Source of the DNA: an uncultured Acidimicrobiaceae bacterium
GTDB lineage: Bacteria; Actinomycetota; Acidimicrobiia; Acidimicrobiales; Salinilacustritrichaceae
DNA length: 32,000 nt
Assembly (NCBI GenBank): GCA_963731885.1
Contig: CAVSXR010000021.1
Coordinates: 22,067-54,066 of the forward strand
Direction: 5' to 3'
A model generated the notes under the pieces. It had not been told where the DNA came from. It was given only the letters and a program-made list of their open reading frames with translations, and did not search any database. Positions within the stretch are counted from its first letter, which is position 1. Every line of letters begins with the position of its first letter. A program made the position numbers and the translations under genes. Positions 1 through 32,000 of the stretch are shown piece by piece.

Positions 1-2
1 AG

Positions 3-254
3 CAGCTCAGGGCCGCCGCCACCAGCCAGGTCGATGCACTCGCCGACGCTTCCGGGTTGGAGCTCCCTCTTCTCTCTCGGACCATTGCGTCGGCGCTCGT
101 GGCGCTCGATGACGGGTTCGCGCTCCAAGAACTGTTCGACCCTTCCATCAGACCTGACTCGCTGTGGGACGTTGTCGACTACCTGACCCCGACACTCACG
201 GGCACCGACCCACAGACCCCCTCCACCGGCCCGCACCGATCAGACGACGGATAA
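3..254 (+). CDS. TetR/AcrR-like regulator, C-terminal fragment (5' end outside the window)
   Basis: The frame is open from the window edge to the stop at 252-254. The sequence looks helical and ligand-domain-like (..LVALDDGFALQELFDP..). Family assignment rests on weak resemblance only. Confidence 0.3.
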   Translation, partial: QLRAAATSQVDALADASGLELPLLSRTIASALVALDDGFALQELFDPSIRPDSLWDVVDYLTPTLTGTDPQTPSTGPHRSDDG

Positions 255-356
255 TCACGCCCGCCACCGTCTTGGAATCACCGGAGAACGGCGCATAGCG
301 ACGCATGCTCGAAGACGTTGGAGACGTCTCGAGCGTGGCCAGCATGACAAGGAGTG

Positions 357-974
357 TCAGCGGAGCTTCTGGAAGAGGTCGTCGAGTGCTTCTCGCAGGA
401 GCGACGCCTCGGTTCGATTGAGGCGCCCTGCCATCTTGGAGAGTCGGTCGAGCGCGGCGCGTGAGTAGTAGTTGCTCTTGAGGACCATCTTCTCCTCGAC
501 GTAGATGGCGACGCGGCCCCCTCCCTCCCGCTTCCCGCGTGCAAGCGCCTCGTTGGCGCAGCGGAACAGCTCCGCGGTCTCGGTCGCGTGCGGTGGCCTG
601 GCTGCGACACCGAAGGTCGCGCTGATCGTCCAGTCGTCGACCGGGTGCTCGGCGAGGTGGGAGCGGACCTCTTCGAGGAGAATCAGTGCGTTCTCTGCCG
701 AGGCGTTCGGTAGCGCGACGGCGAACTCGTCGCCCCCGAGACGGCCGACGATCGCGTCACTCGGGAGCGATTGTGTGAGGGTCTCGATCCAGACCTCGAG
801 CACCCGATCGCCGGCATCGCGGCCCTTGGACTCGTTCAGCTCGCCGAAGCGGTCGAGGTCGGTGAGCGCAACGGCGACTGCCCCACCGCCGACGCGTTCG
901 TCGACTCGAGCGACGAGGTCGTCGATGTCGATGGTCTTCTCGTGGCCGTGCCAGTTCATCGTGATACTCATCAC
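357..974 (-). CDS. Stand-alone GGDEF-domain protein (putative diguanylate cyclase) fused to a C-terminal ribbon-helix-helix (CopG/Arc-like) module
   Basis: It carries DLDRFGELNESKGRDAGDRVL ... RLGGDEFAV ... FGVA ... ANEALARGKREGGGRV, the GGDEF domain signature. The last ~45 aa (KMVLKSNYYSRAALDRLSKMAGRLNRTEASLLREALDDLFQKL) have a beta-alpha-alpha RHH pattern. The start is GTG 974 or ATG 971. Confidence 0.8.
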   Translation of the reverse strand: MMSITMNWHGHEKTIDIDDLVARVDERVGGGAVAVALTDLDRFGELNESKGRDAGDRVLEVWIETLTQSLPSDAIVGRLGGDEFAVALPNASAENALILLEEVRSHLAEHPVDDWTISATFGVAARPPHATETAELFRCANEALARGKREGGGRVAIYVEEKMVLKSNYYSRAALDRLSKMAGRLNRTEASLLREALDDLFQKLR

Positions 975-1008
975 ATATATATGTCGCGCCGATTTATGTC
1001 CATGTCAA
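973..1008 (-). promoter_or_regulatory. Candidate promoter of the GGDEF-RHH gene, with a 12-bp perfect palindrome abutting the start codon
   Basis: The minus strand reads cTTGACAtggacataaatcggcgcgACATATATATGTgATG. TTGACA lies at 1003-1008. The AT-only palindrome ACATATATATGT lies at 973-984 and can supply a TAnnnT -10 a few nt before the start codon, a leaderless-type layout. This is the only AT-rich patch in the region. Confidence 0.4.
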
Positions 1009-1120
1009 GGCTGATTCGACCGCGACACATCAACTGACCCCGATTTGCGTCTGCGACTCCTCGAACCGCGCCCGCGATCGGCGCTTCTCGAGGCCGCGAC
1101 CGGGGCAGTTCGGTGGCGGG

Positions 1121-2524
1121 TCAGCGAAGCTGGGGCCGAGTCTTCCATGCCTGTGCGAGTCGGGCGACGCCTTCACGGACGGTGTCCGGTTGGCTGGCGA
1201 ACGAGAGGCGCAGGAACGTGTCGTGGTCGCCTGATGCCGAGAGCGCGGACGGAGTGGCCACCGCGACACCGTGTCGCAGGGAGTGCTGGGCGAAGGGCTC
1301 GCTGGGCTCCCCCGTGTCGACCCAGATCGACAGGCCGCCGTGGGGTGGGGTCCACTGCCAGTCGGGCAGGTGCCGGTGGAGGGCGTCGGCGAGCAGGTCA
1401 TAGCGAGACCGGAGTTCGTCGGCCCGCTCCTGTCGCAACGTCTCGGGTAGTGGTGCGCGGAGGAGTCGCTCACCCACGACCTGGCTGATGGCGGAGGTGC
1501 CCAGATCCTGTGTCGCCTTGATCCGTGCGAAACGGAGGGCAAGGGGATCCGGGGCTCGGACGAACCCGAGCCGTAGACCGCCCCAGAACAGCTTGGAGAG
1601 TGAGCCGACAACCGCGATCGAGGCATCGGGTGCCTGTGATGCGATCGGCGGAGGAGTGTCAACCCAGGCGAGGTCGGCCAAGGCGAGGTCCTCGACCAGC
1701 GGGATGTGCGCCTCGGTGAGCATGGCGGCAATCTGGTGGCGGCGCTCGGCTGTCAGGACCGTCCCGGTGGGGCTGTGAAGCGTCGACTGCAGGTAGACCA
1801 GCGCCGGGCGGTGGTCCAGCAAGGACGCCAATGCGTCCACCTTGACGCCGTGTTCGTCGACGGGGGCGCCGAGAATCCGGGCGCCGGCCTGGGTGAACGT
1901 CGCCAGGGCGCCGGGGTAGGTCGGGTCGTCGACGACGACGGTGTCGCCAGGGCGGACCCAGCAGGCTGCTGTGGCGCTGATCGCTTGCTGGGCGCCGGTG
2001 GTGATGACCACCTGGTCCTCGTTCGTCGGCAGTCCCCAGGAACTGATGTGGTCGGCCACGGCACGACGCAGGGAGGCCAGGCCCCGGGGCGCATACCCGG
2101 TTCCGGGCACGACCGTCAGTAGGTCATCGGTCGACACTCCGATCGTGGACAGTGCGTGAGAGTCAGGCAGCACCGAGATCGAGAGGTCCACGACCGCCGA
2201 GTCGGTGTCGTCGTGTTCGACGAGGCGGTGGACCAGCGCAGAGCCTTCCCGGCCCGGTGGCAGTGGCGGCTGGTCGCTGACTCGCACGTAGGTGCCACTC
2301 CCCGGGCGCCGCTCGATCAGTCCATCCGAGACGAGTAGGTCGTAGCCAGCCACGGCAGTGCCTCGGCCGATGGCCAGCAGCGTCGCGGCCGTCCGCTCCG
2401 ATGGCAGCCGGTCACCGTCACGGAGTGCGCCTCGCTCGATCGCGTTCGCGATCGCCCGCGCCAGGTTCCGGAACAGCGGTCCTGGTCCTTGCGACCACAG
2501 ACCCAGCACAGCAGCGAGATCCAT
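1121..2524 (-). CDS. MocR-type regulator (GntR wHTH fused to a class-I aminotransferase-like PLP domain)
   Basis: The N-terminus (LFRNLARAIANAIERGALRDGDRLPSERTAATLLAIGRGTAVAGYDLLVSDGLIERRPGSGTYV) is a GntR HTH. It is followed by an aminotransferase fold with an SLSKLF PLP-lysine motif. The start is chosen at ATG 2524; the upstream part of the 532-aa ORF overlaps the divergent gene. Confidence 0.85.
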   Translation of the reverse strand: MDLAAVLGLWSQGPGPLFRNLARAIANAIERGALRDGDRLPSERTAATLLAIGRGTAVAGYDLLVSDGLIERRPGSGTYVRVSDQPPLPPGREGSALVHRLVEHDDTDSAVVDLSISVLPDSHALSTIGVSTDDLLTVVPGTGYAPRGLASLRRAVADHISSWGLPTNEDQVVITTGAQQAISATAACWVRPGDTVVVDDPTYPGALATFTQAGARILGAPVDEHGVKVDALASLLDHRPALVYLQSTLHSPTGTVLTAERRHQIAAMLTEAHIPLVEDLALADLAWVDTPPPIASQAPDASIAVVGSLSKLFWGGLRLGFVRAPDPLALRFARIKATQDLGTSAISQVVGERLLRAPLPETLRQERADELRSRYDLLADALHRHLPDWQWTPPHGGLSIWVDTGEPSEPFAQHSLRHGVAVATPSALSASGDHDTFLRLSFASQPDTVREGVARLAQAWKTRPQLR

Positions 2525-2530
2525 GACGGT

Positions 2531-2551
2531 GCCACTACGAGGCGAAGTGGC
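2531..2551. promoter_or_regulatory. Inverted repeat in the 64-bp MocR/aminotransferase divergent intergenic region (candidate operator)
   Basis: gccact-N9-agtggc lies between divergent starts 2524 and 2589. The call rests on position and symmetry only. Confidence 0.25.
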
Positions 2552-2588
2552 CCTGTTCGGCATGAGCCAGTTTCGCGAGCCTGCCTCC

Positions 2589-3659
2589 ATGACGACAAGC
2601 ACGAACAGTGCAGTGGCCCCCGGCCAGGGAACCCCACCGCGGCCGTTCGGAACGGCCTTCGCCGACCAGATGAGCACCGCGTGGTGGTCAAACGGTGAGT
2701 GGGGGTCACCTGAGCTCACGCCGGTCGGGCCACTGTCGCTTCACCCGGGCGCGCACGTGCTGCACTACGGCAGTGCCTGTTTCGAGGGACTCAAGGCTCA
2801 CCGCGGGGTCGACGGAATCGTGCGCATCTTCCGCTTGTCCCGCCACGTGGAGCGGATGCAGGCCTCCGCCGATGCGCTGATGCTCCCGGCGCCCAGCACC
2901 GAGTTGCTGACGGGCATGATTGTCGATGTCGTGCAGGCCAGCGTGGCAGCAGTGCCGGCCCCACCGGGGGCCCTGTACCTGCGACCGACCCTCATTGGTA
3001 CCGAGGCGAACATCGGTGCCGCTGCTCACCCGACCGGCGAAGCGACGCTGTTCGTGCTCGCCAGCCCGGTCGGCGACTACTTCGCCGGCGGCCTTGGCCC
3101 CCTCACGCTGGCCATCGAGACCGAACAACCCCGCACCACGCCACAGTTCGGCAGCGTCAAGACCGGCGCCAACTACGCCATGGCCCTCGGAGCCACCCAC
3201 CGAGCCGCACGGGACTTCGGTGCCGACCAAGTCCTCTTCGCACCAGGTGGACACGTCGAAGAGACCGGCGCATCCAACTTCTTCCTGCTCGACGGCATCC
3301 GGATCGTCACTCCAGAGCTCACCGACGCGTTCCTCCACGGCGTCACCCGTGACTCGATCCTGCGCATAGGCCGAGATCTCGGCTACCGAGTCGAAGAACG
3401 CCCTGTCACCGTGGACGAGGTCCTGGCCTGGGCGAGCCGCACGGACGGCGAGGCCGCGCTCTCCGGCACCGCCGCGGGTCTTGCACCAGTGGGCCGACTG
3501 GTCCATCACGGCGACGAAGTCCAGGTGGGGACCGGCCAGATGGGACCACACACTCGGCGGCTACGCCGAGCGCTGACCGACATCCACACCGCCGCACGGC
3601 CCGCTCCCGCCGGCTGGCTCACTCCAGTTCAGCCCGCTCCATCCGACCGCCGCTCCTGA
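2589..3659 (+). CDS. ilvE: Branched-chain amino acid aminotransferase (PLP fold type IV)
   Basis: FGTAFADQM...LHPGAHVLHYGSACFEGLKAHR (EGLK PLP lysine) ... GALYLRPTLIG ... KTGANYA ... EETGASNFF ... GVTRDSIL. The start is ATG 2589 (MTTSTNS..). Confidence 0.9.
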   Translation: MTTSTNSAVAPGQGTPPRPFGTAFADQMSTAWWSNGEWGSPELTPVGPLSLHPGAHVLHYGSACFEGLKAHRGVDGIVRIFRLSRHVERMQASADALMLPAPSTELLTGMIVDVVQASVAAVPAPPGALYLRPTLIGTEANIGAAAHPTGEATLFVLASPVGDYFAGGLGPLTLAIETEQPRTTPQFGSVKTGANYAMALGATHRAARDFGADQVLFAPGGHVEETGASNFFLLDGIRIVTPELTDAFLHGVTRDSILRIGRDLGYRVEERPVTVDEVLAWASRTDGEAALSGTAAGLAPVGRLVHHGDEVQVGTGQMGPHTRRLRRALTDIHTAARPAPAGWLTPVQPAPSDRRS

Positions 3660-3661
3660 TC

Positions 3662-3811
3662 GACAAGCCCCGTCCGCACGCGACGGTGATCACGCTGAAC
3701 CGCCCGGAGCGCATGCCTCAGCCGGTCATCTGTGCGATCAACGGAGCGGCGATCGGCGGAGGGATGTGTCTCACCCTCGGCGCCGGTGGTGGCGTTCTCC
3801 GCCCGGGCTGA
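3662..3811 (+). pseudogene. Enoyl-CoA hydratase/crotonase remnant with a large internal deletion
   Basis: One 50-codon frame reads DKPRPHATVITLNRPERM|PQPVICAINGAAIGGGMCLTLGA..*. This joins the crotonase N-terminal 'ITLNRPE' motif directly to the 'PVIAAxNGxAxGGG' oxyanion-hole motif. These motifs are normally about 70 aa apart. There is no start codon and no C-terminal two-thirds. Confidence 0.65.
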
Positions 3812-3874
3812 TCACCGGGTCTGTCGGGTCCGTCCGATGGCGGTTGAGCGGCTTGGCCTCTGGGGACCAAGTGG

Positions 3875-4297
3875 TCACTCGAGGTCACCGAGGACTTCGG
3901 CGAGTTCGTGTTCGAAGCCGCGGAGTTCGCGGCGGTGGAGTTCGGAGAGTCGTTCGAGGACGCCGTCCCCCTTGGGGGTGAGGGTGACGAGACGGCGTCG
4001 TGCGTCGGCGGGATCGGCGTGGCTGCTGACGAGGCCGTGGGCTTCGGCGCGGTCGACGAGCTCGACGGTGGAGTGGGTGCGGCGGAGCAGGACTTCGGCG
4101 AGGTCGGAGATCGAGGGTGGGGCTCCGGTGGGCCGGTGCCCGCGGATGGCGAGGAGGAGTTGGTGTTGGGCGGGGGTGAGTCCCTCCGCGCGTGCAGCTT
4201 GTTCGGAGAAGCGGAGGAAGTGCCGGAGGCGGGTGCGGAAGCGGGCGAGGGCCTGGTAGTCCCGATCGGCGAGGGGTCTGTCGTTCGGGTCGGTCAT
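3875..4297 (-). CDS. MarR-family transcriptional regulator
   Basis: 140 aa with LTPAQHQLLLAIRGH...SISDLAEVLLRRTHSTVELVDRAEAHGLVSSHADPADARRRLVTLTPKG, a MarR wHTH with wing. The ATG overlaps the stop of the upstream ClC gene (ATGA). Confidence 0.9.
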   Translation of the reverse strand: MTDPNDRPLADRDYQALARFRTRLRHFLRFSEQAARAEGLTPAQHQLLLAIRGHRPTGAPPSISDLAEVLLRRTHSTVELVDRAEAHGLVSSHADPADARRRLVTLTPKGDGVLERLSELHRRELRGFEHELAEVLGDLE

Positions 4298-5514
4298 GGG
4301 GTGTGGGTCCGTGCTCGTTGGCTGGAGATGAGGTGGATATCGCTGGTGAGGACGACGGCGACGACGGCGGCGAGGGTCGTGGTCGGGAGCAGGTGGAGGC
4401 CGGCCATCTCGGTCACGACGAGCGTGCTGCCGAGGGGGGTCTTGGTGACGCCGGTGTTGGCGGCGACCATGCAGGCGGCCATGAGCATGGTGGCATCGAC
4501 GCCGGGGAGCGCGTGGTGGAGGAGGAGCCCGCCTGCGGCACCGGCGAAGAAGAGCGGGATGATGAATCCACCGCGCCAGCCGGTGGACACGCAGACCGAG
4601 CTGGCGACCAGCTTGCAGACCACCGCGGCGACCAGCGCGGCAACGGTGACCCCGGGCGCGACGAGGTCAGTGATCTGGCCCTCGCCGAAGGTGAGTGCCG
4701 CGACCGACCACAGGCTGAGCAGGCCGACGACGAGGCCGCCGACCGCGGGTCGGAGCAGCGTGGGGAGATGGACGGCGGCCCGCCGGGTGGTGCGGACGAG
4801 GACGGTGAAGGCGATCGCGATGGCTGCGCCGGCGACGGCCGCGAGCGCGGCCCAGCCGAGATCGGTTGCTGATCCGACCGTGGCGTCAGGGAGGTCGAAG
4901 ACCGGTCCGAACCCGGCGCCGTCGAGACCGAGGTACACGACGAAGCCGATCAACGACCCGGCGAGGGCGGGCATCAGCGCCTCGTAGTACTCCAAGCCCC
5001 GCCGGTGAAGGATCTCGAGCGCGAAGATCGCGGACCCGAGGGGCGCGCCGAACAGGACGGTGAACGCGGCCGCCATGCCGGTGATGGTGAGGATGCGTAG
5101 CTGGTGAGCGTCGTGCGGGTCGGTCCGGTTCCCGATGGCCGTGCCGATGGTGCCCGCGGTCTGGACCAACGGCGCTTCCGGACCGAGCGCGCCACCCGCT
5201 GCGATGCCGAGCAGCGACACGGGGATGAGCGACCGCAACGCGCGCACGTCGCTGTGTCCGCCGCTGACGTGGATGTTGTCGACCAACAGTTCGACGTCGC
5301 CGGGATCACCGAGCATTCGGATGAGCCAAGCGATCGCGAATCCGGTGGCCACGAGGGTGGCGATCACGATCCGACTGCTGTGGCCGTCGGGTCCGATCAC
5401 CCGTCCGAGCGTTCGTAGCGCGGCCACGTAGGCGGCGCCGACCGCACCACCGGCGACACCCACGGCAATGACGCGGCCGGTGAGCGGCCGGAATACGGAT
5501 AGCTGGCGCAGCAC
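4294..5514 (-). CDS. ClC-family chloride channel / H+-Cl- antiporter
   Basis: Multi-TM protein with GGALGPEAPLVQ (GxEGP-type), GAPLGSAIFALE and GWRGGFIIPLFFAG (GxFxP-type) selectivity motifs. The start is set at GTG 5514 (VLRQLSVF..). The longer ORF to 5802 runs through a tRNA fragment and is rejected. Confidence 0.85.
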   Translation of the reverse strand: MLRQLSVFRPLTGRVIAVGVAGGAVGAAYVAALRTLGRVIGPDGHSSRIVIATLVATGFAIAWLIRMLGDPGDVELLVDNIHVSGGHSDVRALRSLIPVSLLGIAAGGALGPEAPLVQTAGTIGTAIGNRTDPHDAHQLRILTITGMAAAFTVLFGAPLGSAIFALEILHRRGLEYYEALMPALAGSLIGFVVYLGLDGAGFGPVFDLPDATVGSATDLGWAALAAVAGAAIAIAFTVLVRTTRRAAVHLPTLLRPAVGGLVVGLLSLWSVAALTFGEGQITDLVAPGVTVAALVAAVVCKLVASSVCVSTGWRGGFIIPLFFAGAAGGLLLHHALPGVDATMLMAACMVAANTGVTKTPLGSTLVVTEMAGLHLLPTTTLAAVVAVVLTSDIHLISSQRARTHTP

Positions 5515-5602
5515 GGATATATCGTAGAACGATCTAATCCGCTGACCCGAACCACGTCGACACGAGGACTTGCGGCGTGCGGGGTGTGCGCCTGCACCCC
5601 CA

Positions 5603-5647
5603 AGGTGGCGGGGGAAGGATTTGAACCTCCGACCTTCGGGTGATGAG
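5603..5647 (-). repeat. Decayed copy of the 3' 45 nt of tRNA-fMet (outermost att remnant, chromosomal-side junction)
   Basis: aggtggcgggggaaggatttgaacctccgaccttcgggtgatgag compared with tggtggcggggggaggatttgaacctccgaccttcgggttatgag at 22050-22094 shows 3 mismatches. It is followed by ttcgacg, as is the copy at 13765-13809. Confidence 0.8.
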
Positions 5648-5659
5648 TTCGACGTACCG

Positions 5660-5770
5660 CGGGTCGGCCCACCACCAGCCGAACAGCGCGTTGAGGCCAA
5701 GACCGACGAGGAGGATCGCGGACAGCCAGACGCACAACGTCGTCTCGGGTCGCGTCTGCGGCCACCGCCC
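5660..5770 (-). pseudogene. Short remnant of a cation-efflux (CDF-like) transporter gene at the island edge
   Basis: The minus frame reads ..[28 protein letters not shown] and then runs straight into the att/tRNA fragment. The LxGLxLNAxxGWWWADP pattern resembles the last TM of small actinobacterial 'cation transporter' proteins. There is no start and no complete domain. Confidence 0.35.
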
Positions 5771-5806
5771 GACTCCCGAGCTGCTCGCCCACACGTCGAC
5801 ATTGCA

Positions 5807-6040
5807 TCATCCGTCGGCCTCGCGCACCGATCGATTGAGCGCTTGGATGGCGCTGCCCTCCACCTCCTCCACGCCGGCCACGGCGAATCCGGTGTGGACC
5901 AGGACCCAGTCGCCTTCGCGGACCCGGCCCCCGTCGAGGACGATGGGAGCCAAGGACACGCGCCGGCGGCCGTCGGTCAGGTCGACGATCGCGTCGTCGC
6001 CATCGACGGCGACGACTCGGCCGGCATCGCTCAAGCACAC
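5807..6040 (-). CDS. hypC: HypC/HybG/HupF-family [NiFe]-hydrogenase assembly chaperone
   Basis: 77 aa starting (GTG)[10 protein letters not shown].., with the essential Cys at position 2, and ending ..EGDWVLVHTGFAV.. (HypC signature). The start overlaps the protease stop by 10 nt. Confidence 0.85.
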   Translation of the reverse strand: MCLSDAGRVVAVDGDDAIVDLTDGRRRVSLAPIVLDGGRVREGDWVLVHTGFAVAGVEEVEGSAIQALNRSVREADG

Positions 6041-6540
6041 GGAGAAGACCCCTCGAACAGACCGATCACCAGCACGACCGCGTCGGCGACTGCGGCCTCC
6101 ACCGCCGGGGTGAGCCCCGGACCGGCACCGAAGTCGACGCCCTCGACGCCGACGACCGTGAGCGTGTCCGGGAGCCGTCCCAGGCGCCCGCCGAGCGCGA
6201 TGGCGTCGGCGATTCCCATGGCGTGGCTCGCGCCGGTCCCGGCTGTGGCCGCGCCCGGATCGATCACGCGCACTGTTCCCGGGCGTGCGCCGGTGCGGAC
6301 GGCGTCGACGACGACGACGTGGTCGGCGCGGCCCCACGCATCGAGCAGGCGGGCGGGCTCGCCGTCGAGCAGGATCACGTGCGGTGCATTCTCCGACGAG
6401 CCCGTCGCCGCCTCGACGGCGCGGGCGACGACCCACCCGACGCCGTCGTCACGTCGGAACGAGTTGCCGACCCCGATGACGACGCGAACCGTGGACGCCG
6501 CGGCCGGGTCGGTTCGCCCGGCGTTGCGTCGTGTTGTCAT
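6031..6540 (-). CDS. [NiFe]-hydrogenase maturation endopeptidase (HyaD/HoxW/FrxA family)
   Basis: [18 protein letters not shown] ... LLDG ... VVVVDAV ... GASHAMG motifs. ATG 6540 overlaps the stop of the large-subunit ORF (ATGA). Confidence 0.85.
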
Positions 6541-8639
6541 CGCCGGTCCACGGTGAGGTCGAGGAAGTGCGTGGCACAAGAGATACAGGGGTCGTGGTTG
6601 CGGATGATCGACTCGGCACCGTGGGCGAGGTCGTGGTCGTCGAGATCGAGGTGGTCGGCGACGAATCGGGTGAGGTCGTCCTCGATGGCGGCCTGGTTCT
6701 GGGACGTCGGTGGAACGATCCGGGCATCGAGGATCGTCCCGTCGGCGTCGAGTTCGTAGCGGTGCCACAACGTGCCGCGGGGCGCTTCCGTCCACCCGCA
6801 TCCGACCCCAGCGACCGGCTCGACCGGCACCGCGGGCGCGTCGGGCTCCTCGTAGCGCGCGATGACGGCGAGCGCCTCCTCACACGCGTGCAGTACCTCG
6901 ACCGCACGGACGACGATGCTGCGGTACGGGTTGCGGTTCGAGTCGTCGAGGCCGACACGGACGGCGGCGGACCGGGCTCCTCGGGACAGCTCGCCGGCAT
7001 TGAGCGCGAATCGGGCCAGCGGACCGGTCAGGTGATGGCCGCGTCCGCGCAGGCCGCCGCGGAGCGCCGTCGAACGTTCGACGTGGTCCTCGACGAGTAC
7101 GTCGGCGAAGTCGGACTCGTCGAGGTCGAGGCCGCCCGACGTGACCAGTCGGCCACGGGTGATGGCGTACGCACCGGGATGTCGGAGGGCGGCCAGTTCC
7201 CAGTCGCCATCGAGGTCGGGGAAGTCGAACCCGGCCACCCAGTCGACGACGGCCTCGGCCCGATCGCGTGCGGCTTCGAGCTCGGGTACGAAAGCTCCCA
7301 ACTCACGAGCCTTCGGGGCGCGATGGAACCCGCCGACGCGGATGTTGACGGGATGGATGGCTCGCCCGCCGACGAGCTCGACGAGCGCATTGCCGGTCTT
7401 CTTCAGCGCGAGGCCCCGTTCGACCGCAGGTCGGTGATGCTCGGCCATGGCGATGGCGCTCTCGTAGCCAAGGAAGTCGGGGGCGTGGAGGAGGTGCACG
7501 TGCAGCGAGTGGCTCTCGATCCACTCACCGAAGTACAGCAGCCTGCGCAGATCGGCCAGCGGGCCGTCGACGGTGACACCACACGCAGCCTCGATCGCCG
7601 CACACGCGCTCATCTGGTACGCCACCGGACAGATGCCGCAGATCCGGGCGGTGATGTCGGGCGGTTCGACGTAGGACCGGCCGCGGAGGAAGGCCTCGAA
7701 GAAACGGGGCGGCTCGTAGATGCGGAGTTGGACGTCGTGCAGTTCGCCGTCGCGGATGTCGACGTGCAGCGCCCCCTCCCCCTCGACGCGGGCCAAGGCG
7801 CCGACCGCGAGGGTGCGCGATCCCGTGGCCTTGTGGGTCATCGCCGGCGCTCCCTCGCGTCGTCGAGCCGGTGCGCTCTCCTCGGCGAAGGCGGGTGCGG
7901 CGGCGTTGAAGGTCCGCAGGAGACGCACGATACCGGCGTCGTCCGCTCCGAGCCGGCCGAGTTCGACGGTGAGAGAAGCCGGGTTGGGGTCCTCGGCGGG
8001 CCCGAAACACCCGTAGCACCCACGGTTGTAGCTCGGGCACAGGGCGCCGCAGCCGGCGTGGGTGGCCGGCCCGAGACAGGGCGTGCCGTGAGCGACCATG
8101 ACACACACGTTGCCGGCGAGCTTGCAGTCGACGCAGACGGAGTGGGCCGGCACCTCGGGCCGTCGGCGGGCCAGGAACGCGCTGATCACCTCGACGAGTT
8201 GGCCCTTGTCGATGGGACAGCCGCGGAGCTCGAAATCGACGGGCACGTGGGCGGCGATCGCCGTGGAATCGGCGAGGGTCGAGATGTACTCCGGGTGGGC
8301 GTAGACGATGCTGAGGTACTCGTCGATGTCGGCGGCGTTGCGGAGGGCCTGGATGCCCCCGGCCGTGGCGCACGCGCCGATGGTCACCAGCGACCGGGAC
8401 GATGCCCGGACGCGCTGGATGCGCTCGGCATCCTCGGGTGTCGTGATCGACCCCTCGACCAGCGACAGGTCGTAGGGCCCGTCGAGGCTCGCACTCGTGG
8501 CCTCGAGGAAGTACGCGACCTCGACCTGGCCGGCGATGGCGAGCAGATCGTCCTCGCAGTCGAGCAACGTGAGCTGGCAGCCGTCGCACGACGCGAACTT
8601 CCACACCGCGAGCCGGGGCGGGCGACGGTCGGTCACCAC
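6537..8639 (-). CDS. [NiFe]-hydrogenase small (delta, FrhG/HydD-like) and large (alpha) subunits encoded as one continuous 700-codon frame
   Basis: The small-subunit part has [25 protein letters not shown] and [11 protein letters not shown]...[27 protein letters not shown]. The large-subunit part starts at MTHKATG (ATG 7841) and has [17 protein letters not shown] (L1) and DPCISCATH (L2). The ORF track shows no stop between the two parts. The start is GTG 8639/8636, overlapping the gamma stop (GTGA). Confidence 0.8.
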
Positions 8640-9475
8640 CGGCGCACCTCCAACAGCGGCTCGGCGACCGGCCAGGGGAGCACCGGTCCATCGGTGCACA
8701 CGAACATCGGTCCGAGCTGGCAGCGCCCGCAGTGGCCGATGGCGCAGTGCATGTTGCGCTCGAGCGACACCGTCACGTGTTGAGGCGCAACGCCTCGGTC
8801 GATCAGGGCCCGGGCGACGACGCGCATCATCACCTCGGGCCCGCACAACAGCGCCCTCGTGCTGGCGGGATCGTCGACCAGGCGAACCGTCGGCGCGGTG
8901 ACCGTACCGACCTCGCCACGCCAGTCGTGGCTCGGCGCGTCCACGGTGACGGCGACGGTGGCACCGGCGTCGGTCCAGTCGTCGATCTCGTCGCGGTACA
9001 GCAGGCCGTCGGGCCGGCGGGCGCCGATGACGACCGACAATCGTCGGGCCGTTCGTGCGGGTGCCAAGGCCCGACGGACGACGGGGCGGAGGGGTGCGAG
9101 CCCGATACCTCCGGCGACCACCAGGAGATCCTCGGGCTCCTCGATCGGCCAGCCCGTGCCGAACGGCCCTCGGACGCCGACCTGATCACCGACATCGAGA
9201 CGGCAGAGCTCTCGCGTGACGGCACCGACACCGCTGATCGTGTGTCGCAGGACGCCGTCGTCGGACGGGCAGCCGCTGACCGAGATCGGCGCCTCGCCGA
9301 CCCCGAAGGCGTACAGCATCGTGAACTGGCCGGGTTCGATCGAGGCCACCGCGCCGACGGGCTCGACGTCGATCGTGACGACATCGTCGGTCTCCCGCTC
9401 GACGCGCACGACGCGATGGCTCACCGGCGCCATCGGGTGCGTCGCGGGCGGGCTCGCCACGTCGGGTTCAGCCAC
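8633..9475 (-). CDS. Hydrogenase gamma subunit (HydG/AsrB/PyrK-like FAD/NAD(P)-binding oxidoreductase with C-terminal 2Fe-2S)
   Basis: [34 protein letters not shown] (FAD beta-barrel), [16 protein letters not shown] (NAD(P) Rossmann), LLCGPEVMM, and [12 protein letters not shown]...C (2Fe-2S). The start is GTG 9475 (8-nt overlap with the upstream stop) or ATG 9433. Confidence 0.8.
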
Positions 9476-9929
9476 GGCCGTAGAGGTCGAGCAGTCGGAG
9501 GTGGGTGGCGTCGATCTCGGCGACCAGTACCGACGCCACGCGCTGCATGATCCGGTAGCCGAACGCCGGATCGGCGTCGGCCTTGTCACGAAAGCAGCCG
9601 GTCTCGATGGTCAGCAACCGGGAGCGCCCGACCGCACGCACGTCGCTGGTCCAGCGGTACGGCGGGAAGATCCACGCCCAGCCGACCGCGCCGCCGGGAC
9701 CGACGGTGTCGACGACCAGCGACTGGCCGGCCGAGTGCAGTTCGATGGCGAGCAGGCCGTGGCGGACCAGGAAGAACCGGTCGGCGGCGTCGCCTTCGCG
9801 GGCCAGCACCTCGCCCGGCCGCACGACCTGGTTGTGGCCGCATCCGGACATGAGGTCGAGATCCGTGGCGTCGAGCGTGGAGAACACGTCGTGGGCTTCC
9901 AGCAGCTCGCGGATCGGCTTGAGTCGCAT
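9468..9929 (-). CDS. Stand-alone cyclic-nucleotide-binding (CAP/Crp effector-type) domain protein, 153 aa
   Basis: LLEAHDVFSTLDATDLDLMSGCGHNQVVRPGEVLAREGDAADRFFLVRHGLLAIEL....VVDTVGPGGAVGWAWI is the cNMP-binding beta-barrel pattern. There is no HTH or other output domain. ATG 9929 overlaps the beta-subunit stop (ATGA). Confidence 0.75.
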   Translation of the reverse strand: MRLKPIRELLEAHDVFSTLDATDLDLMSGCGHNQVVRPGEVLAREGDAADRFFLVRHGLLAIELHSAGQSLVVDTVGPGGAVGWAWIFPPYRWTSDVRAVGRSRLLTIETGCFRDKADADPAFGYRIMQRVASVLVAEIDATHLRLLDLYGRG

Positions 9930-11074
9930 CAGGTCGGCTCCGTCCCGGCGATGGCGCGTACCTCGGCGGTGAGGTCGATGCGGGCCGGGCACCAGGTCAC
10001 GCAGCGCCCGCAGCCCACACAGCCCGACATGTCGAACTGATCCCACCACGTCGAGAGCTTGTGGGTGAGCCACTGGCGGTAGCGGGACCTCGTATCGGCC
10101 CGAACCGGGCCGACCCCGTGCAGCCACGAGTGGTCCTGAGAGAAGCACGAATCCCATCGTCGGGCCCGCTCGGCCTGTGTACCGTCGAGCGACGTGTGGT
10201 CCTCGACGGCCGAGCAGAAGCACGTCGGGCACACCAAGGTGCAGTTCGAACACGACAGGCACCGGGTGGCCACGTCGTCCCACTGGGGGTGGTCGAGGTT
10301 GGCGGCGAGAACGTGGCGCGCCGCCACGGGATCGAGCATGCGGGTCATGCGGCCCCGAGCTCGTTCGGTCACCGCGCGGGCTGCGGCGATGTCGCCATCC
10401 CGGGCCGGTTCGATGGGGAGCTCGGCGAGCACCTCGGCACCGAGCGGCGTGCCCACCTCGAGGAGGAGCCGATGGCGTTCCTCGTCGAGCAGTTCCGTGA
10501 TCGCGAGGTCGAACCCGGCCCCGGCATGGGCGCCGACATCGGGGCCGGTGCCCATCGAGGAGCAGAAGCAGGTCGCCGCAGGATCGGAGCAGTTGACGGC
10601 GACGACGAAGTTGTCCTGGCGTCGTGCCTTGTAGCCGGGGTCGGGCACCGTGCCGTCGCGTAGCACGCGGTCCTGAACGGCGATGGCGGCCAGGTCGCAT
10701 CCCCGGAGACCGATGAAGGCGCGGCGGAGGCCCTCGGGTTCGCTGGGCGTGACCGTCATCGCGGTGTCGTCGCGTGTCGCTCGAGTGATCGTGACCAGCG
10801 TCTCGCGGCGGGGCGTGAGGAAGCCACGGGCCGAGTCAGGCCCGACGGCGTAGCCGAACAGCGCATCGTCATCGCGTCGTTCGAGCCGGTACTCGCCCGC
10901 CTCCTGGATGTCGGTCCAGCCGATGGGCAGGTCGCGGCGGCCGGCGATCTCGTCGAGAACGATCGCACCGTCACGGATGGTGGGGCCCACGACGACATAG
11001 CCGCGCGACGTCAGTGACGCGATCAGCGCGTCGATCGAGACGGGGTCGATGAGGGCCCGATCGACGGTGGTCAC
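9929..11074 (-). CDS. Hydrogenase beta subunit (HydB/AsrA-like 4Fe-4S protein)
   Basis: CLSCSNCTLVCPTCFC and CVGCGRCVTWCP ferredoxin-type motifs, plus NCSDPAATCFCSSMG. The start is GTG 11074, preceded by GGAGG at 6 nt and overlapping the upstream stop (GTGA). The Arg-rich 278-aa N-terminal extension of the track ORF is rejected. Confidence 0.8.
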   Translation of the reverse strand: MTTVDRALIDPVSIDALIASLTSRGYVVVGPTIRDGAIVLDEIAGRRDLPIGWTDIQEAGEYRLERRDDDALFGYAVGPDSARGFLTPRRETLVTITRATRDDTAMTVTPSEPEGLRRAFIGLRGCDLAAIAVQDRVLRDGTVPDPGYKARRQDNFVVAVNCSDPAATCFCSSMGTGPDVGAHAGAGFDLAITELLDEERHRLLLEVGTPLGAEVLAELPIEPARDGDIAAARAVTERARGRMTRMLDPVAARHVLAANLDHPQWDDVATRCLSCSNCTLVCPTCFCSAVEDHTSLDGTQAERARRWDSCFSQDHSWLHGVGPVRADTRSRYRQWLTHKLSTWWDQFDMSGCVGCGRCVTWCPARIDLTAEVRAIAGTEPT

Positions 11075-11901
11075 GATGCGCCTCCCTGCGCGACCCCGGG
11101 TTCGAGCTGGTCGGCGAGCGGTGTGCGTCGCTCGGCCGGTCGGCCGTCGGCGGCCAGGCTCCGGTTGGCGAGGGCGAGCTGGGCGTCGGTCTCGCTCCGG
11201 AGCCGACGGGCCTGCGTCAGGGACAGGCGTTGACACGCCCAGCCCCAGTGGCAGGCCACCAGGTCGCCGGGCTCGAGCCCAGCGACCAGGGAGTAGCCGT
11301 CGGTCGCCGTCGTCACGGTCTCCGACAGCGGCGGTCCGAGACCGAGTCGCCGCCCGTCCCAGGTCAGGCGGCGGCTCTCGACGACGGCGCCGGTCACGGC
11401 CACGTCGACGACGCGTCCCCAGCGGACGCGACACCGGTCGAGGACGTCGAGGGCGACCGCGGTCGACCGGCTCCGCAGGAGGCCGACCCATGGGTAGACG
11501 CTGAACACGTGGAAGTTGTGGTGGGGACGCGGCGCGGCCTCGACGACACCGGCCAGGCCCGACCACCGCGTGCCGGTGCGGGGCCGGAAGCGCTCGTCGA
11601 GCGAGTCGCCGAGTTGGCGCGGACCGACGCTGGCGAGCAGCGGGCTCCCGATCCAGTAGGCCTCGACCACCCGGGCGTCGAGCGGGTCGGCGATCCCGTT
11701 TGCGCCGGCGATCACCTCCAGGTACGGCCACGCCCCCTCGAATCCTCGGGCCAGGGCGCGCAGGCCGCCGTCGTCGGGGCCGCCGGCGACGGCGCGCTCG
11801 AGCAGTTCCCGGTGCGCGCCCGGCCCGCAGTACCCGAGCTCGTTGGGCGGGTACGCGAATCGAGCGAACGCCACGCCCCCGGCGCCGGTGAGGTCGGTCA
11901 T
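11071..11901 (-). CDS. Conserved-looking protein of unknown function, translationally coupled within the hydrogenase operon
   Basis: 276 aa starting MTDLTGAGGVAFARFAYPPNELGYCGP, with ...HHNFHVFSVYPW... and a C-terminus of ..LEPGDLVACHWGWACQRL. Both the start and the stop overlap neighbouring genes (ATGA / GTGA). I recognise no confident family. Confidence 0.6.
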   Translation of the reverse strand: MTDLTGAGGVAFARFAYPPNELGYCGPGAHRELLERAVAGGPDDGGLRALARGFEGAWPYLEVIAGANGIADPLDARVVEAYWIGSPLLASVGPRQLGDSLDERFRPRTGTRWSGLAGVVEAAPRPHHNFHVFSVYPWVGLLRSRSTAVALDVLDRCRVRWGRVVDVAVTGAVVESRRLTWDGRRLGLGPPLSETVTTATDGYSLVAGLEPGDLVACHWGWACQRLSLTQARRLRSETDAQLALANRSLAADGRPAERRTPLADQLEPGVAQGGAS

Positions 11902-12863
11902 GCCCCAACCGCGACGCGCCGCGGCGGCCGGCCGACGACCACGAGGGTGCCGACGCCGGTCAGGACCAGGACCACACCGGCGGGATCGGGCATCGAGGCA
12001 CCGGCGAACGACCGGTTCAGCACGGCGGTGACGATCGCTCCGAGCACGAGCATCGCAGTCACGTCGACCGCCGGTGCCCGAGCGAGTGCGGCGTACCACG
12101 TCGTCACGTACCCGAAGAGCAGCCCTCCGACGAGCGCGGCCCACGCCCACGCTCCCGCGTCGAGACGGACGAGGGTGTCGAACTCGCCGCGCACGACGGC
12201 CCAGCCGACGAGCACGGCGACGCCGCCCACCATGCGCGCCGTCCCGACAGTGATGGGGGACACGGTGGCGAGGAGGCGCTTGGCGACCGTCACCTCGACC
12301 GACCACAGCAGGGTCGCGACCAGCACCATGGCCTCGCCGACCCCGGGCGCGATCGAGCCCGCACCGCCCGCGAGGAACGCCTGGCCGCCGACGAGGAGTC
12401 CGACGGCGACGGCCTGGAGCGGGCCGATCCGCTCGCGGAGGAACACGGCCGCGAGGATCGCGACCCAGACGACGAGGGTCTTGTGCACGAACGCAGCATC
12501 GGTGGACCCCGCCCTCGCCAGGCCCTCGAAGAACAGGACGAAGGGCACGCTGCCCCCCACCACGGCGACCAAGGCGAGCGCCAACCACCGTCGAGGCGTC
12601 AGTGCCGCCGACGCCCCCGAAGAAGAAGACCGAGCGCCGGCGACAGCAGCGGTCGCGAGCAGCAGCACCGCGGCGACCAGGTTCTTCGCCGTCGTGTAGG
12701 TGGTCGCGTCCGGGAACCGGGCGACGCCGAGCCCGTTGACGTACACGGCGACGCCGGACACGCACGCGGTCACGAACGCCAGCGCGAGGCCGGACCTCCG
12801 ATCGCCCGCATCACGTTCGCCCTGCGTGCCCCCGGTCGCCATTGTCGCAATCACGTCGACCAT
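11898..12863 (-). CDS. EamA/DMT-superfamily transporter (10-TM type), first gene of the hydrogenase operon
   Basis: It has two repeated hydrophobic halves (..TTAKNLVAAVLLL.., ..HKTLVVWVAILAAVFLRERI.., ..ARMVGGVAVLVGW.., ..LVLGAIVTAVL..). The stop overlaps the next ATG (ATGA). An alternative start is ATG 12842. Confidence 0.7.
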   Translation of the reverse strand: MVDVIATMATGGTQGERDAGDRRSGLALAFVTACVSGVAVYVNGLGVARFPDATTYTTAKNLVAAVLLLATAAVAGARSSSSGASAALTPRRWLALALVAVVGGSVPFVLFFEGLARAGSTDAAFVHKTLVVWVAILAAVFLRERIGPLQAVAVGLLVGGQAFLAGGAGSIAPGVGEAMVLVATLLWSVEVTVAKRLLATVSPITVGTARMVGGVAVLVGWAVVRGEFDTLVRLDAGAWAWAALVGGLLFGYVTTWYAALARAPAVDVTAMLVLGAIVTAVLNRSFAGASMPDPAGVVLVLTGVGTLVVVGRPPRRVAVGA

Positions 12864-12989
12864 CGTCGCGCAGGCGCCCGATCACCGGGGCGCCGACCAG
12901 ACCGAATCCCGTCCAGTCCGTGACACGGCACGTCCTCTGTGATCGGCGAGGCACGTCGATGTGGCGCGCCGCTCGACCGAACACGGCCC

Positions 12990-13699
12990 GAGGGCTCGAA
13001 GCAGCGGCACCTCCAGAAGACCGAAAGCATCTCGCTCACCGAGGACGAGTTGCGCCAGCTGATGCGGACTACGGCCGGACACCGATTGTTCCCGCTGTAC
13101 TGGCCGACGGCCATGACCGGGATGCGCCCGCAACGAGGTGCTCGGGCTGAAGTGGCCCGACGTCGACTTCCGGAAGAAGCAGCTGCATCTCAACCGTGGG
13201 CTGGTCGCCGTCGGCTACGAAGTCCACGAGACACGAGGCAAGACCAAGACGGCCCGGCGCTGCATCGACCTCGACGACACCACCCTCACCGTCCTCGAAG
13301 GATGGCGGGCGCTCCAAGCCGCCGAGTTCGCCGCCGTCGGCATCGACAACGACGAGGAGTGGATGTTCACCCACGGCGACGGCAACCCCATCCACCCCCA
13401 CGCGCTGTACCAGACCTTCAAGCGGATCGTCGCCAACGCCGACGTGCCGACGCTCCGGTTCCGGGACCTGCGGCACACCCACGGGAGCCTGCTCATCAAG
13501 GACGGCGTGCCGGTCAAGGTCGTGTCAGAGCGGCTCGGCCACGCCCACATTCGCCCACACCATCCAGACCTACCAGCACCTCCTGCCCGGCATGGGAGCG
13601 GACGCCGCCTCACGCTTCGAACGCCTCACCGGGTCCGTTCCCACGGACGATTCCGACTCGGAGGAACACCGTGGGAACAACCGGAGGAACACCGCCTGA
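12990..13699 (+). pseudogene. Tyrosine integrase pseudogene (5'-truncated, two +1 frameshifts), paralogue of the integrase at 20795-21985
   Basis: Three successive frames together align to residues ~170-396 of the intact integrase: KQRHLQK..LRQL..AGHRLFPL..AMTGMR | LGLKWPDVDF..LNRGLVAVGYEVHETRGKTKTARR..HDLRHTHGSLLIKDG..ERLGHA | ..QTYQHLLPGM. Single-base insertions lie near 13125 and 13555. The N-terminal ~170 codons are absent. Confidence 0.85.
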
Positions 13700-13714
13700 C
13701 CCCGGAGGAACACC
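13659..13714 (+). repeat. Three direct copies of cggaggaacacc (candidate integrase arm-type sites)
   Basis: Exact 12-mers lie at 13659-13670, 13682-13693 and 13703-13714, with 23 and 21 nt start-to-start spacing. The third lies beyond the integrase-frame stop (13697-13699). A degenerate triplet with 23/20-nt spacing lies at the same place next to the intact integrase (about 21945-21999). Confidence 0.4.
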
Positions 13715-13725
13715 TCAGCAACGAC

Positions 13726-13754
13726 GAAGGCCCAGGTCGCTGACCTGGGCCTTC
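13726..13754. terminator. Perfect 13-bp-stem hairpin between the integrase remnant and the tRNA fragment
   Basis: gaaggcccaggtc-gct-gacctgggccttc, identical to 22011-22039. Confidence 0.5.
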
Positions 13755-13764
13755 ACTCACAAGT

Positions 13765-13809
13765 TGGTGGCGGGGGGAGGATTTGAACCTCCGACCTTCG
13801 GGTTATGAG
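13765..13809 (-). repeat. Perfect copy of the 3' 45 nt of tRNA-fMet (CCA end to anticodon loop), an internal att junction
   Basis: It is identical to 22050-22094. The identity extends to a 90-bp perfect direct repeat, 13720-13809 = 22005-22094. It diverges after ttatgag (ttcgacgg here versus cccgacga in the tRNA). Confidence 0.9.
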
Positions 13810-14570
13810 TTCGACGGCCGGTCTGTCGGCCCGTCCTCTTCCGTGTCGTCCAGTACCTCTGAGCTGGGGTTTCGCGGATCCGACGTACCTTCTTGTACCC
13901 CGGCGTCACCCCCTGTGGCAACCGATCCGTTAGAAGATCCGTTAGAAGAATCGGCGACCACACCAGGACCGTGACACGAAGGATCTGCCGTCCCGATCGC
14001 GTCAAGGGTCTGGCCCAAGATCTTGGCGCCCTGGCGGTCTCGCATATCGTCCTCCTCGATGCGCTCCCGCGCCTCAGACACGTCAAAGAGTCGACGGTCG
14101 AGGCACTGGCGCACGATCCTCGCCAGCTCCTCCTTCTCGGTGTCCACTGCGATGTCGATCACCGTGCGCAGCGCTGTCGTACACGGGATGCCGTCCACGA
14201 CCGTCGTGTCCTTCTCGGGAATGTCCTTGTAGTGGACGATCACCTCTTGGTCACCAACACGCCGGACCTCGCCCAGGTCACCATCAGCGTCGATGAAGAC
14301 GTCGTCGAGAGTCTCGTCCTCGTCGAACTCGCAGCCACATGACAGCATCTGCCCACCGCACGTGGCACAGCGCTGAACATCGCACCCGAGGTGGTGGAAT
14401 CCGCCAGGAGCGACTCCACAATCGCCGCAACGCTCACGGGATGAGCTCCAACGTGGGAACTCCTTCCCCCACGGAATCATCGGGATGCTCACCCCGTCGC
14501 GGTGCATCGCATCCACGCAGCACGACGACGCGATGGTCATCTCTCGCTCACACCAACGGCACACAGCCAT
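13803..14570 (-). CDS. Cys-rich (zinc-ribbon-like) N-terminal domain protein with an AbiEi-like/DUF559-N-like middle region
   Basis: Start chosen at ATG 14570 ([11 protein letters not shown]..). The first 80 aa contain 11 Cys (CxxC, CGDC, CATCGG, CGC). The middle region has ..[16 protein letters not shown].., resembling the 'G-[IV]-P-x-T-x-x-x-R-T-x-x-D-x-A' motif. The low-complexity C-terminus reads into the att repeat (stop 13803-13805). Confidence 0.55.
13812..13865. repeat. Island-arm sequence, copy 1 (repeated at 15593-15650)
   Basis: cgacggccggtctgtcggcccgtcctcttccgtgtcgtccagtacctctgagc compared with cgacgcggtctgctgtcggccacgtcctctcccgtgtcagtccagtacctctcggagc gives roughly 85% identity with small indels. 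Confidence 0.7.
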
Positions 14571-14776
14571 GACCTTCCCCTTCGATCTGTGGCATCGAAC
14601 CCAGCGGTCCGTCACCAACACGGGCCGGAAGCCCGAATCATTGGGGGAAGCAGCGAGCCGCTCTCGGCGAGCGGGAAGGACCTGCGATTTGCGAGGTCGT
14701 CGAAGGATAATCCAGCTCGACCGTGACCGCGACGACGTCGAAAGCGAGCGGCGAAAGACTGCCAGTTCAAACATAA

Positions 14777-14794
14777 ATGGAAGGATCCTTCCAT
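14777..14794. promoter_or_regulatory. 18-bp perfect palindrome in a divergent intergenic region (candidate operator)
   Basis: ATGGAAGGATCCTTCCAT lies in a locally AT-rich stretch. It is 31 nt upstream of GTG 14825 of the wHTH-nucleotidyltransferase gene and about 200 nt upstream of the divergent gene start (14570). Confidence 0.45.
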
Positions 14795-14824
14795 ATTTGC
14801 TTGCTGATCCAGTAGCTTGACGAC

Positions 14825-15442
14825 GTGGACTTCGTCCGACCGATCGAGGCCATCGTGCCAGGCGCCCAGGGCCGGGTCCTGGCCGTCCTGGCCGAGACCA
14901 CCGCCGACCTGAACCTGCGGACCGTCGCCCAGCTCGCCGGGATCAGTCAGGCCCAAGCATCCCGTTTGCTGCCCGAGCTCGTGACACTCGGCGTTGTCGA
15001 GCGGCGTGAGGTACCACCGGCATCGCTGTTCCGGCTCGTGCCCGAGCACATTGCTTCCCGGGTACTGCTCGCCCTTGCCCGCTCGACCGACACCGTGCTC
15101 CACGAGATGGGCCGCCTGGCAGGCGCGCTCCTCCACCCGCCGGTGAGCGCAATCGTCTTCGGATCGTTCGCCCGCCGGGAGGCGGGCGCCGACAGCGACA
15201 TCGACGTCATGGTTGTCCGACCCGCAGGCGTCGACGAGGACGAGTGGTCTGCGTCGCTCGAAGTCTGGCGCCGCGACACACAGCGGCTCACCGGCAATCC
15301 GGTCGAGGTGCTCGAGGTGGGCGCCGATGAGGCAGCGGGGAAGCTCAGAAGCCGCTCCCCGGTGTGGGCCGACATCCGCCGTGACGGTCGTGTGGTGTAC
15401 GGGCTCGGCCTCGATGAGCTCCGGGGAGTGCCCAGTGCCTAG
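14825..15442 (+). CDS. wHTH-fused minimal nucleotidyltransferase (MNT-type antitoxin of a HEPN/MNT pair)
   Basis: The N-terminus ([46 protein letters not shown]) is MarR/ArsR-like wHTH. It is followed by the [22 protein letters not shown] NTase GS-x10-DxD motif. Confidence 0.8.
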
Positions 15443-15612
15443 GCCCGGTCGCACCAAGCCGGTGTCCGCTGCGCAGGTCCGGGCGTACGCAGCCAAGGCC
15501 GAGGAGTTCGCCGTGGCCGCGACCAGCGATCTCGACGCCGGACGCAACATCGCCGCCACGACCCTCGCCATCCACGCCGGCATCAACTCAGCCGACGCGG
15601 TCTGCTGTCGGC
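15435..15612 (+). pseudogene. HEPN-domain toxin gene truncated after ~56 codons
   Basis: GTG 15435 overlaps the MNT stop. It reads ..AAQVRAYAAKAEEFAVAATSDLDAGRNIAATTLAIHAGINSADAVC, matching HEPN helices 1-2. The frame then becomes low-complexity exactly where the arm repeat (15593-15650) begins. No Rx4-6H motif is present. Confidence 0.6.
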
Positions 15613-15650
15613 CACGTCCTCTCCCGTGTCAGTCCAGTACCTCTCGGAGC
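15593..15650. repeat. Island-arm sequence, copy 2 (homologous to 13812-13865)
   Basis: See copy 1. Here it is not preceded by a tRNA fragment; it abuts the truncated HEPN gene. Confidence 0.7.
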
Positions 15651-15891
15651 CGCGGACGACGGTCGTCGGCCTCGGCGAGCGTCAGCTCTATCCGTTCCGG
15701 CAGCCGGACGTACGGCTCGTCAGACGACACATGCGGACGGAAGCTGGACGCCAGAGAGCCAGATCCTTGGCGTCGTTACGCGGATCGCCCGCATGACAAC
15801 GATTTGCGGGCGCCTGCAGCGGGGTGGGTGTCGGTTGCGACCGTGGCCGTCCGCTCCACCACGGGTCAGAGGTCGACGCCGTCCACCTAAC

Positions 15892-16410
15892 GTGGCGGAG
15901 GTGAGCGAACAGGAACGACGTGACTTCGTGGCACCACGGTCGAGCGGAGAGTCCAACGGCATCGACCGTGCGTCTCTCGACCCGGCGGACCCAGACGAAC
16001 GGCGGATCCTCATCCTCGCCGAACACCCCGATCTCGCAGCAGCTATCGACGCCGGGCGTTCAGAGATCCACATCGACGGCCAGACGATGAGCCCGGCGAT
16101 GCACATCTCGATGCACGAGATCGTCGCGAATCAGCTCTGGGATGAGGATCCACCTGAGGTATGGGAAACCGCGCGGCGGTTGATCGGTGCCGGCTATGAC
16201 CGACACGAGATCCTGCACATGCTCGCGTCCGTGGCCAGCGCCGGCGTGTACGCGGCGCTCGTCGAGGCTCGACCGCATGATCTCGACAAGACCCGAGCTG
16301 CTCTCAAAGCTCTGCCGGAGTCGTGGGAACGCGAGCGAGCCGAGATCCCCGAGCAGCGTCACATGAACCGAGCCGAGCGTCGGGCTGCCCAGCGAAGGAA
16401 GCGTCACTGA
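15892..16410 (+). CDS. DUF1841-like protein
   Basis: ..HPDLAAAIDAGRSEIHIDGQTMSPAMHISMHEIVANQLWDEDPPEVWETARRLIGAGYDRHEILHMLASV.. resembles the DUF1841 pattern (NP-x-LH...H..i..Q....P.....t..rL...G...He..H). The start is uncertain (GTG 15892 or 15901). Confidence 0.55.
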   Translation: MAEVSEQERRDFVAPRSSGESNGIDRASLDPADPDERRILILAEHPDLAAAIDAGRSEIHIDGQTMSPAMHISMHEIVANQLWDEDPPEVWETARRLIGAGYDRHEILHMLASVASAGVYAALVEARPHDLDKTRAALKALPESWERERAEIPEQRHMNRAERRAAQRRKRH

Positions 16411-16581
16411 GCTCTGGGGCTTACCGCGTCCGCCGGCCCACCCGCGGCCGGCGCGCCGCCACCGCTCGGGGATCATGCGGCGCGTCTGGTATCTGGGAGC
16501 CGCCCATCTCGGCGGCACCAACTGTCGGCTTTGGCCCGCCCAACGGCAACGGTGCGCTGCCCATTCCTTCTTCGGTCTCGT

Positions 16582-16911
16582 TCAGGCCGCGGTGTCCTTG
16601 CCGAGGTGGATGGGCACGCTTCGTCCTTCGTCCTCGAATACGGCGACGAGTTCGAGACGGGCACCGAGCGCTTCGAGGTACTGGCGCAGTGTCGAGACAC
16701 GGACGTCCTCGGAGTGCTCGAGCTTCGAGATCGCACCCTGGGTGACCTCCAACCGTCCTGCGAGTTCGGCCTGGCTCACGGCCTCGGCGTGGCGGAGCTC
16801 CCACAGTCGGATCTCCTCGAGGGTCTCGGCCCGCTTGGTGGCCAGTCGCTCGGCCGCTCCGGGGCGGGCGTCGACGTCCTTGCGGAGTTCGGAGAACCTG
16901 GTTCGTCCCAT
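16582..16911 (-). CDS. higA: XRE-family HTH antitoxin (HigA-like)
   Basis: WELRHAEAVSQAELAGRLEVTQGAISKLEHSEDVRVSTLRQYLEALGARLELV is an XRE HTH. The ATG shares one base with the upstream toxin stop (TGATG). Confidence 0.75.
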   Translation of the reverse strand: MGRTRFSELRKDVDARPGAAERLATKRAETLEEIRLWELRHAEAVSQAELAGRLEVTQGAISKLEHSEDVRVSTLRQYLEALGARLELVAVFEDEGRSVPIHLGKDTAA

Positions 16912-17267
16912 CAGATCAGTCCTTCATCCTTCAGTTCCTCGAGGTAGTCGTCGTAGAGGTCGTCGGCGAGAGGAACCGCCCAGAGGTACCAGTCGTTCCA
17001 CGCTCCGCTCTTGTCGCCACCGAGCAGCAGGATCACCTGTCGGCGAGGGTCGAACATGAACAGCACCCGCAACGCGCCTTCCTTCGCGGCCCGCAGTTCC
17101 TTCATGTTGTGGTGACGTGAGGCCTGTATCCGATCGACCACGGGCCGACCGAGATCCGGTCCCCGATCGGCGAGCAGGTCGACGCGATCGGTCACAGATT
17201 CCTGCTGATCGGCGGAAAGGTTCTGCCACCACTCCGCGAACTGATCGGTGACCTCGACCTGCCACAC
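16911..17267 (-). CDS. higB: RelE/ParE-superfamily toxin (HigB / Gp49-like 'addiction module killer')
   Basis: 118 aa with ..FAEWWQNLSADQQESVTDRVDLLADRGPDLGRPVVDRIQASRHHNMKELRAAKEGALRVLFMFDPRRQVILLLGGDKSG.. . The toxin-first gene order is typical of HigBA. Confidence 0.75.
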   Translation of the reverse strand: MWQVEVTDQFAEWWQNLSADQQESVTDRVDLLADRGPDLGRPVVDRIQASRHHNMKELRAAKEGALRVLFMFDPRRQVILLLGGDKSGAWNDWYLWAVPLADDLYDDYLEELKDEGLI

Positions 17268-17276
17268 CAGCCCAGT

Positions 17277-18305
17277 ATGAGGCTATTGCTCATGATGAGT
17301 CAAGACTCATGTCCGCTAGAGTCAGTCGCCGTGGCTGATGCGATCGACGAGTTGGTCGAGCGAGTGACGGTCGACGCGTATGGCGACTACGAACAGCTGT
17401 CCGCGTTCTGGCAGTGGTTCGGAGACGAGGCCCGGTTCCCGTTCACTGCGACCGTGGTCGGTGCCGAGGTGGAGGTCATGGGCGTGGACTTCCCCGGCGA
17501 CGAGCGCCGCGGTCTGGTCGCCAACTGCCGGAGAGACGGCGAAGATCATCTCGTGTCGTTGGTCGACGTCGTCCCGACCGGCCCGATGCCGGTGTTGACG
17601 CGACAGCTGGTGGATGCCTACCGACGATGGTCGGGCGTCGCCCCACTGCCCGGCCCGCGACGGAGTGCCGGCAGCGGGTGGCGGTACCGAAGCCTGTCGT
17701 CGGTGGACATCGAGGTGCCCGAGCCGCTGGACCTGCACGAGCGAGGCGTATGGGACCCGGCCGAGGAGTACTGGGGCGAACCGGGTGACGAGCTGCATCC
17801 GCTGTGGCAGGAGGTGATCGACGCCGGCCCACGACCAGCCTTCGAAATGGACCAGATCATCCCCGGCGTCGCCGCCGACGACTGGGACAGCGACCCGATC
17901 GTCGATGCCGCCGAGTTGCATCGGGCCGGTGAGCATCGCCGGGCTCGCGACCTGCTCGAGGGTCTGCTCGCACAGGATCCACGCTGTGTCGATGCTTGGG
18001 GGCATCTCGGGCTGATCGCGTTCGACGCCCGGGGTCCGGGCCCGGCCCGCGGTTTCTACGAGAGCGGGATCGCGGTCGCCGAGGCGTCGCTGCCCGATGG
18101 CTTCGGGGGCGTGCTGGGGTGGGGATGGATCGACAACCGTCCCTTCCTGCGCTGTCTCCACGGTCTCGGACTGTGCGCATGGCGCCAGCGCGCCTGGGAT
18201 GAGGCCGACGCCGCGTTCGTCGCCCGTATATGGCTCGACCCTGGGTCGAGCGGATCGCTCGCGTGTCTCGAACAGGTCCGCCACCGGAACCGGTGGAGCC
18301 GCTGA
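17277..18305 (+). CDS. Two-domain hypothetical protein (N-terminal 'DAYGxxEQ' small beta domain, C-terminal TPR-like helical domain)
   Basis: The N-terminus has VTVDAYGDYEQLSAFWQWFGDEARFPFTATVVGAEVEVMGVDF..GLVANCRRDGEDHLVSLVDV. The C-terminus has ..DPRCVDAWGHLG...GFGGVLGWGWIDNRPFLRCLHGLGLCAWRQRAWDEA..WLDP.. . The true start is uncertain (ATG 17277/17292 or GTG 17331). Confidence 0.6.
   Translation: MRLLLMMSQDSCPLESVAVADAIDELVERVTVDAYGDYEQLSAFWQWFGDEARFPFTATVVGAEVEVMGVDFPGDERRGLVANCRRDGEDHLVSLVDVVPTGPMPVLTRQLVDAYRRWSGVAPLPGPRRSAGSGWRYRSLSSVDIEVPEPLDLHERGVWDPAEEYWGEPGDELHPLWQEVIDAGPRPAFEMDQIIPGVAADDWDSDPIVDAAELHRAGEHRRARDLLEGLLAQDPRCVDAWGHLGLIAFDARGPGPARGFYESGIAVAEASLPDGFGGVLGWGWIDNRPFLRCLHGLGLCAWRQRAWDEADAAFVARIWLDPGSSGSLACLEQVRHRNRWSR
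17295..17310. promoter_or_regulatory. Inverted repeat ATGAGTC-AA-GACTCAT in the higBA / plus-strand-operon divergent control region
   Basis: It is a perfect 7+2+7 inverted repeat in the AT-richest patch of the island, about 30 nt from the higB start codon (17267). Confidence 0.4.
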
Positions 18306-18838
18306 TGACCAACAATGCCCGGCGGTCGCCGATCTTCGGGGCCGAGCCGTGGACGACGGCCGCGGGGGTCGAGTGGTCTCACTTCGACTGCTGGTTCGCG
18401 CTCGTGATCACGACCGACTTCGACGGCGATCCCGACGCGCTCCGCACCCAGCTCGAGACCACACTCCGTTCGTCATTGCACCGACGCGACGACACGCGGG
18501 CCAAGTTGAGCCACCTTGCCGACCTTCGCGCCCGTCTCGACGCGGTGGGGCTGGACTTCGAGGATCTGGCCGAGGTCGAGGAGCCGGACAAGCGGGTGTT
18601 GAGCAAGGCGCGTCGCAAGGTCCTCGAACAAGCGCTCGAGGGTCGGGCGATGACCGAGGCCATGCGCAACACCCCAGCCCACCGTCTCGAACAACGAGCC
18701 CGGTACGGGTACTGGGAGAAGTTCCCGACCAACCCCGACCGCTTCTACGAACGCCTCACCGGCCGACGGAACGACACCTTCGACCCCAAGGGCCGTTCGT
18801 TCGACATGACTCGCCGTCTACGGGACCGACTCGACTAG
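18305..18838 (+). CDS. Hypothetical protein (177 aa), translationally coupled to the preceding gene
   Basis: ATG 18305 shares one base with the upstream TGA. No domain is recognised. It ends at TAG 18836-18838, and the same frame continues open into the next ORF. Confidence 0.5.
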   Translation: MTNNARRSPIFGAEPWTTAAGVEWSHFDCWFALVITTDFDGDPDALRTQLETTLRSSLHRRDDTRAKLSHLADLRARLDAVGLDFEDLAEVEEPDKRVLSKARRKVLEQALEGRAMTEAMRNTPAHRLEQRARYGYWEKFPTNPDRFYERLTGRRNDTFDPKGRSFDMTRRLRDRLD

Positions 18839-18898
18839 CTCGACGGCCCCCGCCGCACGCTGCCCGACCGTCTCGCTCTGTACCGGGCGTTCCACACC

Positions 18899-19231
18899 GT
18901 GGGCCTCGAGCTCGCCCACCGGGGCGACGACTCCTACGGGGTCATCGGCGAGCTGCGCCTCGAGGCGTTCAAGACCTACCTGGCCATCGACTGGGCCACG
19001 GCCGGCATGGAGCCGGCCGACTACTGGCGGGACCTGTGCGAACTCCTGGTCTGCGAGACCCACGCCCTCACCTACGAAGACGACACCCTGCCGTTCCGGC
19101 GCGTCCCGGCCGGACAAGCCGACCTCGTCGAGACCATCCTCCTCACCCTCGAAGCGGAGTATCGAGCCGCCGTCGACGTGTTCCGGGCCGCCGACCAACC
19201 CGGCCACCACCGCGACCACCTCCGGGCCTGA
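18899..19231 (+). CDS. Hypothetical protein or C-terminal half of the preceding gene (same reading frame)
   Basis: It is in frame with 18305-18838, separated only by TAG plus 20 sense codons (LDGPRRTLPDRLALYRAFHT). The track start is an internal GTG. Confidence 0.4.
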   Translation: MGLELAHRGDDSYGVIGELRLEAFKTYLAIDWATAGMEPADYWRDLCELLVCETHALTYEDDTLPFRRVPAGQADLVETILLTLEAEYRAAVDVFRAADQPGHHRDHLRA

Positions 19232-19318
19232 TGCCACCAGCTCACCGGTGTGACCCTCGGCGACCCTGAAGGGGCGCACCCACCTGCCACCCACTGAGCA
19301 TTCGACGACCGTTTCGGG

Positions 19319-20182
19319 TCAGAACAGGGGCTGCTGGTCATCCCGATGACCGAAACCCTGTTGATGCCCTGCCGCTGTCTGGCTCGGATCGGTCGGAGCT
19401 GAATTGGTCAGAAGTGTTGGCGCCCAGTTGCGGATGCGGGCGTTCGGGTCACGGGCCGCCAGTTCGTGCGCAACAGTCTCACCGTCTCGAGCAGCGACGA
19501 GTTCGATCCCGGCGCGCCGAACACCGTGGTCACGCCACTCGACGGCCGCGTCGATCAGGCGATTCCGAGTCGCCATGTCGACGCCATCGATGACATCGAG
19601 GAGCCCGGCCATGATCGCGGCCGCTGACCGAGCATCGACGTCGCCGGTGCGCTCGAACAGCGCACCGACCTGCGCCGGGTCGTCTGCAACGAGTCGGGCC
19701 GCCGCCCATCGCCGAAGCGGAGGATGCACCTGTCGCGCCACGCATGCACCCTCGCCGTCATTCGGCTCATCGTCATCGCCGCCGTCGAACGCATCGTCAT
19801 CGATCGCGATGAGGGCCTCCTCATCGCCGAACCAGTCCTCGGGGACCACCCAGTACAGGACCCGGTCAGCAGCGAGGAACGCTTCTGCCAGCTCGTCCAG
19901 ATCCTCCGCGTCGACGCAGCCAGAGTCTTCGATGCGTCGGACCAGCTGAGACAGGCCGTTGCGCCACCGTGGATCGGTCAGCAACAAGAACGCTGTCGTG
20001 AACACCTCGTCGGGTTCGTTCTCGGCGATCCGGCGCAGCAGCCACAGGGGCTCCATCGTGTCGGTGCTGCGCCGGACCGGGCGCGAGAGCACGAGCACCC
20101 GATGCAGTGCGTCCGCGGTGGGCGCCGACCCCAGGTCCAGCAGCTCGCGCAACCCGTCGTTCGGATCGATCCACGACGTCAC
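19319..20182 (-). CDS. Hypothetical helical-repeat protein with an acidic insert (287 aa)
   Basis: The ORF has actinobacterial-like coding composition. GTG 20182 lies 5 nt after the upstream stop and is preceded by GGGGG. No domain is recognised. Confidence 0.5.
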   Translation of the reverse strand: MTSWIDPNDGLRELLDLGSAPTADALHRVLVLSRPVRRSTDTMEPLWLLRRIAENEPDEVFTTAFLLLTDPRWRNGLSQLVRRIEDSGCVDAEDLDELAEAFLAADRVLYWVVPEDWFGDEEALIAIDDDAFDGGDDDEPNDGEGACVARQVHPPLRRWAAARLVADDPAQVGALFERTGDVDARSAAAIMAGLLDVIDGVDMATRNRLIDAAVEWRDHGVRRAGIELVAARDGETVAHELAARDPNARIRNWAPTLLTNSAPTDPSQTAAGHQQGFGHRDDQQPLF

Positions 20183-20186
20183 CGAT

Positions 20187-20627
20187 TCACCCCCAGAAGA
20201 TCCCCGACCGGTCTGCGTCGACCGCGGCCAGCAGGTCGTCCACGGCGGAGGTTGGTGGGAACGGGTCGTAGCGAGGGAACTTCAGGTTCCGGTCTCGCCA
20301 GTACGTCGACCACTCCCGCCGTGCCTTCACGTAGTGGAACCGCACGATCGGGAACCGGGCCCACTCGCCGTCGGGGCCGGCCCGCCATGGCACCCGACAC
20401 TCCATCACCGTGAGACGCCGATCTGCGACGTCCAGCTCGTACCGAACCTGATCCCGCGCTCGTTCTGGCAGCGAGTCGTTGCGGGTCCCCACCCAGCGGC
20501 GAGCCCTCGCGACATCGATCTCGGGAAGCACATCCCCACCGTAGGAGAACGTCCCGGCCGACCAGAACCACGGCCCCGCCCCCGACCCGAACGGGGCGGC
20601 CACGGCGAGACGCTCGCGATGTGGCAT
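20187..20627 (-). CDS. DUF3024-like protein
   Basis: ..LPERARDQVRYELDVADRRLTVMECRVPWRAGPDGEWARFPIVRFHYVKARREWSTYWRDRNLKFPRYDP....DDLLAAVDADRSGIFWG matches my recollection of the DUF3024 pattern, including the terminal D-x-x-G-I-F-W-G. The start is set at ATG 20627. Confidence 0.6.
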   Translation of the reverse strand: MPHRERLAVAAPFGSGAGPWFWSAGTFSYGGDVLPEIDVARARRWVGTRNDSLPERARDQVRYELDVADRRLTVMECRVPWRAGPDGEWARFPIVRFHYVKARREWSTYWRDRNLKFPRYDPFPPTSAVDDLLAAVDADRSGIFWG

Positions 20628-20794
20628 CGCTGCCGATGGACGCGAGCTTCCCCCGAGTCCGTGTCGCTGCGAGCGCCCGCTCCAACCTGGGCTTTCGCGT
20701 CTCTGCATCCGAGCAGGCAGCCGCGTAAGGAGTCGTCTACCGATTGTTCCCCCGGGTTCCGAACGTCGGGACCCGAACTCGGAGGAGGAACAAC

Positions 20795-21985
20795 ATGGGA
20801 TACCTACGTCGTCGCGGCGACCGCTACTACGCCGTCATCTACGAAGGACTCGACCCCGTCACCGGTAAGGAGATCCGACGCTGGCATCCCGCCGGCACCG
20901 ACCTGGCCGAGGCCGAACGTCTCGTCGCGAAGCTCTCTGCCGCCGAAGCAACCAAGGTCGGTGCGGTGCGGTCACTGACCTTCGGCGCGTACCTGACCAG
21001 CCAGTGGCTACCAGCCAAGAAGCTGCACCTCGCGACCAGCACGTACCGGGGCTACGAACGCAACACGCAGCTCCACGTCCTGCCGACCCTCGGACAGGTG
21101 CCGATCCGGCGGGTGCGCTACCAGCAGATCGAATCGCTCTACGACGCCCTCCTCCACCCCAAGACAGGACGAGGGCTATCACCCAAGACCGTGTACGAGA
21201 TCCACCTCATCATCAGGGGTGCACTCGCCGACGCCTGCCGGCGCGGTCTGGTCACCCGCAACGTTGCAGTGCTGGCTCGGGCTCCCAAGCAACGGCACCT
21301 CCAGAAGATCGAAGGCGCCTCATTGACCGATGAAGAGCTACGCCAGCTCCTGCGCACGGCCGCTGGGCATCGACTGTTCCCGCTGTTCTGGCTCACCGCG
21401 ATGACCGGGATGCGCCGCAACGAGGTGATCGGCCTCAAGTGGCCCGACATCGACGTCAAGAAGCGGAGGCTCCACCTCAACCGAGGGCTCGTCGCGGTCG
21501 GCTACGAGGTCCATGAGACCCGTGGCAAGACCAAGACCGCACGTCGGTCGATCGATCTCGACGACACCACGCTCACCCTGCTCGATGGATGGCGTGCTCA
21601 CCAGGCCGGCGAGTTCGCTGCAGTCGGCATCGAGAATCCCGAGCAGTGGGTCTTCACCACAGGCGACGGCGGACCCGTCCACCCACACGCCGTCTACGAA
21701 GCGTTTCGGCGGATCGTTGCGAACGCCGGCGTCCCCACCATCAGGTTCCATGACTTGCGGCACACGCATGGGAGCTTGCTGATCCAGGACGGGATCCACG
21801 TGAAGGTGGTCAGCGAACGCCTCGGCCACGCCAACATCGCCTTCACCATGCAGACCTACCAGCACCTGCTTCCAGGCATGCAGGAAGACGCAGCCGCGTC
21901 GGCCGAACGGCTCGCCAAGCCCGTTCCCCCGACCGAATCCGCCTCGGGGGAACGCCGGGGGAAGCCTCGGAGGAAGAGCGCCTGA
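20795..21985 (+). CDS. int: Tyrosine recombinase / site-specific integrase (intact)
   Basis: GGAGGAGG precedes ATG 20795. The N-terminus is MGYLRRRGDRYYAVIYEG.. (arm-binding type). The catalytic set is present: TGMRRNE (R), HDLRHTH (HxxR), LGHANI (H), QTYQHL (Y). Confidence 0.9.
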   Translation: MGYLRRRGDRYYAVIYEGLDPVTGKEIRRWHPAGTDLAEAERLVAKLSAAEATKVGAVRSLTFGAYLTSQWLPAKKLHLATSTYRGYERNTQLHVLPTLGQVPIRRVRYQQIESLYDALLHPKTGRGLSPKTVYEIHLIIRGALADACRRGLVTRNVAVLARAPKQRHLQKIEGASLTDEELRQLLRTAAGHRLFPLFWLTAMTGMRRNEVIGLKWPDIDVKKRRLHLNRGLVAVGYEVHETRGKTKTARRSIDLDDTTLTLLDGWRAHQAGEFAAVGIENPEQWVFTTGDGGPVHPHAVYEAFRRIVANAGVPTIRFHDLRHTHGSLLIQDGIHVKVVSERLGHANIAFTMQTYQHLLPGMQEDAAASAERLAKPVPPTESASGERRGKPRRKSA

Positions 21986-22010
21986 ACCGGGGGAGCGCCC
22001 TGTGAACGAC

Positions 22011-22039
22011 GAAGGCCCAGGTCGCTGACCTGGGCCTTC
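22011..22039. terminator. Perfect 13-bp-stem hairpin between integrase and tRNA (bidirectional terminator candidate)
   Basis: gaaggcccaggtc-gct-gacctgggccttc lies 10 nt downstream of the tRNA CCA end and 25 nt after the integrase stop. There is no U-tract, consistent with the I-shaped terminators common in high-GC Actinobacteria. Confidence 0.5.
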
Positions 22040-22049
22040 ACTCACAAGT

Positions 22050-22126
<77 letters not shown>

Positions 22127-22177
22127 GCGGATTGATGAATGTACCGCCGGCCCCGCGGGACTGACAACCTCGCCGGC

Positions 22178-23428
22178 TCACTCGTCGAGGTAGTCGTCCA
22201 GGAAGGCGTCGAGGGCGGCCTCGTCGTCGAGGTCGATGCCGGCGGCGACGGCCTGGTCGAGGATGGCGACTCGTCCGCCTTCGCCGGAACCACCATCGGC
22301 GGGCGTCGCATCGAGCACCGTGATGGCATCGGCCAGGTACCGGTCGCCCCAGCCCTGCTCGGCGTGCGCCCAGGGGATGAAGTCACGCAGCACGTCGGGG
22401 AAGGCGACGATCTCGTCCGGCCCGTGGAGCGACAGCGGGAGCCAGCCGGCGACCACCAGGTGGGTGACCACCGGCGACCACCGCAACGGATCACCCCCGA
22501 GGGTGTCGGTCACGAACTCCACCGCGTCGAGCAGGACCTCACGGTGGCCGCCGTGGGCCGCACCGGCGGGGCTGGCGAGGAAGCGGTCGACCACGTCGGC
22601 CTGCTCGGCCTCGGTGGCGGGCGCGGGCGGTTCGAACGCCGAACCGCCCGGGGGCAACTTGGCCACGTAGTGCTCGACGATGGTGAACAGGGCGGCGAAC
22701 TGGTCGGCCACCGGCGCCAGCTCCCCCACCTCGAACACCTTGTCGATCGCCTCGTCGATGGTGGCCGCCGCCGTCGCGGCATCGATCGACGTGACGGTCA
22801 TGCCCGGCTCGTCGGCCGACATCCGCAGGAACGCCTCGGCGTCGTCGTGGACCAGCAGGTCCTTGGCCATGCCGTCGAGGTTGCCGTCCACGTAGACCGC
22901 GAGGACGTGATCCTTCTCGACGCCCGGATGCCGGGCGGTGATCACCACGTCGTAGCCGTCGCCGAGATCGTGGGTCACCAGATGGGTACCGGTGATGTCG
23001 GCCTGGCCCACCGACCACGCCCAGGCCGGGCTCGACGGGAGCGTGCTCGCCGCCAGGCGCTCGTGCAGCGGCCACTGCAGATAGCCGAGGCCGAAGGCGT
23101 CGATCACCCAGCAGAAGTCGATCAGCACCCGCGGCGGTTGCGCCTCGAGGTGGTGGAGGCAGACCTCGACCAGCCCGTTGAGCAGCTCCTCGTGATCGGG
23201 CTCGTCGGGGTCGGGGGCTCCGAGCCCACCGGCGCCCAGCTCGGCCAGGAACTGCGACACCCGGAGCTCGATGTCGAGCGGCGACGCGTCACCGATGTCC
23301 ACGAAGCTCTCCAAGGCCGGGACGATCCCCCCGAGGGGAGGCAGGCCGGGTTCGTCGTCGGGCCAGACCTGGGGCACTGGGCGCAGCGGCCGGCGTCGTC
23401 TCGGGGAGCGTCCGTTGGTTCCGACCAT
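22178..23428 (-). CDS. Hypothetical protein (416 aa, acidic)
   Basis: A long ORF with a coding-like composition (few Arg runs, unlike its antisense partner). No domain is recognised. Confidence 0.55.
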   Translation of the reverse strand: MVGTNGRSPRRRRPLRPVPQVWPDDEPGLPPLGGIVPALESFVDIGDASPLDIELRVSQFLAELGAGGLGAPDPDEPDHEELLNGLVEVCLHHLEAQPPRVLIDFCWVIDAFGLGYLQWPLHERLAASTLPSSPAWAWSVGQADITGTHLVTHDLGDGYDVVITARHPGVEKDHVLAVYVDGNLDGMAKDLLVHDDAEAFLRMSADEPGMTVTSIDAATAAATIDEAIDKVFEVGELAPVADQFAALFTIVEHYVAKLPPGGSAFEPPAPATEAEQADVVDRFLASPAGAAHGGHREVLLDAVEFVTDTLGGDPLRWSPVVTHLVVAGWLPLSLHGPDEIVAFPDVLRDFIPWAHAEQGWGDRYLADAITVLDATPADGGSGEGGRVAILDQAVAAGIDLDDEAALDAFLDDYLDE

Positions 23429-23611
23429 CCTCCGAGGCTACGGGCGGACCGGGCCACGTGCCGAGACCGGCCCGGCACCGTCGGGGCCCTTGACGGTCGC
23501 CGGCTCACCTGCGAACCTCGACCCCACTCGCGGGAGACCCGCCTTCCGGCCCTCTGGGCCGCTCGCCGTCGCCGAGCCGACGGCCGCCCCACGTTCCCGG
23601 AAGGTCATCCC

Positions 23612-24538
23612 ATGTCCCGCACGTTCCACCGCGACACCGTCGCGGCCGACGCGTTCGTCCACCTGGTCGCCGATCAGTTGATCGCCGATCTCCGCGCCGA
23701 CACCCTCGACCCCAGCCTCGTCCACGTGACCGACGACGGATGCGACCGCTTCGAGATCGGCGTGAAGCCGCTCGACGGTCGCCACCCCAGCGAATGGCTC
23801 GTCGGCTTCACCGCGCCGTCCGACTGGCACGCCTTGGGCATGGCCACCCGGGGCTGGGCCTACCGCCTCGCCGACCGGGGCTCGCCCACCCGTCACCGGG
23901 CACGAGTGCTGGTGGTGACCCTCGTCTCCCGCACCGGAGAACTGGCGCAGCGCACCCACGTCCAGGACGACGCCGACATGGCCACCGCCCTCGGCGACGC
24001 GCCGGACGACACCGTCGGCGAGCAGATCGACCTGCTCCGCCTGGCGCTCGGTCTGCCGACGCCCCCACCCCCGTGCGGCACCGATGTGTTCTGGACCATC
24101 GAGTGGCTCAGCGCCGTGCTCGACACCGAGGTCGAGGACCTCGTCGACTGGACCGACGTCACCGACCGCCACCCCGCGATGTCTCTCGCCCGCTCGCACC
24201 ACGACCCGGCCGGGGCGAGCGAGCCCGCGTTCGCCGGGGTCGAATGGACCGCCGTCGTGGACGCCTTCACCAGCGTGTTCTCGTGGAGTCGGTTGCGGGC
24301 GCTGGTGGGCGACGACCGCCTCCCCGTCCCCGAGCTGATCCCGTCCGACGCCATGTGGTTCGACGACGGCGCCTTCGCCCGGTTCCTGCTCAGCCGCTGC
24401 CCACCCCTCGGGATGCTGCGCGACCACGCCGGTCACCACCTCCCGACGCCGCTGGCCCAGCGTCTGACCGACACCCTCGACGACCTCGGCATCCCCGCGG
24501 CGTCCTGGCCCGAGACGAGCGGCGGGGCCGAGAAGTAG
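23612..24538 (+). CDS. Hypothetical protein (308 aa)
   Basis: This is the part of the 799-aa track ORF that starts at ATG 23612 (MSRTFHRDTV..). The upstream portion is antisense to 22178-23428. No domain is recognised. Confidence 0.5.
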   Translation: MSRTFHRDTVAADAFVHLVADQLIADLRADTLDPSLVHVTDDGCDRFEIGVKPLDGRHPSEWLVGFTAPSDWHALGMATRGWAYRLADRGSPTRHRARVLVVTLVSRTGELAQRTHVQDDADMATALGDAPDDTVGEQIDLLRLALGLPTPPPPCGTDVFWTIEWLSAVLDTEVEDLVDWTDVTDRHPAMSLARSHHDPAGASEPAFAGVEWTAVVDAFTSVFSWSRLRALVGDDRLPVPELIPSDAMWFDDGAFARFLLSRCPPLGMLRDHAGHHLPTPLAQRLTDTLDDLGIPAASWPETSGGAEK

Positions 24539-24579
24539 TTGCAGGTGCAACCGGTTGACGTCCGTCGTATGGTGGACGC

Positions 24580-25191
24580 ATGGCTGCGACACCATCCTCT
24601 GCAAACCCGTCCCCCGCCACCCCGGCCTGGCACGGGATCAACCACCTCGCCCTCGTCACCGAGGACATGGACGCCACCGTTCGCTTCTGGCACGGCGTGC
24701 TCGGGGCCGAGATCGTCGCCACCATCGGCAACCCGTACTTCCGGCACTACTTCTTCCGGATCGGCACCCGGCAGACCGTGGCCTTCTTCGAGTACGCGGG
24801 CCAGCAGCTCGAGACGTTCTCCAAGCCGGCGGGCATCCCGTACCCACCCGGCGCCAGCCAGTTCGACCACCTGTCGCTCGACCTCCCCGACGAAGCCGCG
24901 CTCGAGGACCTGCAACGCCGCCTCAAGGAGCACGACTGCGAGGTCACCGACGTGGTCGACCATGGCTTCATCCGCTCGATCTACTTCACCGACCCCACCG
25001 GCATCGCCCTCGAGGCCAGCTACTGGACCCTGCCCCTCGACAGCGCGGCAGGTGGCGTCGACTACACCGACACCGACTGGTTCAGCGACCCCGATCCGGT
25101 CCCGGCGGTGCGCGAGATCATCGACGACGGTGCGGTGGCCTCCACGCCGGCGACCCGCCTCGTCGACGGAGTCGTCACCCCCGCGCCGTGA
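24580..25191 (+). CDS. VOC-family (glyoxalase/bleomycin-resistance/dioxygenase) protein
   Basis: INHLALVTEDMDATVRFWHGVLG..., ...FDHLSLDLPDEAALEDLQRRLKE.. and ..IRSIYFTDPTGIALE show a paired beta-alpha-beta-beta-beta VOC pattern with H/H/E metal ligand positions. Confidence 0.75.
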   Translation: MAATPSSANPSPATPAWHGINHLALVTEDMDATVRFWHGVLGAEIVATIGNPYFRHYFFRIGTRQTVAFFEYAGQQLETFSKPAGIPYPPGASQFDHLSLDLPDEAALEDLQRRLKEHDCEVTDVVDHGFIRSIYFTDPTGIALEASYWTLPLDSAAGGVDYTDTDWFSDPDPVPAVREIIDDGAVASTPATRLVDGVVTPAP

Positions 25192-25204
25192 TACGAGCGG
25201 CCGG

Positions 25205-26674
25205 TCAGCCGGCCGGCACCCGGGGGCGCAGCGGGGCGAAGAGGCTCTCGGCCTTGGTCGTGTCGGGATAGCCGACAACCCGGTCCGGGTCGATCAGCAT
25301 GCGCTCCAGCTGGAACGCGCCGTCGGTGCCCTGGAACGCGATCCGGTCCACCGCGATGAGGCGACCGTTGCGGAACTGCAGGAGCTGCATCTGGTAGGGC
25401 AGGTCCGCCTCGGTGAGCAGGGCCCCCATGCCGGTGGCGCCGGCGCTGCCCGCCACCACCACGACCGATCCGTCCTCGTAGCGGATCTCGGGATGGTGGA
25501 TGTGGCCGGCCAAGCCGACCTCGAACTGGCCCAGTGAGGCGTCGAGCTGCTCCGGATTGTGCACGGCCACGACATCGGGGTGCTGCACCCGGATGAGCTT
25601 GCGCAGGCGTTCGCCGGCCGCGGCCAGGTTGTCCCGGTAGCGCTGGGTCGACACGTTGTTGTCGGCGGTGAACGTCGGGTCGCCGAGACCGAGGATCTTC
25701 ACCCCACCGATGGTCACCACGCCGGGATCGAGCACCTCGATCCCCGCAGCCGCCAACGCCTCGCGCATGTGGCGGGAGTCGTGGTTGCCGGGAACGACGT
25801 AGTACGGCACATGGATCTTGGCGATGCGGTCGACGATCACGCCCTCGATGGACGCGCCGAAGCTGGTGACATCGCCGGTGTCGAGGATGGCGTCGACCCC
25901 GAACTGGGTCGCGGTGTCCTCGACCAGTTGGATGCCGACCGGGTTGGAGTGCAGATCGGACACGTGGAGGATCACCGTGTCGGCCGAGGCCGTCGGGCTG
26001 CTGTCGCCCTCGACCGAACGGTAGAGATCGACGACGCGGTCGGACAGCGCCTGGAGGCGGCCCTCGACCACGCTCACGTCGTCGATGTGGTGCTGGACCG
26101 TCGCGATGACGTCGGGCGCGGCGGCGAGGGCGCCCTCGAACTGGGGCTGGTCGAAGGAGTCGGGATCGAAGGTGACGGCCGTGACCGCTCCGGCGACGGC
26201 CACGAATCCGACGGACGCGGTGACGGTCACCGCGACGAACCGCAACCGCCGTCGGGGCAGGACCAGTCCGACCAGGATCCCGGCGAGCACCGCGGCCACC
26301 AGCGTGTGGCGGGCCAACCGCCAGAGCAGGGGCCGGAGATCGTGTTCGACCTCGACGCGGAGCGCGCCCACCGGGTCCTTCTGGCGGACCACCGCGCCGG
26401 CCTGGTCGAAGTCGATGCGGTTCACCCGGGCGTCGAAACCGAGCGGGCCACGGTGGCTGTCGACCCGGAGCATGCCGAGGGGCGGGAGGTCGATCGCAGT
26501 GTCCCCGGCCCGGAGCGATGGATCGATGGTGAGCTGGCCCGGACCGACGGTGCCGGAGACCGGCGGCTGGAGGGCGAACGATGCCGCGCCGGCGGCCGCG
26601 CCCAGCGCGACCAGGAGGACCAGGACGCCGAGCCGGCGACGGTGGCGGCGCGCGAAGGCGCGGAGACGCATCAT
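25205..26674 (-). CDS. Membrane-anchored metallophosphoesterase (calcineurin-like)
   Basis: Start at MMRLRAF..VLVLLVALG (TM). The motifs are ILHVSDLH, DTGDVTSFG, VPGNHDS and AGHIHH (the D-x-H / GD / GNH[DE] / GH set). Confidence 0.85.
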   Translation of the reverse strand: MMRLRAFARRHRRRLGVLVLLVALGAAAGAASFALQPPVSGTVGPGQLTIDPSLRAGDTAIDLPPLGMLRVDSHRGPLGFDARVNRIDFDQAGAVVRQKDPVGALRVEVEHDLRPLLWRLARHTLVAAVLAGILVGLVLPRRRLRFVAVTVTASVGFVAVAGAVTAVTFDPDSFDQPQFEGALAAAPDVIATVQHHIDDVSVVEGRLQALSDRVVDLYRSVEGDSSPTASADTVILHVSDLHSNPVGIQLVEDTATQFGVDAILDTGDVTSFGASIEGVIVDRIAKIHVPYYVVPGNHDSRHMREALAAAGIEVLDPGVVTIGGVKILGLGDPTFTADNNVSTQRYRDNLAAAGERLRKLIRVQHPDVVAVHNPEQLDASLGQFEVGLAGHIHHPEIRYEDGSVVVVAGSAGATGMGALLTEADLPYQMQLLQFRNGRLIAVDRIAFQGTDGAFQLERMLIDPDRVVGYPDTTKAESLFAPLRPRVPAG

Positions 26675-26775
26675 CACCGCTCCTCTGTACCCCCCCACGA
26701 CCCCGAAGGTACGCCTCGTGCTCCAGATCGTGCCGCGGAGATCCACCACTGCCGCCCCGGCCCGCTCCTACGGTG

Positions 26776-27207
26776 ATGGTCATGGGTTGGTTCCGCCGCA
26801 GACGCCACGCCGCCACCGCTGCCGAAGGCGAGCCCACCGACGAGCGGTGGCTGCCGGTGCCGGTGGCCACCGCGCCGGCGCTGGCCCGCACCGAACGGGC
26901 CCTGCAGATGCTCGCCGCGCAGTCGTCGCAGCTCCATGCCAGCCTGGTCCACCTCGAGCACCGGGTCGACGCCCTGGCCGACTCGCTGGTCGACCAGCTC
27001 GAACGCCCGTCCTACGACGACGTCGTGGCCGCCCGGCTCCACACGGCCCGGGTCGCGGGTGAGCTGGCCCGCTTGGAGGTCAACATGGCGGCCCGGCTCG
27101 AAGGCGTCCGCGACGACATCCGGACCCTCCGGGGCGAGCCGCGCGTCCAGCTCGACCTGCGAGACCTGAACCCGTCGGACACCGGCTGGTCGTTGCGCGC
27201 CGGCTGA
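26776..27207 (+). CDS. Small hypothetical coiled-coil protein
   Basis: 143 aa from ATG 26776 (MVMGWFRRRRH..). The heptad-like stretch is LQMLAAQSSQLHASLVHLEHRVDALADSLVDQLE. No family is recognised. Confidence 0.45.
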   Translation: MVMGWFRRRRHAATAAEGEPTDERWLPVPVATAPALARTERALQMLAAQSSQLHASLVHLEHRVDALADSLVDQLERPSYDDVVAARLHTARVAGELARLEVNMAARLEGVRDDIRTLRGEPRVQLDLRDLNPSDTGWSLRAG

Positions 27208-27218
27208 CGCCTCGACCG

Positions 27219-30200
27219 CTACGCCTCCTCGGGCGAGGTCGTGGTGGTGGTCGAGCCCGGCGCGGTGGTGGTCGGGCTGCCGGCCGGAGCACTGGTGGTG
27301 GTCGTGGACGTCGCCAGCAGCTTCAGCGCTTCGTCGACCTTGGCCTGTGAGGCCTTGGTCTTGTCCTGGTAGGTGCCGAGGTCGCCGGCCTTCAGCGCAG
27401 CATCCGCCTCGTCAGCCAGCTTCACCGCCTCCTCGAGCAACCGGGCGGCCCGCTCGTTGACCGTGCCCGTCTCGTCCGGGGGGTTGCCGGGAACGGTGGT
27501 GGTCGTGGTCGAGCCGCCGGGCTCGGTGACCACCTCCTCGATCGAGGGCACCGCGCCGACCAGCGACGTCAGCGCCTCGGCCAGGCTGTCACCGACCGCC
27601 ACGTTGGACTCGAAGAAGGCGATGACCTTCTTCAGCTCGGGGATCTCGACCTGCTGCGACTCGACGTACATCGGTCGCACGTAGATCAGCGAGTTGTCGA
27701 CCGGCACGAGGATGAGGTTGCCGAACTTCACGGTCGAGCCCGCTCCGCTCAGCAGCGTCTGCTGCTGGGAGACCGTGGTGTCCGACTGCATGGCGTCGGC
27801 GACGATGGCGGGGCCGTCGGGTCGGTTCTGTCGCGGCATCACGTACGTGACGAGCTCGCCGTAGTGACCGGGATCCATGCGGGCGACCATGAACGCGGTG
27901 AGCTGCTGGTTCTGGTCGTCGGCACCGAAGGGCACGAAGCTGCGCAGGAGTACGAACTCGGCCTCCTTCTCCCCGGGGAGCTGGGTCAGCAGGTAGTACG
28001 GGTCGATCCGCGCGCCCCGCGTCGAGATGGTCTGGCCGGCCGCGTTGGTGGTCTGGGTCGCCGGGCCCGCGCCGGACGTTCCGGGGTCGAGGGCCACGTT
28101 CCAGGCGTCGTTGTTGTTGTAGAACGTCGACGCGTCGTCGACGTGGTAGCGCGCCCACATGGTGGTCTGGACCCGGTAGAGGTCCTCGGGGTAGCGCAGG
28201 TGGGACACGAGGTCCTTGGGCATGGCGGTGAAGTCGGTGAACAGATCGGGGAAAGCCTTGCGCCACGCCTTGATGATCGGGTCCTGGGAGTCGATCACGT
28301 AGAACGTGACCGTGCCGTTGTAGGCGTCGACCACGGCCTTCACCGAGTTGCGGGCGTAGTTGAACCGGCCGTTGAGCCCGCTCCCACCCGGAAGCCCGGA
28401 GTTGTCGGCCCGCTGCGCGTAGGGATACCGGTCGGTGGTGGTGTAGGCGTCGGCGATCCAGTAGACGTCGCCCTTGTCGTTGATGACCGGATACGGGTCG
28501 GCGTCGAACTCGAGGAACGGCGCCAGGGTCTTGACCCGCTCCTTCACGTCGCGGATGTAGTGGATCTTCGAGCCGCCCTTGATCAGGCTGGAGATCAGCG
28601 GGTTGTAGTCGCCGAACCGGAGGGAGAACGCGACCTTGCGGAACAACGACCCCACCCCGACGCCGTCGGAGCCGTCGTAGGCGGTGTTCTTGGTGACGTT
28701 GCCCTCCTGGTAGTCGAGCTCCTCGCGGTCGGCACCGGTGATGACGTAGCCGCCGAGGTTCTCGCCGAAGTAGATCTGCGGTCGCTTCAGGGCGAGATCA
28801 GTGTTCTCCCGCACCGGGACCTGCTGGAGGGCGAACACGGGACGGCCCTGCGGGGTCTTGGTGGTGCCCGACGCCAGGATGATGCCGTAGCCGTGGGTGT
28901 AGATGACGTGCTTGGCTTCCCACGACGCGTTCTCGATGCCGGAGGTGCGCAGGTCGCGGGCCGACAGCACGACCTGGGTGAGCTTGCCGTCGATGGTGTA
29001 GCGGTCGACGTCGACGTCGTTGAGCCGGTAGTAGGGCAGGAGCTGCTCGAGGCGCGGGAACGTCTGGCCGAGGACGGTCGGCGAGGGATCCCAGAGCCGG
29101 ATGTTGCTGACCGTCTCGGCGTTGTCGGTGAGATCGACGTTGGCCTCGTCGCGATTGAGGTCGTAGTCGCTGGTGGCCACCTCACCCAGGCCGATGGCGT
29201 CGCGAGTGGCGGCGATGTTCCGGTCGATGTAGGCGCTCTCCTTGGACAGCTGGTTGGGGTCGACCTGGAAGCGCTGGATGACCTGGGGGTAGATGCCGCC
29301 GGCCACCACCGCGACCAGGCCCCACAGCCCGACACCGAGGATGGGCAGCACCCAGCCCCGCCGCCAGATGTTGACGATGAACAGGGCGAACGAGGCGACC
29401 GAGATGAGGATCAGCAGGTTCAACACCGGCAGCTGGGCCTTGACGTCGGTGTACGAGGCACCGTCGACGAAGCCACGGGTCGACGTGGTGAGCTGGAAGC
29501 GGTCGAGGTAGTACCCCGCGGCCCGGACGAGGGCGAGCAGACCGAGCAGCACCGAGACGTGCGCCTTCACCTGGGAGGAGACGCGGGGCCCGACCGTGCC
29601 CGAACCGGTGGGCTGGACGCGGATGCCGCCGTTGGCGAAGTGGGCGGCCACGGTGACGACCAGCACGATGAGCACCGAGGCGAATGCCCAGTCGGCCACC
29701 GAGGACAGGAACGGGAGCTTGAAGACGTAGAACCCGATGTCGGTACCGAACTGGGCGTCGGTCTTGCCCCAGTGGCCACCGTTCACGAACAGCAGCCACG
29801 AGCGCCACTCGCCGCTCATGCCGACGCCGGCCACCAGCGCGAGCACGAACGACAGCCCGACGCGGAACAGTCCGGTTCGGTTGCCGATGGCCTCGCGGAA
29901 TCGGTCGAACACCTCTTGTTCGGGCCCGGGAGGCGGGAACTTCGGCGCCAGGCGGTCGGCGATGTAGAGGTTCAGCCAGACGGCCACGAAGAAGATGGCG
30001 ACGAAGATGGCGGCGAGCGAAATCTTGGCGCCGAGCACGCCGGACCACACGCCCTGGAAGCCGAGCGAGTCGAACCACAGGAAGTCGGTGTAGAAGCCCG
30101 CGATCCCCCGCAACGACGTGATCAGGATGAACAGGGCGATGGCCGCGACGATCAGGATCGTGCGACCCCGGTTGGAGCCGCGGGGCCGGCGAGCGGCCGG

Positions 30201-30233
30201 CCGCGGCTTCGGCATGTCAGACGGAGGGCGCAT
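27219..30233 (-). CDS. UPF0182-family large integral membrane protein
   Basis: 1004 aa. The N-terminus ..ILIVAAIALFILITSLRGIAGFYTDFLWFDSLGFQGVWSGVLGAKI.. and ..YIDRNIAATRDAIGL.. are typical of the actinobacterial UPF0182 family. It has about 7 N-terminal TM segments, a large extracytoplasmic domain and a Thr/Pro-rich tail. Confidence 0.85.
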   Translation of the reverse strand: MRPPSDMPKPRPAARRPRGSNRGRTILIVAAIALFILITSLRGIAGFYTDFLWFDSLGFQGVWSGVLGAKISLAAIFVAIFFVAVWLNLYIADRLAPKFPPPGPEQEVFDRFREAIGNRTGLFRVGLSFVLALVAGVGMSGEWRSWLLFVNGGHWGKTDAQFGTDIGFYVFKLPFLSSVADWAFASVLIVLVVTVAAHFANGGIRVQPTGSGTVGPRVSSQVKAHVSVLLGLLALVRAAGYYLDRFQLTTSTRGFVDGASYTDVKAQLPVLNLLILISVASFALFIVNIWRRGWVLPILGVGLWGLVAVVAGGIYPQVIQRFQVDPNQLSKESAYIDRNIAATRDAIGLGEVATSDYDLNRDEANVDLTDNAETVSNIRLWDPSPTVLGQTFPRLEQLLPYYRLNDVDVDRYTIDGKLTQVVLSARDLRTSGIENASWEAKHVIYTHGYGIILASGTTKTPQGRPVFALQQVPVRENTDLALKRPQIYFGENLGGYVITGADREELDYQEGNVTKNTAYDGSDGVGVGSLFRKVAFSLRFGDYNPLISSLIKGGSKIHYIRDVKERVKTLAPFLEFDADPYPVINDKGDVYWIADAYTTTDRYPYAQRADNSGLPGGSGLNGRFNYARNSVKAVVDAYNGTVTFYVIDSQDPIIKAWRKAFPDLFTDFTAMPKDLVSHLRYPEDLYRVQTTMWARYHVDDASTFYNNNDAWNVALDPGTSGAGPATQTTNAAGQTISTRGARIDPYYLLTQLPGEKEAEFVLLRSFVPFGADDQNQQLTAFMVARMDPGHYGELVTYVMPRQNRPDGPAIVADAMQSDTTVSQQQTLLSGAGSTVKFGNLILVPVDNSLIYVRPMYVESQQVEIPELKKVIAFFESNVAVGDSLAEALTSLVGAVPSIEEVVTEPGGSTTTTTVPGNPPDETGTVNERAARLLEEAVKLADEADAALKAGDLGTYQDKTKASQAKVDEALKLLATSTTTTSAPAGSPTTTAPGSTTTTTSPEEA

Positions 30234-30238
30234 GAGGC

Positions 30239-30264
30239 GCTGAGCCTACAGAGGCGGGCTCAGC
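30239..30264 (-). terminator. Hairpin between the coiled-coil protein gene and the UPF0182 gene
   Basis: gctgagcc-N10-ggctcagc (8-bp stem) lies 34 nt downstream of the stop at 30298. Confidence 0.35.
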
Positions 30265-30297
30265 TGGCCATCGCGACCCCGGCGGCGGTGGTGTCGG

Positions 30298-32000
30298 TCA
30301 CGCCCCCGGCTCGGCCTCGACGACGAGCAGGCAGCGGCAACCCGGATGCGCCTGGGGGCACTCGTCGCCGGTGGGGAACGGCTCGCCCTTGGTGACCGCG
30401 CCGGCGAGAGCGTTGTCCTCGGCATCGGGACAGGGGCCCTGCTCGGGGTCGATGGTCCAGCGCAGCCTGGACCCCTCGGGCGCAGCCTGGTGCTGGCCGC
30501 GGGCGTACGCCGACAGGAGCGAGTCGGAGGCGAGGGCGCCGATGTGCTCGACCTTCCACTCGCGGTAGAGAGCACGGAGCCGCTCGTCGAGCGCGTCGGC
30601 GTCGCCGTCGACCTCGGTGGCGCTGCGCTCGATCCGGCGGCGGAAGGGTTCGACCAACGCGGTGCCCAACTCCTCGGCCAAGGCGGAGACGTCGACCTCC
30701 ACGCTGTCGTCGACCAGCGCGGCACCCGCCGCCGCGGCGGCGGCCAGCTCGACCGCGGCCACGGCGGCATAGCCGGCGACGTGGGCGTCGGCCGGCGGGA
30801 GCAGGTCGGCGAGATCGGTGGACTCCGAGCGCCGCAACGCATCGAGGACGACGTTCTGCTCATCGGCGAGGTGACGCTTGAGGGCGCGGGTCAGGGCCTT
30901 GTCGAGTCGATTGAGCACCGCGGCACGCGCCTTCCGGGACTCCTCGTCGGCCAGCAGCTCGGCCGGCACGTGGTCGAACCCGGCCGCATCTCCGGTGTCC
31001 TCCGACGCGGCCTCGGCCGTCTCGGACTCGTCGGTGTCGTCCGTGTCGTCCGTGGCCGCGTCTGCCTCGGGCTCGCCGGCATCGTCGGCGTCGGCGCCGG
31101 CCAGCACCTGCTGGGCCCGCGCCACCGAGTCGGCGCGGTCGGCGCGGATCTTGGCGAAGAGGGCATCGACGTCGGGGTGCTCGTCGTCGGTGGCCGGCTC
31201 GGAGTCGCCGGGCTCCAACTCGTCGTCAGGCTCGGACTCGTCGGCGGGGGCGGACTCGTCGGACTCGTCGGCCGGGGCGCTCTCGTCATCTCCGGCGGCG
31301 ACGTCGTCGCCGGCCTCGCTGGCGTCGCCGTCGTGCTCGTCCTCGGCGTCGTCGTGGTCATCGATGCCGGAGATGACGATGCCGGCGAAGCCGTCGTCGA
31401 GCAGCGGATCGTGGCCCGACGACGCCGTCTCGAGCAGGCCGACCTCGAGCTTGGCGGTGATCTCGTCGATGTTCGCTCGCACCGCGGCGTAGGCGTCGAG
31501 GAGCTGATCCCGCCCGGCCGCCAAGCGCTCGACCTGGGACCGACCCAGGTCACGACGACGCTGGAGGTCCTCGAGGATGCGGGTGCGGACGTCCTTGGCC
31601 TCGGCGAGCATGGCCCGACCCTCGTCCTTGGCCTCCTCGATGATGCGTTCCTTCTCCTCGGCGGCCTCGCGACGGAGATCGGCGGCGGCGGCGGTGAGCG
31701 CCTCGGCGTCCTCCCGGGCCTCGGCGATCACCCGCTCGGCTTCCTCGGCCGCGTTCTCCGTGATGCGGGCGGCCTGGGCCTCGGCTTCCGCGACCGCAAC
31801 GTCGCGCGCCCCGGCCGCCTCGGCCGACAGCAGGGCCGCATCCGTCTCGGCGGTGGCGATGAGATCGGCGGCCTCGGCCGTGGACTCGCGGATGACGCGG
31901 GCCGCCGACTCCTCGGCCTTGGTCCGGATGTCGGTCGCCGCCTTGCGCGCCGTCGACAACACGTGCACCGTCTCCTCGCCCACCAAGCGCACGAGATCGT
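30298..32000 (-). CDS. Coiled-coil (DivIVA-associated-type Ala/Glu repeats) protein with an acidic linker and a Cys/His C-terminal domain; 5' end outside the window
   Basis: The frame is open to the window edge. The Ala/Glu-rich stretch runs ..AEESAARVIRESTAEAADLI...AEEAERVIAEAREDAEAL...EEKERIIEEAKDEGRAMLAEAKDVR.. . An Asp/Glu-rich segment is encoded at about 30980-31400. The C-terminus is ..RLRWTIDPEQGPCPDAEDNALAG..GEPFPTGDECPQAHPGCRCLLV. Confidence 0.7.
   Translation of the reverse strand, partial: DLVRLVGEETVHVLSTARKAATDIRTKAEESAARVIRESTAEAADLIATAETDAALLSAEAAGARDVAVAEAEAQAARITENAAEEAERVIAEAREDAEALTAAAADLRREAAEEKERIIEEAKDEGRAMLAEAKDVRTRILEDLQRRRDLGRSQVERLAAGRDQLLDAYAAVRANIDEITAKLEVGLLETASSGHDPLLDDGFAGIVISGIDDHDDAEDEHDGDASEAGDDVAAGDDESAPADESDESAPADESEPDDELEPGDSEPATDDEHPDVDALFAKIRADRADSVARAQQVLAGADADDAGEPEADAATDDTDDTDESETAEAASEDTGDAAGFDHVPAELLADEESRKARAAVLNRLDKALTRALKRHLADEQNVVLDALRRSESTDLADLLPPADAHVAGYAAVAAVELAAAAAAGAALVDDSVEVDVSALAEELGTALVEPFRRRIERSATEVDGDADALDERLRALYREWKVEHIGALASDSLLSAYARGQHQAAPEGSRLRWTIDPEQGPCPDAEDNALAGAVTKGEPFPTGDECPQAHPGCRCLLVVEAEPGA

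Follow-up and report, generated by a model that had tools for sequence, protein, structure and literature searches.

The closest described counterparts of the enzyme encoded at this locus are sulfhydrogenases I and II of Pyrococcus furiosus (HydBGDA and ShyBCDA; PDB 9nez), with which it shares an alpha-beta-gamma-delta make-up, an AsrA-like beta subunit and an AsrB-like gamma subunit. To our knowledge, every characterised [NiFe]-hydrogenase needs HypC, HypD, HypE and HypF for its Fe(CN)2CO centre, and we know of no biochemistry that would supply the CN and CO ligands without HypE and HypF. In its setting, the locus resembles tyrosine-recombinase islands arranged in tandem at one tRNA: in both, direct repeats copy the 3′ part of the tRNA, the integrase stands beside the tRNA-proximal att, the older element is distal and decayed, and site occupancy varies among relatives. 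A literature search for Hyp-less group-3b enzymes returned descriptions from Frankia and Rhodococcus equi only, and a search for DUF6390, a protein family prominent at this locus, returned no paper mentioning it. The Hyh clusters of R. equi and Mycobacterium smegmatis share with our locus a cyclic-nucleotide-binding (cNMP) gene and a HyaD-type protease (PMC13332983), while the hyp-less 3b synton of Frankia is always accompanied by another hydrogenase synton (PMC11879354), in contrast to the genome studied here, where no Hyp machinery was found.

We analysed a 32,000-nucleotide stretch of an uncultured Acidimicrobiales genome (the window, to which positions refer), in which eight minus-strand genes, identified by Pfam and NCBIfam profile searches, form an operon at 5807–12863 (Table 1). 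The preliminary description reported a stop/start overlap at every junction, and all seven junctions do overlap, with ATGA at 11898–11901 and 6537–6540, GTGA at 11071–11074 and 8633–8636, GTGGCTGA at 9468–9475 and GTGTGCTTGA at 6031–6040; the third junction, however, reads TGATG (9927–9931, a 1-nt overlap) and not ATGA. Its product list of beta, gamma, small and large subunits, endopeptidase and HypC was likewise correct as far as it went, but left out three of the eight genes; the small and large subunits form one fused open reading frame. The cNMP-binding gene between beta and gamma is conserved across actinobacterial 3b clusters, and the HypC encoded here is the only one in the genome. A promoter and terminator scan of 5300–13900 gave nothing exceeding the shuffled expectation.

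Table 1 Features of the hydrogenase island and its surroundings (window positions).
Feature	Position	Strand	Basis or remark
Distal att copy	5604..5647	.	tRNA-fMet 3′ part, 2 mismatches; outer end of hydrogenase island
HypC chaperone, 77 aa	5807..6040	-	Cys2 and conserved His retained
HycI/HyaD-type maturation endopeptidase	6031..6540	-	Pfam/NCBIfam
Small-large [NiFe] fusion, 699 aa	6537..8636	-	delta 7845–8636 (Oxidored_q6), alpha 6537–7844 (NiFeSe_Hases)
Gamma subunit, AsrB/HydG-like, FAD/NAD(P) + 2Fe-2S	8633..9475	-	NAD_binding_1 + DHODB Fe-S
Stand-alone cNMP-binding domain protein	9468..9929	-	Pfam
Beta subunit, AsrA/HydB-like, Fer4_22 dicluster	9929..11074	-	Pfam/NCBIfam
DUF6390	11071..11901	-	helical N-domain + HypC-like rear domain
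EamA/DMT permease, first gene of operon	11898..12863	-	Pfam/NCBIfam
Tyrosine-integrase pseudogene	12999..13696	+	residues 182–413 only, two frameshifts
Middle att copy	13765..13809	.	identical to tRNA 3′ part; boundary of the two islands
Younger tandem island (island 1)	13810..22049	.	GC 66.7%; intact integrase 20744–21985
tRNA-Met(CAT), initiator-type, attB target	22050..22126	-	1:72 mismatch and three anticodon-stem G-C pairs, read from sequence

The gene set of a 3b heterotetramer is complete, with an AsrA-like beta, an AsrB-like gamma, and delta and alpha fused. Against NCBIfam, the large subunit scored 245.6 bits with ShyA and 208.6 with HydA versus 130 with VhuA and 122.5 with FrhA, and beta, gamma and delta likewise scored best with sulfhydrogenase models. 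A PDB search with the large subunit gave 205 bits for SHI alpha and 194 for 5yxy, versus 150 for Mvh, 140 for SH and 124 for Frh. Because all four subunits match best the Pyrococcus sulfhydrogenase and the cytosolic hydrogenase of Thermococcus kodakarensis (5yxy), end to end in every case, these profile and PDB scores support a cytosolic NAD(P)-linked [NiFe]-hydrogenase of group 3b (Hyh/sulfhydrogenase type), the class originally proposed. The Ni-Fe ligand motifs L1 (RICGIC, RxCGxC) and L2 (DPCISCATH, DPCxxC) are present, the latter followed by the C-terminal extension FLDLTVDRR, and all 69 large subunits compared keep the four Ni-Fe cysteines.

The operon lies on an 8.2-kb hydrogenase island (5604–13809) bounded on either side by a copy of the tRNA-fMet 3′ part. 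This 45-nt segment of tRNA-Met(CAT) occurs three times, the third copy (22050–22094) being within the tRNA gene itself. The integrase remnant is 57–79% identical to the intact neighbour integrase over residues 182–413; its first 181 codons are gone, and the rest is split across three reading frames, which implies two frameshifts. The operon fills the entire interval between two att copies, and the remnant sits against one att in the same way that the intact integrase sits against the tRNA. This arrangement of coupled operon, att copies and integrase remnant is not due to chance. Direct repeats of a tRNA 3′ end and an adjoining tyrosine recombinase, albeit a pseudogene, support the operon being cargo of a decayed tRNA-targeting island, in agreement with the preliminary description, which had placed it between att repeats, next to an integrase pseudogene, on a small tRNA-targeting element. 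The tRNA-fMet gene is an integration hot spot among relatives: genome G015 carries the same island 1 there, at 98.7% nucleotide identity, and G009, G001 and G014 carry other inserts.

Lateral acquisition of the hydrogenase island, also suggested at the outset, is supported by comparison with relatives. In G008, G015 and G009, the right flank is collinear and the tRNA is in the same place, with the hydrogenase island absent; the closest species carry a different 3b lineage at other loci. Identity to this genome in the core protein UPF0182 is 97% for G008, 94% for G015 and 76% for G001, versus 64%, 64% and 73%, respectively, for the large subunit, so that the large-subunit tree is at odds with core-protein similarity. 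An AU test rejected a single clade of the island enzyme with the large subunits of the closest species (p 0.0006). A foreign composition, in contrast, was not found: GC is 71.1% in the island and 70.6% in the genome, and GC3 of the operon (0.85–0.90) falls within the genome range (0.873 ± 0.055). As a sign of foreign origin, composition was positive for island 1 alone. The shared composition of island and genome suggests that the transfer is old or that the donor was similar, and the nearest large subunits (G001 and G012) belong to the same genus, which points to transfer among close rather than distant lineages. On the left flank, conservation within the genus extends to CLC and MarR, and the rest is not collinear with relatives, so a two-sided empty site was not recovered.

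We also searched for siblings of the island. Neither the genome nor metagenome loci yielded an intact copy elsewhere; related integrases were found near none of the other hydrogenase loci (0 in 90 genome loci, 0 in 80 metagenome loci), and the gene order EamA-DUF6390-beta was on no other contig in these sets. The best large-subunit match among 5.8 billion proteins is 87% identical and lies on a 3.7-kb contig, and the best metagenome DUF6390 is 64% identical. In the sequence of events that we propose, the island would have been acquired by lateral transfer from a different lineage of Acidimicrobiia. Later, a related element would have inserted into the re-formed tRNA and displaced the first island outward, and the first integrase would then have decayed, fixing the operon in place.

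Next, we considered maturation. The preliminary description had expected the maturation genes elsewhere in the genome, and the search it proposed did not bear this out: in the source genome (88.96% complete, 54 contigs, 4% contamination), family searches for HypA, HypB, HypD, HypE and HypF gave nothing over the cut-off, and tblastn with hyp regions of same-genus relatives gave no match. A hyp segment of ~14.5 kb present in G015 is precisely absent between positions 95840 and 95880 of contig C34 of this genome, with collinear flanks in a 215-kb contig, and the lack recurs in most genomes with this operon type, isolates included. Of the maturation proteins, HypC and HycI alone are present, although in an assembly that is 89% complete with 4% contamination the absence of the others is not proven.

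The same pattern extends to other operons of the DUF6390 type. HypD was not found in 54 of 58 other DUF6390 genomes tested, including four cultured strains; it occurs in 4 of 50 further genomes and in none of five isolate or complete genomes, in which HypF was also not found and which have a single large-subunit gene each. Cultured carriers include Pedococcus cremeus, P. bigeumensis, Fodinibacter luteus and Nocardioides aquiterrae. Among 3b-positive relatives, those lacking DUF6390 have HypD, whereas carriers of DUF6390 mostly do not; G001 has nearly the same enzyme as the island, with hypDEF and without DUF6390. The DUF6390-linked enzymes do not form a single clade: on the large-subunit tree, genomes with and without HypD are interspersed. 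A nine-gene cluster is conserved across 54 loci, and a search within ±10 kb for other neighbours able to replace HypD, HypE or HypF found nothing recurrent beyond it.

The DUF6390 protein has a helical N-domain with invariant C25 and H128, and a rear domain (155–250) that is modelled as a HypC-like OB barrel plus helix, with invariant C157, H218 and C223. HypC was the top match of the rear-domain model (pLDDT 87) in both fold searches (versus 2z1c: Z 6.4, rmsd 1.9 Å over 71/71 residues), and hhalign of DUF6390 with a HypC alignment gave 92.4% probability (E 5e-7), while the score against Pfam PF01455, 14.1 bits, is under the gathering cut-off of 28.5. By its predicted fold, the rear half of DUF6390 is HypC-like. 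The N-domain folded alone resembled no known fold convincingly (VIA Z at most 4.5; Foldseek E >5).

The absence of HypA, HypB, HypD, HypE and HypF here, together with the same lack in most genomes with EamA-DUF6390 operons, suggests that the enzyme is probably matured by proteins that the island itself carries, and the island may thus bring its own, undescribed helper set of HypC, permease and DUF6390. In such a scheme, HypC and the HypC-like DUF6390 would handle the iron unit, EamA would transport whichever metal or ligand precursor is required, and HycI would trim the large subunit. Overall, we consider it likely that this is the older of two tandem tRNA-fMet islands, carrying as its sole cargo a laterally gained, translationally coupled operon, which has the actinobacterial 3b order of beta, cNMP-binding protein, gamma, small and large subunits and protease along with HypC, EamA and DUF6390, and relying on island-borne maturation.

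Other explanations were weighed against this account. The operon could be native and vertically inherited, with att copies and integrase remnant left by elements inserted by chance on either side, as its host-like composition, the same-genus origin of the nearest large subunits, the non-collinear left flank and the unrecovered empty site would allow. Against this, the att-to-att space is filled completely, the remnant is placed against its att like the intact integrase against the tRNA, and the closest species lack the operon at their tRNA locus and have 3b genes of a different lineage in other places. Since shared descent with their enzymes is also rejected by the AU test, we regard this reading as very improbable. 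Maturation could instead be ordinary, with hypABDEF lying, perhaps on another island or a plasmid, in the ~11% of the genome that escaped assembly or binning. Consistent with this are the 88.96% completeness over 54 contigs, the case of G039, which seemed HypD-less yet has HypF fragments on tiny contigs, and the coexistence of sister-lineage enzymes with hypDEF in G001, G008 and G015. We nevertheless find it improbable, given five separate families missing together, the negative tblastn with same-genus regions, the intact and empty site of the G015 hyp segment, and the same operon form without HypD and HypF in four cultured strains and one closed MAG chromosome and without HypD in 46 of 50 further genomes.

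The small-large fusion raises two further readings. In all 11 relatives examined, the two genes share 4 nt and are read in different frames; this genome differs in having one additional base, around 7842–7846, immediately ahead of the (A/G)TGA at which stop and start normally overlap; a single insertion would therefore have joined the small subunit to the large subunit in frame. This base could be an error of sequencing or assembly, the real genes overlapping by (A/G)TGA, in line with the uniform relatives and with a protein known from one sequence on one contig only; it is outside any homopolymer, however, and at least one other clean fusion is known (P0003, 702 aa), so we think an error less likely than not, though far from negligible. 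Alternatively, the operon could be a stranded, non-functional relic, unmaturable in a Hyp-less host and decaying, with the fusion as its first lesion. The integrase is indeed already a pseudogene, the small-large stop was lost through a 1-nt insertion, the Hyp genes were not found, and other ‘fused’ proteins in databases are mostly frameshift read-throughs. On the other hand, the eight reading frames are intact and still coupled, the fusion preserves the full small-subunit sequence in frame together with the internal ATG and its upstream GGGAG, the active-site motifs are intact, host-like GC3 suggests long residence without decay, and more than 50 genomes likewise combine intact clusters with a lack of Hyp proteins. 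Decay of this kind thus seems unlikely to us.

Returning to maturation by the island's own cargo, a stronger form, which we put forward only tentatively, is that the 8.2-kb island works as a transferable hydrogenase kit sufficient in itself, with HypC, DUF6390 and EamA replacing HypD, HypE and HypF. If so, a host without any Hyp machinery could take up and mature a [NiFe]-hydrogenase, which would imply that the Fe(CN)2CO unit is made or acquired by an undescribed route or that the active site has other ligands, and surveys that score hydrogenase capacity by hyp genes would overlook many Actinomycetota. The pairing of hypDEF with a lack of DUF6390 in G001, and the G015 hyp segment that is missing here, make it look as if either helper set could stand in for the other; the island would then offer a gene set small enough to clone, with which Hyp-independent maturation could be tested. 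What is new is that a minimal mobile island carries the HypC-EamA-DUF6390 module, together with the contrasts between sister genomes.

Compared with known systems, the island enzyme matches its archaeal references at only ~205–246 bits, well under equivalog cut-offs, and its operon differs from known 3b systems in the fused small and large subunits, in including EamA and DUF6390, and in residing in a genome in which the Hyp machinery was not found. Relative to tandem tRNA-targeting islands, it is very small (8.2 kb), carries one operon as cargo, and has neither a compositional signature nor an intact sibling that we could find. DUF6390 differs from HypC in that its Cys is internal (C157) and not residue 2 at a free N-terminus, in its fusion to a 150-residue helical domain without a fold match, in its score below the Pfam threshold, and in occurring alongside a separate true HypC. 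With the HypC/HybG/HupF iron chaperones (PF01455; 2z1c, 3vyr, 2ot2), its predicted rear domain shares the OB barrel and C-terminal helix, a Cys and a His aligned with the HypC Cys2 and His51 positions and, in every case, a hydrogenase context.

The minus strand carries eight ORFs that run from 12863 down to 5807 and overlap at every junction; in operon order, these junctions are ATGA, GTGA, TGATG (1 nt), GTGGCTGA, GTGA, ATGA and GTGTGCTTGA. Gene identities were assigned with Pfam and NCBIfam. The preliminary description had placed the operon at the correct coordinates, but its product list omitted three of the eight genes. In this genome (G000; 4.35 Mb, 54 contigs, GC 70.6%, completeness 89%, order Acidimicrobiales) the EamA-DUF6390 pair comes first and is GTGA-coupled to the beta subunit, an order seen in no other of ~160 loci compared, where the pair lies after HypC or in divergent or convergent orientation. 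At its left end, the window encodes a short GGDEF-domain protein (357-974).

Features of the hydrogenase operon and the adjoining tRNA locus (window positions)
Feature	Position	Strand	Remarks
Gene 1, EamA/DMT permease		-	
Gene 2, DUF6390		-	
Gene 3, beta subunit		-	Fer4_22; top match sulfhydrogenase HydB, AsrA second
Gene 4, cyclic-nucleotide-binding (cNMP) protein	9468-9929	-	stand-alone, 154 aa
Gene 5, gamma subunit		-	AsrB, HydG matches
Gene 6, small and large subunits		-	single 699-aa ORF; Oxidored_q6 and NiFeSe_Hases domains
Gene 7, endopeptidase		-	HycI/HyaD type
Gene 8, HypC		-	
Distal att copy	5604-5647		two mismatches
Integrase remnant	12999-13127, 13120-13551, 13550-13696		three frames
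Middle att copy	13765-13809		identical to tRNA 3' part
Tyrosine integrase	20744-21985		intact
att copy within tRNA gene	22050-22094		
tRNA-Met(CAT)	22050-22126	-	sole tRNA from ARAGORN

With its 1:72 mismatch and an anticodon stem containing three G-C pairs, the tRNA-Met gene bears the marks of an initiator tRNA; its 45-nt 3' part is present in three copies (att). The intact integrase ends 65 nt from the tRNA, and a homologous remnant stops equally far from the middle att copy; as this remnant covers residues 182-413 only, in three frames, it is a true pseudogene. The 23 nt past the att core are similar at 5648-5670 and 13810-13832, as the arms of two related elements should be. In order, the locus thus reads att, hydrogenase operon, dead integrase, att, island 1 (13810-22049), live integrase and tRNA, and since newcomers integrate into the intact tRNA, the hydrogenase island (5604-13809) would be the older of the two. 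The att copies on both sides and the adjacent integrase pseudogene support the operon being island cargo, as first proposed. The hydrogenase island contains the operon and integrase and nothing else, a natural minimal unit that arrived in a Hyp-less genome. Within island 1, a winged-helix (IclR/MarR-like) domain is fused to a nucleotidyltransferase (MNT/Pol-beta type) domain (14825-15442), an arrangement as in toxin-antitoxin or defence modules.

Island 1 is also present at tRNA-fMet in a relative, G015 (L116, G015:C13, 10601-16558), with 98.7% nucleotide identity and an integrase 99.8% identical across all 413 residues, whereas the core flanks are 78-94% identical, indicating that island 1 moved recently between species. 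Other att-bounded inserts of ~4.5 kb each occur in G009 (L117, 10488-14889) and G001 (L118, 11702-16307), and the integrase of G014 (L119, 14717-16145) is a different one (35% identity). In this genus, the tRNA-fMet gene is a hot spot for integration.

We compared relatedness to G000, measured as identity of the core protein UPF0182, with identity of the group 3b large subunit. These values were 97% and 64% for G008, 94% and 64% for G015, and 76% and 73% for G001, with 76% and 70% for G012; in G009 (UPF0182 87%) no 3b large subunit was found. A maximum-likelihood tree of 69 large subunits placed G000 and G001 as sisters (support 100), joined by G012 and an Acidimicrobiia MAG into a clade of four (support 99), and G008 and G015 apart, beside a Rhabdothermincola MAG. 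Forcing G000, G008 and G015 together cost 89.7 log-likelihood units (AU p 0.0006), the constrained group being defined by core-protein similarity but named once the tree had been seen. The right flank of tRNA-fMet (22139-31992) is collinear in G008, G015 and G009, which lack the hydrogenase island at this locus, and relatives' 3b clusters, where present, lie on different contigs with different neighbours. A two-sided empty site was not recovered, because the left flank is collinear in no relative. The conflict between the large-subunit tree and core similarity, together with the island's absence at this locus, supports lateral acquisition of the operon, as had been suggested. Its composition, also proposed as a check, carries no foreign signature: the hydrogenase island (GC 71.1%, GC3 0.85-0.90) is indistinguishable from the genome (GC3 0.873 +/- 0.055), which counts against a recent or distant origin, whereas island 1 (GC 66.7%, GC3 0.71-0.81) is clearly below it. 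The best reading is a non-recent transfer among Acidimicrobiia lineages.

Each of the 11 relatives inspected has the small- and large-subunit genes in different frames, the stop of the former overlapping the start of the latter through (A/G)TGA. G000 has one additional base immediately before this overlap (CCGCCG-TGACC in G001, CCGGCGATGACC in G000), so that the entire small subunit reads in frame into the large subunit. This base could be a single-base assembly error; the linkers of most other 'fused' entries in the database are garbled and resemble frameshift read-throughs, and P0003 (702 aa) is a clean fusion. We consider such an error less likely than not. The internal ATG and an upstream GGGAG are retained in G000 and might still permit separate synthesis of the large subunit.

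The hypABDEF genes had been presumed to lie elsewhere in the genome, a presumption that was not supported: they were not found in the 89%-complete assembly. HypD, HypF, HypE, HypA and HypB profiles gave nothing above cut-off in G000, with control genomes positive, and tblastn with ORFs of the hyp regions of G001 and G015 (same genus) found no match; the island's HypC and large-subunit genes are the only ones. The two genomes are collinear over G015:C10:236000-255168 and G000:C34:76558-95840 (85-88% nucleotide identity) and again from C34:95880 onward, so that the intervening ~14.5 kb of G015 (C10:255168-269692, L121/L122), on which hypD, hypE and hypF lie with a second hydrogenase, is exactly the part that the 215-kb G000 contig lacks. 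Its lack is no assembly gap.

Among the best 80 of 537 DUF6390 loci (contigs of one genome per species), nearly all with enough flank share one cluster: beta, cNMP, gamma, small, large, HycI, HypC, EamA and DUF6390. These come from Acidimicrobiia, Nocardioides, Intrasporangiaceae, Cellulomonas, Demequinaceae, Nakamurella, Gaiellaceae and some Chloroflexota, with no further recurrent gene within 10 kb. Within the module, HypC and DUF6390 form the tightest pair. HypD was found in 4/50 of the DUF6390 genomes tested. It did not turn up in the four cultured strains checked (Fodinibacter luteus, Nocardioides aquiterrae, Pedococcus cremeus, P. bigeumensis) or in a closed Demequinaceae chromosome, all five of which are also without HypF and carry one large-subunit gene apiece. 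Among 41 relatives, HypD is present in all six 3b-positive genomes without DUF6390 (G001, G005, G008, G023, G024, G027) and missing from G000, G012 and G033, which have DUF6390; G015, which has DUF6390 too, carries HypD beside the second hydrogenase. The two states are intermixed in the large-subunit tree, where G001, sister of G000, is in the opposite state. Separately, four loci (L051, L053, L107, L034) have HypC-DUF6390 without adjoining 3b structural genes, L107 with two tandem DUF6390 copies. The large subunit of L104, from a MAG labelled Proteobacteria, is almost identical to that of L098 (Cellulomonadaceae MAG), and its contig is probably mis-binned.

An alignment of 69 DUF6390 sequences shows invariant C25, H128, C157, H218 and C223. 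In the AlphaFold model (pLDDT 87, pTM 0.86), residues 1-~150 form a helical domain and residues 155-250 a beta barrel with a helix. HypC came first in both fold searches (Foldseek: 2z1c, E 6.5e-3, probability 1.0; VIA-align: Z 6.4, rmsd 1.9 Å over 71/71 residues, E. coli HypC Z 5.2), and the N-terminal domain folded alone gave no convincing fold match. A profile search of the PDB returned only HypC (E 0.44-0.47) and an unrelated epoxide hydrolase (E 1.1); Pfam HupF_HypC matched at E 0.05, and hhalign against a HypC alignment gave 92.4% (E 5e-7). By eye, C157 (DRC-RIRWGRVV) aligns opposite HypC MC-LAIPGKVV. Given this HypC-like fold and sequence evidence, DUF6390 is probably a maturation factor that handles iron. 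Their linkage and the complementary distribution lead us to infer that DUF6390, HypC and EamA may replace HypD, HypE and HypF; Hyp-independent maturation of this hydrogenase is a tentative possibility that we rate below even.

The profile and PDB scores support the original assignment of the operon to group 3b. Over its full length, the large-subunit part scores best with ShyA in NCBIfam (245.6 bits; HydA 208.6, VhuA 130, FrhA 122.5), and delta, beta and gamma likewise score highest with Pyrococcus sulfhydrogenase models. In the PDB, its best match is P. furiosus SHI alpha (9nez; 205 bits, residues 13-428 to 9-426), followed by the T. kodakarensis cytosolic hydrogenase (5yxy; 194 bits), with Mvh (150), NAD-reducing SH (140) and Frh (124 bits) lower. 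Both active-site motifs (RICGIC, DPCISCATH) are present in the large-subunit part, as is a C-terminal extension of nine residues, and the Ni-Fe ligands are conserved in 69/69 large-subunit sequences. The translationally coupled cNMP-binding gene is conserved in nearly all related clusters, and its product may be a regulatory subunit. Its placement between beta and gamma is an established feature of actinobacterial 3b clusters, described for R. equi 103S in a paper that reports the remaining proteins of that cluster to be homologous to M. smegmatis 3b subunits (PMC13332983).

Follow-up and report, generated by a model that had tools for sequence, protein, structure and literature searches.

In the 32,000-nt stretch of DNA from an uncultured Acidimicrobiaceae bacterium analysed here (the window), the genes encoding a [NiFe]-hydrogenase's small and large subunits form a single open reading frame, and comparison with related loci supports the reading that one extra base near the 3' end of the small-subunit gene fused the pair in frame. 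Either that base arose by mutation very recently or it is an error of assembly; there is no sign of an established new enzyme design. The reading we adopt, that the extra base is a genuine and very recent mutation, has a probability of roughly 0.5. That the base is real and the resulting 699-aa chain is a working enzyme seems rather doubtful, and a real base combined with an impaired enzyme is unlikely.

The fused reading frame and its operon

The fusion lies in the minus-strand ORF 6537..8846 (769 aa), for which the ORF list and coordinates give GTG 8636 as the real start. Its main parts are:

6537..8636, minus strand: small-large fusion ORF, 699 aa plus stop, with Pfam Oxidored_q6 and NiFeSe_Hases in one ORF
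7872..8636, minus strand: small-subunit (HyhS / delta) part, 255 aa colinear with relatives, ending ...AFAEESA
6537..7841, minus strand: large-subunit (HyhL / alpha) part, 434 aa, with DPCISCATH and the 9-aa C-terminal extension FLDLTVDRR

An earlier note on this DNA had described a single small-large frame without a stop. The junction translation is exactly as claimed there, Pfam finds both domains in the one ORF, and from 8636 to 6537 the frame encodes both subunits in full, small before large, with 11 linker codons between them. At 69% GC, the lack of a stop across 11 linker codons is unremarkable. Selenocysteine insertion or stop-codon read-through was considered and rejected because the fused frame has no stop to read through.

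Residues 1-256 of the small subunit of L001, one of the closest related loci, align to 8639-7872 with 87% identity, ending exactly at 7872 (tblastn). The Oxidored_q6 match spans positions 1-127 of the 128 in the profile, as in small subunits of the ~260-aa type with Fe-S cysteines, and stand-alone small subunits, 260-262 aa long, share 81-88% identity with the small part of the window protein. The large part is 87% identical to the stand-alone L001 large subunit across all 434 aa, and its translation contains both Ni-Fe ligand motifs, RxCGxC towards the N-terminus and DPCxxC towards the C-terminus. Among solved structures, the small part matches the delta subunit of sulfhydrogenase 1 (9nez_A / 9e15_A) and the large part its alpha subunit (9nez_D, E = 4e-59).

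The fused frame lies within an operon in the order beta, cNMP-binding protein, gamma, small, large, HycI protease and HypC. The other genes are:

9929..11107 (upper end approximate), minus strand: beta subunit gene (Fer4_22 4Fe-4S protein; Pfam), one HSP with L003 beta, 11044-9941
9468..9929, minus strand: cNMP-binding protein gene, one HSP with the L003 cNMP_binding protein, 9929-9477
8633..9460 (upper end approximate), minus strand: gamma subunit gene (NAD_binding_1 and DHODB_Fe-S_bind), one colinear HSP with L003 gamma, 9445-8636
6031..6498 (upper end approximate), minus strand: HycI-type maturation endopeptidase gene (Pfam HycI), one HSP with L001 HycI, 6486-6034
5807..6040, minus strand: hypC chaperone gene (Pfam HupF_HypC), 82% identical to L001 HypC, 6040-5822

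All six other operon genes, as counted in the tblastn comparison, give single colinear HSPs with relatives. The cNMP-binding gene occupies the same position in L003, L086 and L171, and the gamma-small junction is intact, with GTG 8636 and the TGA that ends the upstream gamma-subunit gene sharing a GTGA. Judged from sequence, the operon is that of a group 3b, sulfhydrogenase / Hyh type, putatively NAD(P)-linked hydrogenase in a high-GC actinobacterium, probably an Acidimicrobiia-like one.

The extra base and the old junction

The former boundary between the two genes comprises four features:

7870..7872, minus strand: extra-base site, GCGC[A]CCGG, where an inserted A or a duplicated C gives the same sequence
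7842..7871, minus strand: frameshifted tail, now the linker, which is the old small-subunit tail read one base out of frame
7850..7856, minus strand: GAGGGAG, a Shine-Dalgarno-like motif separated from the internal ATG by the 8-nt spacer CGCCGGCG at 7849-7842
7838..7841, minus strand: ATGA, combining the large-subunit start (ATG 7841-7839) and the former small-subunit stop (TGA 7840-7838)

In a MAFFT DNA alignment with L001 and L003, the window carries one nucleotide more than L001, with the gap in L001 falling right after GAGAGCGC; a separate, in-frame difference of 12 nt is also present in this alignment. The suspected 1-nt indel near the end of the small-subunit gene is thereby placed at 7870-7872, 11 codons before ATG 7841. 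When the extra base is skipped, the old frame (7870-7838) yields a tail like those of the relatives (for example ESARIEDER and ESARLEEGETR, each followed by a stop), with its own stop on the ATGA. Of the 16 closest small subunits, 14 show the tail pattern E-S/A-x-R-[LIMV], which the old-frame tail of the window also matches; beyond R-[LIMV], the tails of relatives differ in both length and sequence. The alignment with orthologous C-termini that had been suggested thus located the indel and recovered a matching tail, and the closest relatives have separate genes. Separate small and large polypeptides, as in group 3b, are encoded once one base at 7870-7872 is removed, while the sequence as given has one ORF.

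The linker has not taken on the codon usage of its new frame. Over its 11 codons (7874-7842), GC occupies the third position in 6/11 codons of the fusion frame and in 9/10 of the old frame, compared with 0.87 gene-wide (binomial P ~0.006). GC is thus still distributed over the linker's codon positions as it was before the frame changed, which indicates a change that is very recent or artefactual.

The Shine-Dalgarno-like motif was found as described, at 7856-7850 and 8 nt from ATG 7841, and the neighbouring-frame ORF 7838..8104 on the minus strand ends on exactly the TGA of the ATGA. A 5-nt Shine-Dalgarno core lies 5-16 nt upstream of ~5% of all window positions and likewise of ~5% of ATGs, and at this chance rate the motif alone is weak evidence. 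Relatives have a counterpart in the same place before the large-subunit start, GAGGA in L001 and GGGAGG in L003. The earlier note had called the site a fossil, which is a slight misnomer: it is the conserved large-subunit ribosome-binding site, there is no sign of its being dead, and separate production of the large subunit from the internal ATG is plausible. Of the features of a coupled pair, the ATGA and the ribosome-binding site are both present; the TGA is unread in the given small-subunit frame and is read after a one-base skip.

The comparisons show that the ancestral state was a translationally coupled small/large pair, with the ribosome-binding site of the large-subunit gene inside the small-subunit tail and a shared ATGA overlap. 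In the sequence as given, one extra base at 7870-7872 shifts the small-subunit frame onto that of the large subunit and leaves the old TGA unread, and translation from GTG 8636 would run through into the large subunit. If the base is genuine, the small subunit would be made only as a ~75-kDa small-linker-large chain with a flexible linker of ~25 residues, while the internal ribosome-binding site and ATG, both still intact, would probably yield some free large subunit as well. An AF2 model built on a 62-row alignment gives pLDDT <50 for residues 261-287, so that the linker is predicted to be disordered; the large part scores >90 and the small part poorly, and the pTM of 0.73 is too weak to judge docking of the tethered subunits. 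This predicted disorder, together with the variability of the relatives' tails and the conserved single-chain hydrogenases of Patescibacteria considered below, suggests that such a fusion could be tolerated.

If the base is real, a separate small subunit could in principle still be obtained by recoding, with ribosomes shifting frame in the tail so that the product ends at the ATGA. The base could then be real and the enzyme nevertheless unchanged, but nothing specific speaks for this reading. There is no evident slippery heptamer or stimulatory element in GCACCGGCTCGACGACGCGAGGGAG and relatives need no such device, and we regard recoding as the least probable of the alternatives, with hardly any claim to consideration.

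Mutation or assembly error

The closest lineages are unfused, and their two genes overlap by 4 nt, as ATGA in L001 and L002 (small subunit 87-88% and large subunit 87% identical to the window) and as TTGA in L003 and L004 (81% and 79%). The same start/stop overlap is found in L001-L004 and at least 39 other relatives, and a fused junction in 0 of the 141 other related loci with a readable junction. The linker was thus not found to be common among orthologues, and the absence of fusions in these loci is compatible with selection against them.

These comparisons bear directly on the idea that the fusion is an established, selected single-chain group 3b architecture of the lineage with an evolved linker. 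Single-chain small-large hydrogenases are indeed conserved in a Patescibacteria family, and the window operon is intact, maturation genes included. However, lineages as near as 79-88% identity are unfused, as are all 141 other loci, the linker is nothing but the former tail shifted by one base and has un-adapted GC3, the ribosome-binding site and ATGA are intact, and the window protein lacks both hallmarks of the Patescibacteria enzymes (small subunit truncated, C-terminal extension absent). Because the relatives are unfused and the linker is unameliorated, an ancient, selected fusion is rejected for this clade, and an established architecture in any form is very improbable.

A far more serious alternative, though it falls short of an even chance, is that the extra base arose by error in sequencing or assembly and that the genes are separate and ATGA-coupled. 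An assembly error would give exactly this picture of a unique, unameliorated change of one base: once one base is removed, the tail fits the family motif and terminates precisely at the ATGA, the linker retains the GC3 signature of the old frame, and none of the 141 relatives is fused. In alignment A1, moreover, many database 'fusions' from high-GC contigs can plainly be recognised as frameshift artefacts, as at L086, where both the large-subunit gene and a GAPDH gene are split. The allele is also a singleton in public data. The database copy of the fusion protein (P0001) is a sole sequence from one contig of 205,080 nt, an exact-protein look-up of the fusion gave no match, its 90% protein cluster has one member from one contig, and a metagenome scan for the junction DNA of either allele gave 0 matches. 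The closest large subunit among 5.8 billion proteins is only 87% identical, so these data offer no independent confirmation of the allele. No second copy of the allele exists in public data, and the caveat of an artefact raised in the earlier note stands.

Several observations nevertheless argue against an error and point to a real base. The window was scanned for frameshifts by tblastn colinearity against relatives and by Pfam completeness, GC3 phase tracking being too noisy. The operon shows no other frameshift, and no truncated domain requiring one was found elsewhere in the 32-kb window (Pfam domain completeness, 30 ORFs), where domains such as UPF0182 (2-770/770), CLC (2-344/346) and DUF6390 (4-242/244) are full length. 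The colinear operon genes and full-length domains indicate that the contig is not error-ridden, unlike L086, and that its per-base indel error rate is low. The context of the extra base, GCACCGG (7868-7874), contains no long homopolymer. Lastly, real frameshift-made fusions of the same gene pair do occur. In the P0002/P0509 lineage of soil metagenomes (L085 and L171), a frameshift joined the small- and large-subunit genes of a group 3b operon that is full length; P0509 is identical in two samples and has a 99.9% identical copy in a third, and the allele, present in three assemblies from at least two projects, is therefore real.

If the base is real and the enzyme works, the window would show how trivially ATGA-coupled pairs turn into fusions, as any +1 insertion in a stop-free tail suffices, and would catch the fusing of two subunits at its first step, a single mutation in age, while the former ribosome-binding site and ATGA are still in place. 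The enzyme would be a full-length group 3b hydrogenase with a complete small subunit tethered to the N-terminus of the large subunit, which would still need Hyp-dependent metal insertion and C-terminal cleavage. Maturation would then tolerate a tethered small subunit, and the locus would provide a natural experiment on the rule, usually taken as fixed, that docking follows only after metal loading and processing, as well as a ready-made design for engineered single-chain hydrogenases. If the base is an error, the lesson would be that 'two-domain' hydrogenase entries from high-GC contigs are mostly frameshift products, not architectures.

Comparison with other hydrogenases

The window hydrogenase resembles group 3b (the sulfhydrogenase I of Pyrococcus/Thermococcus and the actinobacterial Hyh), which is an alpha-beta-gamma-delta heterotetramer. 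Its best PDB matches are the sulfhydrogenase 1 alpha and delta subunits (9nez, 9e15, 9e1j; specifically 9nez_D and 9e15_B for alpha and 9nez_A for delta) and the alpha subunit of the T. kodakarensis cytosolic NiFe-hydrogenase (5yxy), with Mvh, Frh and Hox lower. As in group 3b, genes for beta (Fer4_22) and gamma (NAD_binding_1 and DHODB_Fe-S_bind) lie directly upstream and those for HycI and HypC directly downstream, and the large subunit has both Ni-Fe ligand motifs and a C-terminal extension. The nine residues FLDLTVDRR after the His, with a HycI-family gene directly downstream, are predicted to be the endopeptidase-removed extension typical of the group. Identity to ordinary actinobacterial members is 79-88%. 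The difference is that delta and alpha form one ORF in the window, whereas they are separate chains or genes in all solved structures and in the 141 related loci.

[NiFe] large subunits are normally matured, by Ni-Fe insertion and C-terminal cleavage, before the small subunit docks. A covalent fusion had on this ground been judged mechanistically unusual, which holds for this clade (0/141 loci fused) but not in general, given the conserved single-chain family of Patescibacteria. A further possible parallel is offered by homologous modules that are joined in the same order, with a small-subunit-like part first and a large-subunit-like part last, but with a NuoC domain between them; these have no Ni-Fe site and need no Hyp maturation.

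No natural small-large fusion was described in the full texts searched (subscription journals lay outside the scope), and a database search for further cases yielded the P0002/P0509 lineage and the Patescibacteria family. Most other database 'fusions' were rejected as precedents because alignment A1 shows multiple frameshifts in them. P0002/P0509, the only other frameshift-made fusion that was confirmed, is 58% identical to the window protein and belongs to the same class of mechanism, an ATGA-coupled junction having gained one base (+1, GAATG[T]ACC) to give a 702-aa ORF. Unlike in the window, the insertion falls inside the ATGA itself, so that no in-frame internal start is left. The P0002/P0509 operon also has an in-frame TAA in the beta gene and an in-frame stop in the neighbouring MYG1 gene, and these lesions, of which the window operon is free, hint at a decaying operon more than at an innovation.

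In Patescibacteria, by contrast, we found a conserved natural family of single-chain small-large hydrogenases (P0333, P0339, P0395 and others), in which the fusion is kept across 35-83% identity and many sources. The family is probably a subset of the CPR 'hyd2' 3b-related clade, which Jaffe et al. 2020 (PMC7304191) described as having separate, truncated small subunits, without using the words 'fused' or 'fusion'; the literature searched made no mention of a Patescibacteria small-large fusion. This conserved, minimal single-chain [NiFe]-hydrogenase may matter more than the window fusion itself. The window protein has the same order of Oxidored_q6 and NiFeSe_Hases in one polypeptide, with hypC nearby, but only ~32% identity to the family. 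The Patescibacteria small part is ~165 aa with the four proximal-cluster cysteines only, whereas that of the window, with 255 aa and a tail, is not truncated. The C-terminus reads ...DPC(I/M/V)TC(A/S)VH in each of the 15 family members aligned, so that the large part stops at the His of DPCITC(A/S)VH and has neither an extension nor an adjoining protease gene, whereas the window has both a 9-aa extension and a protease gene. Beta and gamma genes are absent from the family's surroundings and present in the window operon. The fusion is common to diverged relatives in the Patescibacteria family and a singleton in the window clade. The Patescibacteria chain nevertheless shows that a conserved and presumably working enzyme can have its small subunit tethered at the N-terminus.

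The fused reading frame and its operon

A single minus-strand ORF in the ORF listing, 6537..8846, covers the fusion. The start that makes biological sense is GTG 8636: it shares a GTGA with the stop codon (TGA) of the gene upstream and follows GGAGGTG at a spacing of 8 nt. Counted from 8636, the fused ORF comprises 699 aa, with a complete Pfam Oxidored_q6 domain for the hydrogenase small subunit and a match to NiFeSe_Hases for the large one.

Elements of the small-large junction, read from the sequence
7856-7850, minus strand: GAGGGAG, Shine-Dalgarno-like
7849-7842, minus strand: spacer between GAGGGAG and ATG
7841-7839, minus strand: internal ATG
7840-7838, minus strand: TGA overlapping the internal ATG (ATGA)

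The +1-frame ORF 7838..8104 (minus strand) terminates on this TGA, and the earlier note's description of the site holds in every element (fused frame, GAGGGAG, ATG 7841, ATGA, ORF 7838-8104). The gamma-small junction (8633-8660, minus; GGAGGTG-CGCCGGTG-GTGACC) and the small-large junction (7838-7860, minus; GAGGGAG-CGCCGGCG-ATGACC) are nearly alike in design, both consisting of an RBS, an 8-nt GC-rich spacer, a start/stop overlap and then ACC.

The minus-strand gene order is DUF6390, beta (Fer4_22), a cNMP-binding protein, gamma (Pfam NAD_binding_1 and DHODB_Fe-S_bind), small-large, a HycI-type protease and HypC. Both Ni-Fe ligand motifs are present in the large part, whose C-terminus is extended by 9 residues for the protease to remove. 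Among solved structures, the top matches are sulfhydrogenase I alpha and delta (9nez, 9e15, 9e1j), the source annotations of homologues read sulfhydrogenase alpha/delta, and the relatives bearing names are Acidimicrobiia, Ilumatobacteraceae and other Actinomycetota. The locus represents an ordinary [NiFe]-hydrogenase operon of group 3b. The small cNMP-binding protein gene between beta and gamma (9468-9929, minus) has the same position in three compared loci (L003, L086, L171), and this conservation points to a role as cyclic-nucleotide-linked component or regulator in these actinobacterial group 3b operons. Directly upstream of beta on the same strand lies the DUF6390 gene (~11071-11895, minus; Pfam match 4-242/244, E = 3e-91), and upstream of that an EamA transporter gene.

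Origin of the fusion by one extra base

In the two closest lineages that could be fetched, the subunits are encoded by separate genes with a 4-nt overlap: 348-1136 and 1133-2437 in L001/L002 (identity 87-88% for the small and 87% for the large subunit), and 4222-5004 and 5001-6302 in L003/L004 (81% and 79%). Their small subunits end in ...AFADESARIEDER and ...AFADEAARRKGGPG, respectively, each followed by a stop. The DNA alignment places one extra base in the window immediately after GAGAGCGC (GCGCACCGG versus GCGC-CCGA in L001), as well as a separate in-frame 12-nt difference unrelated to it. The protein alignment of the L001 small subunit to the window stops exactly at 7872, and skipping one base at 7870-7872 makes the small-subunit frame end on the ATGA. 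The tail motif E-[SA]-x-R-[LIMV] occurs in 14 of the 16 closest stand-alone small subunits (for example ESARMEDER, ESARLEEGETR, ESARLDTAPDR). Because the old frame (ESARLDD...) carries this motif and the fusion frame (ESAPA...) lacks it, the earlier inference of a 1-nt indel is correct; the extra base is placed at 7870-7872, 11 codons before ATG 7841.

The ribosome-binding motif had been called a fossil. The motif itself is present, its chance level taken alone being that of a 1-in-20 event, but it is the conserved RBS of the large subunit, found at the same place as GAGGA in L001 and GGGAGG in L003.

In the linker, 6 of 11 codons end in G or C in the fusion frame compared with 9 of 10 in the old frame, GC3 being 0.87 gene-wide; the low value in the fusion frame has a binomial P of about 0.006. 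Judged by this composition, the linker shows no adaptation whatever to the new frame, and the change is either evolutionarily very recent or not biological.

Fusions among relatives and the reality of the extra base

None of 71 classified junctions in GTDB species representatives is fused (at least 18 have the 4-nt overlap), nor is any of 70 in JGI metagenomes (21 with overlap), and the best 120 small-subunit homologues are all stand-alone proteins of 253-306 aa. Both Pfam domains occur on 17 of the 120 best matches to the whole fusion. Most of these 17 are riddled with out-of-frame stretches in the alignment of fusion matches, and on the contig of one, P0007 (locus L086), a large subunit and a GAPDH gene are split as well; such entries were rejected as architectures, being artefacts or wrecks. 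Most two-domain small-large proteins from high-GC metagenome contigs (entries P0004, P0005, P0008, P0020, P0023, P0031, P0080 and locus L086) are products of several frameshifts and make fusion architectures look more numerous in clustered protein databases than they are. Other entries include P0354 (696 aa), a low-GC small-large chain without the C-terminal DPCxxC motif; P0279 (978 aa), in which a 280-aa N-terminal region precedes the small and large parts; and P0030 (1044 aa, named hydA), a single gene model with cNMP-binding, gamma, small and large parts, which is attributed to the dinoflagellate Symbiodinium microadriaticum and may represent bacterial DNA or merged gene models.

P0509 (702 aa) is a second frameshift-made fusion of the same gene pair. 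Two samples have the identical protein, and a third has a gene of 99.9% identity; since it is present in three assemblies at 99.9-100% identity, this allele is real.

Genes of the P0509 lineage
L085, 441-2549: fusion gene
L171, 2586-4694: fusion gene
L171, 128-1294: beta gene
L171, 5146-6090: MYG1 gene

The insertion in this lineage is a T within the ATGA (GAATG[T]ACC), after which no in-frame internal start is left. Its beta gene contains an in-frame TAA (RSRYR-stop-W, versus RSRYRQW with Gln in the window) and the neighbouring MYG1-family gene an in-frame stop, on account of which the operon looks like decay; either it is decaying or there is something odd with its stop codons.

The evidence on the reality of the window's extra base is indirect and cuts both ways. 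We give a probability of about 0.5 to a real mutation. A sequencing or assembly error, to which we assign somewhat less than an even chance, would explain why the removal of one base restores a perfect ancestral tail and stop, and would agree with the unameliorated linker and with the fusion allele being a singleton: its 90% cluster consists of one sequence on one 205,080-nt contig (NCBI/ENA), exact-protein look-up returned no record, and no metagenome contigs matched either junction allele. Against an error, the site is not in a long homopolymer, and genuine frameshift-made fusions of the same gene pair occur (P0509). Moreover, the six other operon genes form single colinear HSPs with relatives and in the rest of the 32 kb no Pfam domain is cut short in a manner that calls for a frameshift (full-length matches include UPF0182 2-770/770, CLC 2-344/346, DUF6390 4-242/244 and Aminotran_4 2-221/223); therefore, the contig is not error-ridden. 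All other explanations together are improbable.

The one clear domain fragment in the window is what remains of an integrase, at the boundary of an island. Segment 12999-13816 repeats, in direct orientation and degenerate form (74-91% identity), the stretch 21287-22101, which comprises the integrase 3' part and part of the tRNA, and the ~8.3 kb between the copies looks like an island integrated at tRNA-Met, with genes including HTH-nucleotidyltransferase, HTH_31, TPR and DUF3024.

Features of the island
22050-22126, minus strand: tRNA-Met
20729-21982, plus strand: full tyrosine integrase gene beside tRNA-Met
13117-13740: integrase fragment ORF inside the degenerate copy

If the mutation is real, ribosomes starting at GTG 8636 would meet no stop and produce a ~75-kDa small-linker-large chain and no free small subunit; with the internal RBS and ATG intact, some free large subunit would likely also be made, and the former termination-reinitiation coupling at the ATGA would be lost. 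The change affects just the final 10 residues of the small subunit, in a tail that is variable among relatives. AF2, whose model of the small part is poor, predicts residues 261-287 to be disordered, and the tether would be flexible and some 25 residues long. In [NiFe] maturation, HypC-E provide Fe(CN)2CO, HypA and HypB provide Ni, C-terminal cleavage follows, and the small subunit binds only afterwards. Tethering of the small subunit could disturb this order of events, but with a flexible linker it need not prevent them. Even with a real base, the fusion is a variant, one mutation old, of an enzyme that is well known, and no established architecture.

Single-chain hydrogenases of Patescibacteria

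The search against representatives returned clean low-GC proteins with both domains, among them P0333. At least 45 of the top 120 matches to P0333 belong to its family (553-609 aa, Oxidored_q6 plus NiFeSe_Hases, 36-83% identical to P0333; sources NCBI, JGI, ENA and Logan), with Candidatus Nealsonbacteria, Falkowbacteria and Pacebacteria among the names of the sources. Further members are P0339, P0391-P0411, P0434, P0436 and others. At least 24 contigs encode the identical P0395 protein. Its gene is single and surrounded by genes of glycolysis; hypC is close by, and the neighbourhood lacks beta, gamma and protease genes.

Single-chain hydrogenase gene
L168-L170, 6001-7746

Across 15 aligned members, a small part of about 165 aa with four invariant Cys is followed by a variable linker and a large part that ends exactly at DPCITC(A/S)VH, without a C-terminal extension. 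These proteins form a conserved single-chain [NiFe]-hydrogenase family in Patescibacteria/CPR. The 3b-related 'hyd2' hydrogenases of CPR have been described with separate, truncated small subunits of mean length 164 aa (Jaffe et al. 2020, PMC7304191), in a paper where the words 'fused' and 'fusion' are absent; we found no description of a Patescibacteria small-large fusion in the searchable literature. The small-then-large fusion is thus a conserved design in nature, but the enzyme concerned is stripped down and only about 32% identical to the window protein; the latter fails the defining features of the Patescibacteria single-chain family.
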